Assembly (NCBI GenBank): GCA_026770705.1
Contig: JANJGN010000004.1
Location: 173,166,001 to 173,230,000 of the forward strand
Source: Isurus oxyrinchus
Lineage: Eukaryota
DNA: 64,000 nucleotides
Direction of reading: 5' to 3'
A program made the position numbers and the translations under genes. This document shows positions 1 to 64,000 of this stretch, one piece after another; the first letter of the stretch is position 1, and each line of letters starts with the position of its first letter. The notes beneath the pieces were generated by a model that was not told the origin of the DNA, searched no databases, and worked only from the letters and a program-made list of their open reading frames with translations.

Positions 1-97
1 AATAATGAGAGGAAATTATTCATACAATGGAAATTATAGCTGCTGTGTTGGTCCGTGTTTTATTCTCAACGTAAACTCTTGTAGATGTGCATGTTGT

Positions 98-497
98 GTG
101 GGGAAATGGTTATGTAGTGGTAATGTTGCTGGGCGAGCAATCTAGAGGCCCAGGCTAATCCCCTGGGGACATGGGTTTGAATCCCACAAAGGCAGTTGGT
201 GGAATATAAATCCAATCAATTTATCTGGAATATCAAGCTAGTTGATGACCATGACAATTATCAGTGATTGTTGTAAAAACCTTTCTGATTCACTCATGTC
301 CTTTAGGGAAGGAAACCTGCCATCCCTTACCTGGTCTGGCCTACATGTTACCGACAGACCCTCAACAATGTGGTTGACTCTTAACTGCTCTCTGAAATGA
401 CCTAGCAAGCCACTCAGTTCAGGGGCAATTAAGGATGAGCAACAAATGCCGGACTTGACAGAGATGCCCAAATGCCATGAAAGAATAAAGAAAATAA
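98..497 (+). mobile_element. tRNA-headed SINE (family sharing 5' and 3' ends with the LINE at 21350-24575), long-body variant
   Basis: A-box-like TTATGTAGTGG and B-box GGTTTGAATCC; body ATGTCCTTTAGGGAAGGAAACCTGCC...CTAGCAAGCCACTCAGTT; tail GGGCAATTAAGGATGAGCAACAAATGC... ending A-rich. Confidence 0.85.
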
Positions 498-2619
498 ATG
501 TGCTTCTTGCAAATAAATCTTACTTTAATTCTGTCATGCTTTTGGGATTGTCTCACTGTCAACAATTAACATTGAAACCTGCTCTGTCAAACTGCCATGA
601 TCAGAGGTTTTAATGCCAATTTATGAAGTAAACAACAACCTGCCCTATTCTATTTGCAGGGCTTCCACCACTCGTGGAATACTAGTGTTCTCCCAGTCTC
701 CTCTCTTAGCTTCCCATGCCTGGATCTTCGCCGTCTCTGGCCTCATTCCCTTTACCTGCCCCCCGACTCCCCCACATGGCATAAGCAAAACTGTTATGAA
801 GAACAGAATGAGGACAATATATTTATAGTTATATTTATGTTTATAATTAAAAAACACAAGTGTAATGCATCCCTGTGACTTTATAAAATTCATGATTTAA
901 TGCATCAAATGTATGAAAGTCGAAGTTAGAAAAGTTGCTTGCTTCTGACCTGGAGTTAGACATTTATAAGCACCTTCCAATTGCAAACTTCTCTAATTAA
1001 CAGCTGAACCGCAGGCTTTGATTATTTTGTAAATCCACCAAATCTCAATGCAAATGCTTAGAGAGCAGACACAAAATTGGAATTGGTAATATCTGTTGGT
1101 TGAGCGCAATGAGTGCCATTTAGAGGCCAAAATGGTGTCTGATGCTCTCACACGTGGACTTCTGCCATGACTCGTGCTGGATATGATCTTATTAAAAGAC
1201 AAATGGGGGCATCCTTTCCCCACATATGAAACAAGCTGTATTTAATTTGCATATGCAAATAAGGGACTAACACCTATCTATAGTCCCTGTTGCACTTTTG
1301 GGTTGGCCTGAGGCAGTCAGTACCAGTGCTGACTGCCTCCTGGAATATCAACGATAAACATCACATAGCTGAAAAGTTACTCTAATCAACAGACCTCCTG
1401 CTCTGAACACCCTCTTGACTCCGACCCCCAAGACACCTTCTCCACCAATATCCATCTGACCCCGGCTCCATCTCCAAGCCCCTTCACACTACTGACACAC
1501 TCATGAGGCCTGCGATCATTGTACCAATCCCTTACAGCATTCCCACTCCTGCAACAGTATTCCTGAGGACTATAAGCTTCTGACCTGATCTACCATGAAT
1601 CCTGATCATAAACTTTGAAGAACATCCATTCCTTTTCCACGCCATTACGATCAACCCAATCACGTTCCTAGATATTAGAGCACTAACATGTGTGTGCATT
1701 GCAGCACTATCCCTCATAAGATGAAGTCCAAGGGCCAAAACCTAGAGCTTCTCAAACATATCCATTTAAAGTGCAGTTGTTACTCTGTGTCAGTAGGTTG
1801 CCAAAAAACAGGTCTCCTCAAATTTTTAAGCCCAGGGAGCCCTCCTATCCCACTTTCTACACTTTTACATGTTTGGCTATTGGGAAAAGACCTATCCACT
1901 CCCGTATGCAGGCATAAACATAGAGCTCTCCGCTGGTTGCTGCTCATTTATTCCAGCAAATGAGGGTCAGGTGGCAGGTTGGCAATGTAAATATTTTAAT
2001 GAGGTTGACAACCTGTGCTTTAAATTGCTTTGGCTAAATTTTCCAGGCCTTGTAAAATTGTGCAGCTGAAGGGAGATGAGGGCAGCTTTGGCACTTGTTT
2101 TTTGCCAGGAGTAGCAGGGCTATTTCCCCTGTCCCAACTTCCCCAGCATCAGACACTCACCCCATCTCCCCAGGATCACATTCCACCCTGGGTAGTGGAA
2201 TGGGCCTAGCTGATCCTGCAGACTGCTCTTGAGTTCTCCCTGCTCAATTGGACAGGAAGCCTGTCAAGTACAAAAAGCAGATGATGTGGAGTTAAAACTC
2301 ACACAGTCTACATAACATACCCTAATAATATTTAGACCCAGAGTCCAAAACTGAAATATAAACCAGGAATTGTATATTAGATTTGAATCATGCATAGCAA
2401 GCAAAATATTTATAGGGAGAGGAATCTAGGATTAAGAGGGAGAGGAATGAAAAATACAAACAAAGTGAAAAAAAATGTAGATTTTAAAACATTGAACACT
2501 AATGAAACTCTAAAGGAATGAATCTCCACACTTATTAAATTAAATTCTCAGGGCCAGAGAGGTAGTTTGGCAGTAAATATGACACATTACACCATGACAA
2601 ATTTACTTACTCCTCTGCT

Positions 2620-3374
2620 CTAAAGTATAAAATAGAACCCACAACTTGAGAGGGAGAGCTGCTTGAATTTAACAAGGTTGAAGTCAGGCCAGAAGAGTTA
2701 AAAGAGGTCCAGGAAAGATCAGTAGAATTTAAAACAGCCCAGCAGAATATCCCAAAATGTGGGCTGGCAGATACAGCCATCCCAGAATTAACCAGAAACA
2801 GAGAAGGCCCAGAACAAGAAAAGAGATAATGAAGGAGATGCCCCACTTAGACAAAGAGCCTGAGGGAAGGCTACTCATTAAAACAGGAAAGATAAATGTT
2901 AAAGAATTGCCTATAGTATAGCTGATAGATACCTTCTCTGCAAATTTAAATCGGGACAAAAGGGATTTCCCAAGCAGGCATACAGATAGGGAGTGAGATT
3001 CCTCACCGACCGAAAGGCCACTAGAGAGCACAGCCTGCTTGAGTTCTGAAATCAAAATCTCTGCCTAAGCCTGATCTCCAACAGCTAAAAATTCAAAACT
3101 CTAACCCTCTTTACCCACTAAAGACAGATTTTGGCTCCAGGTCAACCTTAGCACTATACACATGACAGGAAAGGAAAATATCTTTGCTGACACCATATCC
3201 CAGGTTTAAAATACAGATATGCAGCAGGGAACTGACATATCCTCTGCTAGCTGTGTGTTTGACTTTTCAGTATGAAGGAGAGAATGATTGCAGAGCTCTC
3301 TATTTCCTAATTTTCTTTCACAAGACTTCATGAAAAAAAAAGAATTAATTTTTTTTCTCTGAGAGCGGGCGGAC
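2620..3374 (+). mobile_element. Internal remnant of a Gypsy-type LTR retroelement (RNase H C-terminus followed by a PPT-like tract)
   Basis: 3126-3209 translates RFWLQVNLSTIHMTGKENIFADTISQV*, matching the Ty3/Gypsy RNase H end motif (H..GK.N..AD.LS). Purine-rich GAGAGCGGGCGGAC lies just before the TGTT that starts the LTR. The 5' boundary is uncertain. Confidence 0.6.
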
Positions 3375-5232
3375 TGTTCTGTTCCTACAGCACGGAAAAG
3401 AAACCTACCACTATATATTTAAAAAGTTTAGCCTTATTGCTATTTTTATTTTGAAGTAGATATTTTCTGCAAAGACAATTAAGATGGCTGCTACAAGTCA
3501 CCTGATCTCAGGGTTTACCCTCTGTCTGGGAGCTATCCCCTAGAGTTTCAAGGAGAAAAGGATTATTCTTCTCAGTTTCTGGAATATCATACCTTGTTAT
3601 ACCTAGAGAGCTACTGACAGACTCAAATCCCATCTGTGACTGTTCAGGCTAAATTCAAAGCGAACAATGGGGATGTCACTTGCATTTGATAAGCCGATCC
3701 TGCTAACTGAGTCAGTTGGTCTGCTGAGATAATGGCCAGAAATTTCCCCCTGTTGGGGGGGTTGTGCGGGGACGGGCGGGGTAGGCGGGGGCGGGTGCGA
3801 ACCCAATTGATGCCCCCGATCGGGGCTGTGCCGCCATTTTATGTGGGTGGGCCACCTATCATGATGTGTGCCCAGAAGCGCTGTGCGCCCCCTATGCAGA
3901 TGGGGGTGGGGGGAGAGGAGATTCCCTGAGTGGTTCTCTGCGCTCTTTCACACATGTGTGCGAAAGAGCGCAAAGATCTCCCTGAGGCATGGAGGTGCCT
4001 CAGGGAGATTTGTTTCAGTCTTAAACTTTAAAATAAAGGATTTTTAAACTTATAAAACATGCCCCCTCATGTGGCACTATCACATGAACTGGGAAATGTC
4101 AAAGAATAAATGTATAAATTTTTATTAGATTTTAAAACCATTCATGAAACCTCATCCAGCCTGTGGATGAGGTTTCATGAAAAATGTGAAGGCCACCTGG
4201 GCTTTTTGCCTGCCCTCCAACCTTAAGGTTGGACGGGCAGCTCATTAAATTGAGCTAATTGGTTTTTAACAGGCCTTAACAGGCCTTTGACAGTTTGGCG
4301 AGCGTGCAGCTGACTCAGCTGTGCGCCTGCTGAACTGACAAACTAAATGACCCGTGGTGATGTCGGGACACACACCTGGCCCTGTCTCCCGCTCAACGAT
4401 GGGAAATTCTGCCCGATGGCTTTCCAAATGCCAGGCACACCTTTCAACAACTAATGACTGAGACATTATCAGTCCTGAAAGCAAAGCCAATTCCAGACGT
4501 TGGATAAATGTCCCGATTGTAGTCATTGTGGAGAAACAAGGTCACATGACCCAAGCCTCTAGCCTTTTGGACAGTTTAATATTGCCTCTCTGGCTTTTAC
4601 AGGCAGACTGCTGTTTTAACACCAACAGGACAGAACTCCAGCAGCCAGGCGAGGTAAGCAGTCTCAACTCCACAAAGCCTGCTTGATTCTAAAAGTCTCT
4701 GATCAATGCCTGTCAAGTGGCCTAAACACAGAAAAGCCCTTCATGTAGCAGCATTGTTTGTATCAAGTATTTTCATATCATTTAACCAAGCAAAGAGTCA
4801 TTGGAAAAGAACCTCACCACAAAAGAAACACTCTCTAGACTCTGACCTCAGATGCTGGAACTCACATGAACTAATATTCTTTTCTTTTGTCTTTATACTG
4901 AAAAACTTATTTTCTCTATCCAACCTCCAGCACCCCCAAATCCCCACCCCTCCAACTACCCCACTTTTACTGTGTGAATGTGTAGAGTGGGAAGTGGTGA
5001 GCGCTCCTTTTTTCCAGGTTTTTTGAATGTGTAAAATAAATGACATTCTAAGTAATCCTAACTAGAGTTTGCTGTGGATTATTAGAAAAATTGGATCACA
5101 AAAACAGAGGGATTAGAAAAAACATGCCATTGCCTATTCTTCTAAAAACTAATTCAAAACAACTTCCGCTTACAGACAGGCGGTAAGAGGAAATCAGTGC
5201 AATTTGAAACTGCCCCTCTCCTGTCCATAACA
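3375..5232 (+). mobile_element. LTR (family A), probable 3' LTR, interrupted by a MITE
   Basis: Starts TGTT, ends CTCCTGTCCATAACA; AATAAA near 5035. The terminal ~50 bp match 53755-53802 and the reverse complement of 5780-5833. Confidence 0.7.
3734..4414. mobile_element. PIF/Harbinger-like MITE
   Basis: TIRs GGCCAGAAATTTCCC / GGGAAATTCTGCCC; internal hairpins at about 3974-4010 and 4141-4181; same family as 30673-31270. Confidence 0.75.
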
Positions 5233-5413
5233 CCACGTTTAGCTGAACATGTGGAAATTCCTATTTGATTCTCTTAATGCTCTTAGCCTCACCATTATAC
5301 TCAAAGCAAAACCTGAGCGCTTGTGTTTCATATTAATTCAATCTGAGGCAACCTTTACTGTATTTTCTACAATTTTGTTGATGATATTACCATTTATATG
5401 ACAATGCAGAAAA

Positions 5414-5779
5414 TTGCCAAGGTATGACCTATCCACAAAAAAGCATGGCAAATCCAATCTGGCCAATTACTATCCCATCAGTCTACTCTCAATCATGAGT
5501 AAAGTGATGGAAGGTGTTAATTACAATACTATCAAGTGGCACTTACGCAATAATAACCTGCTCACCGATGCTCAGTTTAGCTTCTGCCAGGGCCACTCAG
5601 CTCCTGACCTCATTACAGCCTTTGTCTGAACATGGTCAAAAGAGCTAAATTCAGAAGGTGAATTGAGAGTGATTGCCCTTGAATTCAAGATTTGACCGAA
5701 TGTGGCATCAAGGAGCCTAACTGACATGAAGACAATAGGAATCAGGCAGAAAACTCTGCATTTGTTGGAGTCACACCTA
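5414..5779 (+). mobile_element. Fragment of the tRNA-headed LINE family (RT N-terminal part); continues at 9243
   Basis: KSNLANYYPISLLSIMSKVMEG...LTDAQFSFCQGHSAPDLITA, homologous to 22531-22854. It breaks at GAGTCACACCTA and resumes at CAAAGGAAG. Confidence 0.85.
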
Positions 5780-8700
5780 TGTTATGGTCAGGAGGGAGTT
5801 TAATTTAAACAGCCCTGATTTCTCCTCTCACCACAACATCATAGAATTCTTCCTTAGGTTGGGAAGTGAAGTAGTCCAATTCAAATCTAGGGTCCTAAAG
5901 GACAGTGGTAATGTAAAGGGCAGAGAGGGCAAAAGTTCTTCGATTGTGCTCAGGAAAATTTTCTACAGCATTATCTGTCCAATCCAACAAAACAATATGC
6001 ACTCCTGGACCTGGTTCTTGGAAATGAGGTGGTTCCAAGTAGACCAAAGGTTAGTGGGGGAACATTTAGGAGACAGTGATCATTGTATTATATGCTTTAG
6101 GATGATGATAGAAAAGGACTATAGACAATCCAGAATAAGGATACTGAACTGGATGAGAGCCAAATTTGAGGGGGAAAGAATGGAGCTGGGTCAGATAGAC
6201 GGGAATGAAAGATTGGTGGGAAAAGCTGTAGCTGAGCAATGGGCTACCTTCAAAAAAGAATTGATTCTGGCACAGTCAAGGTATATTCCATCGAAAGGGA
6301 AAGGTAGGGCAAATAAATCCATAGTTCCCTAGATAAAAAAGAAGATAAAAATTTAGATAAAGAAGAAAAAGTGTGCTTATGACAAGTGTCAGTTAGAAAA
6401 TACAATGAGAATCAAGAGGAATACAGAAGGTTGAAAGTGGAGGTGAAAAAGCATATTAGAGAAGCAAGGAGGGATTATGAGAAAAGACTGGCAGCCAACA
6501 TAGAGGGGAATCTCAAAGTCTCCTATAGGCATATAAAAAGTAAAAAGATGGTAAAAGGAGGAGTATGGCTGAGTAGAGACCTAAAAGGGAATTTACACAT
6601 GGATGAAGAGGCCATAGCAGAGGTATTAATATTTTGCATCCATCTTTACCTAAGAGGTAGATGCTACCCAGACCATGGTGACAGATGAGGAGACTCTGTC
6701 AGTAGAAGGGTTCAAAATTGATAAGGAGGGAGTGTTGAATAGACCGTTGGTACTTAAATTTGACAAGGCACTGGGACCGGATGAGATGCATCCAAGGATA
6801 TTGAAGGAAGTGAGAATAGAAATTGCAAGGGTACTGGCCATAATTTTTCAGTCTTCCCTAAACTAAAGGGAGGTGCCAGAGGACTGGAGAATTGCAAACA
6901 TTACACCCTTGTTCAAAAAATGTTGTAAGGATAAGCCCAGCAATTATAGACCAGTCAGCTTAACTTCAGTGCTCGGCAAGATTCTAGAAACAATTATTCA
7001 GGATAGAATTAGTACTCACATGGTAAAATATGGGCTGATAAGGAAGGCACAGCATGGGTTTCTAAAGGGGAAATACTTGCTGGAGTTTTTTGAACAGGTA
7101 ACAGAAAAGGACAATGAGGGTAATGTTGTTGATATAATGTACATGGACTTTCAAAAGGCATTTGATACAGTTCCACACAACAAACGTGTGAGAAAAATTA
7201 TTGCTCATGGAATGAAAGGGACTGTAGCAACATGGATACAAAATTGGCTGCAAAATAGGAATCAGAGAGTAATGGTCAACGGATATTTTTCAGCTGGGGG
7301 ATGGTTTACACTGCAGTTTCCCAGGGGTCGGTATTGGAACACTTGCTTTTCCTGATATATATTAATGATCTAGATTTTGGTGTACAGGGGACAATTTCAA
7401 AGTTTGTGGATGATATGAAGCTTGAGAGTGTTGTGTGCTGTGAGGAGATAAGTGTAGAACTACTAAAGGACATAAACAAGTTGGTGGAGTGGGCAGATAG
7501 GTGGCAGATGAAGTTCAATGTGGAGAAGTGTGAGGTGATGCATTTTGCTAGGAAGAACATGGACAGACAATATAAAATAAGGGGTGAAATTTTGAAGGGA
7601 GTGCAGGAGTAGAAAGACCTGTGTATATATGTGCTTGGATCATTGAAGGAGGCAGGACAGGTGAAGACTGCAGTTAATAAAGCATATAGTATCCTCAGCT
7701 TTATTAATAGGGGCATAGAGTAGAAGAGCAAGGAGGTTATGCTGAATTAATATAAAACATTCATTAGACCTCAGCTGGAGTATTGTGTACAGTTCTGGGC
7801 GCCACATTATAGGAAGAATGTGAACAGATTGGAGAGAGTGCAGAAGATGTTTACAAGAATGGTTCCAGGATGAGAAACTTCAGCTTTGAGGATAGATTGG
7901 AGAGGTTGGGACTGTTCTCTTGCAGAGAAGAAGGCTAAGAGGAGATTTGATAGAGATGTTCAAGATCATGAGGGAGCTGCACAGAGTAGATAGGGAGAAG
8001 CTCTTCCTGCCTGTAAAAGGATCAAGAACGAACGACACAGATTTAAAGCAATTTACAAAAGTAGCAAATGTGATGTGAGAAAAAATCATTTTCACACAGC
8101 GAGTGGTTCATGTCTGGAATGCACTGCCTGGAAGAGTGGTGGAGGCATTCAAGAGGGCATTCAATCATTATTTGAATAGAAACAATGTGCAGGGGTGCAG
8201 GAAAAAGACAGGCAACGGCACTAGATCATAATGCTCATTTGGATAGCCAGTGCTGATGTAAAGGGCTGAATGGCCTCCCTCAGTGCCATTAAAATTCTGT
8301 GATTCTGTAGCCATTCAGTTTATCTCTACCCGCTCTGCTCCACTACCCATTAAGGCATCCTTTGGGGGGCTACTCATATGGAGCTGTAAAAGGCCAATTG
8401 GATTGTACACAATCTCCAGCACTAAGGGAGGGGGAGCATTGCTGTGTTACCATTGTACATTCATACAATAAAATAGAGAAAGAAGGAGGTACAGGGCAAA
8501 GACTAGAGAGAAAATAAGTAATGTTTCATGTGAGTCCAGAATCAAAAGTCCAATGGTGTATTCCTTCCTAGAGATCAGCAGACTGAACCTGACACTGGAT
8601 AATCCACCTTTCAAGTAGAGATGACTTCTACAATGAGATGGATATGTAGAGATGAATTAGACTTGTAAGCACTGGTACAGGAGTTCCATTGAAATCAGTG

Positions 8701-9240
8701 TGGATGGGGCCAGGCATTCATTTGGTCTGAGCCTTGTTCTGAGCTGCTTGCTAGAAGGAAGATGGCAATCTTCTTAATAGCTCCACAAGGCAGGTAACGT
8801 CCTCCCCCATCTGGAGGGGGTCATGTGACATAACTCCCACTTCTCCACTTTTGTTTGAAAAAGCAAGTATACTCCTTTGTCTGAATTCTCGAGATGGTTA
8901 ATGTTTCAATCATTAATAATTTCAGAAGAGATTTTGGGGTTCTTTGTCCAAACAAGCTTCCATCTCTGTTGGCCAGGCTTTGGCCTTAGGAATGTACATG
9001 GTCCTTGTACAATTCCCTTGGATTTGATCTCTGCAGTCACAGGGATCATTAGCGGCTCTATAAAGATAATGAGGTGGCAGCTGTTCTGAATGCCAGGAAG
9101 CTCATTTTGTTTGAACCATAGCCAGTCATGGTTTCAGTCATTTTAAAAATATTGTCCGGTTTTTAAGATTTTATAAATTAGCCATGCTGATACATATGTA
9201 ATAAAAATATGGAGTGAGGTCTTAGCCCACTGACAATTAA
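5780..9240 (-). mobile_element. LTR (family A), antisense, inserted in the LINE and itself interrupted by a CR1
   Basis: 5780-5833 is the reverse complement of the family A LTR end. GGGGTCATGTGAC (about 8818) and 9020-9060 match 4541 and 3625-3660 in reverse. The host LINE resumes right after. Confidence 0.6.
5890..8310 (+). mobile_element. CR1 LINE, 5'-truncated ORF2 (endonuclease C-terminus plus RT) with 3' UTR
   Basis: Frameshifted peptides HLGDSDH, KALGPDEMHPRILKE, PEDWRIANITPLFKK, NYRPVSLTS, YMDFQKAFD, SQGSVL...YINDLD, KFVDD; tail ATTCTGTGATTCTGT. Confidence 0.95.
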
Positions 9241-9242
9241 CA

Positions 9243-10160
9243 CAAAGGAAGTTGGTTGTGATTGTTGGAGGTCAATCATGTCAGCCCCAGGCCATTGTTG
9301 CAATAGTCCCTCAGTGTAATGTCCTAGGTCCAACCATCTTCAGCTACTTCACAGTTGACCTTCCCTTTGTTATAAGCCCAGAAGTGGGTTTGTTCGCTGA
9401 TGGTTGTACAATGTTCAGCACTGTTCACTGCTGTTCATACTGAAGGAGTCCATTTCCATGTACAAGACCCAGACAACATTCAGGCTTGGGCAGATAAGTG
9501 GCAAACAACATTCATGTCACACAAGTTCCAGGCAATGACGATCTCCAATAAGAGAGAATCTAATCAACTCCCCTTGACATTACTATCACTGAATATGCCA
9601 CCATCAAAATCTGGGGGCTTGCCATTGACCTGCAATGTATTTTGACCAGCCATATAAGTACTGTGGCTACAAGAGCTGGTTTAGAGGCTGGGAATTCTGT
9701 GGTAATTAACTGAAGTCTCTGATAACTCACCTCCTGACTTCCCATCACCTACAAGGCACAGGTCAGGAATGTGATGGAATACGCTCCACTTGCCTGGATG
9801 ACTGCAACTCAAGAAGCTTGGCATCATCCAGAATAAAGCAGCTTCCTTGATCGGCCCATCATCCACTACCTTAAACATTCCCTCCACTGATCACAGTGAC
9901 AATAATGGCTCATCAAGCTTCCTTTGGACAGCACCTTCCAAACCCGTGACCTCTACCACCTAAATGACAAGGGCAGCAGGGAACACCACGACTGCAAGTT
10001 TCCCTCCAAGCCAGACACCTGACTTGGACCTATATCTCTGGTGCTTCACTGTCACTGGGTCAAAATTTTGGAGGTCCCTTCCTAACAGTACTGTGGGTGC
10101 ACCTACACCAGATAGGCTGCAGCAGTTCAGGAAGGTAGCTCACCAACACCTTCTAAAGGC
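9243..10160 (+). mobile_element. Continuation of the tRNA-headed LINE fragment (RT core to near the 3' end)
   Basis: VVIVGGQ...VPQCNVLGPTIFS...FADGCTMFST, DNIQAWADKWQ, homologous to 54075-55278 and 21400-22400. Confidence 0.85.
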
Positions 10161-10280
10161 CTTCTTCAGAGCTGAAGAAGAGTCATACTTGAAACTTTAA
10201 CTCTGTTTCTCTCTCCACAGATGCTGTCAGACCTTTGGTTTTCCAGCATTTTTTCTTTTCATTTATGTTTATTTTCAAGT
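10161..10280 (+). mobile_element. Penelope-like element terminal (pLTR) fragment with a hammerhead ribozyme motif
   Basis: CAGAG CTGAAGA AGAGTCATACTT GAAAC TTTAA CTCTG followed by TTTCTCTCTCCACAGATGCTG, shared with 14050-14190. Confidence 0.7.
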
Positions 10281-11906
10281 TTGCTTCTGAGTAAAATATT
10301 CCGATTGATTATTGTTAATTTTACAGAAATGTACACAATCATAGCTATGCTGTATCAAATTTATAGTTAAAGCAAACAATACATTTCTGGAATAGATCCA
10401 GGATTGCAAAAGCCATGTTGTGCTTATGTTTGAATTAGATATAAAATTATTGACTCCTAAATCATTAAAATGATTACAACCTCAGGGGAACGTGGGCACG
10501 TTAGTTGTGTTTTGATTTCCCTGTGCATGACTCTTAATTTGATTGTTAAACCCTTTCAGATTATGGCTCAGCTTCTCAATTAACATTTTACATTAGAGTC
10601 ATTGGACATTTTCGGGAGGTAAATATGTACTGAAAAGAACTCTTAGTATTCTGCCTGTCAAAACAATAATCCAATATCGCCACAATTTATATTGGAGAAC
10701 TTTGTCAAATTTGATTATGGGCATTTTGGAAATAATTTCAAGAAACACTGGATTGAGGCAAATTTCAAGATTAAAACAAATTAAATATTGTCATATTAAA
10801 TATATGGGCACTTCATACATATATATTGAAATGTTGATTGGTCAATTTTGCAAGATGGCAATGCAACTTTACAAGAGTTTTATAAGTTTTAAATTTTATT
10901 TTACTATATCTAAATACTATGAAATGTTATTAAAATTATTATGTTATGGAAATATTTTCAGTTTGTTCTTCTCACTGATGCCAAGATCAGAAAAAGAGAA
11001 TATGAAACAAGGGAAAGAGAAAACCAACTCGCAAACAACAAGGTTCCAGAAACAGCAATGAGATAAATTACCAGATAATTTGTTTTTGATGTTGATTGAG
11101 CAATAAATACTGGCCAGGTCACCAGGGGAATGATGAGTCATTGCTGAATCTTTTCTAAAGCCTTCTGAGAGTAGAATGCCAGAACTGAACATCATATTTT
11201 AGGTTTGACCAGCATTCTGAATAAGTTGTAATTGTTTCTCATGTTTACACTTTTACCACAAAGTGCAGTGCCCACTTTTTCTCCAGGTATTATTTAAGGA
11301 TTGCCAACCCATGGCTTATTGCACTGCAGGACAGGATGATGAGGCAGGTTCCAAGTCTACCTCAGCTGGAATGGAGACTGAGCTTCACGTTGTTGATGCT
11401 ATTTTGAACCATACACTTAACTTCTAGCCAACTGAGCGAACCAACCCCTCAGTGTCCCCATAGATTTCTTGATTTGTAAATAAACTTCTACTGAGTTGTG
11501 CACCTTGGCTACTGATCTGATTATTCCCTCCTCTCCTGCTACCCACCCAAGCTGTTCACAAGATCTTCTGCATTCAGATTGTACTGACATCTGCTATTCT
11601 TGCATTTGGAAGTGTGTGACCTCCCACATTATTGCACTTGCCATTGTTATACCCACATCCATAATCTAGTGCTGTCTTTCTGGAAATTGTCACCTTTATT
11701 TATGTTTTGGTTGGCTGTTTTTGGTGTAAAGATCAACAAGTAATATCCTTAAGGATGTCTGATTTACTAATAAGTAACAAATTTTGCAAATATGTCCTAC
11801 ATTTGTCACTGCCTCCCATTGGAGCTTCTTGTGTTTATGTTCACTTTCTGCCTTCTATTAATAAGTTAGTTTTAAGTCCAGAAGGGTATTTCTTTTTAAT
11901 TTCTCA

Positions 11907-14190
11907 GCAGAGGCTGAGCATCAACTCGCAGACACTTCCTCCTACCTCCCCCTGGACCATGACCCGACCACTGAACATCAAGCCATTGTTTCCAGGACTG
12001 TTACTGACCTCATTTCCTCTGGAGATCTGCTTTCCACAGCTTCCAACCTCATTGTCTGCCAACCTCGGACAGCCCGCTTCAACCTCCTACCCAAAATCCA
12101 CAAACAGGACTGTCCCAGTAGACTGATCGTGTCAGCCTGTTCCTGCCCCATAGAACTCATTTCTTGCTATCTTGACTCCATTCTCTCTCCCCTTGTCCAG
12201 TCTCTTCCCACCTACATTCGCGATTCCTCTGACACCTTACATCATATCAACAATTTCCAGTTCCCTGGCCCCAACAGGCTCCTCTTCACCATGGACATCC
12301 AATCCCTCTACACCTCCATCCCCCACCAGGCTGGTCTGAGGGCTCTCTGCTTCTTCCTTGAACAGAGGGCCGAACAATCCCCATCCACCACTACTCTCCT
12401 CCGTCTGGCTGAACTTGTTCTCTCACTGAGCAATTTCTCCTTAAACTCCTCTCAATTTCTCCAAATAAAAGGTATGGCTATGGGTACCCGCATGGGCCCC
12501 AGTTATGCCTGTCTCTTTATGAGGTATGTGGAACATTCCTTGTTCCAGTCCTACTCCGGCCCCCTCCCACAACTCTTTCTCCGGTACATGGATGATTATT
12601 TCGGTGCTGCTTCACGCTCTCGTCTGGAACTGGCAAAATTAATTAATTTTGCTTCAACTTTCCACCCCTCCATCATTTTCACATGGTCCATCTCTGACAC
12701 TTCCCTTCCCTTCCTTGATCTTTCTGTCTCAATTTCTGGTGATAGACTGTCCACCAATATCCATTACAAGCCTACCGACTCCCACAGCTACTTTGACTAC
12801 AGCTCCTCACATCCCGCTTCCTGTAAGGACTCCATCCCATTCTCTCAGTTCCTTCACCTCCGTCGCATCTGCTCTGATGATGCCACTTTCAAAAACAGTT
12901 CCTCTGACATGTCTTCTTCGTTAACCGAGATTTTCCACCCACAGTGGTTGACAGGGCCCTCAACCGTGTCCGGCCCATCTCCTGCGCATCCGCTCTCACA
13001 CTTCCCTGTCCCTCCCAGAACTATGATAGTGTCCATCTTGTCCTCACTTATCACCCCACCAGCCTCCGCATTCAAAGGACCATCCTCCGCCATTTCCGCC
13101 AACTCCAACATGATGCCACCACCAAACACATCTTCCCTTATTCCCTCCTGGTGGCATTCCACAGGGATTTTTCCCTCCGGGACATCTTGGTCCACTCCTC
13201 CATTACCACTTACACCTCAATCCCTTCCCAAGGCACCTTCCCATGCAACCACAGAAGGTGCAACACCTGCCCCTTTACTTCCCCTCTCCTCACTGTCCAA
13301 GGGCCCAAACACTCCTTTCAAGTGAAGCAGCATTTCACTTGCACTTCCCTCAATTTAGTCACCTGCATTCACTGCTCCCAATGCAGTTTCCTCTACATTG
13401 GAGAGACCAAACACAGACTGGGAACACCTTCGGTCTGTCCACAAGCATTAACCAGACCTCCCTGTCGCTTGCCATTTCAACACACCACCCTGCTCTCATG
13501 CCCACATGTCTGTCTTTGGCCTGCTGCAATGTTCCAGTGAAGCTCAATGCAAACTGGAAGAACAGCACCTCATCTTCCGATTAGGCACTTTACAGCCTTC
13601 CGGACTGAATATTGAATTCAGCAACTTTAGATCATGAACTCTCTCCTCCATCCCCTCCCCCTTTCCGACCCTCCTTTTTCCAATAATTTATAAATATTTT
13701 TCTTTTTCCACCTATTTCCATTATTTTTAAATGTATTTAAATCCATTGTTTTATCGCTACCTTTTAGCCTATTTTGATCCCTTCCCCCCACCCCACCCCC
13801 AGTTGGGCTATCTGTACCTTGCTCGTCCTGCTTTCTACCTTTAATATCACCTATTAGCACATTTATTAGCTTATATCACCACCGTCAACACCCATTTGTC
13901 TTTTTGTCTGTGACATCTTTTGGCGATCTCCACCTATCACTGGCCCTCTATCCAGCTCTACCTGTCCCACCAACACCACCCCCCCCCACCCCCGTCCCCA
14001 CCCCTGCCCCTTAAACCAGTTTATATTTCACCTCTTTTCTATTTTTCCTTAGTTCTATTGAAGAGTCATACGGACTGGAATCATTAACTGTATTCCTCTC
14101 CACAGATGCTGTCAGGCCTGCTTAGTTTTTCCAGCTATTTTTGTTTTTGATTTGGATTTCCAGTATCCGCAGTTTTTTGCTTTTGTTTCT
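11907..14190 (+). mobile_element. Penelope-like element (RT plus GIY-YIG endonuclease), 5'-truncated and frameshifted
   Basis: LLPKIHK (about 12085), GMAMGTRMGPSYACLFM, FLRYMDDYF, LPFLDLSV, HYKPTDSHSYFDYSSSHP; Cys linker CNHRRCNTC; GIY-YIG-like NLVTCIHCSQCSFLYIGET; 3' region with a degenerate hammerhead. Confidence 0.95.
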
Positions 14191-15049
14191 TTTTTATTAA
14201 TTGCCCGAGTTTAAAAACTTTGGACTCAAAACCTTATCAAATTGCATCACGTCTACCAAATAGTGATTATCCATTAATTAAGGCAGCATTCGTATTGCTT
14301 CTTTTATGTTGTTAACCATTTATGGAAATGGTCTTTTTGGACGCAGATTCTGATCTGATTGTGGAAAGCAGCAGTGAGAGATCCTTTGGGGAAGTCACCT
14401 CATGCCATTTAATATTTATGGGGAAATTAAGCATCCCTGCCTTCCCAACTTTAAACTACCCTCAAAGGGAGTGTAAATTCGAGAGAAGGCTGTACAACCA
14501 CGGATTTGTTGTCCTTTTGAGTGCATCAAATGTGCTTGAATTTAAGTTTAGGTTTGTGGCTGTGGCTGATTTAAGGTGCCAAAAGAAATTAAAGAATTTG
14601 AATGGGATGCTAGTTAATATTTTTGCGAGTTCCATGAACACAAGAGATGAAACTCAGATGCAGATACCAGATGGTATTCTCCTATTCAAATATAGAAAAA
14701 TGTGAACTTGAGAATTATAGACAGCTCTCCTGATATTTCAAGTCGGGTGTCTGATAGGATATTTACCACTTACCCTGGGTGAGTGCGGCTGCAATAATGC
14801 TGAAGCTCAACCTCATTCAAGGGCACAGCAGTACGCTTAATTAGTGTCCCTGCCACCGGGCTCAGTAACCAGCTTCAATGCCACCATCACATTGTGGCTA
14901 CAGTACACACATGATGCACTGTTCAGAAAATAACCAGCAGGACAGTTAATGCAAATTTGTGATATTGAGGCAATCCATTAGCTATGTGAGCTAATCATAG
15001 AAATTTGTTAGTCAAGCAACCACCTAATAATCATGCTCACAGAATCCTA

Positions 15050-16160
15050 TCCTACAGCCAGTGCTCCAACCTACCAGAAACATTTGGTTTGGTCATGAGG
15101 GGCTGACCCAGGGAGTCATCATTCCGGACCCCATGAAGTCTCTTGGCATCAGGTCAAATAGAAACACGGGCAAGGGAACCTCCTGCTCATTATCAGCTAC
15201 TGTCAATCTTCAGCTAACGAATCAGTGCTGCTTCATGTTGAACATCACTTGGAAGAAGCACTGAGTGCAGCAAAGGCATAGAATCTGGGTCCAGGACTTC
15301 AATGCCCATCACTAACGGGTGCCTCAGTAGCACCACTAATGACTGAGGTGTCTGACTCTTGAAGGGCATATTTGCCAGACTGGGCCTGCAGCAAGTGATG
15401 AGAGAACCAACAAGAGGGAAAACCCTACTCGACCTTATCCTCATCAATCCACCTGCTGTAAATGCATCTTTCCATGACAGAATTGGTAGAAGTGACCACA
15501 CAGTGGAGACCAAGTCCCGTCTTCACACTGAGGTCAGGTGGTGTGCCACTACCACTGTGCCAAATAGAATAGATTCAGAATAGCTTTAGCAGTTCATGAG
15601 GTGCTGTGGGCCATCAGCAGCAGAATGGATTTCAAATCTGTTAGCTCTCATATCTCTCAGTCTATCATTACCATCAGGCCAGAAAACCAACTTGGCTCAA
15701 TGAAGACTATGGCAGAGCATGCCAGGTATACCTAATAATGGAACGTGAGCCTAGTTACGCTACAACACAGGGCTACATGCATAAACAGCCTAACAGCACT
15801 GTGGGTGTATCTACACCACATGGATTGCAGTGGTTCAAGAAGGCAGCTCTCCACCACCTTCTCAATGGCAACTAGGGATGGGCAATAAATGCTGGCCCAG
15901 CCAGTGAAGCCCACATCCCATGAATTATTTTTAAAAAACAGAGGAAACAACATGCTATAGAGCTAAGCAATGCCACAACCAATGAATCAGATCCACATTC
16001 TGCAGTCCAGGCATGAATGGTGGTGGACAATTAAGTAACCAACTAGAGGAGAAGACTCAAGTAACATTCTCACCTTCAATGATGGGGGAGCCCAGTATAT
16101 CAGTGCAAAAGACAAGGCTGAAACATTTGCAACTACCTTCAGCTAGAAGTGTCGAGGGGC
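15050..16160 (+). mobile_element. Old fragment of the tRNA-headed LINE (APE region and linker) with a nested 3' tail of the same family at about 15790-15937
   Basis: LGLQQVMREPTRGKTLLDLIL...GRSDH (APE C-terminal motif); the insert carries the GGCAACTAGGGATGGGCAATAAATGCTGGCCCAGCC tail. Confidence 0.8.
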
Positions 16161-16849
16161 ACAGAAGGATTTATAGATTAGAATTCTGAAGTTGGTATGC
16201 TGAGAGACAGGGTTCCAATGAAGATTGGCATGGACAGGAATGATGGGTTTCTTTTTGTTGGATAGCATGTAAAATAAGTTGGAACGTGAGAAAGGCATGA
16301 ATGAGTTTGGAAGTGGAAGTTTTGGTGATTTGCAGGGATATGGAATTTGAAAATCATCTTAACATACAGCAGAGTAGGACACAGTGTTGTTTAGCTCAAG
16401 AAGACATCCAGCAAGGTGGATGTGATGAGGGAATAAAGGGTAGGTTCTGACAGGAACCAAGGATAGCTTTGATCTTATCACTATTTTGCTGTGAGCAGTC
16501 TTGGTTATCCATGACTTACTGTTATCAGACAGCAAAGACAGTTATTAAATCAAGTATGATTGAAGTGGTCCTTAACATCCCTCTACAGAATAAACTTCCA
16601 TCCTATCAGTTTGGGTTGAATTCAAAGCAAAGTCTGAAATTTGAATTTTATCAGGTAGTACACTACTTAACACATCTTAAGACAGTCAGATGGAAAGCGG
16701 TTAACAATTGTGTTAAGAAATTATAGTGGTAGGTGTTAATTCATTCTGAAGCCTAATAATGAAGTAGGGAACCAGACACCAAACTTCTACTGAATACTGG
16801 ATTTAGTTTACAGAATGCAACATTATATATATCTGCCTCCTCCCTAACC

Positions 16850-16951
16850 AACACCCAGTGTTCCTGAAATGTCTCTTTGTATCTTGAGTAGGATTCAAAA
16901 CAACGTCCCTGGGAATAAGAGTCTAACTATCATCCAACTGAGCTACCTGGA
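16850..16951 (-). mobile_element. Decayed tRNA-derived SINE head (second type)
   Basis: Minus strand GGTCCAGGTAGCTCAGTTGG...GTTTTGAATCC resembles A and B boxes; similar heads near 11420-11450 and 49960-49980. Confidence 0.45.
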
Positions 16952-17349
16952 CCATATCCTCTTTTGAGCAAACAACTGAACTGATTAACAAACTGACAGC
17001 CTCTTAAATGGACATTGTAACGAAAGACAAAACTTGAAAGGAAATTTAATAAATCAAATTATAATGCTGTTCCCAGGGCTGATGCTGGACTCCAGCCCCT
17101 GTGGTGCCCACTGGTGATGGAAGGCCTCAAGCGTACCAATGGATAACATGTGCTCCCTCTCCAGGGACACCTGGATGGGAATGTAGCCATGGACAACCGT
17201 AAGACCGTCAGGCTGAAGTGTAACCGAAAGCTGAGAGGCAGCCCCTTCAGATAATCAAAAAGGAGCTGCCTCTCAGGTAACCAATATACATGCGGACCAC
17301 GGATTCCTCGAGGCCGCAGAAAATAAACGCAGCCTGGGAGCCCATAATG

Positions 17350-17720
17350 GAGGAGGTGGTGGCCCAGTGGTATTGTCACTGGACTAGTATTCCTAAGACC
17401 CAGGGTAATTCTCTGGGGACCTGGGTTCAAACCCCACCACGGCAGATGGTAAAATTTCAAATCAATAAAAATCAGGAATTAAAAATCTGGTGATGACCAT
17501 GAACCATTGCCAATTGTTGTAAAAAACCCATCTGGTTCACTAACATCCCTTGAGGGAAGGACCTCTGCTGCCCCTACGTGGTCTGACCCACATGTGACTC
17601 CAAGCCCACAGCAATGTGGTGGGCTCTTAAATGCCCTCCGAACAGGGCAATTAGGGATAGGCAATAAACGCTGGCCTAGCCAGTGACGCCCACATCCCAT
17701 GAACAAATTTAAAAAAAAAC
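17350..17720 (+). mobile_element. tRNA-headed SINE (short-body variant) inserted in Tx1 unit 1
   Basis: A-box TGGCCCAGTGG, B-box GGTTCAAACCC, shared body and tail, ends in poly-A. Confidence 0.9.
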
Positions 17721-19388
17721 AACCATCTTACTGTCGCAACGAGACTGCTGCATGCAACACCTTCAATAGCAAAGGGGAAGACTCCCATGTAAAGGGCCCT
17801 CCACTGGGGGTCCCCGCCTCCTCCAGACGGCAGGACGGAATGTCACGGTGTGTCTGGATGGTTGACGAGAGTGAGCAAGTGAAGGGCATACAGCTGCAGC
17901 CATACAGGAGACCCCTCCATGCAGAATGAAAGAGCATGGAGGGAATGTCTGCAAGAAAGCTCAAATTGTGGGGCCAAGGTTCCTCCAAGAGGTTTCGGGA
18001 CTTAGGGCCAGTGTGTAATTCAAGTTTCTCTTTATAACCTTTCGAGCATAACAATTAAACAAATGGGAAAATTAACTAATTAAATAAATTGACAGTCCCT
18101 TAAAGGGGTACTGTAACAGAAGGCATAAATTTAAAGGAAACTTATCAAACTAAATCGAAATGACATTGTGGGGGCTGATAAGCACTCCAGCCCCTGTCGT
18201 GTCCACCAGTCACAAAAGACCTCAAGCATACCTCTCCAGGGACACCCGGGTGTGAACATAGCCATGGAAAATGGGCAGATAGTTGGGCCGGATGACCCTT
18301 CTACTGCCCGCTGCCTGGACCTGTTGATGGCCATCTTGGCCAGGCCCAGGAACAGGCTAGCGAGGAGGTATTCTATCTTGCCTGCCCCCATCCGCTCCAG
18401 GTGGTGAAAGGTCAGGAGAATGGGGCTGAAGTGCAACCAAAAATTGAAGATCAGCCCCTTCAAATCACGAAAAAGGGGCTGAAACCTCCGACAAACTACA
18501 TAAACTTGGAACCCGGACTCCTTGAGGCCGCAGTAAATACAGGTGGCCCGGGAGTCCGTGAACCATCTTAACCTACGGTTGCATGGGACTGCTGCATGCA
18601 TCACCCTCCCTGATGGTAAAGGGGAAGACTCTCATGTAGGGAACCCTCCACTGGGGACACCCCCGCCACCTCTGGATGGCAGGACAGAACGCCACAGCTT
18701 GTCCGGTCGGCTGGCTAGGGTGAGAAAGTGAAGGGTACACAGCAGCAACCCATACAGGAAACCTCTCCATGCAGAATGGAAAGGCTGGGGGGATTTTCCA
18801 CAAGACAGCTCAAATTGTGGGGTCAAGGTTCCCGAGGGAGGTGTCAGGGCACAGGGACCAATGTAAAATTCAAGTCTCTCTTTATATTCTTTTGGGTAAA
18901 GTGAATTTAACAAATTGGCAAATTAACCAATTAAACCAATTGATAGCCCCTAAGGGGCACTGCAACTAAGGAAAAATGAATTTAAAGGAGCCTTCTGAAA
19001 TTAAGTTAAGATGTCATTTTGGGTGTTGAACAAGCACTCCAGCCCTCGCAGTGTCCACCAGTCACAAAAGGCCCCAAGCATGCCAGTGGACACCGCACGC
19101 TCCCTCGCCAGGAACACCCAGCCATGAACATAGCCACGGAAAAGTGGCAGTAATCAGGCAGGTCAACCCCCTCAACTGCCCGCTGCCTGGACCTGTTAAT
19201 GGCCAGGCTCAGGAGCAGACTTACAAGGAGGTGCTCCTCCCTGCCTGCCTCCCCCCACAATGGATGGCCAAGGATCAGAAACGTGGGGCTCAAGTGCAAC
19301 CAGAACTTGAGGACCAGCACCCCCCCCCCCCACCCCCCCCCCCCCCCCCCCGGTAACTAAAAAGGGGCTGCAACCTCATACACTTCAC

Positions 19389-19650
19389 TTTTTTTTCTCT
19401 ACTTGCTCATGGGATATGGGCATTGCTGGCTAGACCAGCATTTATTGCCCATCCTTAATTGCCCTTGTTTAGAAGGCAGTTAAGAGTCAGCCACATTGCT
19501 GTGGGTCTGGAGTCACATGTTGGTCAGACCAGGTAGGGACAGCAGATTTCCTTCCCTAAAGGACATTAGTGAACCAGATGGGTTTTTACGACAATCAGCA
19601 ATGGTTTTATGGTCATCATTAGATTTCTTAATTCCAGATTTTTTTCTTTT
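19389..19650 (-). mobile_element. 5'-truncated tRNA-SINE copy inserted in Tx1 unit 3
   Basis: Reverse complement of the SINE body and tail (CATTTATTGCCCATCCTTAATTGCCCTTG...GAACCAGATGGGTTTTTACGAC). Confidence 0.85.
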
Positions 19651-21349
19651 TATTTATGGTGGGATATATAAAACACGGACTCCTCAAGGCCACAGAAAAT
19701 ACAGGTGGCCTGGGAGTCCATGAACCATCTTAGCCTTCTCTTGCAAGGCACTGCTACATGCAACATGCTTTACGCCATGTCCCCGATGGAAAATGGGAGG
19801 ACTCCCATGTGAGGAGCCCTTCACTGGGAACCCCTTCCACTTCCAGACAACAGGACACAATGCCACAGTGCGTCTGAACAATTGACGATGATGAGGAAGT
19901 GAATGGTATGCAGCAGCAGCCTACACAGGAAATCCCTCCATGCAGAAAGGAAAGGCTGGAGGGAATTTCCACAAGATGGCTCAAATTGTCTGGCCCAGGT
20001 CCTTAGGGAGGTGTTGGTACATGGGGCCAATGTGAAATTTAAGTCTCTCTTTGTATGTGCTCAAGGTACTTAATCAATCAATGCCCTTCACCTGTGTATT
20101 CTTAACCCTAATAATACAAAATATACCATTAACAATAAGCAATGCTCTACAAGAGGGAATTAAACCTCCAAATATGTAAATATTGCCCAGTGCACACTAC
20201 ATATCAGAAGTCACTAGGAATGGAGGTGTACAGTGGCAAGGAGGGAAAGAGAAAATTTGAAATTCCACACCTAACAGAACTTTGGCAGCGGGCCTATTCT
20301 CCATAATTAATGACTCACTAGCAAAATCACATTTTAAGAGACTTCATGCTTCAAAGTTATATATTCCCAATGTTGTCTTTACAGACATTTTCTTCTGTTA
20401 AATGGATTTCCCCTCTTGGACTATCTCATACATTTGAAGAAAAAAAGTGAACACAGAAATGTTGTAGGTTAGCCTTAATGGGTTACAGCTATTAAGTTGG
20501 GAATTAAGAAGTGCTTAAACCTACCTAAATCTTTGGGAGAGTTGAAACCCTGGTGTCCATTCAAGATTTTAACAGGTTAAAAAACTCAAGAATTTGCCAC
20601 ACTTATACACAATAGAAGGTAACTATCGTTAACCCCTCAAATTTGATTACTTTGGAAGATTCAAAGTAGTATTCTCTAGCTTTTGATTGCTTCACATTAT
20701 TGACATTGTAAAGGTGAATACCAATTGATTTTGCTTGCTACTTCAATCAGAATATAGGTTGCAAATTTGATTATTCTTCTTAATTATCTTGAGAACATTG
20801 TAGTCAGGGATTCACAACAATTTGAAATCAATGCACTTGATTATTTGCAGCTAAGGTTTCATTCAAAGAAGTTTCAATATCTGTGTCTGGTTCATTAAGA
20901 TATTTGATGTCCCCATGGTCTAAGGTCTGCGTAATGTGGGTTAGTTTGTCAACGTCTGCAACACTTACGTATTTTTTTAATACTGACTGCAGGGTCTTAA
21001 GCTGATGATCTGTCCCTGCAGTTTAACTGACTCTGCTCAAACTTGCTTCACTGACTTAGTTATCGATCTGTGTCTAAAGAACTAAAAATCTCCAACACTT
21101 CCTCAGAATGGAATCCCTGAATAAGTCTACCTAACATAATTGACCAATTATTGTGTGGTGAATTATCAAATAATCTATTCATTATATAAAATTTACAGTG
21201 CACAGGCCATTTGGTCCAGCTGGTCTATGTTCATCTTTATGCTCCAAAACAGCCTCGTCCCACTCTATCCAACACTATCAACATGTCCTTAATCCTTATC
21301 CAAGATCCCTTATATTCATATGGTGGTGGTGTGTTACAGTTCACTCAGG

Positions 21350-24300
21350 GAGTCTTTTTTCATTCATTCAGGGGTTGTGGGCTTCACTGGCTGGGCCAGC
21401 ATTTATTGCAGCTTCTCTAGTTGCCCTTGTGAAGCTGGTGGTGAGCTGCCTTCTAGAACCTCTGCAGTCCATGTGGTGCGGTACATCCACAGTTTTGTTA
21501 GGAACGGAGTTCCAGGGTTTTGACCCGGCGACAGTGAAGGAACGGCGATATATTTCCAAGTCAGGATGGTGAGTGACTTGGAAGGAAACTTCCAGGTGGT
21601 GGTGCTCCCATCAATCTGCTGCCCTTGTCCTTCTAGGTGGCAGAGTTTGCAGGTTTGGAAGAGGCTGTTGAAGGAGCTTTGGTGAATTCTCGCAGTGCAT
21701 CTTGTAGATGGTATACATGCTACCACTGTGTGTTGGTGGTGGAAGGAGTGAATGTTTCTGGATGTGGTGCCAGTCAAGTGGGCTGCTTCATCCTGGACAG
21801 TGTCAAGTTTCTTGATTGTTGTGGGAACTGCCCTCTTCCAAACAAGTGGGGAGTATTCCATCACACTCCTGATTTGTGCCTTAGAGATGGTGGACGGGAT
21901 TTGGGAGTCAGGAAGTGAATTACTTGTCTCATGATTCCTGGCCTCTGACCTGCTCTTGTAGCCACAGAATTTATATGGCTGGTTCAGTTCAATTTCTGGT
22001 CAACGGTAACCACCAGGATGTTGATAGTGGGGGATTCAGTGATCGTAGTGCCATTGAACGTCAAGGGGCGATGTTTGGATTCTCTCTTGTTGGAGATGGT
22101 CATTGCCTGACACTTGTGTGGCATGAATATTATTTGCCATTTGCCAGCATAAGCCTGGATATTGTCCAGGTCTTGTTGCATTTGGACATAGACTGCTTCA
22201 GTATATGAGGAATCACAAATGGTGCTGAACATTGTGCAATCATCAGTGAACATCCCCAGTTCTGACCTTATGATGGAAGGAAGGTTACTGATGAAGCAGC
22301 TGAAGGTTGGGCTGAGGACACTACGCTGAGGAACTACTGCAGTGATGTCCTTGAGCTGAGGTGACTAACCTCCAACAACCACAACCATCTCCCTTTGTGC
22401 TAGGCATGACTCCAACCAGCAGAGAGCTTTCCCCCGGGATTTCCATTGACTCCAGTCTTGCGAGGGCTCCTTGTTACCACACTCGGTCAAATGCTGCCTT
22501 GATGTCAAGGGCAGTCACTCTCACCTCTTCTCAGGAGTTCAGCTCTTTTCTCCATGTTTGAACCAGGGCAGTAATGAGGTCAGGAGTTAGGTGAACCTGG
22601 CGGAATCCAAGTTGAGCATCAGTGAGCTGGTTATTGCTAAACAAGTGCTGCTTGATAGCACTATTGATGACCCCTTCCATTACTTTACTGATGATCAAGA
22701 GTAGGCTGATGGGGTGGTTTTTCAACAGGTTGGATTTGTCCTGTTTCTGTGTACAGGATATATCTGGGCAATTTTCCACATTGCCAGGGAGATGCCAGTG
22801 TTGTAACTGTACTGGAACAGCTTGGCGAGAGGTGCGGCAAGTTTTGGAGCACAAGTCTTCAGTATTATTGCCGTAATATTGTCAGGGTCCAAAGCCTTTG
22901 CAGTTTCCAGTGCCTTCAGCAGTTTCTTGATAGCAGGTTGGGTGAATAGAATTGCCTGAAGACTGGCATCTGTGATGCTGGGGACCTCGGGAGGAGGCCA
23001 AGATGTATCATCCACTCGGCACATCTGGCTGAAGATTGTTGCAAATGCTTCAGCCTTATCTTTTGCACTGAGGTGGTGGGCTCCTCCATCATTGAGGATG
23101 GGGATATTTTTGGAGCCTTCTCCTCCTCTAGTGAGTTGTTAAATTGTCCATCACCATTTACAACTGGATGTGGCAGGACTGCAGAGCTTAGCTCTGATCC
23201 GTTGCTTGTGGAATCGCTTAGTTCTGCCCATCACTTGCTGCTTATGCTGTTTGGCGTGCAAGTAGACCGGTGTTATAGCTTCACCAGGTTGACACCTCAT
23301 TTGTAGGTATGCCTGGTGCTGCTCCTGGCATGCCCTCCTGCACTCTTCATTGAACCAGAGTTAATCCCCTGGCTTGATGGTAATGGTAGAGTGAGGGATA
23401 TGCTAGGCCATGAGGTTACAGATTGTGTTTGAATACAATTCTGCTGCTGACCCACCGAGCCTCATGGATGCCTAGTCTTGAGTTGCTAGATCTGTTCAAA
23501 ATCTATCCCATTTAGCACAGTGGTAATGCCACACAACACAATGGAGGGTGTCCTCCCATGGAAGGCAGGACTTCATCTCCACAACAACTGTGCAGCGGTC
23601 ACTCCTGATGCATCTGCGGCAGGCAGGTTGGTGAGGATGAGTTCAATTATTGTTTTCTCTCTTATTGGTTCCCTCACCACCTGCCACAGACCCAGTCTAA
23701 CAGCTATGTCATTTAGGACTGGACCAGCTCAGTCAGCAGTGGTGCTACTGAGCCACTTTTGGTGATGGGCATTGACGTTTCCCACCCAGAGTCCATTCTG
23801 CACCCTTGCCCCCCTCAGTGCTTCCTCTAAGTGGTGTTCAACATGGAAGGGCACTGATTCATCAGCTGAGGGAGGAGGGTATATGGTAATCAGCAGCAGT
23901 TTTTCTTGCCCATGTTTGACCCCATGAGACTTCATGGGGTCTGGAGTTGATGTTGAGGACTTCCAGGGGAACTCCCTCCCGACTGTACACTACTAAGCTG
24001 CCACTTCTGCTGGTGGGACAGGACATAACCAGGGATGGTGATGGCAGTGTTTGGGACATTATCTGTAGGGTATGATTCCATGAGGATGACTATGTCAGGC
24101 TTTTGCTTGACCAGTCTGTGAGACAGCTCTCTCAATTTTGGCACTAGCCCCCGGATGTTAGTAACGAGGACTTTGAAAGTCAATAGAGTTGCATTGTCGT
24201 TTCTGGTGCCTAGCTCAATGCCAGGTGGTCCGTCTTGTTTCATTCTATTTTTTCTGACGTTGTAGCGGTTTGTTACAACTGAGTGGCTTGCTAGGCCGTT

Positions 24301-24575
24301 TCAGAGTTAATCACATTGCTGCGGATCTGGAGTCACATGTAGGCCAGACCAGGTAAGGACGACAGATTTCCTCCCCTAAAGGGCATTAGTGAACCAGATG
24401 GGTTTTTACAACAATTGAAAATGGTTCCATGATCATTATTAGATTTTTAATTGCAGATTTTTATTGAATTTAAATTCCACAATCTGCCATTGTGGGATTC
24501 GAACCTGGGTCCCCAGAGCATTACCCTGGGTCTCAGAATTACTAATCCAGTGACAATATCACTACATCATCGCTT
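21350..24575 (-). mobile_element. Near full-length single-ORF APE-RT LINE (CR1/L2 group) with a tRNA-derived 5' head; decayed by frameshifts
   Basis: ATG at 24243: MKQDGPPG...VLVTNIRGLVPKL...KPDIVILMES (APE). Then CAPKLAAPLAKLFQYSY, PISLLLIISKVMEG, MFTDDCTMF, MEYSPLVW, and the 3' tail CAATAAATGCTGGCCCAGCC...TGAATGAATGAAAAAA. B-box GGTTCGAATCC at 24495-24505. Confidence 0.9.
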
Positions 24576-24829
24576 CAACATGCGACATACACTTTTACAT
24601 GCATGTTGTCCTCTGGAGCTTTCCATCGATAATGATGTTAGAGGCTCCAGTGTTCTTCCTATCACAAGGCTGACCTGAAATCTCTTCTGCTCTTAGTGTC
24701 TGACATTGGCAGGTGTTGAAAGGATTTGCAGATTTATGCTCAACCTGTTAGGCCATGTTATGAATGCACCTTCCTTGGTCATCGAGTCCTGGGGTTGGAC
24801 TCAAACTCAGAGCTTCTGGCTCAGAGGCT

Positions 24830-25436
24830 GGGGCTTATGACCCCTCGGCCAAGACTGTTAGGATGGTGGGGTTTTCCTTTGCACCATCCAAAGGATCGGT
24901 GGCAAACACATCCCAGCTGATACTGGCTTGGGAGGAGGTTCCAGCTCATAGAGTTGCCAGCCAATCTGATTGGTCCCAGCAGTGCCACAAGCTCGGGGCC
25001 AGGTGAGCATAGGGTTCTCAAGGTGGGGACAGTAGGTGAGATCAGTGAGGTAGAGGGGGGGGAGGTGGTTGGGGAGGCAGAGAGAGGCCTGGGGCACTGG
25101 TAGAGAGACCAGGATGGTAGGAGCACCCCAGGCCTTGTGGGGTGGGGGGGTCACCCAATGTTGGAAAGGATCCATTGATGGAGGTGACCCTAGCCCCCTT
25201 CCTGCTCAATGACAGAGCAGAGTCACTTTCCGGACCTGACATGCCCCTGAACTCTTCCCGCCAGCCTGAAAATTAAGGCTCGGGTGGAAAACAGCCCTTA
25301 AGTGGTCATTAATTGGCCATGCCCATCTCACGCTAAAATTGCGGAGAAGTCGGGGCAGATAGATGTCCTTTGGGAAGGCCATCTGAAAACCCCATCATGT
25401 GCAAACCTGCTGAGGGGGGACCATAAAATTCTGCTC
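24830..25436. mobile_element. Decayed Harbinger-like MITE
   Basis: Right end CATAAAATTCTGCTC resembles the family TIR; contains CCCTTAAGTGGTCATTAATTGGCC, similar to motifs in the other MITEs. The left end is unclear. Confidence 0.45.
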
Positions 25437-25457
25437 CTCACTTTGTAGCAACTATTT

Positions 25458-25650
25458 TATATTTATGATTCCTAGTTCTGGAGCTGAATGATTTAACTAT
25501 CTTATATTTATAACCTCTAGCATTGGAGTGACAAATGTATATTTATGATCCCTTGTTTTGGACTTGTTGGTGTCACTACTTTATATTTATGATCCTTATT
25601 TTTGAAGTGACCATCTGATATTAATGGTGTCTATTTCTGGAGTGACTTTC
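25458..25650. repeat. Degenerate minisatellite, five units of about 35-45 bp
   Basis: Recurring TATATTTATGAT(C/T)C(C/T)T..TT(C/T)TGGA core near 25458, 25503, 25538, 25582 and about 25618. Confidence 0.65.
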
Positions 25651-27239
25651 TTACAAGCATGATACCTTGTTTAGTTACATGTTACCATTAGAAATCTATG
25701 ATTGTTCCACAATGACATTTGATTGCTATTTAATGAACATGGATCTCCTTGTTCCTTCCATTAAAAAGAAAGAACTTGCGCTTATATGGTGCCCTTCATG
25801 AAATGAGGATGCTCCAAAGAGTGGATTGTAAGAAAGCAAATACAGCAGGTGACTGAAAAAAAGAGAAACAGGGTCTTCTGTGTGCACTGAATGGAAGGCA
25901 AATGGTCCAAAATCTGGCTCTAAATCAAAACCTGTAAAAAGGTCAAGAGGACTTCGTAAATCTGTTACTAAACTTGATTTGTGCTTGAAGGTTTTTAAAT
26001 AAAAGTCAGTTGCAATCATGTCAAATACACATATTCACAAAATGGTTTTTTTTTGCTTTTGAGGTCATGTCATTAGTGAAGAAGAAAATAGTTTATTAAA
26101 ATAAATAAAAGAGGGGTCATTTAATCCATCCATATATGATGAGCATGCATGGTGCATACTGACACCATTAAACACATGAATTGTCAATCTCAGTATCTGT
26201 CTTTCATTACAAGTGCAGCTCAATATGGAATAATCTTGGTTTTGGCCTTGATGCTAACCATATTCAAATAGCCTGTGTCTCAATACCCAAATCCACATCT
26301 GGGGAATTATTTCTGGTGTGAGGCATCAGAAAGTCATAAGCACATGTACAATTGTACTCTGTAGGAAGCATTGCCTTTGGGAGAAAGGGAAGAAATCACT
26401 GCAAGAAAGCAAATATAAAATCTGTTGCAGTGATTAAACACTCAGTTAGTGGTCTTCAAGCTTCTCTGTTTGGGGGATACACTCACAGTAACTCCCTGTA
26501 AGTATTGACACAGTCCTGCAAACCGTGAATACAGAGACCTCAGGCACCCATTGCCCCAACATCCAAAAGGCATTATCAACTAACCAAAAACAGGGTTATC
26601 ATAGTAGGTTTTTAAAAAAAATTAGAAGCCTGAATAACATTTCCTGAACTCAACAAAGACAGAAAAATAATTCAGAAATATGATAGATGGGTGGAAATCC
26701 GAAGGTTTGTGGAGCATTCGGGAGGTCTACTCATAGGAATCCGGGATCTTAATTGGAAAAGATATGAACCAGGAGAAATATTCCCCTTGTTCTCTACTTG
26801 CACTGACATTTCCCTTCCCCTATGTCTCAACACATTTTAAAATACCTTTACTAGAATTTCAATGCATTACGCATAAACTCCATAAGCCAAAGGGGGGATT
26901 TTAACCTAATTTGCCAAGTGGGATATCCACAGGACTAAGTGGAACACTGATTTTACATCCCACTTAATTGGGCCTACCATTTAACTTATCCTTCAAGTCA
27001 GAAAACTGATGGGATCGGTTAGTTTCACACCCCAGCTAATTTTACTTCCATTGAAGTCAATGAGCAATATTAGATGGCGTGTGGAATCAGCATTACAGCT
27101 GATCCCATGGGTTTCCATCCACAAGCTGGGTGCAAAATTTCCCCTCTGAGTTCAAATGCAAGTAGATTAGTGAAGTAGTATGAGCAGCTTTTCAAATTCT
27201 ATGCTCAAAATCTTTTTGAAATGTGTTTGAAAGAAGTAA

Positions 27240-27730
27240 AAAAAAACAAGCTTACAGTTATATAGTATCTATCACACCCTTAAACTATCCCAGAGCATCT
27301 CACAGTCAATGAATTAGAATGTATGAACAATGACGGATAGGAAAAAAACCCTCTGGCTCATCCAGCCTGTCCCACATGTCTCACTTTATTCCTTCTGAAA
27401 TGTAATTACTGTCGGTTGTAACCAAGTGTGGTCGTCAGTTTGTGCTCTGCAACGTTGCACAAAGGAGAAATGATATAAAGCAGCAGTTAATCTGCTTTTG
27501 CAATGTTGTTTGAGGCATAATGTTGGTCAGCAAGAGCAAGAGCTCCCTTGTCTTCTTGAAATGAGAACTTCTACCTCCATTTAAACAAAGAGCCAGGACC
27601 ACAGTGAAACATGTCTTCAGAAAGATGATACATCTGAAAGTGCAGCGCTCCCTCAGTACTGCACTGAAGTGTCCACCTGATTATGTGCTTAAGTCCAGAA
27701 ACTTCACTGCAGTATTGAGAGATTGTTACA
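27240..27730 (-). mobile_element. Decayed Deu-domain SINE (SacSINE1/AmnSINE-like)
   Basis: GTGCAGCGCTCCCTCAGTACTGCACTGAAGTG and AATCTGCTTTTG...TGTTGTTTGAGG are antisense Deu-domain motifs. Confidence 0.6.
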
Positions 27731-28469
27731 TTTTCAGAAGCAACATCCCTCAGGTTAGAGGTTAAACCAAGGCTCCAATTTGTGGCTTGCAAATACTGCA
27801 GTGATGATTATTGGTTCAAGCCTTACTATGAATTTTGGTACATAATTTAAAATGACACTTTCAGCGTCTAAGGGAGTGTTGCTCTGTTGGAGGTGCTATC
27901 TTTTAAGTGAAATGTTCAGATGAATTTGAGACATGCTGAAGACTATAATAAGATACGGTGTAAGTGCAAGTGCTTTTTTTTTGTGGAATCAAACAATAAA
28001 GAGTAACAAATGTTGTTACATGCTGTCGTGCCCCTTGTAACTCTCTCCTTCGTCTTGCTCGATATTGAAGCATTAACCAAAAAAGTGCCTTAGTTGCTCT
28101 TGTACTTTCACTCAATAACCTAGCAATGATCAGAATCTACCTGTAGTAAACCCAAAATCTTTCTGCAGTATGTCTTATCACTTATACCAGATTCCTAATG
28201 CTTATTGATACCTTTGCACTGTTGCCCCATCCAAAGCCGCACAGTCAGCGAGTTCACCTGCAACATCCATGAGTCAGTGCAGTTGATGTCAGAGACTTGC
28301 GAGCATTGCAGGTGGGATGCCACACTGCATGTGCAGCATTTTTCATGCCTGACTAGATACTGAATCAACTAACTTGTTTTTCTGAGTGGCGTTGCAATTA
28401 TCAACCAAAACCTCTGCTTCTGCTTTCGTTGTGTCAGCATCACAGACCAACATCTGTATTCTGCAAGCA

Positions 28470-28690
28470 TTTACAAATGTGGTTAACAATGTGATAATAA
28501 CCAGATAATCTGTTTTTGCGATGTCAGTCGAGGGACAGGTATTGGACCAGGAGCACTAGGGATAACTCCCTCCTCTTCTGCGAATAGTGCAATGGGATCT
28601 TTTACATCCACCTAAATGGGCAAATGGGACGTCAGTTTAATGTTTCATCTGAAAGACACAATCTTCCTGAGTGCTGAAACAAAACTTGAA
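28470..28690 (-). mobile_element. Deu-domain SINE fragment
   Basis: CCAGATAATCTGTTTTT...GAATAGTGCAATGGGATCTTTTACATCCACC...GTTTAATGTTTCATCTGAAAGAC. Related fragments lie at about 11040-11170, 28995-29140 and 45600-45790. Confidence 0.7.
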
Positions 28691-29849
28691 CCAAAAGAAC
28701 TTAGTCATATAATTTACCCAGATGAAGGAGGGATCGAAACAAGGCTGAAAGCACTATTCAAATACCTGAACTGATATATCAAATAATACCAATATTGATT
28801 TAACAGAGTGTACGTGACAATACAGCTTTGACATTTTTCATATTGATCTCACTCTGATGCCAAATAGAACTGCCAAAGAAAATCCTATTAATTTGGGGAA
28901 CTCAGACCTTATCAAATTCATCTCAAATATAATATGATGGTTGTAGGATGATTCTACAGAAAGAGGCTTCTGACTTACGATTGGATTATTATTAAACATG
29001 GCTAATATTTACCCCTCAGCCAACATCACTGAAAAACAGATTATCTGGTCATTACATTACAGCTGTGACTACTTCAAAAGTAGTTAATCTTCTGTAAGGC
29101 GCTTTGGGACATACAAAAGTTGTGAGAGATGCAGGTTTTCTCTTCTTTCCAAGATTTTTCACTTAAAGGCAGTTTTTTGTAAAATGGACTGAGATTAATT
29201 TGCTATTGCTTTCTAACATAATACTCTACTTCCAGTTTACAATTCACTTTTTTGATGGCAGTATTTTTAAAAAATCTTAACCGCTTGTGCCCAAGGTTCA
29301 AAGGAAATTGAATTCATTTACTGATCTTTTTGTTAAATTATTACTGTTAGATTATCTTTTAATGTCATCTTCCAACAAAGGAAAATAATGGAGAAGAGAT
29401 CTGATATAAATACATTAAGCATGCATAAAGCACCTTACATTCCTGGAAATAGCTTTCAATGAAGATCCCGACACAGTGGTAGGATTCTAAAATCATAGCT
29501 CCTCTGAAATTGAAACAGTATGATTCTGATTTTTATGGGGGGGGGGACGGAGAAAGTGTGGTGGGAGGGAAAACCAGCAAGGCGATGGGTGAAGGTCCTG
29601 ACAAACTTAGTGGCAGGACCTCCTTAACATTTTCTAAATCTTAGCAGCAACTGACAAATTTGACTGCTTGGCTGGGAGGGAAATCTAGTGGTAGAAGGCC
29701 TCATGTGGTGAGGCTTTCTGGAGGAGACTAGAGGAGCGCTCATGGCCCTTAAGAAGTGTTGGAAGAGGCCTAGTGGAGCTGGCAGCTACCACCTTCCTTT
29801 CACTGCCTAGAAATCTGTGTGAAGCAACTGTGAAATCAGACTCCCAATT

Positions 29850-30222
29850 CACAGAATCACACAATCACAGAATCACACAGTGCAAAAGAGGCCCTTCGGC
29901 CCATCGAGTCTGCACCAACACGTGAGAAACACCTGACTTACCTACCTAATCCTATTTACCAGCACTTGGCCCATAGCCTTGAGTGTTATGATGTGCTGAG
30001 TGCTCATCCAGGTACTTTTTAAAGGATGTGAGGCAACCCGCCTCCACCACCCTCCCAGGCAGCGCATTCCAGACCGTCATTATCCTCTGGGTAAAAATGC
30101 TTTTCCTCACATCCTCCATAAACCTCCTGCCCCTCACCCTGAACTTATGTCCCCTCGTGACTGGCCCTTCAACTAAGGGAAACGGCTGCTCCCTATCCAC
30201 CCTGTCCATGCCCCTCATAATC
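29850..30222 (-). mobile_element. CR1 3' end (young subfamily, near-identical to 35440-35820)
   Basis: MRGMDRVDREQPFPLVEG...VWNALPGRVVEAG; tail repeats CACAGAAT on the plus strand. Confidence 0.9.
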
Positions 30223-30439
30223 ACGCTCTCCGTGATACCTGACACCAACAGGGACGGAAAATTCTGGCCACAATTCTCTCAACCTTTACTCAGATGAACT
30301 CTATTGATCAGCCTTGTGACACTTCTTTGCACTGTCTTTGTCATATCAATTTCCTCTTTACCTTGGGCTAACGTACGACCAGACCAGAGCATTATTTAGT
30401 TTAATTGTGACATCCTCAGATTTGTATTCAAAATAGCAA

Positions 30440-31790
30440 TATGCGAGGTCAAATTTTGATCCTACAAAGGTTGAAATTGGGTACTTTCTAAATGGTGAAA
30501 ATCTGGAATCAGTGGATGCCTGAAGAGATGGGTCCTGATAAAAAAAAGTCATTTAAATACCTTGAACTTATGCAGAAAAAAAATCAAAAAGGCAAATGGA
30601 ATGCTTGTCTTTATATGTAGAGGAATAGGGTCAAAGGGGCTAGGAGTCAGACTTCAGTGGTACAAAGTCCTGGGCCAGAATTTTTCGCTCGTTCAAGTGG
30701 GCACCCGCCCAACATCATCGCGCACTCGTGCGATATTTCGGTCGGCGAGTGCATGGAGTTGGCAGTGCACCCGCTGACAATTAAAAGGCCTATTAAGGCC
30801 ATTGAAGTAATAATCAAGTTCAATTTTGGTTGGCAGGCAGGCGGAATGGCCAAGCAGCCTTTGGATTTTTTTGCAAATTCTCATCCACGGGCGGGATGAG
30901 GTTTCAATCCATCATTAAAAAAAATAATGAAACATTTTCAAACGAATTGCTAACAGGTCCCTGCTCGTGTAACAGCGTCGCATAAGGGGACGTGTGTTTT
31001 TAACATTTTAAAATTCTTGATTTTTAATTGTCAAAAATGTTCATCTCCCTGAGACAGCTCTGAGCATCAGGGAGCTTTTCCTGCACGCAGCTGTGCACCT
31101 GCGCACATGCACGCTCGTCTTCTTCCCCCCACCCTTCCAAACCTTAGACAGTGAAGGCCTTAATTGGCCCGCCAGCATGAAATCACGGACACGGCCCGAT
31201 CGCGGGCGGCGGTCGGCTTCCCAGCTGCTGCTGCTCGCCCCCACCTGGTCTGGCCGACAAAATTCTGCCTCTGCTTTTCCACACCTGGTGTACTATGAGC
31301 AGCTCTGAACATCATGTCTAAGGAGGTCTCAGTTGGTCTTGGAGGGAGTGCGGTGAGGGTTTATTATGATCTCTGGGCTCCAAGGATTAAATTATGAGAA
31401 GAGATTGCTCAAACTCGGGTTGTATTCCCTGCAATTTAGAAGGCTGAGGGATGATTTGATCAAAGTTTTCAAGGTATTAGAAGGAACAGATGGAGAGGAA
31501 CAATTTCCACTGAGTTGGAGATTCTAAGACTCAGGGACATAGCCTAAAAATTTGAGCCAGACCATACATTGGGAAACACCAACATGCAAAGCGTGGTAGA
31601 AGCTCAGAACTTTCTTCTGCAAATGCTAATTGTTAATTTTAAAACTGAGATTATTCCTTTTTTTTCAGCCATTGGCATTTAGAGATATGGTGCACAGATG
31701 AGTATTTGTAATTAGGTTGCAGATCTGTCATGATTTCACTGAATGGCAGAACTGGCTTGAGGGGCTAAATGGCCTATTCCTGTCCCTGTG
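30440..31790 (+). mobile_element. Old CR1 3' portion interrupted by a MITE
   Basis: KKANGMLVFICRGI; LGLYSL...RRLRDDLIKVFK-like segment; 3' GGGGCTAAATGGCCTATTCCTG. Confidence 0.7.
30673..31270. mobile_element. PIF/Harbinger-like MITE with a 3-bp CTG target-site duplication
   Basis: CTG|GGCCAGAATTTT ... AAAATTCTGCCT|CTG; CpG-rich; reverse orientation of the 3734-4414 family. Confidence 0.8.
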
Positions 31791-34159
31791 TATTTGATGG
31801 CTTTGGCTGTGTGGCTCAGTGTTTTTTTGATCTGAATTAAATAGTGCTATTTAACATTACTTCACTTAAGATGCCTGGGTCTCTTTCAATTAGATTTTGA
31901 GCTATTTCCAATATTATTTATGGAAAACATGTGTCACCCACTTTTCCTTGATATCTACAGGTATATTAAATTTCAAATGCCATATGTTCTACCTGTTACC
32001 TGGATAATTTGTGTTGAGCTCAGCGATGAAACAGTGAACCTTGTCATTATATTTTGGCTTCCTGATTATTTTGTATCACCTTTCTTGATGTTGGAATGTG
32101 GTCAAAAAGCTTTTCGTTACCTGTTATACATATATTTTTCAACTCATTTTGTTCTCTCCAATTATACTCTTCCTAACTTGGTATCCTCTGTAATTTTAAT
32201 CAATTTACAGCGTGCTTCTGAATCCAAGCCATTGATATCAATTAGAAATAGAACTGATCCCAGTACTGAGCCCTCTGACATCCCACTCTACTTCCCTTGC
32301 CACAGTGTAGCTTCTCTAAAAGGTACTCATTGTTTTCCCTGCTTCAACCCAGTTTCTTATGCATTCCTAAAATCTTCCAAGAAGGCTTGTTACTGCTGTG
32401 CCTATCAAGGATATACCCAGTTCATTGTTTCTTTCACCTATCCATTTGCTGTTTCACAAAACTTTATGGTAGTTTATAACCCATGCCTCAAGCTAGTGAA
32501 ATGCTTTTTGCTGCTATCTTCCTACATCAAGAAGGATGACGGTCAAGCACACAATATAACCAGAAAGCCAAAATATAGTAACAAGGGTTCACTCTCTGTT
32601 CCTTGAGCTCAGTACAAATTATCCAGATATGGGGTAGGTACAGCAAGCCATGGAACACAGTGAGCAAGAACTCAGCAACAGGAGAGTTCCAAGATATTGA
32701 ACCTGAACAATTATCTGGAGTAAAAGACCCAAAACATAAAAATTCTCCTTTGATATTTAAATACAACCCTGTTTCATATTTTGAAGAAGACTGAAACATA
32801 TTTGGTATGAATCTGGCCGTTTATCAAAATTCTTTGCTTTTTCTATCAGCTAATACATCCGACTCCAATTCTTGTATTGTATGGTAATTGACGAACAACA
32901 ACTTGCATTTACATAATACCTTGAACCTTGTAATCTGACAATGTTAAGGGCTTCAAATCTCACTAATGAGAGACTATTTGGTCTTTGCTTTTGCACACTG
33001 GCTTCCAATCATTAACTTTTTTGTCTGAATTAGGAGCAGCTACACCTTAGAAACAAATGTTAAGAAAGATCATTGCACAGATACTTTGAAGTGCCAAAAA
33101 TTGTAATGTAACATGGCAAAATCTTTCTTTCCTTGAACCTAAAGCTATTTCTTTTTGTTCCCCATGAATGCCTGGAGTGCACTTGCAATATGTCTGCAGT
33201 ACGTTTTTGAAGCAGATTTGCTCTACATTATGCTGCAGCTGCAATGAAAATCCAGACAAATTAGGAGTCAAAGCCCAATAACACAGGAGCGAAGAAACGT
33301 GAGATTCCCTGGAGGAATGAGCTCCCACCACTTCATTTCAGAATCAGTTCAGACCTTGAAGCTGATTTTGTTCTTCTCGATCAACATTGGTGTGAAGCCA
33401 AAGCTGTTTGCAGTGACACTAAATTTACAGTGTGAAGGCATAATGCAATTTGACCTATGCAAGATTATAATTCAATGAGTTCTTGTGTTCTTCAGGAGAA
33501 CAGAACCATAATATTTTACAACGCAAAAGGAATCCATTGAGCTTATTGTATCTTTGTTGGCTCTATGTTGGAGTTGTCTAAAACTAATTCTGCTGCTCTG
33601 CTTTCTCCCCATTGGTCTACATCCTCCCTGCTTCAAATATTTATCCATTTTTTTTAAAGATGCAAAGACCACAACCACTCCCTGTGACAAAGCATTCCAA
33701 ACTTCAATAACATTATGTGCAAAGAGATTTCTATTGAAGTCTTCTGAAACTCTCCATGATAATGTTAAGTTGATGATGGTTTGTGCATGGGTGTGCAAGT
33801 GTCTGCTCATTATCCAAAAGTTAAAATTAGTCTTCACATTTCTAGCATGCACACTTCATTTAGCACACTTATTTCATGCTGTTATGTTTTTGTCATTGCA
33901 TTGTGTTGGCTTGATCAAGATGAAATAGCAAAACTTCAGAACTGAAGGGATAGAGATGCACAAATCAAAAGTGAGGAAAATGGTTAAGAAAAAATGAGAA
34001 ACTACAAAAGTCCTGCGAAAACAATCAATTCAGAATGATGATTGAAGCCAATAAGAAGCCAATAATTAGAGAAAAGAATATAAATACTTCAAAGGAATCA
34101 TTCAGTATCTTTCCTCATCCTAATTTAGGTTATTTTTTACTTTTCACAAAATAAGGGCA

Positions 34160-36240
34160 AGGCGCTACATGGAAGACTGGTTAAAAAATAAAAATCCATG
34201 GGATCCAGGGGAAGGTAGCAAGCTGGATAGAAAGCTAGCTCAGTGGCATGAAATAAAGGATAATTGTTGACATGTGCATTTCTGACTGGAAGGCTGTTTC
34301 CAGTGGGGTTCCACAGGGCTCAATATTAGGTCCTCCGCTTTTTGTCATATCTATTAACAACTTAGATGTAAATGTAGAGGGTATGATCAAGAAGTTTGCA
34401 GATGACACAAAAATTGGCCACATGGTTGATAGTGAGGAGATCAGCTGTAGACTGTAGGAAAATGTCAATAAACTGGCCAGTTGGGCAGAAGAGTGGCAAA
34501 TGGAATTCAGCCTAAAGAAGTGTGAGGTGATGCATTTGGGGAGGTCAAGCAAGGCAAAGGAATACACAGTTAATGTGACATTACTGAGAGGCGTAGAGGA
34601 AATGAGGAACCTTGGAAATAATGTCCACAGATCCCTGTAGGTAGCAGGATACGTCAAAAAGATGGTTCTGAAGGCGTATGGAATTCATTCCTTTATTAGC
34701 CAATGTATAGAATATAAAAGCTGGGAGATTATGCTGGAATTGTGTAAACCATTAGTTTGGCCACAATCTGAGTACTGTGCGTAGTTCTGGTCACCTCATT
34801 ACAGAAAGGATGTAATTGCTTTAGAGAAGACACAGAGGAGATTTACAAGGATATTGCCAGGGCTAGAAAATTGCAGCTCTAAAGAGTGATTGTGCAGATA
34901 ACATAAAGATTGGCCGGGTGGTTAATAGTGAGGTTGAGTGCCTTGGGCTACAGGAAGATATAGACCGGATGGTCAAATGGGGAGATAAGTCGCAGATGGA
35001 ATTTAACCCTGAAAAGTGTGAGGTGATGGACTTTGGAAGGAATAATTTGACAAGGAAATATTCAATGAACGGCATGACACTAGGAAGTTCTGAGGAACAA
35101 AGGGACTTTGGTGTGTTTGTCCATAGATCTCTGAAGACGGAGGGGCATATTAGTGGGATGGTGAAAAAGGCATTTGGGACACTTGCCTTTATCAATTGAG
35201 ACAAGGATTACAAAAGTAGGGAGGTCATGCTGGAGTTGTATAGAACCTTGGTGACGCCACAGCTGGAGTACTGTGTGTAGTTCTGGTTGCGACATTATAG
35301 GAAGGATGTGATTGCACTGGAGGGGGGTGCAGAGGAGATTCACCAGGAAGTTGCCCGGGATGAAACATTTAAGTTATGAAGAGAGGTTGGATAGACTTGG
35401 GTTGTTTTCGTTGGAGCAGAGAAGACTGAATGGCAACCTGATCGAGGTGTACAAGATTATGAGGGGCATGGACAGGGTGGATAGGGAGCAGCTGTTCCGC
35501 TTAGTTGAAAGGTCAATCACGAGGGGACATAAGTTCAAGGTTAGGGGCAGGAGGTTTGGGGGGATGTGAGGAAAATCTTTTTACCCAATGAGTAGTGACG
35601 GTCTGGAATGCGCTGCCTGGGAGGGTGGTGGAGGCGGGTTGCCTCACATTCTTTAAAAAGTACCTGGATGATCACTTGGCACGTCATAACATTCAAGGCT
35701 ATGGGTCAAGTGCTGGTAAATGGGATTAGGTAGGTAGGTCAGGTGTTTCTCATCTGTCGGTGCAAACCTGATGGGCCGAAGGGCCTCTTCTGCATTGTGT
35801 GTTTCTGTGATTCTGTGATTGGATAGGCCAGACTTGTTCTCCCTGGAACAGAGGAAGCTGAGGGGAGATTTGATTGAGATGTACAAAATTGTGAGGGGCC
35901 TGAATAGAATGGATGGCAAGGACCTATTTACCTTAGCAGAGAGGTCAGTGGCCAGTGTGCATCGATTTAAAATGATTGGTAGAAATATTAGAGGGGAAGT
36001 GAGACCTTTTCACCCAGTGGGTAGTAGGGATCTGGAACTCAGTGCCTGAAAGAGTAGTGGAGGTAGCAACACTCAAATAATTTAAAAGATGTCTGGATAT
36101 GCACCTTAAGTCTTGTAAACTGCAGGGCTACAGGCCAAATGCTGGAACGTGGGATTAGGCTGGATGGCTTGTATTTTGGCCAGCACAGGCACAATGGGCC
36201 AAGTGGACTCTTTCTGTGCCATAAACGTTCTATGATTCTA
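34160..36240 (+). mobile_element. CR1 RT/3' end with a younger CR1 nested at about 34893-35820
   Basis: SSGVPQGSILGPPLF...KFADDTKIG. The host breaks at GAGTGATT and resumes at GGATAGGCC after the (GATTCTGT)n tail of the insert. Confidence 0.9.
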
Positions 36241-36479
36241 AGAACAAATCGGTTCAGTGTGCAAAATTTCTTAGTATTCCTGTTCACTGCTTCCAAATGA
36301 TAAATCTCCATCTAGCTTTGGTAAATCCTAGTGTCATTCCTTCAGTGCTATGGCAGTCTAGGAATGCTCCCAGTAATACAAATAATCTGGTGTAGCTAAA
36401 CCTATGCTCTAATCTGCTAGATATCTGCTTCTAGATAAGCAGGTGGATAGGCAATGAATATATTCCTTTCTGGTGCAAA

Positions 36480-37830
36480 ACACAACAGAAAATGTGGCTC
36501 AACCATGGCTAACAAAAGAAATTGAGGTTAGTGTTAGATCCAAAGAGGAGTCATATAAAGTTCCTAGAAAAAGTAGCAAGCCTGAGGATTGGGAGTAGTT
36601 TAGAATTCAGCAAAGGAGGACCGAGAGATTGATTAGGGGGAAAAACAGAGTACGAGGTAAACTTGCAAGGAACATAAAAGAGGACAGTTATAGCTTCTAT
36701 AAGCATGTAAGAAGAAAAAATATTAGTGAAGACAAATGTAGGTCCCTTACAGTCCAAAACAGGAGAATTTATAATAGAGAACAAGGATATGGCAGAGGAA
36801 TTAAACAACTGCTTTAGTTCTGTCTCCATGGAGAAAGGCACAAATAATTTCCCAGAAATACCAGGGAACCAAAGATCTAGTGAGAGGGAGTAATTGAAGG
36901 AAATTAGCATTCCTAAAAAAACAGTGCTGGAGAAATTAATGGAAGTAAAAGCCGATCAATCCGCTGGTCCTGATAATCTCCATCCCAGGATACTAAAGGA
37001 GGTGGACATGGAAATAGTGGATGCTTTGGTTGTCATCTTCCAAAATTCTGTAGATTCTGGAACAGTCCTGGCAGATTGAAGGGTGGTAAATGTAAACCCA
37101 CTACTTAAAAAAGGAGGGAGAAAAAAAAACTGCTAATTACACACGGGTTAGCCTAACATTAGTGGTAGGGAAAATGCTAGAGTCTATTATAAAGGATGTG
37201 ATAACAGGACACTTAGGAAATATCAACGGGATTAGACATAGTCAATATGGATTAATGAAAGGGAAATCATGTTTGACAAACCGACTGGAGTTTTTTGAGG
37301 ACGTAACTAGCAGAATAGATATGGGAGAACCAGTGGATGTGGTGTATTTGGATTTTCAGAAAGCTTTTGATAAAGTCCCACATAAGACGTTAGTGTGCAA
37401 AATTAAAGCACGTGGGTTTGGGGGTAATATATTGGTATGAATTGAGAATTGGTTAGCAGACAGGAAGCAGAGAACAGGAATGAATGGGTCTATTTTGGAA
37501 TGACAGGCAGTGACTAGTGGGCACCACAGGGATCAGTACTTGGGCTCCAGCAATTCACAATATATAACAAGGATTTGGATGAGGGAAACAAATATAATAT
37601 TTCCAAGTTTGCTGATGACAGAAAGCTAAGTGGGAATGTGAGGAGGATGTTAAGAGGCTTCAAGGCGATTTAGACAAGTTGAGTGAGTGGGCAAGTACAT
37701 GGCAGATATAGTATAACTCGGATAAGTGTGAAGTTATCCACTTTGGTAGGAAAAACAGAATGGCAGAGTATTATTTAAATGGCGATAGATTGGGTGCAAA
37801 GGGACCTGGGTGTCCTTGAAAACCAATGGA
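36480..37830 (+). mobile_element. CR1 ORF2 fragment
   Basis: AGPDNLHPRILKEV, GKSCLTNRLEFFEDVT, VYLDFQKAFDKVPH, KFADD. Confidence 0.9.
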
Positions 37831-38769
37831 AAATTTAATAGAGGCGAGATTACTGGCAACATTGTAAATATGCTCTTCACAGAGTTACACTCGTTGTCAC
37901 TTCAATTCCAATCACACTTGGATATGTTTACTAGTATTAGGATATATTTTTCATCCTTGATCTACAAAATAACATTCATTACTGTAATAGTGCAACATTT
38001 AAGGTCACAAGATACACATGAACAAAGGCAGCCATTCACCTTATCCATGCAGAAAGATCTAACAATATCCTATCACTGAATTTGTCTGATTCTAAGATGA
38101 TTCCAGGTTTTATGACCCTATTATCCTACCTGGACACCACATCAATAGGAGGAGCTTTCTTGGATCCCTATCTAGACACACTGGGTCACTTGGCCACAGC
38201 CTTTGTTAAAAAATTGAGTGGGTTCACAGTGTGTACTCATGCGGAACCCACCTGATTTTCCTTCAGTTTAAATCAGCTTCTCACCCTTTTTTTCCCCCAG
38301 TGAATCTCTGCTCCATGTTATAACTGAATTGAATCATCTTGCAGTTTCTATTAACAGTGAAGCCAATCTGAATATTCAATGGACTGATATCTATTCTCAA
38401 GGAAAGATAGATCTATTAGAACCAAATGTGGCTTTCCATTTTTTGGAATGCGCTTCCAAATAAAAATATTTCAATGAGTATAGCTGTGCATTAATACTGT
38501 TAGATATGGAGCTGTTATCTGTCAGTGCCAGAAATTCAAATTCTAAATGCAGACTCTTTGTTTACAGATTCTATTGTAGAAAATGATACTCACAGACAAC
38601 ACACTCGATGATATGAAGGCTGTGGGAGACCGCATTACAGATGCTAAGCGGAATTGCAAAGCAATAGCACTAACTTTTCCCGAACAGTCTTGTTTTTTGT
38701 CCTCAGCTGAAAAAACATTATACCATTCCTCCTTGATAACTTTCACTCTCATTTTATGCTAAATTATAT

Positions 38770-39400
38770 CAACGGAGCAGGAAGAGTTGAGAAGAATGTT
38801 AAATAAGCATAGAGTATTGTTGGCTTCTTTAATAGAGGAAAAGAGTGCAAGGGAAAGAATGTTATGCTAAACCTTTGTAAAGTACTGGTTACGAGTCAGC
38901 TGAAGTGTTGTGTTCAGTTATGGGCACCACACTTGAGGTAGGCGGTCAAGGCCTTGGAGTGGGTACAGAAGGGATTTCCTAAAAAGGTATCAAGCATGAA
39001 GAACTTCAGTTACATGGAGAGATTGGGGAAGCTGGAGCTTTATCTTTAGAGCAGAGAAGGTTAAGAGGAGATTTGATAGAGGTGGGGGGTGGGGTGGAGT
39101 CTAGAATAAGGGGTCAAGGTCTCAGGATATGGGGTAGACCATTTAGGACTGAGATGAGGAGAAACCCCTTCATTCTGATGGTGGTGAACCTGTGGAATTC
39201 TCTACCACAGAAGGCAGTGGAGGCCAAGTCACTGAATATATTTAAAAAGGAAATAGATAGTTTTCAAGAATCTAAAGGTGTCTGGAGGTATAAGGAGAGA
39301 GCAGGAGTATGGCATTGAGATATAGGATCATGCACAATCATACTAAATGGTGGAGTAGGCTCGAAGGACTGAATGAGCTACTCATGCTCTTATTTTCTGT
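38770..39400 (+). mobile_element. CR1 3' fragment(s)
   Basis: RPFRTEMRRNPF..VVNLWNSLPQKAVEA plus a CR1 3' UTR; a further CR1 3' end at about 39430-39760. Confidence 0.8.
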
Positions 39401-42400
39401 TTCCATGTTGATGAATTGATGAATGATTTCGACAAGAGTAAATAAAAGTGTTTTCAGTAACAGAAGTGTCACCGGAGGACACAGAATTAAGGGATAAGCA
39501 AAAGAACCAGAGGTGACATGAGGAAGCATCCGTTTACACAACAGGTTTTTGTGATCTAGAATGCACCGTTTGGACAGAGTGGTGAATGCAAGTTCACCAG
39601 TAGCATTCTGAAGGGAACTGGATAAATACTTGAAGGGAAAAAAAAATACAGGACAACGGGAAAAGAGCAGCAGCGAGATTAACCAAAATAACTTGACCAA
39701 AGAGCTGGCACAGAGATGATGGGCCAAGCGGTCATATTCTATGCTGCATTATTCTATGAATCGGTGAACTTGGTGCTCCAAAGAACGAGCGTTGTAAAAA
39801 ATCTGTCTTTAATGTTACAGAAAATGTAAGCCTTTTAACAAAAGAAAGATGTATCCTTTAGAATGTTAGATCTTCACAATCTATTCCAACAGTAGTTGAA
39901 CAGATTTGATTGTCTTTTGATATTTTCCAGATATCACCTGACTGTAAAACCTGTATTTCAAATGCAAAACGGAGTCCAGGACATAAAATGGACATTTCCA
40001 TAACATTTTTCTGCAAGTATTCCTCACACCCACCAACGGTACACTAATAAAAATAGGGGAGGTCATGAACCCATCATGAACCCAGTAGGAACATTTCCAA
40101 TTCTTCACTGATTTCAAAGAATGTAACTAAAAGATCCTAGGTGAGATCTACTGGTCAGTTAAGAGTTTAGTTGCAAGAAGTTGAACTGGTGGATAATATG
40201 GTCATTTGTATCAACTTGGTTCCTTTTCTTTTGCCGGAGGTATGTATGTCTTTTATTATTACTATTGTTCACATATGCAGTACAAAAAGATTATAACCTG
40301 AAGATCTTTTTGCTGCACAAAACTAAACACATACAGCTCCATCGAGTTATCAGGAAAGTAAATAATTCAGATGTTCTGTAAACACTTTGATATGTTCAAT
40401 CCAAACTCATTCAAGAGAAGCATTACTCACCTTCGTTTTTTTTACTTCAGGCTCGCATATCCCCAACATAAACCAGACATAGTAAGATAAGTGGTTTCAA
40501 TGATGGTTTAAGGTCAAACTTTTATTTTTATTTGTGTAGGCATGATTGCTAGATGGTAATACTCAAGTCACAGCAATATTAAAACTTCATAAACCGAAAT
40601 GCCCTGAGTGCATTTCTATAAAAGCACCATGGGTCCTTCAAATGAACCAAAGAAAACCAATAAATTGGGAACAGGAAGTAGCCTTAGTTGGATTGTAATT
40701 ACAAAGCAGTTCAATTGTAAAAAGCACAATCAATCCTTTTAAAAGGTACATAATTCTGGGATGTTATGACAAAGGTCTTCACCTGTAATATCAGCCCATC
40801 TTTATCCTCTATTCAGATGCTGGTCTCTCACATTCTCTGCTTAGTTCAAAGTTCAAAAAAAAAGTTTAGGTCTTTACCCTAATCTCTTAGCTCCTAAAAG
40901 TGCATCTATAAAGGTTTGCTTTCAGTCTGAGGTTATACAAGTAATTGTGCAATTGCTGGCCATCAATATTCAGGCATCCATAAGTACATCTGAAGCGGTT
41001 TAGGATGGACACTGAGAAATGCTCCTCAGTAGATGATGGGTTAGTGGATTAATGCCAGGACATTGGAAACATCCAAAAAACCAATAAGATGGTAGAATTG
41101 TGAGATGTAGAATTAGCCTCCTGGAAGGATGAGAACAAATGGACCGAAAGGCCTTCTTCTAGAGCCTATTTTATAAGCTTAATTTTATTTCCTGCTTATT
41201 TGATTTCCTCGTGATCCTCAATAATTTCCATTCAAAATAATAGTTTCTGAATTTGTTTGATAAAAGGCAGTATCATATTTAATTGTAAAAGTAAAATAAT
41301 AATAATAATTCATTGTATGGACCCCACAAAAAAGACCAGAAGTCTAGGTTAATTAGTCTTATTGCCTGGGACCATTAGTGCTGTCTTGTTTAAATGGACG
41401 GAAATCTTATTAAAGTGTTTTGATTGTTATGTTTCAGCCAGTCAGACTCCACAGTAGTACGTTCAAGGCAAACTTTGCAAATTTCTTTCATATTAAATGT
41501 AAAAAATAACCTCATTTGTATTGAGACCAATTCATTTTCTAAAATATAGTAGTTACACAAGGCTTTCTTAAAGAACATTAGTATCAAATGATGGAAAAGT
41601 GGAATTGCATGATGTATTTAGTAAGAAGCACTAGAAATGGATGATTTTACAGAGAAACAGTATATATTGTAATGGATAAATGGGTACTATAATCTGAGAG
41701 AAAATTTTTAAAAAATGAAGTAAGAAGGACAACAGCAGACTCACACTTTGCAGTGGTCACCAGGAGGGAAACATCACCTCAGTTAGTTTAGAAAGCTAAG
41801 CGTTTCAGATTTTCTGTGTCTGTCGCAGTGGCATCTTCGAAGAAACTGCTGCAATGATAGCAAACAAAAATCATTAGGATGATCATGAGGTCCACAATAT
41901 CCAAACAGAATATGCATCTTCAGTTAAACACAACATTCCCTCACACATTCTCTGGTCGCTCTTTCCATTGTTCATTCATAACCAGTAGCAATTCACTATG
42001 AATTTGAATTCTCATGATAGTTTCCTATTTTAAAATGAAAGGATCCTGGGCTTTAATTCCACCAGACATGGTCAATTTGCAGGAACTGGCTGAACCCACA
42101 GGCCAAAGTACACTCCAAAAGCATGGCACAGATTTTTCTTAAGTAAAATCTGAGCTCTAGGCACAAGTTTAGTCTTATTTGACAATCATAGCTGTATTGA
42201 GATTGAGAGAATTTGGAATCATACTCAGAAATCAAAAGAAAACCATTTTTTGATCTTAGGACGTTCTGTTAAGTCTGAGTGAATGTAATTATGACTATCA
42301 CGACCACTGCATACTGGCAAATTAAAGTTGCAGCATCTGTTTCCCAATAATCTTCTCCACTGCCATTGGTTTGAATAGTTTGTTTGAATAATTATTTTTC

Positions 42401-43239
42401 AAAATCACGGCTGACTCCTCGATTAGACAAGATATATTTTACATGGCCAAATTCATTCAAAATCTCAGCAGATACTACAAAACTATCAACATCATCACTG
42501 CTGATGTCCATTCAGATAACTATTCTTCCAATAACATCTCCAAGCCATGTTTTCTTCTGCAAAGCACCTATGTCTAGATAAGTTATGGCAATTGAAGTAC
42601 GGACATATTTGGATTTGTTTTGGTGTCAGCATGGGCAAATGGCAATTTAAAATAAACTACCGGAAATAATACCATGCCATCATATAGATGTACAAGTTTG
42701 TTTGAAAGGGGTTATAACCTCACTCAAATAGCAGAGTAATTTAAAATGAACCAATTAAAGTATCCGTTGCTAATATTGTACAGCTCAACTGCAATCCTCT
42801 AACCTTAGAGAAAATGTTCAAATTTCCCCACACTTTGGATATTCTTACCTAGGTTGTTTTACGTTCAGACCATTCTGTTTAGATGTTCTTCTGCTAGTAT
42901 TGTACAGTCATCTGCTCATCAAGTTCAGAAACTGCTTCCAGTAGATCAGAGGTTACCCATCTCAACACACTGTGCTCAAACATCAGAATTTGTTGCATGG
43001 GTGAGGTACAGCAGGGACTATTGCTTGTGATAGCTAACCATAAACCACTATCTTCAGGGGAGATGTGGAAAAATGCAAAGTATATATGATCCTCAAGGGA
43101 GCGGCATAGAGGGTAGCAATCAGCAGGGAATTAAGTCTTTTCTCGATTAACAACAATGTAAGAAGTCAGTCTTGCACTCATTCCTATTAAAAAAGGGACT
43201 ACAGTTTAAGACTGAAACCAGCAATAATAAGTGCCGTAA

Positions 43240-45098
43240 TAATAAAAGCAAAATACTGTGGATGCTGGAAACTTGAAATAAAAACAGAAAATGCTGGAAA
43301 AACTCAGCATGTTTGGCAGCATCTGTGGAGAGAGAAACAGAGTTGACGTGTCGAGTCTGTTTGATTATGTTCCAGAGGTAAAGAGAAGTAGAAATGTGAT
43401 GGATTTTATACTGTTTAAGAGGGGGTGGAGCAGGTGGAGCAAAATTGAAGGTGAGGGATAGGTGGGAGCTAAAGAGAAATTTGACAAAGATGTCATGGAC
43501 ACAGGGCAAAGGAAGTATTAATGGTGTTAGGGGATAGGGATAGTTTAAGTAAGTTATATTTGTATTTTCCGAGTGTTAGGAATGAGTTTCAGCTTTAAAG
43601 TTTGATTTGTATTTCTGTATTTGTGTTTTAAGGACTGGTCAAATTGAGTTTTAGTTTCACTTTAAAAGGTGCTTGCATTTCTAATGAGGTTTTTTATAAC
43701 TGTTGCAGCTAGGTTAAACAAACAAGAATAGAAGAATTGGGCTGTTGTCTAGCCACAGGGGTCCAGACAGACACAGACACACGCCCCCACAGACACACAC
43801 ACAGAAAAGCAAGAAACAGCAGTTTGTTTTGGAAATTGTTTGAATTCAATTGGTTTTGAAAGTAGCTTCCAGGTGAGACTAGAGTAAAGGGGACAGATAG
43901 AAAGTCCCAAGCTAAAGAAAAAGCCTAGGAATCCAAGGGAGTGGAACAGGGGAATGCCCCAGACAGACCTTCTAGTCAGAGGAAGGACAGAAACCTGGAA
44001 AAGGTCCTGTTAAATGAAGTTAAGAATGAGGGGCGGAGGGAAAAGCTCAAAGCTTCAGATTTAAAGAGACAAAAGCTGCAGAATGTAGTTTTAAAGCGAG
44101 AACAGCTTGCAAGAGGCAAAAAGATCCAAAGAGACAACTGAAGGCCTGTAACTCTTTGCTATGGGAATGTGAAGCAGTGGTACTGTTGATGGCTGTGTCA
44201 GCGAGAGACAATGTGTGGAAGAAAGCTTGAATGCACGTGGTGACCCAGGAAAGGGGAATATCGGAAGAAGAGTTCAAAACTCTGGAGGTGTGGAAGGCGC
44301 CTGAGAGAAAGCATTGGTTTGGGAGAAGATTGCAAGGTGAGGTCTTGGAGTCTGGTGTTTGGACACCCTCATGCGAAAGACAGAGTGTGATGAGACCGAC
44401 TGGCTCATGGTGTGGCAAACGTCTGGAGGGAGTTGAGGAGAGATCCATAGCATCTAGTTGAGGTGGCTTCTGTCACTTGGTTTCAGAGTGTGGTGTGTCT
44501 GACCACAGGGTGCCATAGATTTACATGGACGGTGCACCAGCTGTGGACATTAAAGTAACAGATAGCTTTTGTAACTTGTGTTACCCTTACAAATCTGTAT
44601 AGATCTGTAAAGGTATAGCTGTGGGTGTAGGAGTATTATAATGCAGCTCATCTTTTCTTCTTGAATAAATATTTTATTCTTTTGTTAAAAGTTTATCAGC
44701 TAACTCCTGTGACTGTTCAGTAACTACTCTCCAAGTATCTAAACAAACAAATAAAAGTTGGGAGCTATCAAGCTGGGTTCCACCCTGGGATCATGCCTGT
44801 TAAGGGGTAATCTCAGCTGGGGATCATAACAATGGCTGTGTTAAAGACTAAAGAAGGTGCTGATAGTTGCATAAAGGTAAGATAGCATAATGTGTTAACA
44901 GCAGATGGGTCAGAGCTCTATGAAAGCAAAACATAAGAACAAATGACAGATGGCCCTGTTTGCTGGGGAGGGGGGAGGGGATTGGGAGGGGGGAGTATGA
45001 TGTTGGGGAAGACTAACAAAAAAAGAAAAATTATATATCAGTTTTTAAAAAACTGCATTAATAAAGAGGTAAAGATGGAGGAGAGAGTTCATGGTCTG
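43240..45098 (-). mobile_element. Penelope-like 3'/pLTR region, split by a solo LTR
   Basis: Reverse complement of 13630-14190 motifs (GCAGCATCTGTGGAGAGAGAAACAGAGTT; GGAGAGAGTTCATGGTCTGAA) on both sides of the insert. Confidence 0.75.
43525..44831 (+). mobile_element. Solo LTR (family B), 1307 bp, with a 4-bp ATGG TSD
   Basis: ATGG|TGTTAG ... CATAACA|ATGG; AATAAA near 44664 and 44750. Confidence 0.85.
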
Positions 45099-45929
45099 AA
45101 TAAGTACCAACCTGGCTCAGTTGGAAGCATCCTTGCCTTTAGAATGTTTGCAGGTTGAAAACCAGTCCTGGACTAACACAGAGAAAAAATAGATTTTCAC
45201 TGGTATAGAGAGTTATTACTTCTCTCAGAAACATATCAAAGTATTTCCCTCACATCAAGTGACTTTGAAATGCAGGTTCAGTGGGATTGTGTTTAATGTT
45301 AGCCTAAGTCACAGCCCATGTCCCAACATTTCTTCCTCAGCCAACACTACAAAGAAAATAGCTGTTTATTTCTATCATTGCTGCCTGGGGGAATCCTACA
45401 ATATGCAAAATGGCTGACATATGTGTAGTACGTCACAGCAATTCATTATGTGCGTGTGTGTGTGTGTCATATATACATACACACATCTGAGCATCTGTGA
45501 AATAGCTTAGGTTAATTTTGAATGTGGGGAGGGCAACATTTTAACTCCATCGTCCACACCTCTCCTTCTTGGCATCAATGTCCATGTGCCATCGACAGAA
45601 GGAAGAAAGAAAAGAATTGCATTTATATTGCACCTTTCACAGCTTCAGGATGTCCCAAAGCACTTGTCAATGCACACGTGCACAAAACACAACCGATGAA
45701 GTACTTTTAAGGTGCAGTTAGTGTTATAATGTAGAAAACGCCAGAACCAATTTGTGCACAGCAAGTTCTCACAAACAGCAACGTAATATTGATTCCATCA
45801 TGTCCTCTTTAAACATGTAAATAACTCTTCTATGATATCATGGCCCAATCTACTGTTTAGGCTGAGACCTCAGCAAGTCAATTATGGTGGCTTCTTCCCA
45901 CAAGCCCTGGCCCCCCCGATCCTACCTTT

Positions 45930-46085
45930 AAGGTTTTTTTTTGTTCTTTCATGGGATGTAGGCCTCATTGGCTTGGCCAGCATTTTTATTGCCCATTCCT
46001 AAATTTCCTCAAGAAGGTGGTAGTGAGCTGCCTTCTTGAATCACTGCAGTCCTTGTGGTGTAGGTACACCCACGGTGCTATGAGG
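45930..46085 (-). mobile_element. 3' tail of the tRNA-headed LINE family
   Basis: CATGGGATGTAGGCC...AAGGTGGTAGTGAGCTGCCTTCTTGAA matches 21360-21500. Confidence 0.75.
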
Positions 46086-47724
46086 GCAGGCGATGCAATC
46101 ATCACTCGGGAACTCATCAAGTTTTTTTTTAAGGGAGCTACACTTACAATACGCCAGAGCTATTTAAGTATTTTACCTGCATTGGCAATAAAGGGACAAA
46201 AGTGGTTTCTAAATAAGATTACATTTAGAATTTGGCAGTCTGGAACTATTTTAGTAGCCCAGGATTAATGTGCAACTATGACAATGGCCTTCTAAATTTT
46301 AATGTGCTATTTTAAATTATCCTCATTTTAGTTACATTCCCTTCCAGCACTGAAATATGATTAAGGTGGTTCAAATTCAAGACACTTATTCCACTTTGAT
46401 TTCAACATTTATTGGAAGAAAAGCAGGCCTGATAATTATGAATGAGCTATGAACTCTGAAATTATCATTCTCCTCAGAATACAAATATTTAGTCCAGTCT
46501 GGAGCCAACCAGTAACACAATAAGATTTGTTTGTTACAAATCATAGCTGCCTAATTAGACAGGCTTTGTGTGAAGCCATCTATCCACATCCAGCTGATGC
46601 CACAGATGTTATGCGCAGGCAGAAGTCAGTCAATCGCCTCAGGCTTTATTTGGTCTAGTGCTGTGTCACACTGACATGGATAATTTAATAGCTATAATCA
46701 CTTCTGTAAAATGAGATGACACTATAAAATTGCACCCAAGACACAAATATTAACCCTCCAGGCCAATGGCATTTGTCTAGAATCAATAAACAAACTAATT
46801 TTGACATTACAAACTTGTTTCTTCTTCCCTGTGACTGGAATAGCAACTTAGTGTGAGATTCACAAGGTGACTAACATCCTTACATGAAGCCAAGTTGGTT
46901 GATTTTGTAACCAAAAATCTGTGCTCTCCTTATTCATACTTGACCAATCACTTGTCTTTCTGTCCCCAAATTATTAAATCTAACATATCACATTCTCAAT
47001 CAATGTCATATTCTCGGCCCCCTCCTTTTTCCTTATTTACAAGTTGCATCCTTAACATTATTCACAGACATAGAAATCAAATCCCTATTCACCGATTCCA
47101 TTCTCCACCTGGCCACTGTCTCAGGCTGAACCTAAGCGTTCATAACCTATTTGAACTTCAGCTGAGCTTCCAAACCCATACCCTCTCTATCACCATGACT
47201 GCCTACTTCCCCCACCATCAAAGCTAATTGTCTCCGACCTGCCTCAGTCCATTGGCTGCTCATATCTCATCAGCACTCTTCTTACCTCCAAACCCAACTA
47301 CTCAAATGTCCTCCTGGTTGGCCTCCCATTTCCCACAGCATATAAACTTTGAACTCATCTGAAACTCTACTGCTCACATTTCAACTTGCATTAAGTTCTG
47401 CTAACCCATCATCCTGGTGTTCATAGACCTACATTGCCTCAATTTTAAGGTGATATTAGGACAGGTGACTAAAAGTTTAGCTAAAGAGGTAAGTTTTCAG
47501 GTAGGTCTTAGAAGGAGGGGGGAAAACAAAAAAAGCAACAGTATGTTATCCAGGACAAAGCAACTCGCTTGATTGGCACCCCATCCACCACCTTAAATAT
47601 TCACTCCCTCCACTACCAATGAACAGTGGCAGCAGTCTTTACTATCTACAAGCTACTCATCAAGGTTCCTTTGACAGCACCCTCCAAAATCACGACCTCT
47701 AAAACCTGCAAGGAAAAGGGAGCA

Positions 47725-49110
47725 CATGCATGAGAATATGCAGAAATGGCAGACGCTTAATCAATATTTTGCCTCAGTTTTCACAGTGGAAGACACTAGT
47801 ACCACCCCAATAGTAGCAGGTTGTGCAGAGGATATAGAGAAGGAACATAGAACAATCACCATCACTAGAGAAAAAGTACTGAGCAAACTATTGGGATTAA
47901 AGGGTGACAAGTCCCTAAGACTTGATGGCCTACATCCCAGGGTCTTAAAGGAAGTGACAGCAATGGCTATAATATTCCAAAATTCCCGAGATTCTGGAAA
48001 GGTTCCACTGGATTGTAAAAATGCTAATATAACGCCCTCATTCAAGAAGTGGGTGGGGGGGGGGTGGTTGCAGAAGGTAGGAAACTATAAACCAGTTAGT
48101 TTAACGTCTGTCACTGGGGAATTGTTGGAATCTATTATTAAGGAAGTAGTAATGGGACATTTGGAAATTCAAAATGCAATCCATCAGAGTCAGCATGGTT
48201 TTATGAAGAGTTAATCATGTTTGACTAATTTGCTAGAGTTCTTTGAAGATGTGACAAGCAAAGTGGATAATGGGGATCATGAGGATGTAGTATATTTGGA
48301 CTTCCAGAAGGCTTTTGATAAGGTGTTGCACAAAAGATTAGTACACAAGATAAGTTCACATGGAGTTAGGAGTAATATATTAGCTTGGATAGAGGATTGG
48401 CTAGCCAACAGAAAGCAGAGAGTTGAGATAAATGGGTCTTTTTCTGGATGGCAAGCTGTGACTAGTGGGGTGCCACAGGGTTCAGTCCTTGGGCTCCAAC
48501 TATTTACAATCTATATTAATGACTTGGATTCAGGGATAGAAGGTACTATAGCTAAATTTGCAGATGACACCAAAATAGGTGAGAAAGTAAGTTGCAAGGG
48601 AGAAATAAGAAATTTACAAATGGATATGGACAGCTTAGGTGAATGGGCCAAAATTTGGCAGATGGAGTTTAACATGGATATGTGTGAGGTTATCCACTTT
48701 GGCCAGAAGAATGGAGAGAAACTTCAGAATGCTTCAGTGCAGAGGGATCTGTGTCCTCCTGAATGAATTGCTGAAAACTAGTATGCAGGTACAGCAGGTA
48801 TTAAGGAAGGCAAATGGAATTTTGGCATTTATTGTTAAAGGAATAGAGTATAAAAAAATGTAAGTGTTGTTGCAACCCAGAGAGCGGTGAGCCTGTGGAA
48901 TTCACTACCACAGAAAGTAGTTGAGGCCAAAACATTGTATGTTTTTAAGAAGGAGTTAGGTATAGCTCTTGGGGCAAAAGGGATCAAAGGATATGGGGAG
49001 AAAGCGGGAGCAGGCTATTGAATTGGATGATTAGCCATGATCATGATGAATGGCGGAGCAGGCTTAAAGTGCTGAACGACCTACTCCTGCTCCTATTTTC
49101 TATGTTTTTA
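47725..49110 (+). mobile_element. CR1 ORF2 fragment with an internal deletion and 3' UTR
   Basis: LNQYFASVFT, DGLHPRVLKEV, YLDFQKAFDKV, SGVPQGSVLG, KFADDTKIG; sequence jumps at about 48875. Confidence 0.92.
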
Positions 49111-49596
49111 TATTTAAAGTCTTGCAGGACTTAGTACACGTTAGAATGTGGGCAGTAAAGTTTTGCAGTTCTTTGTTAGATAATAGGAATTTCCGAAGAA
49201 TAAAAGTGTTGCACTCACTTACAATCTCACTTTTAATGACAGCTTTACCTAGTGCAGAATAAAATCAGCGTAATACAATATAAAGGTCATTTCTGAGAGC
49301 CAGGGAGGTGGGATAATTTTATACTAAGATCATTTGGGGGAAGGAGGAAATGGACAGGCTCAAATTAGCTGCCCATGTTACACCCAGCCTGATTTTGTTT
49401 TCTATTGAGTTTAATACAAAGTCAAATCAGACAGGAGGTAAATTGGAATGTTAATCTAAGCCTGCCAACTTCCAGTCAGGCTGATGAGGTTAAAACCTAC
49501 TGGTGTAGGTTAGCAATCTGAACTTGTGGTAAGTTGCCATAACCCACAAAGGGACCATAGGCATTTCTCCCTGTTAGAGGGAGACAAGTCATTGAG

Positions 49597-49870
49597 GGAG
49601 GTGGTGGCACAGTGGTATTGTCACTGGACTAATAATCCAGAGAACCACGGTAATGCTCTAGGGACTTGTGTTTGAATCCCACCATTGCAGATAGTGAAAT
49701 TTGAATTCAATAAAAATATGGAACAAATCTGACAATGAAACCGTTGCCAATTGTCGTAAAAACCCATCTAGTTCATTAATGGCCTTTAGAGAAGAACATC
49801 TGCTGCCCTTACCTGGGCAATAAATGCTAGCCTAGCCAGCAATGCCCACATCCCATGAATTAATAAAAAA
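49597..49870 (+). mobile_element. tRNA-headed SINE, variant with a larger internal deletion
   Basis: A-box TGGCACAGTGG, B-box TGTTTGAATCC; the body joins the tail directly at CCCTTACCTGG|GCAATAAATGC. Confidence 0.85.
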
Positions 49871-50077
49871 ATATAGCTGGAGGGGTACCATTCTGTCCCA
49901 AGCATGGGGCAAGGCAAGAAGGCAGCTCACCCTGAACTACTTGTACAGGGATTGGCCATTTTCTAGCCATCTAAGCTAACTGACACACACATGAAAATCA
50001 GGGAAGAAGGGTTACTAACACCTGACTTCCGATATACAATAATTATTTCCACTTTTCAAGAAGGGTGATAAATCAAA

Positions 50078-50480
50078 TGGAGTTTAGAAGAATGAGAGGC
50101 GACCTTATTGAAACATATAAGATTCTTAGGGGGCTTGACAGGGTAGATGCTAAGAGGTTGTTTCCCCTTGTGGGAGAGTCTAGGACCAGATGGCATAATC
50201 TCAGAGAAAGGGGTCACCCATTTAAGATAAAGATGAGGAGGAATCTCTTCTCTCAGAGGGTAGTGGATCTGTGGAATTCTTTACTGCAGAGAGCTGTAGG
50301 GGCTAGATTTTTAAGTATATTCAAGACTGAGAAAGACAGATTTTTAATCAGTAAGTGAATCAAGGGTTATGGGAAATAGGCAGGAAAGTGGAGTTGTGGA
50401 TTATCAGATGAACCGTGATCTCATTGAATGGCAGAGCAGACTCAATAGGCCGAATGGCCTACTTCTGCTCCTATGTCTTA
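50078..50480 (+). mobile_element. CR1 3' end
   Basis: EFRRMRGDLIETYKILRGLDRVD...LWNSLLQRAVG followed by a CR1 3' UTR. Confidence 0.9.
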
Positions 50481-50482
50481 TA

Positions 50483-51890
50483 GTGGCCTATCCTGCCAGT
50501 CCTCTGTGGGAAAGATTATTGCACAAATCCTCCTGAACTGCTTCCTACCCATCAGCGAAGACATACTCCCTGACACCCAGTGTGGTTTCCAGCTATCCAG
50601 TGGAACCACAGACATAATTTTTGTTGCTTGACAAATCCAGGACGAGTGTCTGGAACAATGCAAAGAGCTCTTTGTTATTCACTGATTTGTCAAAGGCCAT
50701 TGCATCTATTAACCATGAAGCCCTTTAGGAAGTCCTCCAGAAACTTGGATGTACAGCAAAACTTGTTACAATCCTGCAATTCCTACACAATGGTATGTCA
50801 ACAGCCATCACTTGCATTGGATTGGAGACCAGCCCTTTCGTATCCAGACAGGCACCAAGTAAGACTGTGTAATTGCGCTAACTCTCCTCACTGCCTACCT
50901 CAGCCTGGTCATGGAACTCAATTGTGACCAACTTCTACAAGGGGTCATGATTGAGTTTCAACTCAATGCAAAGCTTTTCAACCACAACAGGCTGAGAGCT
51001 AAAATTAAGGTGACCCTCAATATGTCCACGACTTATAATTCGTCATGTCTGCACAGTTGTGGCCCACATTGAAAGCAACATTCAGGCCACCCTCAACCTC
51101 TTCAACTCTGCGAAAGATGGTGTAGCCCCCTTACTGAACATCAGCAAGACCAAAATCCCCCACCAGCTCTCCCCTGACAAGCATCAACATCTCCAGCTAT
51201 TGTTATTGATGGGGACACTTTAGAACAATTGCCAAATCTTGGCAGCTACCTTTCTCAAAAGATTACCATCGAGGAGAAAATTCAGCGCAGAGTCAGCTGT
51301 GCCAAAGTAGCTTCCAAAAATTAAGCAACAGGTCCTTGACAATAGGGATAAAAGAACAGCCCAAAGACTTTAGTTTACAAAGTTGTTGTTGTCACCAGCC
51401 TTCTATATGGCAGTGAGACTTGGGTCACTTACCAAAACCAGTGATATCTCTGCAAGATACTCAAAGGCAAGGGGGGAGACTGGCAAACAAACTCCAACAT
51501 ATTCGCCGAAGCTGATTCCTTGAGCATCACAACCCAATGTCACTTGATCTCAAGAAAGGCATAGATAATATTTTAAGAGCACTCTGAAGGCCTCATTGAA
51601 AAGGCGACAAATTGACATCAATGTGTGGGAGGAACTTACTGCAAACTGTGCCAAATGGTTGCACCTCATCCAACAAGCTGCAACACAGTTGGAGACTAAC
51701 CGTGTAAACTCTGCGACGTAGGAGAGAGAGCAGGACCCTGGCTTGAAAATCCCCCTTCCTCAGGGCAACTCTTGCCCTGTCTGCCCTAAGACCTGTGGCT
51801 TCAGGATTAGCCTTCTAAATTACCTGAGGACACACAAATCATGAAGCCTGATAGATGTCAACCTCGTTTCGAGAGACTGAGGATGATGAT
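50483..51890 (+). mobile_element. RTE-clade LINE, decayed 3' half
   Basis: GKIIAQILLNCFLPISEDILPDTQCGF...GTTDIIF; C-terminal CPVCPKTCGFRISLLNYLRTH (C2H2-like); (GAT)n tail. Confidence 0.75.
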
Positions 51891-52949
51891 GCGAATCTGA
51901 GTTTTGAGTACAGCTTGATTTGTGAGATTGATGTTTAGGCATCTCAAATGAGATCAATTTATCAATCCCAATTTAGTTTTTGGAAAATGCTGTTTGTTAT
52001 TAATCTACAATTTCAGTAGCATGCCACAGGATGCATGATAGGGGAAAAGACTTGTGCAGTAGAGGTTGCTTTTTTTTAGGGCAGAATACAAGGAGTTTTA
52101 TTTTGCTGTGTCTTGAGCTAAATCTGACCTTGACATATTTGCTGTTAACAGGGTGGCTAAGACTGGAAAATGTTCCATTCCTCAATATCCTACTCTCCTT
52201 GTAAGCTGGCAGAAGTCAAATAGTTTGGCAGCATTAATCTAGAATGATCTCTGCACTCTCAAATGCTGCACCCACTTAGCATACAGAAAGACAAGAAGGG
52301 CATGATGGACTGACAGCAGAAGAATAGATTTAATTTTTTTTAAAAAACAGAAGGCAAAAGAAAAACATATGAGTAAAATGGCATCAATAACTTTTTTTAA
52401 AAACACCTTTGCAGGAAGAAGAAAAGAAGATGGCTAATTGCAGATTAATTCCATGTTGTGGCATACTGAGTGGGGAGCTGCACCTCAGTGTATGTCAGAG
52501 AATCAAGGCTATGATGAATCAGCCCTACATCTGATCTGTACCCACCTTCAATCGTGGTTTGAATCACAGGAATAAATTTGTTAAGCTTTGACTGAAACAG
52601 CAAGGATACAAGAAGAAGTGCTGAAAAAAGAACCTTGGTGTATTTTTTGGGGGAATTATAATTAGGCCTAGCTGGTACCATGCAGAGTGATAATGAGATT
52701 AACCACATACATTTTTTTTTTGTAAGGCAGCAGGTATAAATGAAAAATTAAACACCAGTGATTCAAATTTGAAATTTCAAATCTTTGGGAGGATGGGGAA
52801 AAGACAGAGATCATTAATGAAACATCACAAACAAACTGACTAATTCTGACTGGCCTTGTACCTTGTAACTGCCAAGAACATTGACTTTCTGTTTTGGAAG
52901 AAGATAAAGTCCACTCTAACAAAAACCTTTCACTCTAAATTTTGAAATT

Positions 52950-53385
52950 TTTTGATTGATCCGGCTTCAATAGCTTTTATGAGAGAGTGGTCTAGCTTGC
53001 CACAACCTTTTTTGTGAGAAGCATTTTCTGACATCACCCCTGAATGACTGACCCCTTGATTAGGCTCACTTCACTGGAGGGAATAGCTTCTCCCTATCAA
53101 CATCATCAAACTCTTCAATTGTTTGAAACAACTCAGTTATATCATTCCTGATCTTCCATATTTGAGGGAATACAAGCCAAATTTTAAGCAACCTTCATAA
53201 TTTTAGTTCTGGTAACTCTCTGCTGAATCTGCTCTGTACTCCTGCCAAGGCCAATACGTACCCCCTGATGTGCGGTACCCATACCGAGAGCAGCACTCCA
53301 CACGCAGTCCAATTAGTGCTTTGTTCAACCGAAGCACATCTCCAGCTCCTTTGCATTACAGCTTCCTTGAGAATGAGGCTAGAAA
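52950..53385 (-). mobile_element. Old CR1 3' fragment
   Basis: Antisense CR1 motifs (GGAATAGCTTCTCCCTATC, GAATCTGCTCTGTACTCC, CAGCACTCCA). Confidence 0.55.
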
Positions 53386-53389
53386 AGCG

Positions 53390-53802
53390 AATCCTACATC
53401 ACTGGTTTTCAGCCCACCGACCTCTATGAAGGAATTCCTGATGGGACTTTGATTCTGGGCTCTGGACCTCACGTGAACCAGTTTTTATTTTCTCTGAGGT
53501 CTCTGTACTGTAAAACCTTCTTTTCTCTACCCCTCCCTTTACTGCAGGTGTGTGGAGGGGGGTGTTGTGGACCCTCCTTTACATGGTTTTTGAATGCATG
53601 CAATAAACTAATCTTTTGAGTTCATCCCACCTCAAGTTTGCTGTGAGATTATGAGTAGGAATTGGATCACATAAAAACCAAGGGGTTGGGGAAATATACC
53701 ACAGCTTATTGAAAGGGAAAAATACAAAACATCTCCCTGTTTATGGATGGATAGTGAGAGGAGAAATTAGTGCTGTTTGAACTGAACCCCTCCTGTCCAT
53801 AA
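53390..53802 (+). mobile_element. 3' part of LTR family A
   Basis: Colinear with 4840-5232; AATAAA near 53602; ends CCTCCTGTCCATAAC. Confidence 0.7.
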
Positions 53803-54074
53803 CGATGAGGAAAATGTTTTTGTGCAGCCAGTAGTTAGGATCTAGAATGCACTGCCTGAGTGTGTGGTGGAGGCAGATTCAGTTGCGGCTTTCAAAAAGG
53901 AGTTAAATAATTGCCTGCAGAGAAAACATTGACAGGGCTGTAGAGAAAGGTTAGGGGAGTGGGGTTAGCTGAGTTGCAGAGACCTGGCATGACAAACCTA
54001 ATGGCCTCCTTCTATGCTATGACTATTCAATGATTCCATAATTCCATAGTAGAAAAGGGAGTGTCTATGGACTT

Positions 54075-55278
54075 TAATTTTTTTATTCATCAATGGGATA
54101 TGGGCGTCACTGGCTATACCAGCATTTATTGGCCATCACTAATTGCCCTGAGAAGGAGGTGGTGAGCTGTCCTCTTGAGCCCCTGCAGTCCATGTAGTGG
54201 AGGTACACTCACCGTGCTGTTAGGAGGAGAGTTCCAGGATTTTGACCCAGCAACAATGAAGGAACAATGATATAGTTCCAAGTCAGGATGGTGAAAGGCT
54301 TGGAGAGGAACATCCAGGTGGTGATATTCCCATCTCTCTGCTGCCCTTGCCCTTCTACATGGTAGCAGTCATGGGTTTGGAAGGTGCTGTCTAAGGAGGC
54401 TTGGTGAGTTCCTGCAGTGCATCTTGTAGATGGTACACACTTCTTTGGTGGTGGAGGGAGTGAACATTTGTGGATGGGGTGCCAAATCAAGCGGGCTGCT
54501 TTGCCCTGCATGGTGTCAAGCTTCTTGGTTGTTGCGGGAGCTGTGATCATCCAGGCAAATGGAAAGTATTCCATCACACTCCTGACTTTTGCTTTGTAGA
54601 TGGTGGACAAGCTTTGGGGAATCAGGAGGTAAATTACTTGCCACAGGATTCCTAGCCTCTGACCTGTTCTTGTAGCCACAGTACTCAAAGGGCTAGTCAA
54701 GTTCAGTTTCTGGTCAATGTATCCCCCAAGATGTTGATAGTGGGAGATTCAGCAATGGTAATGCCATTGAATGTCAAGGGGCGATGGTTAGATTCTCTCT
54801 TGTTGGAGATGGTCATTGCCTGGCACTTGTGTGTCGTGAATGTTACTTTCCACTTGTCAGCCCAGGCCTGGATATTGTCCAGGCCTTGCTGCATTTAGAC
54901 ATAGACTGCTTCAGTATCTGAGGAGTTGTGAATGGTGCTGAACATTGTGCAATCATCAGCAAATATCTCCACTTCTGACCTTATGATGGAAGGAAGGTCA
55001 TTGATGAAGCAGCTGAAGATGGTTGGGCCGAGGACACCACCCTGAGGAACTCCTGCAATGATATTCTGGAACTGAGATGCTGACCTCCAACAACCACAAC
55101 CATCTTCCTTTGTGCTAGGTATGACTCCAACCAGCGGAGAGTTTTCCCCTTGATTCCCATTGACTCTATCCTTGCTAGAGCTCCTTGATGCCACGCTAGG
55201 TGAAATGCTGCCTTGATGTCAAGGGCAATCACTCTCACCTCACCTCTGGAGTTCAGCTCTTTTCCCCATGTTTGAGCA
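54075..55278 (-). mobile_element. 5'-truncated copy of the tRNA-headed LINE family (RT to 3' tail)
   Basis: RVIALDIKAAF, AGVPQGGVLGPTIFSCFINDLP, IFADDCTMF, DNIQAWADKW, RSVMEYFP; shared tail. Confidence 0.92.
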
Positions 55279-55811
55279 TTGATTCATTCCTATATTAGCT
55301 ACTAGTCACTTCATACTCTCTCTTTGCTTCTCTTGTTTCTTCTTCCATTCCCCCTCTGAACTTTCTATATTGAGTTTGGTTCTCACTTGTATTATCAACC
55401 CGACATTTGTCTATTCATCTTTCTACCGCTTCACCTTACTGTTGATTTCTTTCATCTTCCAGGGGAGCTCTAACATTGTTTGTCCTTCCCCCCTTTGTGG
55501 GAGTGTACTTTCACTGTACCTGAACAATCTTCTCTTTAAAGGCAGCCCAATGCTCCGTTACAGGTTTGCCTGCTGACCTTTGATTCTAATTTTCCTGGGC
55601 CAGCTCCGTTCTCACCCCACATAAATTAGCCCCGATGAATTACCTTAGCTTCAGATTGCTCCTTGTCCTTTTTCATAGCTAACCAAAACTTTACGACACA
55701 AGATCACTGTCCCCCGAATGTTCCCCCGTTGACTGGTGATTACTTGATCCACATAATTTCCCAGATCAAGGTCCAACAATGCCTCCTTCCTCATTGGGTC
55801 AGAAATGCATT

Positions 55812-55928
55812 GGGTGGAATTTTACAGCCCCATTGCAGCAGGGGTTGGGCCATAAATGTGGCAAGCCATTCAAAAGTGCATTGTCTTTGGCAGGATTAGA
55901 AAATCATGCCAGCAGGAGAATTCCACCC
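55812..55928. mobile_element. 117-bp mini-MITE (Harbinger-like TIRs)
   Basis: GGGTGGAATTTT ... AGAATTCCACCC; internal AGCCATTCAAAAGT shared with 56410-56588. Confidence 0.65.
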
Positions 55929-56374
55929 ACTGATCTAGAAAATTACACTGAATGCTCTCCAGAAAATCTTCAACCTCTTTGCCGTTTTTATTCTTATTAT
56001 CCCTGTCTATATTAGGATAATTGAAGGTCCCCATTATAAGCACTCTATTGTTTTTGCACCTCTCTGTAAGCTTCTTGCAAATTTCTTCCCCACTATTTGG
56101 TGGCCTACAGAATACATCCAGTAGTGCAGCGGTACCTTAATTATTTCTTAGCACAAATCAATTTGATAGTGTATTTGACCCCTTCAGGGCACCCTTGCTC
56201 TTCAGCTACAGTAATATTCTCCCCAATTAATGCTGCCACCCCTCCTCCTTTCTTTACTCCCCTATGATAAAAAATTCAATTGGGTTTGTTACACACAATT
56301 TCCCCTTTATAAATCTATAGTGACTCTCTATGTCAAAGCACCAACAGATAGATTTTTTTTACTTCAGGACCAGT

Positions 56375-56665
56375 CCCATACTGATGACAGGTCATTGACC
56401 TGAAGCCTTGGCTCAGATTTTATGGCTTCCTCTGCAACAGGGGCAGGTCCAGAAAATGCAGCGAGCCATTCAAAAGTCAATTGACTTCGGTGGGACCAGA
56501 AGACACCCCCACCCACACCCCGCCACCCCCCCACCCACCCCGACACCCCCCACCCAACCCCCCAGGGGGAGGGGCCAGAAAATTCCCTTAACTTTCCTTC
56601 TCTCCCCACAGATGATACCAGAACTGCTGAGCAATTCCAACATTTGCTGATTTTATTTCAATTCT
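56375..56665 (+). mobile_element. Penelope pLTR fragment with a hammerhead core, interrupted by a mini-MITE (about 56410-56588)
   Basis: CTGATGA CAGGTCATTGACCT GAA, then the insert, then TTAACTTTCCTTCTCTCCCCACAGATG. Confidence 0.65.
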
Positions 56666-57079
56666 GCTCTCTCCACATCAGGATTCTGAGAAAGAATCTG
56701 ACATGGTAAGAGAGGGATGTCAGTTTGGCTGGCACTACATGGATGATTTTTTGATTTTTTTTGCTTCTTGCATGAAAATTATTGATTGAAAAATTGTGTG
56801 GAGTCCAATTTTGTAAATATGCTCATTGCCGGTAATGAGAATTCATACCTCTCACATATTGCTGCTAACTAATTCTACTGAGCATTTTTCTTTTAAATTG
56901 CACGGCTAAATATTTTATTTTCTCTGATTTCCTCAGGCACAACTGAAAGTCAAAGATAATTAAGTTGTAAAGGTCACAGCACAGCCCATTAGAGACCACT
57001 TATCATGGTTCAGGTCTTGCCTTCTGAAGATTTGTGTGATTTTATTCATATTTGCTGGCTCCAAGAACCATGCTGGGTC

Positions 57080-58870
57080 ATAAGATCATAAGAAATAGAA
57101 GCAAGAGTAGGCTATTTGGTCCTTCAAGCCTGTTCCACCATTCAATAAGATGGTGACTGAACCAATTGTGGCCTTAACTTCACTTTCCTGCCTTTTCCCC
57201 ATAACCCTTGACTTCACTGTAGATCAAAAATCTGTTTAACTCAGCCTTAAGTATGTTCAATAACCCAGCCTCCATCTGTTGTGGGAAAGAGAATTCCAAA
57301 GACCAATGACCCTCTGAAAGAAGAAATTCCTCTTCGATGCCAACTCAAATTGCAGACCCCTTTCTTTTAAACTGTGTCCCCTAGTTCCAGATTACCCCAT
57401 GAAATGAAACATCCTCTCAGCATTTACCCTGTCAAGCCCCCTCAGAATTGTATATGTTTTACAGGAACATATGGAATAGGAGCAGGAGTAGGCCATTCAA
57501 CCCCATGAACATACTCCGCCATTCAACTAAATCATGACTGATCTTCTACCTCAATGCTATCTCCCCGCCATGTCCCTTTATCCTTTGATGCCTTTAATGT
57601 CTAAAAATCTGTCAACCTCTGTGCTGAACATACTCAATGACTGAGCCTCGACAGCCCTCTGAAGTAGAGAATTCCAAAGATTCACTACCCTTTGAGTGAA
57701 GAAATTCATCCTCATCTCATTCCTAAATGGCCTCTCCCTTATTCTGAACCGTGGTTCGAGAAACCACCATCCCCGGGAAACATGATTCCTTCTGTACTCT
57801 GTTGAGTGCCGCAAGAATTTTGTACATTTGAATGAGATCGCCTCTCATTCTTCTGAACTCAAGAGAATACAGGCCTAGTCTCCTCAATCTCTCCTCAAAG
57901 GACAATCCCAATGCCCCAGGAATCAGTCTGGTGAACCTTCAATGCACTTTCTCTATGGCAAGTAGATCCTTCCTTAGGTAAGGGGGCCAAAACAGTACAC
58001 AGTACTCAAAGTGCGGTCTCAGCAAGGCTCTATACACCTGCAGCAAAACATCTTTAGTCCTGCACTCAAATCCTCTTGCAATAAAAGCCAACATACCATT
58101 TGCTAATTGCTTTCTGCACCTGCATGTTAGTTTTCAGTGACTCTTGAACAAATACACCCAGGTCCCTTTGGACTTCAGCATTTCCTATCTCTCACCATTT
58201 AAGGAATACACTGCATTTTCTGTTTTTCCTACCAGAGTGGATAACTTCAGATTTTTCCACATTATAATCCATCTGCCTTGTTCTTGCCCACTCACTTAGC
58301 CTGTCTAAATCCCCTGAAGGTTCTATGAATGCTCCTCGCAACTCAGGTTCCTACCCAGTTTCGTCAGCAGCAAATTTGGAAATATTACAATTTATCCCTA
58401 CATCTAAATCTTAGATTTTTTTAAAAAAAATGTTTGTGGGATGTGGGCGTTGCTAGCTAGGCCAACATTTATTGTCTATCCCTAATTGCCCTTGTTCAGA
58501 AGGCATTTTAAGAGTCAACCACATGTTGTGGGCCTGGAGTCACATGTAGCCCAGGTAAGGACAGCAGATTTTCTTCCCTAAGAAGGCATTAGTGAACCAG
58601 ATGGATTTTTCTGACAATTGGCAATGGTTTCATGATCATCATCAGACTTTTTTACTTCCAGATTTTTTTTGAATTCAAACTTCACCATCTGCTGCAGTGG
58701 GATTCAAACCTGGGTCCCCAGAGCATCACCCTGCATCTCTGGAATACCAGTCCAGTGATAACAATACCATTCCACTCTTTCCCCTTTAGATTGTGAATTG
58801 CTGGGGCCTAAGCACCGATCCTTGTAGGACCCTATTAGTCACAGCATGTCACCTTGAGAATAGCCCATTT
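57080..58870 (-). mobile_element. CR1 3' regions (two stacked tails plus RT C-terminus); further antisense CR1 sequence after 60200
   Basis: GLSFEERLRRLGLYSLEFRRMRGDLIQMYKIL; FFTQRVVNLWNSLLQRAVEA. Confidence 0.88.
58417..58775 (-). mobile_element. tRNA-headed SINE nested in CR1
   Basis: Full reverse complement of the head (GGGATTCAAACC), body and tail. Confidence 0.88.
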
Positions 58871-58877
58871 CTTCCCC

Positions 58878-60200
58878 ATTTCAGAATTTTCTGACCCTGT
58901 TGGTGTCTGGCATTATGGCTGGGGGTGGGGGAGTCAGGAGGAGCACAATGTGGCGAGAAAGCCAAAAATCGGTTTGACGCTGTCGTGAATCCAGTTTGCG
59001 ATCGTCTGCTCCACCCGTCAATGGCGGGCTATGTTTCCCACCGCCGCATATCAGGAACTTAATTTCAATACTTCAGCATCTCATTATAAGCCCCGCTAGT
59101 CAGAATCATCCTTCCATGCTGGATCATCCAGGCAAGTTGGCGCGATTGCACACCAACATGTTTTACAACTGCACATAAGTAACATGCACCTGGCGAGCTG
59201 CTACTCGCTCAGGGCTTTGAGATTTGTTTGCCTACCTTGCTTCAGGCAGCACTCACGGTCATCAGCGCCAGGCTTCACAGGCAGCACCATATCACTTTTA
59301 GGGGGACTCGCGGACATGTCTCTACCTACCAGACCAGCCGTAAGGCAGGGGTGGCTTTTCAATGGCTGCAGGACTAGCGCTTTCTTGGGGAAGGGGGAGA
59401 AGCAGCCTCGGGCAAGGGAAGAGGCTGCAGGGTGAGGGCTGTGCTAGGGAAGGTGGGCATCAGAGGGTGTGTGTGGGGGCACATGTTGATCTGTGCAAGT
59501 GACCTCAAGATGGTGAGGGATGAGGAGGCAGTCTCCAGAGGAGATGTGGTCAGATGGAGATATGAGGGTATGTGTGTGAGAGAGTGAGTGGTGATGTCCC
59601 TTGAGCCGGCCTTGAGTGAGATGCCAGTGAATGGGTACTGGGCTAGCAAGTGTGTGAGTTTGGAATGATAAGATGGTAGCCTTACCCTGGCAGCACAGAT
59701 GAGGTCATTCATCTGGCTTGTGCACAGGATGGCTGACCTCTTATGTGCAGCATTGGCACTGACCAGCTCTGCCACCGTCTTCCAAGCCGGAGTGGCGAGA
59801 CTGATGGGCCTCCTGCAGCCAAAGCGGGGGGTGGCGGACATCGCAGCGAACATCCATGGCATCTAGAAGGCATCCCAGGGATGTGTCACTGAATCGGGGG
59901 CGGGGGTTGCTGCACTCTGCTCGGCATTTGGCGCCATGTCTTCACCGATGCCCTCCTAGGTTGCAAACACTGAAAATTACGCGCGCAGCTGCGGTTTAAA
60001 TATGGCGCCCTGCATGAGGAAGTGGTGAGGTAATGGCGTGGCAGGCATATCAGAGGCCATCCACCCGCGAGACAGCTGCATAATTAATGAGGCGGGAATG
60101 GGACGATACAGCTCGAAACCCCATCATTACAGAAAGTGGGTAAAACAACTTTTTTCCCACCCACTACCACACTTTGTGCAAATCTGAGACAATTCCGTTC
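58878..60200 (-). mobile_element. Non-autonomous PIF/Harbinger element carrying a Myb/SANT-like gene remnant
   Basis: Decayed TIRs CAGAATTTTC / GACAATTCCGTTC; inserted in CR1; CpG-rich 5' region. Confidence 0.7.
59686..59937 (-). pseudogene. Frameshifted first exon of a Harbinger Myb/SANT-like DNA-binding protein
   Basis: MAPNAE../PRFSDTSLGCLLDAMDVRCDV/..AWKTVAELVSANAAHKRSAILCTSQMNDLICAAR, ending at the donor AGG|GTAAG; TATTTAAA about 60 nt upstream of the ATG. Confidence 0.7.
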
Positions 60201-61196
60201 TATGTTTCCTGTCTGTTAACCATGTGCCCTAAGACAATAATAGGTTAATAAGAAGATCCCATTCTTCTAAACTCCAATGAGTATAGGCCTGATCTGCTCA
60301 ACCTTCCCTCATACAGTAACACCTTTATCCCAGGAATCAACCTAGTGAACCTTCTCTGAAGTGCTTCTAATGTAAGTATGTCCTTCCTTCAGGTAAGGAG
60401 ACCAAAGCTCTCCAGGTGCAGTCGCACTATTACCCTGTAAAGCTGTAGATCCCTTACACAGTTTGGAACTGATTCCACCACAAACACTTCTGACTTGAAG
60501 ACATCAAGTTCCACAGAAAAACAAGTAACTGCTGCCAGATCATGTAGTATGGTCCCTTGCTGCACATAAACTTTCATTCTACTTTGATAACTGACTCTAG
60601 AATGTTGCTAGAGCTTTGGATGGCCAGATGTCCATTTTAGGTCCACTTTAAGAACAAAATACTTCTAGGAATCTGAAGCGAATAGTGCTGGTTGACATGG
60701 TAACTTAATTTACTCCAGAGTTAAATCCAATCTCAAATCACTAGACAGGCAAGAACAGACTTTAGTTACCACATTCACTATACTCATCTTGAAGCCCTCT
60801 TATGGTACAGGCTGATCTGCAAAACTGTTATGTCACAACAAAAATAATTTTCCATACATAAGCCTGCATTTTCATGAAACAAAACATATGTCTGCATATT
60901 TTACATTGTTTGCTTTCTGGACCAGAGAGGTTGATTCGCATTGTATTAACAATCATCACATTATTAAAAAGGTACTTGCAGTCTTAGTTACGATGTGCTG
61001 AGTTCAGTGGTCAATTGGTGTGGAAATCCAGCAAGTTCTGGAAAAGTAGCAGGGAGGTTGATGGTGATATGCTGTTTTAGTGGGGCAAACACTGAAGAAG
61101 CGTAAATCGACCAGCAATTTAGAGGATGAGCAATTTATGGCATTTCCCTAAATCACTGAACTTGCTGGCTGATTTGCATATTAGTAGCTGTCACAA

Positions 61197-61555
61197 GGGA
61201 GGCAGTGACATCGTGGTATTGTCACTGGACTAGTAACCCAGAGACTCAGGGTAATGCATTGGGAGTCTGGGTTTGAATCCCACCGCAGCAGATGGTGGAA
61301 CTTGAATTCGATAAACATTTGGAATTAAAAGTCTGATGATGGCCTCAAAACCATTGCCAATTGTTGTAAAAATCCACCTGGTTCACAAATGTCCTTTAGG
61401 GAAGGAAATCTGCTGTCCTTACCTGGTCTGGCCTACATGTGACTCATGACTGACAGCAATAAGGTTGACTCATAAATTGCCCTCTGAACAATTAGGGATG
61501 GAGATAAAGGCTGACCTCGCTGGACCCATATCCCATGAACAAATAAAAAAAAAAT
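61197..61555 (+). mobile_element. tRNA-headed SINE (short-body variant)
   Basis: Head GGCAGTGACATCGTGGTATTG...GGTTTGAATCCC, shared body, tail and poly-A. Confidence 0.88.
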
Positions 61556-61618
61556 TAACATGCCCTTATTTTTCCACTAAGGAAAGCAGAAATGTTCTTG
61601 GAGCATATTGTCAACAGT

Positions 61619-62448
61619 ATTACGTCCCTTGGCCAAACACTGAGACGTGGGGTGGAGATCTGGTTAAGGACCAATAATGCCTTGTTTAAAGTAGATAAAG
61701 GTTGAGATTAAAGTTTTATGCTTTTGGAAGAAAGCCATAAGATTCCACAGGTTTTAAACAAAAAAAAGCAAACACAAGTTCAGGAAGGGAAAATAATTTA
61801 CAATATTTATCTCATACTCTAACATGCAGGGTAAGTTTGAGGTACATGTGAATTAACAGATGAACTATGGTCAAACGCACCACACTGTAGAGTAAATGAC
61901 AGATGCAACCAAGACAGAGTCCATGGATTTCTCAAGAACCCACAAAGACTTCAATAAACACCAAGTCAAACAATCTCGTTGAATCTCTGTCTCATGAGGG
62001 TTCCCAGCTCCACCCTTAAAGATCTCTCCTTGGCGTTCCCTCCAAAAGTCACTCCCATTTGGACGGCTTGAACAATGGTCTACCTCACAGAGTTTCAATC
62101 TTGCCTTCCATGATTCCTTCTCCCTGGATTCCCGAGTAACCTCAACACTAACTTACAAGCATTCTTTCAGATCTATTGTCGTGCCAAGCAGGACACCACT
62201 GCTCTAAAGGGATACCTTTGTCCCAACAACCCTCTTTACTTAAAGTCTGCTACCTGCAGCCTGTTTTCTAACTTCATAACTTAACTGGGACCTGTTCCTG
62301 TCCCTGCCTCTGTGACACTTGCAGGTTGACTTCCTGAAACTGACTGCTTCAAGAAGTTCTGTTCACTCACCCTTGAACTGATCTGTTGACCTACCAAAAC
62401 ACTCCCAGAGGCTCCCACTCATGTTACTAGGCAGGAACCAATGTAACA
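61619..62448 (-). mobile_element. Diverged LTR related to family B
   Basis: GGTCAAACGCACCACACTGTAGAGTAAATGACAGATGCAACC matches the reverse complement of 44460-44505; no clear TSD. Confidence 0.5.
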
Positions 62449-64000
62449 AGCATTGGAATATCCTGTACCTTAAATGTTGTATTCTCCACAGACTGTTCAT
62501 TTAACACCCAGGGATACAATGAATTGAATTCATAACAACAGTCAAATTGGAGCAACACGTTTGAATGCCTCTCCCTCTTTATTGTCCAAGCTAGTACAAT
62601 GGATGATTAGAAGGTATCCTTCAAAATTAAAGCCTTCCAACATATAATTATTTCCATTATCCATAGACTAGAGATAAAAAGAACTTGCATATGTAAAATT
62701 TTTCCACAAGCAAAGCTGAGCAAAACAACATTTGACTTAATTACATTTGATTCCCAAAGTCATGTATTCACTTTACATGCAGATTTTCAATACAAAGGGA
62801 TAAAGGAAATCTCAGAATACAGCTGCTATGGCTTACATTTTTATCAATTCCCTGATCTTGCTACAAGTGCATATCAAAGTTAAAAAAAATAGAAATTCTT
62901 GTGGCTTAAAACTGGAAAAATCAACTTTTGTCACTTCTACTTTGATGGAGTGCCATACACAATGGGTCCACAGTTCTCTTGCTGGTTAAGTAAATATTAA
63001 GTCATTAAAATCAGGGACATGAAATTCCATGGAGGTGCTGCCAGTGTCCGGAGAAGAATCAGAACACTGGAGGAATCCCAAGGAAAATGCAATACAGAAG
63101 GAAAGAATAGTTCAAAATGTTCAAATCCCAGTAAAAATGATTAATACTGGCAACAGTAATACTGGAGTTCCATTTTAAGGTATACAAGACCAGGACAAGT
63201 TTTACCTCATTTCTAAGCTTTACTGGTTTTTCCTTTTGTGAAGTGGTCCACACCATTTCCAGGACTTCCTTGATGTCTTTTCATGGGGCATTTGTGCATG
63301 TTTAATAAGGACACTGACTGGGAGGAAACCAGGCAAGAAGGCTCAACCACTTACATTTAAAAACAAAAATTCCACCAGATCAACTGCCTTGTGTGAAGGA
63401 ATGAGGAAGAGGTCACTCAGGTTGGGACAGGTGGTTTAGTCAATCCTCCAGTCCCCAAGTGCACACTAAACCTGGAATTTGCATTGCAAGCAGGTGCCTC
63501 AGATAGTCCCATAGATTTCTTTGTGTCATCTGCCATTTGCTGTTGGAGTGTCTTCTCATTAGTTCCAAACACTTTGGCAGGTTGGTGCTGGCAGGCATCA
63601 CTGACAGCAATATGGCCATAACTGCGGGGATAGTGACCCAAGGAATTTCAGGGCCTGTGCCTTTAACATGGCCAAGGTCCAAGAATTTCATTTGTTCTAA
63701 GTGTGGAAATTGGAAGCATAAAAATGAAGCAGTTCTTTCTAATAGATAATATATTGAAGGACAAATAAGATAGTTAAAAATAAGAATTATTTTTTAGCCA
63801 TGGACCAGAGACACAGCTACTCTGGGACAGACAGACGGGGCACATATGGGTGAAAAGACCTAGTCCCTGGAGGAAACAGATGAATGGGCTACCCCAGGGG
63901 TCTTTCTTAATCCAGCCTTGTTCAACTTGAACACTAAGGACCTATTCCAACCCAGCCCAAGAAGTTTATTTATGCAGATGACATATGCTGTGGCCTCCAG

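Follow-up and report, generated by a model that had tools for sequence, protein, structure and literature searches.

In the textbook division, coding LINEs are Pol II products and non-coding SINEs Pol III products; where SINE bodies come from is, to our knowledge, an open question. A close precedent for the elements described here is Persaeus, a SIDE of the lepidopteran Zenon, which in the accessible part of its description (PMC6740152) is a bipartite 5' plus 3' deletion derivative with high copy number, several origins and variable 5' breakpoints, as the shark elements would be. Persaeus differs in having neither tRNA homology nor a Pol III promoter and in carrying an unrelated central region, whereas the shark elements have a direct join and a tRNA-like head (PMC6740152). 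The bipartite RTE/Vingi SINEs Bov-tA, SINE2-1_EC and CoeSINE4 also take body and tail from one LINE; however, according to the available sections of PMC5786205, their heads were added after the LINE deletion, while the autonomous shark LINE is already headed. A LINE holding a tRNA-like sequence, as here, is also known for RTE-1_DAn and related elements, which belong to the RTE clade and receive a one-sentence mention in the same source (PMC5786205). The origin by deletion is, by itself, closely preceded by Persaeus and by the bipartite RTE/Vingi elements; the original prediction had listed the RTE and Vingi derivatives and had missed Persaeus, which comes from Zenon itself (PMC6740152).

Elasmobranch Zenon (CR1 group) has been described as an element of about 3.3 kb with a single ORF, no ORF1 and a poly-A tail (PMC13343379), which is likewise the organization of the LINE reported below. 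In contrast to the present account, tRNA, Pol III and derived short elements are all absent from that description, the word tRNA returning 0 hits in the available text and supplement of the paper (PMC13343379). Small-RNA-derived Pol III promoters are likewise carried by the TRIMp3 retroelements Cassandra, Helenus and Ajax, which differ in being non-autonomous, non-coding LTR elements of at most about 1.3 kb (accessible part of PMC10886601). The shark SINEs HE1 (V-SINE) and SacSINE1 (DeuSINE) are likewise tRNA-derived and elasmobranch, and are set apart by the listing of their partners in a table of the source, HER1 and CR1-4_DR-like (PMC3747384, in part), the tail here being that of Zenon. A description of the present SINE was not found in the accessible parts of PMC7245038, PMC3531059, PMC3747384, PMC10468316 and 10.1101/443036. 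A wider search of the openly accessible literature listed no paper with a tRNA head or Pol III transcription of shark Zenon, or with a description of this SINE, and an entry in a repeat database such as Repbase or Dfam may exist. The elements reported here are abundant SINE-like families in which head, body and tail all lie inside one coding element, which would represent a one-step route to a SINE with its intermediates visible in the genome.

The window is a 64,000-nt stretch of the Isurus oxyrinchus genome (contig JANJGN010000004.1, positions 173,166,001 to 173,230,000). It contains six short elements sharing a tRNA-like head, a body of ~200 nt and a tail of ~75 nt (the one at 19389 being headless), five of which are designated below by their joins as J1 (the copy at 98) or J2 (17350, 19389, 58417 and 61197):

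100..497 (+): J1-type SINE-like element of the long-head lineage, with Zenon tail and A-rich end; its parts (+) are a decayed A box at ~107-120, a B box at 174-184, the body to 419 and the join at 419/420
17352..17717 (+): J2-type SINE-like element
19389..19643 (-): J2-type element, 5'-truncated, without tRNA head
58417..58769 (-): J2-type SINE-like element
61196..61560 (+): J2-type element with an extra small deletion at the join (a few more bases gone)
49595..49876 (+): head-and-tail element whose private join occurs once in the genome, with an ARAGORN tRNA call on its head at 49598-49689

By self-BLAST and alignment, window positions 114-419 match LINE-family positions 32-332 (83%, E 2e-83) and positions 419-496 match the family tail at 3225-3303 (78%, E 3e-11), the repeat at 98-497 being the 5' ~315 nt of the LINE joined to its last ~75 nt. 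This is the structure that had been predicted, with the SINE following the LINE from its 5' end to CACTCAGTT and then jumping to the last ~75 nt, and the LINE does run past CACTCAGTT into GTAAC where the SINE leaves it. Alignment also bears out the earlier joins claimed for 17350, 19389, 58417 and 61197, which lie about 22 nt before that of 98, as well as the join of 49597 between TTACCTGG and GCAATAAATG; the copy at 19389, which had been listed among the copies of the tRNA-SINE, is 5'-truncated and has no tRNA head.

By the definition of a SINE in the accessible part of PMC3531059 (<700 bp, high copy, non-coding), these elements qualify, with lengths of ~370-400 nt, thousands of exact junction matches and no coding capacity. 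They also have a tRNA-derived head, with A and B boxes visible in the alignments and ARAGORN hits, and share their 3' end with a partner LINE. Compared with a SIDE of the Persaeus type, their 5' and 3' ends are likewise both homologous to one LINE, and the head is tRNA-like, whereas such a SIDE has neither tRNA homology nor a Pol III promoter. The family-majority head is read as a tRNA by ARAGORN at relaxed score, and an Rfam scan of the window gave no tRNA or ribozyme hit. Convincing target-site duplications were absent from the 21 loci scanned (both ends being available for 7), and none was evident by eye at four SINEs of the window.

The LINE to which the short elements align is present in the window as a full-length copy, together with further fragments:

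21355..24576 (-): full-length dead Zenon LINE copy of 3.2 kb with a tRNA-like head; its short-head subfamily has lost 12 nt, and the copy stands ~9.5% from the family majority
24277..24576 (-): LINE 5' region common to the SINEs, with the A box at ~24569-24559, the B box at 24505-24495 and the body end CACTCAGTT at 24277
24241..24243 (-): conserved ATG, which family-wide opens a 35-codon frame out of frame with the endonuclease
21417..24174 (-): single ORF for APE endonuclease and reverse transcriptase, with stops and frameshifts in the window copy
21355..21429 (-): 3' tail of the LINE, made up of its final codons, the stop, the 3' UTR and the A-rich end and common to all SINE forms
54078..55275 (-): 5'-truncated Zenon copy (3' 1.2 kb), 90% to the family majority
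9238..10159 (+): older Zenon 3' fragment, 76%

An older Zenon middle fragment at 15123-16159 (+) is split by a young 150-nt Zenon 3' end at 15789-15941, a nested insertion that looks like a deletion join. Upstream of the full-length copy, a further repeat-like stretch at 24900-24600 (-), which may resemble a Deu-type SINE, abuts the LINE head.

The tRNA-headed LINE is a major family and not a rare chimera. A search with the head-to-ORF join returned 6,829 candidates, with 40 scored matches at 82-89% besides the query, and an exact 23-mer across this join has 2,466 copies in the genome (control, 0). Among 21 loci (20 fetched plus the window copy), 15 hold near-full-length LINE copies that are 6-11% from their own majority, and this majority has one 936-codon ORF starting ~400 nt from the 5' end and no ORF1. 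Pfam PF14529 and PF00078 were above cut-off in three of four natural fragments from sister copies, and the LINE tails end A-rich, as does the poly-A-tailed Zenon. The LINE (44 copies), J1 (18) and J2 (27) have a common 5' start, at a G-run that lies 10 nt ahead of the A box. In a reverse transcriptase tree with unnamed references, the window family groups with unlabelled single-ORF relatives (99/99), apart from the co-resident CR1-like fragment.

The first 400 nt of the published Zenon consensuses, as given in the available supplement of PMC13343379, begin with this head and body in all seven elasmobranch entries (CarCar, HypSab, RhiTyp, ScyCan and SquAca-1/2/3) and lack them in the three entries from hagfish and coelacanth; those of CarCar_Zenon-1 agree with the family majority by eye and motif search. 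Since these named consensuses have the same 5' sequence, the window LINE, judged by its sequence, is the published elasmobranch Zenon, and the head is common to sharks and a ray. No tRNA head was found before the ORFs of relatives in 79 metagenome loci (ARAGORN, BLAST and A/B-box pattern), the closest of which (34-37% identity) offer only 130-950 nt of 5' sequence, and no relatives of the LINE were found among viral contigs. One metagenome contig (L303:6405) shows an A/B-box-like pattern 3' of a distant LINE ORF.

The anticodon of the tRNA-like head is given by ARAGORN as Thr or Ile. The long variable arm of the head (24550-24510, -), which may resemble tRNA-Gln, has the appearance of a duplicated anticodon stem-loop, most clearly so in the dogfish (SquAca) consensus.

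Genome-wide, the J1 join has 1,694 exact 23-mer matches, and the J2 join 3,500 or 245, depending on which base stands at its diagnostic site. The join of 49597 has a single hit in 4.98 Gb, its own; because exact matching catches only a few percent of copies of such age, a tiny family may exist around it. At least three junctions had been claimed, of which J1 and J2 correspond to large families and the join of 49597 is a one-off. A third, small SINE-like family, absent from the window, has the join 335 to 3197 at three loci (L252, L253 and L405). An unselected sample of 80 stretches of 10 kb at round coordinates (800 kb) gave 27 hits, which by hand count resolve into 24 head-bearing elements: 10 J1, 4 J2, 3 running into the ORF, 4 with other head-and-tail joins and 3 without a readable outcome. 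All 21 readable heads end in the Zenon tail or enter the Zenon ORF (hand count), none being followed by a foreign tail; scaled from the 800 kb, the genome would hold very roughly 150,000 heads. In the own-genome loci (1.85 Mb, mostly selected), 93 J1/J2-like and 46 other joins were counted, some of which are nested insertions; among the others, nine connect 335-397 to 3141-3197, three of them identical. Microhomology at joins is slight (mean 1.1 versus 0.7 nt; at least 3 nt in 5/46).

The heads fall into two types that differ by two indels and about 20 sites, the long head occurring in J1 and the short head in J2 and most sampled LINEs. A midpoint-rooted head tree of 60 rows was built by random draw from 129 heads, with a ceiling of 16 per class and the 10 unclassified ones excluded. 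It has one branch (100/99) with 16 short-head LINEs, 16 J2 and 1 J1, outside which the five long-head LINEs stand with J1 in a star without internal structure, so that the SINEs do not form one group apart from the LINE. J2 also resembles the LINEs, and not J1, at diagnostic sites 25 and 38 of the tail. Of 36 long-head LINE-type copies found by pattern search, 34 were fetched; among them are old LINEs of full length as well as numerous private deletions. Median divergence is 14% for J1, 11.5% for J2 and 10.2% for the sampled LINEs. The long head is likely the ancestral form, because it is found in the dogfish autonomous consensus and the long-head copies are more diverged.

Here it is proposed, with a probability of roughly 0.7, that the SINE-like families are deletion products of the tRNA-headed Zenon LINE, the coding middle having likely been lost more than once, from successive LINE subfamilies. 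The deletions would arise during reverse transcription or integration, by a template jump, and a product keeping the A/B boxes and the ~75-nt tail could give Pol III transcripts for the Zenon protein to copy in trans; such a product would be a SIDE in its origin and act as a SINE. Two of the joins (J1 and J2) have grown into large families and the 335-to-3197 join into a small one, many others remaining single. The head and tail lineages, together with the common one-off head-and-tail deletions, favour such LINE-to-SINE derivation from successive LINE stages. Counting against it are the slight microhomology at the joins, some of which are nested insertions, the star-like J1/long-head part of the tree and the lack of target-site duplications bounding the elements. 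The tree of the 5' segment, proposed earlier as a check, does not show headed LINEs as rare recombinants inside SINE diversity: they are abundant, are found with the long head as well as with the short one, and represent the form of the published consensuses from five elasmobranch species (available part of PMC13343379). The claim that head, body and tail came from a single autonomous element stands insofar as all three occur in one autonomous family; the subfamily of the window copy is not the parent, lacking 12 nt that J1 and J2 keep. Of 30 unselected loci with a LINE-type join, 22 keep these 12 nt, 2 lack them and 6 are unclear (by eye). The 12-nt gap was also considered as a sign that the LINE took its head from a SINE, and was rejected, most LINE copies keeping the 12 nt.

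A single ancestral deletion (J1) could instead have founded the SINE lineage, with template switching later swapping heads and tails between SINEs and LINEs and J2 arising by a secondary deletion of ~22 nt in a J1-junction element, so that a SINE came from the headed LINE only once. J1 and J2 rejoin at one 3' base (3225/3226), J2 being J1 minus a ~22-nt block, and with this single 3' breakpoint one origin plus head swapping explains both too. This account also fits a J1-junction copy with a short head (L057), the finding of either body state among J1 copies, and an imperfect head-by-tail match to the sampled LINEs: the J2 combination of short head and TTTA tail is seen in 0/18 short-head LINEs with a readable tail (copy L395 fitting by eye) and the J1 tail state in only 1/8 long-head LINEs, in a sample skewed to copies resembling two queries, where transitional stages may be under-sampled. 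However, J2 sides with the LINEs against J1 in both head and tail, which requires two swaps, and new joins are frequent and at varied places. Head swapping between SINE and LINE RNAs is a live alternative; the single founding deletion as a whole we consider unlikely.

The reverse direction, in which an ordinary tRNA-SINE with a Zenon tail gave head and body to the Zenon LINE by template switching before the shark/ray split, J1 being its descendant and not a deletion product, appears quite improbable. The lepidopteran, hagfish and coelacanth Zenons are headless in the accessible parts of PMC6740152 and PMC13343379, which implies a single acquisition of the head, with a SINE as a plausible donor; there are 479 J1 copies with a long head to 36 of LINE type, and J1 is the most diverged class. 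Against this stand the lack of a foreign tail behind any readable head and a body unlike the Deu, Meta and UCON3 alignments by eye or motif search, four body motifs being absent from the available supplement of PMC7245038 (where gapped alignments could hide a weak match) and no likeness to the Deu and Meta alignments being visible by eye. Moreover, in the dogfish the long head, with the exact J1 5' boundary, is already part of the autonomous consensus (first 400 nt, PMC13343379), old long-head LINEs exist, at 70-80% from the young majority, and J2 and the one-off deletions would be left unexplained. Under derivation of the SINEs from the LINE, the LINE head may ultimately go back to a tRNA gene or to a SINE that is now extinct.

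More unusual is the parent LINE itself, which has A/B boxes, is free of TTTT and TVTTT over 3.3 kb and offers no in-frame AUG. On the sense strand of the 3,282-nt majority there are no runs of four or more T (4.6 expected, P 0.004) and 6 runs of three or more T (22.7 expected); the counts of A and C runs agree with expectation, and G runs show no depletion. The minimal Pol III terminators are TTTT and TVTTT (available part of PMC8466645), and together they number 0 in the majority against 8.2 expected. Genomic T runs were counted in 506 LINE segments (361 kb) and in control families, of which a Tx1-like set was left out as too shallow. The window carries members of these controls:

11865-13540 (+): long RT-like ORFs; their family, abundant with 400 segments in the own-genome loci, is by its motifs putatively Penelope-like
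5739-7355 and 47675-48766 (+): decayed canonical CR1-like fragments

The labels CR1-like and Penelope-like are putative, given by motifs and low similarity to Zenon. Runs of four T have a density of 0.67/kb in genomic LINE copies against 2.1 expected, compared with 4.7-4.8 in three CR1-like sets (2.9-3.5 expected) and an excess in the Penelope-like set (11.9 against 6.2). At fourfold sites, T before a T-starting codon occurs in 4/53 cases versus 54/267 otherwise (p 0.031), an avoidance not seen in the three CR1 controls, which are small sets. All 55 long ORFs of metagenome relatives (from the 79 loci) carry 2-57 T4 runs, four of them being below the shuffled expectation. The old-subfamily majority is also T4-free; with no more than 89 of 2,870 sites different, it provides no independent test.

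The ATG formerly taken as the start of the ORF is out of frame in the family, and in frame in the window copy only by a private deletion. It is conserved in 54/60 copies and out of frame with the endonuclease in 36/60, with a modal distance of 77 nt (30 copies) to the first endonuclease motif, the same spacing being found by our own count in the ray consensus (accessible part of PMC13343379). The 35-codon frame overlaps the endonuclease start (24243-24174, -, and 60 sister copies), both frames being open, and upstream that of the endonuclease continues without a stop across an Arg/Lys-rich stretch with no in-frame ATG. The Met in motif II alternates with ACG/ACA (19/16/15), as is typical of CpG decay. 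With the conserved ATG out of frame and no ATG in the endonuclease frame, we infer a non-AUG start or a -1 shift from an upstream AUG.

The parent LINE itself may tentatively be regarded as a Pol III transcript, an origin that would account for the missing T-run terminators. In a broader and equally tentative form, to which we give somewhat less than even odds, the Zenon of sharks and rays would be an autonomous coding LINE that owes its Pol III transcription to the capture of a tRNA promoter, has rid its 3.3 kb of Pol III terminators and is translated with no AUG in frame; each internal deletion keeping both ends would yield a complete SINE in one step, making the element a SINE factory since before the shark/ray divergence. 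If true, this would be a natural 3.3-kb Pol III mRNA requiring cap-independent translation. About an even chance is given to the LINE being an ordinary Pol II transcript, with the tRNA head as a passenger or a processing or folding element and the T runs lost through a C/A-rich, TT-poor composition. In agreement with this, the T4 absence is not significant under a synonymous shuffle (0 versus 2.1, P 0.10) or a Markov-1 null (0 versus 1.8, P 0.16), which is the case because the depletion of TT and Phe is already inside those nulls, and Phe makes up only 1.9% of the protein. According to the available part of PMC10886601, Pol II transcribes LINEs and Pol III transcribes SINEs, and elements made by Pol III do not exceed about 1.3 kb; an uncapped mRNA of 3.3 kb would need unusual translation. 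However, the depletion is specific to T and to the strand, is seen at synonymous sites, and is absent from the co-resident CR1 and Penelope-like families and the 55 relatives. The A/B boxes are recognisable in the consensuses of all five elasmobranch species (accessible part of PMC13343379), the LINE 5' end has the position expected for a Pol III start and coincides with that of the SINEs, and at least 10 upstream ATGs with none in frame argue against simple cap-scanning.

The element is contained in contigs of 24 RNA runs, and four runs aligned to the ORF part of one copy (L402) show its presence, with cover rising towards the 3' end. One of the four is labelled as a coral metagenome; horizontal transfer was considered for it and rejected, its variants being mostly the same as in the other three runs, among those listed, which is read as likely cross-contamination. 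In the published consensuses (available part of PMC13343379), the ray has a short-type head like three sharks and the dogfish a long type, so that the head types do not follow the host tree, with coexisting lineages or transfer as possible explanations.

Follow-up and report, generated by a model that had tools for sequence, protein, structure and literature searches.

Two SINE/LINE pairs of the stringent type have been described from cartilaginous fishes, the HE1 SINE with the HER1 LINE and SacSINE1 with an L2/CR1-like LINE (Ohshima 2013, PMC3747384), and SacSINE1 is reported from Rhincodon typus with a tail that PMC5499810 gives as L2-2_CM-like. The system described here resembles these pairs in having a SINE of tRNA origin that takes its 3′ tail from the 3′ end of the partner LINE. 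It differs from them in that, as far as those descriptions go, the LINE there gives the tail only, whereas here the LINE itself has the head and the body of the SINE. A second group of relevant cases comprises SINEs with bodies taken from LINE 5′ regions, together with bipartite non-autonomous LINEs (Bov-tA/Bov-B, RIME/Ingi and the Vingi derivatives; PMC5786205), in which the short element and the LINE have a 5′ part as well as a 3′ part in common, as they do in the present system. In those cases the small-RNA head sits on the SINE only, while here it sits on the LINE. Kojima 2018 (PMC5786205) names only RTE and Vingi 5′ regions as contributors to SINE bodies and calls the origin of conserved SINE bodies unknown. 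Our literature search, which covered one collection of papers, found no description of a tRNA-headed LINE.

The locus in question lies in the window, by which we mean the whole 64-kb stretch of DNA that was analysed. On the minus strand, from position 24575, a tRNA-like head is followed by a SINE body, a 33-nt linker, an ATG at 24243 that opens the decayed frame for endonuclease and RT, and finally the 3′ tail (Table 1). The evidence supports reading the element as a LINE that lacks ORF1 and in which one endonuclease-RT frame directly follows a SINE/tRNA-type head. A tRNA-derived SINE is short and non-coding; the composite, at 3221 nt and with an RT frame, is not a SINE. We regard it as probably an old, dead, full-length copy, representing a LINE family in which the head and body of the partner SINE, the head being of tRNA origin, serve as the 5′ UTR.

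Table 1. Coordinates of the composite element, its flanks and related copies in the window
Feature	Position	Strand	Details
Whole composite element	21355..24575 (3221 nt)	-	head and body of the SINE, then linker, APE-RT frame (decayed) and 3′ tail
tRNA-like head	24495..24575	-	A-box-like TGATGTAGTGA at 24569-24559 (degenerate); B box GGTTCGAATCC at 24505-24495 (perfect)
SINE body	24277..24494	-	blastn 74-85% identity to 6 in-window SINE copies
LINE-specific linker, 33 nt	24244..24276	-	between the SINE-like part and the ATG
Decayed single reading frame	21371..24243	-	APE N-terminus from ATG 24243; RT about 22881-21987; C-terminal part enters the tail
3′ tail common to SINEs	21355..21430	-	ends in TGAATGAATG plus an A run
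Upstream flank, part of another repeat (R), outside the element	24576..24750		depth, empty-site contigs
Downstream flank, repeat R resumes	21250..21354		about 13 nt of R missing; no target-site duplication
Second LINE copy, 5′-truncated	54078..55275	-	LINE positions 1683-2889; 82.1% identity over 1215 nt
SINE copy	80..419	+	subtype retaining the 23-nt segment before the tail
SINE copy	17366..17715	+	head, body, LINE tail
SINE copy	49598..49871	+	shorter body-tail junction; head is the sole ARAGORN tRNA call in the window

Parts and boundaries of the composite element

The degenerate A-box-like motif and the perfect B-box of the tRNA-like head were found on the minus strand where the original prediction had put them. 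About 50 nt separate the two motifs, which occupy the very 5′ end of the element, and the A-box-like motif has three mismatches to the consensus TRGCNNAGTGG. The head of the target copy received no tRNA call from ARAGORN and no tRNA match in Rfam; the Rfam scan of head and leader at E<=10 returned no tRNA or ribozyme family and only four matches, all at chance level, and no Rfam family reached its gathering score anywhere in the window. The head of a sister SINE, at 49598-49689, was called tRNA-Ile-like by ARAGORN and scored 16.2 bits on the Rfam tRNA model, which is below the gathering score of 29, and canonical A boxes are present in the SINE copies at 17366 and 49611.

The distance from the start of the element to the ATG is 332 nt, in agreement with the claimed leader of about 330 nt running into that codon, but the leader is not anonymous sequence: it is the body of a SINE. 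Together the head and body make up the 5′ three-quarters of an abundant SINE, of which six other copies lie in the window, and the last 23 nt or so of the body (about 24299-24277) are common only to the subtype represented at 80-419. We take the element to be perhaps of the SacSINE1 type, which is a guess. The leader contains nine upstream ATGs. The further claim that poly-A, a SINE tail and ORF1 are all absent between the head and the ATG proved correct, and there is no space for an ORF1.

The linker that separates the SINE-like part from the ATG is missing from all six of the in-window SINEs by blastn and by alignment. The possibility that it is a decayed SINE tail, left by a SINE lying head-to-tail with the LINE, was tried and rejected, as its highest-scoring local alignment reached 16, where shuffled sequences averaged 18.0 (P=0.86). 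The sequencing runs with which the locus was compared consist of assembled contigs, and between 9,439 and 343,663 contigs were matched per run, 31 records being listed. Both DNA runs compared (X2 and X14) hold the linker in many copies, and a T replaces the G at linker position 24259 in 119 and 104 contigs, respectively. No contig piece spanning the internal SINE/linker junction at 24277 was present among the 31 records listed.

At the other end of the element, LINE positions 2814-2889 match the ends of four SINE copies at 78-84% identity by blastn; the SINEs carry the last 75 nt or so of the LINE at their ends. A hairpin, GCTGGCC/AGCCAGC, is predicted in this tail with seven pairs and 0 compensatory changes across ten sequences, two of which are not tails (61408-61472 and 350-416). 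By eye, the 23-nt SINE segment may show further homology to the 3′ end of the LINE, over an alignment too short for a decision.

The coding part was predicted to be an APE-RT ORF opened by the ATG. The RT is supported by Pfam and the endonuclease indirectly, through distant homologues. The frame is not open: nowhere do more than 198 codons pass without a stop, and the path of homology shifts frame repeatedly. The Pfam model RVT_1 scores 30.2 bits on 22364-21987, just over its cut-off of 29.6, and 18 bits on 22881-22534. None of the four N-terminal pieces matches Pfam at E<=0.01; where the N-terminal piece aligns, Exo_endo_phos is found in five of six distant homologues (P0011, P0017, P0018, P0012 and P0023, not P0024). 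All four models among the N-terminal homologues that start at this point (P0003, P0005, P0007 and P0032) share the Met start. Five 5′-truncated fragments in the window have the 3′ end in common, as copies of a non-LTR retrotransposon do. Relatives were also sought by protein-guided scans of metagenome contigs, using alignment A2 and P0008, of viral contigs and of genome contigs, and none were found in them.

The ends of the element were set by contigs that carry the flanking repeat without the element, so that about 21346-21354 is linked to about 24576-24592 in them. Such contigs from runs X15 and X16 pass from about 21346 to 24585-24592 over an insert of 22-32 unrelated letters, and a single one passes from 21346 to 24690; this empty-site evidence comes from few contigs, matched at 80% likeness and with short sides. 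Repeat R reaches as far as 21354 and starts again at 24576, the upstream flank (24576-24750) has a depth about 50 times that of the single-locus contig, and there are no copies of R elsewhere in the window. An assembly artefact does not explain the 5′ boundary, because single contigs from two organisms cross 24509/24512-24750, with 1 and 5 differences. By alignment, the 5′ end at 24575 matches the start of the in-window SINE copies, and what follows the LINE on its 3′ side is host repeat R and not a SINE tail. These few contigs suggest that the element entered R as one unit, from the start of the head to the end of the tail.

T-runs, a putative head-internal promoter and the polymerase

The low number of oligo-T runs on the sense strand had been offered as a sign that the family was selected against terminators of RNA polymerase III (hereafter Pol III). 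The counts themselves (two runs of four or more T in the target, none in the second copy and about ten in the neighbouring LINE) were confirmed, with exactly two in the target (24421-24418 and 23501-23498), 0 in the second copy (55275-54078) and 10 on the sense (+) strand of the neighbouring LINE. The selection claim is not supported: the T4 count equals the dinucleotide-level expectation, and agreement with compositional expectation is an outcome that the original prediction had named as refuting it. Dinucleotide-preserving shuffles of the target gave 3.4 +/- 1.6 runs against the two observed, with 29% of shuffles at two or fewer, and those of the second copy gave 2.0 against 0, with 8% of shuffles as low. 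Under mononucleotide shuffles the target had two runs against 5.9 (P=0.058), and five homologous fragments pooled had 5 against 14.4 (P=0.003), a value that is pseudo-replicated because the fragments overlap one another and are not independent. The ratio of observed to expected TT is 0.82 in the target and 1.12 in the neighbouring LINE, and the T4 contrast between the two is largely compositional. Both T4 runs of the target are private to it, the first being found in none of six SINE copies and the second missing from the single comparator. What is left is a weak trend, made up of a residual TT deficit on the sense strand and the private T4 runs, which is inseparable from coding or compositional bias in decayed copies. 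The shortage of T-runs therefore fails as evidence that Pol III reads the element.

SINE heads are textbook internal promoters. Like the type-2 units of Pol III (tRNA genes and tRNA-derived SINEs), the element has a B box and an A-box-like motif at its 5′ end; unlike them, it would be a protein-coding unit of about 3.2 kb, and our literature search found no natural protein-coding Pol III unit of such length. The RNA would start at SINE +1, because a promoter internal to the head directs initiation to a point upstream of its own position. Such a promoter would be the only simple route by which the head could survive each round of copying, so that retention of the head in progeny favours an internal promoter starting at SINE +1. 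The RT of the family would recognise the common tail, in cis or in trans. Pol III may possibly make the full-length template RNA, and our leaning towards it over initiation by Pol II at that position is a tentative one. The nine upstream ATGs in the leader hamper a simple Pol III view, and so do the degenerate A box of the target copy, a T-run count in line with dinucleotide composition, and the expectation that an RNA made by Pol III would have neither cap nor poly-A tail.

A SINE-headed LINE family could instead be read by Pol II, in which case the captured SINE module would be its promoter or enhancer, internal to the element, or else nothing more than UTR. The A and B boxes would then be irrelevant to the long transcript, and the low T-run count would be ordinary sense-strand composition of a LINE. 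This reading, which we hold to be somewhat unlikely, agrees with the match between the T4 count and the dinucleotide shuffles, with the degenerate A box of the target copy and with the protein-coding nature of the element, LINEs being described as Pol II units by Kojima 2018 (PMC5786205). Against it, inheritance of the head would require Pol II to initiate exactly at the first base of the SINE, and position 24575 is a boundary that matches where the SINEs begin; the nine upstream ATGs are as awkward for cap-dependent scanning as they are for other routes.

The SINE-linker-ATG junction in other copies

Only one 5′-complete copy is present in the window. Among protein models, seven close homologues of the N-terminal piece extend upstream beyond the Met position. 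In two of these, P0002 and P0030, the reading is continuous from the final residues of the SINE-like part across the linker and into the region of the Met. In two others, P0006 and P0001, a translated SINE body is joined to the endonuclease, and residues 32-69 of P0006 fall on 24376-24275 by tblastn; the SINE and LINE parts of these two models are perhaps not adjacent, because gene models may include predicted introns. The remaining three (P0009, P0013 and P0022) are host-like exons fused to a truncated LINE. All four informative models (P0002, P0030, P0006 and P0001) are EukProt models of Rhincodon typus. The junction is thus constant in at least three copies from two genomes. That the SINE-to-linker-to-ATG junction would have been inherited in other copies is supported by two whale-shark models, with two more compatible, and we consider it likely that the SINE-headed layout is a feature of the family and not a one-off.

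The opposite view, that the locus is a single chimera or juxtaposition, would have the LINE land beside a resident SINE or within it, or would have the RT switch templates from the LINE RNA to a SINE RNA in the course of this one insertion. It draws on there being a single 5′-complete copy in the window and on the fact that template-switched chimeric retrocopies arise by a known mechanism (PMC7245038 and PMC5499810). The original prediction had asked that other copies be checked for the same head, and the finding of an identical junction in P0002 and P0030, with the two further models compatible, runs contrary to a one-off chimera. So do the absence of a SINE tail downstream of the LINE and the multi-copy state of the linker. 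The element resembles chimeric retrocopies of the U6-L1 type in having the sequence of a small Pol III RNA 5′ of LINE sequence, but those are single events with variable junctions, in contrast to the constant junction seen here. We consider a one-off event improbable.

Least probable of all, and very unlikely in our view, is a LINE that homes into resident SINEs, through a site-specific endonuclease or through target-primed reverse transcription primed by tail homology, so that full-length LINEs sit behind a SINE head never co-transcribed with them: the common tail speaks for it, as such priming would leave one tail, which is what is observed, but homing would put truncated copies behind SINE bodies too, whereas none of the five 5′-truncated LINE fragments found by blastn in the window (55275-54078, 5399-5779 plus 9238-10159, 15123-16159, 46076-45933 and 47549-47735) has a SINE body upstream, and a constant 5′ junction needs an identical nick position each time. 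Target-specific LINEs of the Tx1 type, which insert into tRNA or small-RNA arrays, likewise lie directly behind tRNA-like sequence; unlike them, the present LINE has no target remainder on its 3′ side and its truncated copies are not in SINEs.

Implications for SINE bodies and for the retrotransposition route

If the SINE-headed LINE family is accepted, the LINE and the SINE would have both ends in common, and the SINE would be the same layout minus the ORF. Three junctions of the deletion type occur in the window, and further ones among the matched contigs. As to origin, the LINE may have captured the 5′ module of a SINE, or the SINE may have arisen from the LINE by deletion. A joint reading, in which the abundant SINE is the internal-deletion form of the LINE and the polymerase rather than ORF1 sets the route of retrotransposition, is speculative and we think it rather unlikely; if it is true, the conserved SINE body would gain a home that is borne by a LINE.

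LINEs need a promoter that is proof against copying, and how new ones are acquired is poorly known. A SINE head on a coding LINE is apparently undescribed, as far as a limited literature search goes. A LINE family with the whole head and body of a SINE bears on the origin of conserved SINE bodies, and it also bears on whether the polymerase dictates the need for ORF1. RNAs made by Pol III retrotranspose without ORF1p in cultured human cells, according to Kroutter 2009 (PMC2666806). Both questions, the origin of SINE bodies and the choice between polymerase and ORF1, are directly testable because the family is abundant. Should the joint reading given above hold, the family would offer a naturally occurring example of a retrotransposition route fixed by the polymerase instead of by ORF1.

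A LINE preceded by a SINE-like leader

The composite element (24575-21355) opens on the minus strand as the original prediction had described, with a degenerate A-box-like motif and a perfect B box, and its 332-nt leader, which contains nine upstream ATGs, runs into the ATG of the LINE. The head was called a tRNA by neither ARAGORN nor Rfam. When the window was compared with itself, six further short elements were found to resemble 24599-24277 (74-85% identity), and four of the six continue into a match (78-84%) with the last ~75 nt of the target LINE, so that SINE and LINE have in common both the 5′ three-quarters of the SINE and the tail. By these matches, the leader is a SINE. The SINE-like part ends at 24277, and the linker that follows it is absent from all six SINEs in the window, two of which have a canonical A box. 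The window's sole ARAGORN call (49598-49689; tRNA-Ile-like, anticodon aat, 92 nt) falls on the head of a SINE copy and does not mark a tRNA gene; with the Rfam tRNA model it scores 16.2 bits, short of the gathering score (29).

Features of the composite element and of the SINE copies found by self-comparison
Feature	Position	Strand	Remark
tRNA-like head, A-box-like motif	24569-24559	-	
tRNA-like head, perfect B box	24505-24495	-	
Leader body		-	~220 nt, between head and linker
Linker	24276-24244	-	33 nt
ATG	24243	-	
Decayed coding sequence		-	~2.85 kb, downstream of the ATG
3′ tail	up to 21355	-	ends TGAATGAATG plus an A run
SINE copy	80-419		matches target leader
SINE copy	17366-17637		matches target leader
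SINE copy	19643-19480		matches target leader
SINE copy	49611-49816		matches target leader
SINE copy	58761-58501		matches target leader
SINE copy	61213-61471		matches target leader

The proposed arrangement of an endonuclease and reverse transcriptase without ORF1 holds as the layout of a dead copy. Pfam RVT_1 matches two pieces of the target (30.2 bits against a cut-off of 29.6, and 18 bits); none of its four N-terminal pieces matches a Pfam endonuclease model, and Exo_endo_phos is found in five of six distant homologues of the first N-terminal piece, exactly at the aligned region. The open frame was not upheld: no stretch without a stop exceeds 198 codons, and the path of homology shifts among all three frames.

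Recurrence of the junction and insertion as a unit

An exhaustive HMMER search with a 103-residue N-terminal piece returned 28 proteins, to which two word-index searches added five more; the close homologues are short gene-model fragments. Four models (P0003, P0005, P0007 and P0032) start at the same Met, and seven have residues upstream of its position. When N-termini were compared with the three frames of 24600-24100, P0002 and P0030 read uninterrupted through the translated SINE-like end, the linker and the Met region. In P0006, translated B-box and body sequence is joined to the endonuclease (residues 32-69 on 24376-24275 by tblastn), and the N-terminus of P0001 is translated body sequence. 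All four informative models are from EukProt, Rhincodon typus. Recurrence of the junction in other copies is supported by P0002 and P0030, in which it is read through; P0006 and P0001, which may contain predicted introns, are compatible with it. Taken jointly, explanations of the composite that do not involve a family appear unlikely. In the remaining three of the seven (P0009, P0013 and P0022, different whale-shark-like models), host-like exons, one part resembling a PDZ domain by eye, are joined to the LINE endonuclease from the same residue (43-45). The LINE may hold a cryptic splice acceptor that is used repeatedly, or else the models were wrongly annotated.

Contigs of two DNA sets (X2 and X14) and two putative RNA sets (X15 and X16) were aligned to 21250-24750 at 80% likeness, yielding 9,439 to 343,663 per run. 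Among the contigs listed, some from X15 and X16 connect ~21346 with 24585-24592 through 22-32 other letters, and one connects 21346 with 24690. They are few and short-sided, and give moderate evidence that a flanking sequence, itself moderately repeated, also exists in copies without the whole element. Homology to this flanking repeat extends to 21354 and starts again at 24576, ~13 nt of it being gone at the target site, and no target-site duplication was found there. The insertion boundaries coincide with the start of the SINE head and with the terminal A of the LINE tail, and on the same moderate evidence the target was inserted as one unit. Both flanks (24576-24750 and 21250-21354) are one other repeat, which has no further copy within the window and is present in element-free, high-depth contigs in both putative RNA runs. 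Single contigs from X2 and X14, which are differently labelled organisms, cover 24509/24512-24750 with 1 and 5 differences in ~240 nt; the junction of head and flank is therefore real and older than the split of the two organisms, and the insertion is old and common to both. No spanning piece for the internal junction at 24277 was present among the contig pieces listed. At linker position 24259, T replaces the window's G in at least 119 contigs of X2 and at least 104 of X14. A coral metatranscriptome run (X20) contains 6% of the sampled words of this stretch.

None of five 5′-truncated LINE fragments within the window lies behind a SINE body. Two fragments, 5399-5779 and 9238-10159, match consecutive LINE positions (1458-1843 and 1842-2819), which suggests a single copy into which ~3.46 kb of DNA was inserted; the insert contains another LINE with RT-like ORFs (5784-8310, plus strand). 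A 137-nt fragment (15789-15925) with 86% identity to the LINE tail breaks up an older copy at 15123-16159 (66-74% identical); it has the appearance of a tail-only copy that inserted into the older one.

T runs and the polymerase

The sense-strand counts of runs of four or more T were as originally stated (target 2, second copy at 54078-55275 0, neighboring LINE 10). Selection against oligo-T, which had been proposed from them, is unsupported by the criterion set in the original prediction: dinucleotide shuffles gave means of 3.4 ± 1.6 for the target, 2.0 for the second copy, 2.5 for the fragment at 9238 (observed 2) and 0.9 for that at 15123 (observed 1), or 8.8 against 5 for the four together, and no single fragment differed significantly. 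Against mononucleotide shuffles the target had 2 versus 5.9 (P=0.058), and five pooled fragments, which are homologous and overlapping and thus pseudo-replicated, had 5 versus 14.4 (P=0.003). The target has a TT observed/expected ratio of 0.82, against 1.12 for the control LINE, and in neither does AA depart from expectation. The two T4 runs are private to the target, the first being absent from all six SINE copies and the second reading ATTCAG in the sole other copy that covers it. A mild sense-strand deficit of T runs exists, and on decayed copies it is inseparable from coding or compositional bias.

If the junction is inherited, as its constancy suggests, the copied RNA must start at or before the first base of the head, and the insertion boundary would place that start at this very base. 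An internal promoter that directs initiation to a point upstream of itself would yield this naturally, as the A and B boxes of a tRNA-type unit classically do. Because such a promoter would keep the head through copying, we tentatively favor Pol III as the possible source of the full-length template RNA. Pol III products have neither cap nor poly-A tail, which, with the nine upstream ATGs and the target's degenerate A box, counts against a simple Pol III mRNA; the protein could come from other transcripts or copies, and the composite could be mobilized in trans through the common tail, as SINEs are. Initiation by Pol II at that base is a somewhat less likely source of the template.

Origin and relation to known LINE/SINE pairs

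Either the LINE captured the head and body of a SINE, a template switch at the cDNA's 5′ end being one conceivable route, or the SINE subtypes arose from a headed LINE by internal deletion. The several types of body-to-tail junction, of which there are three among the six window SINEs and which also occur among the contigs listed, fit both. The linker was rejected as a decayed SINE tail by comparison with that tail, so a simple origin by read-through of a SINE-then-LINE tandem is unsupported.

In the parts consulted of Kojima (2018; PMC5786205), LINE 5′ parts in SINE bodies are given for RTE and Vingi only, a small-RNA head is placed on the SINE only, and the origin of conserved SINE bodies is called unknown. 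Excerpts of Ohshima (2013; PMC3747384) name the pairs HE1/HER1 and SacSINE1/CR1-4_DR-like, those of Luchetti (2017; PMC5499810) report that R. typus has SacSINE1, with a tail of the L2-2_CM type, and the portion consulted of Kroutter (2009; PMC2666806) ties the ORF1 requirement to polymerase type. A tRNA-headed LINE was not found described in the literature searched, and an earlier entry in a repeat library is possible. Whereas known LINE/SINE pairs have the tail in common, the sequence comparisons point to a pair here that has the head in common as well.
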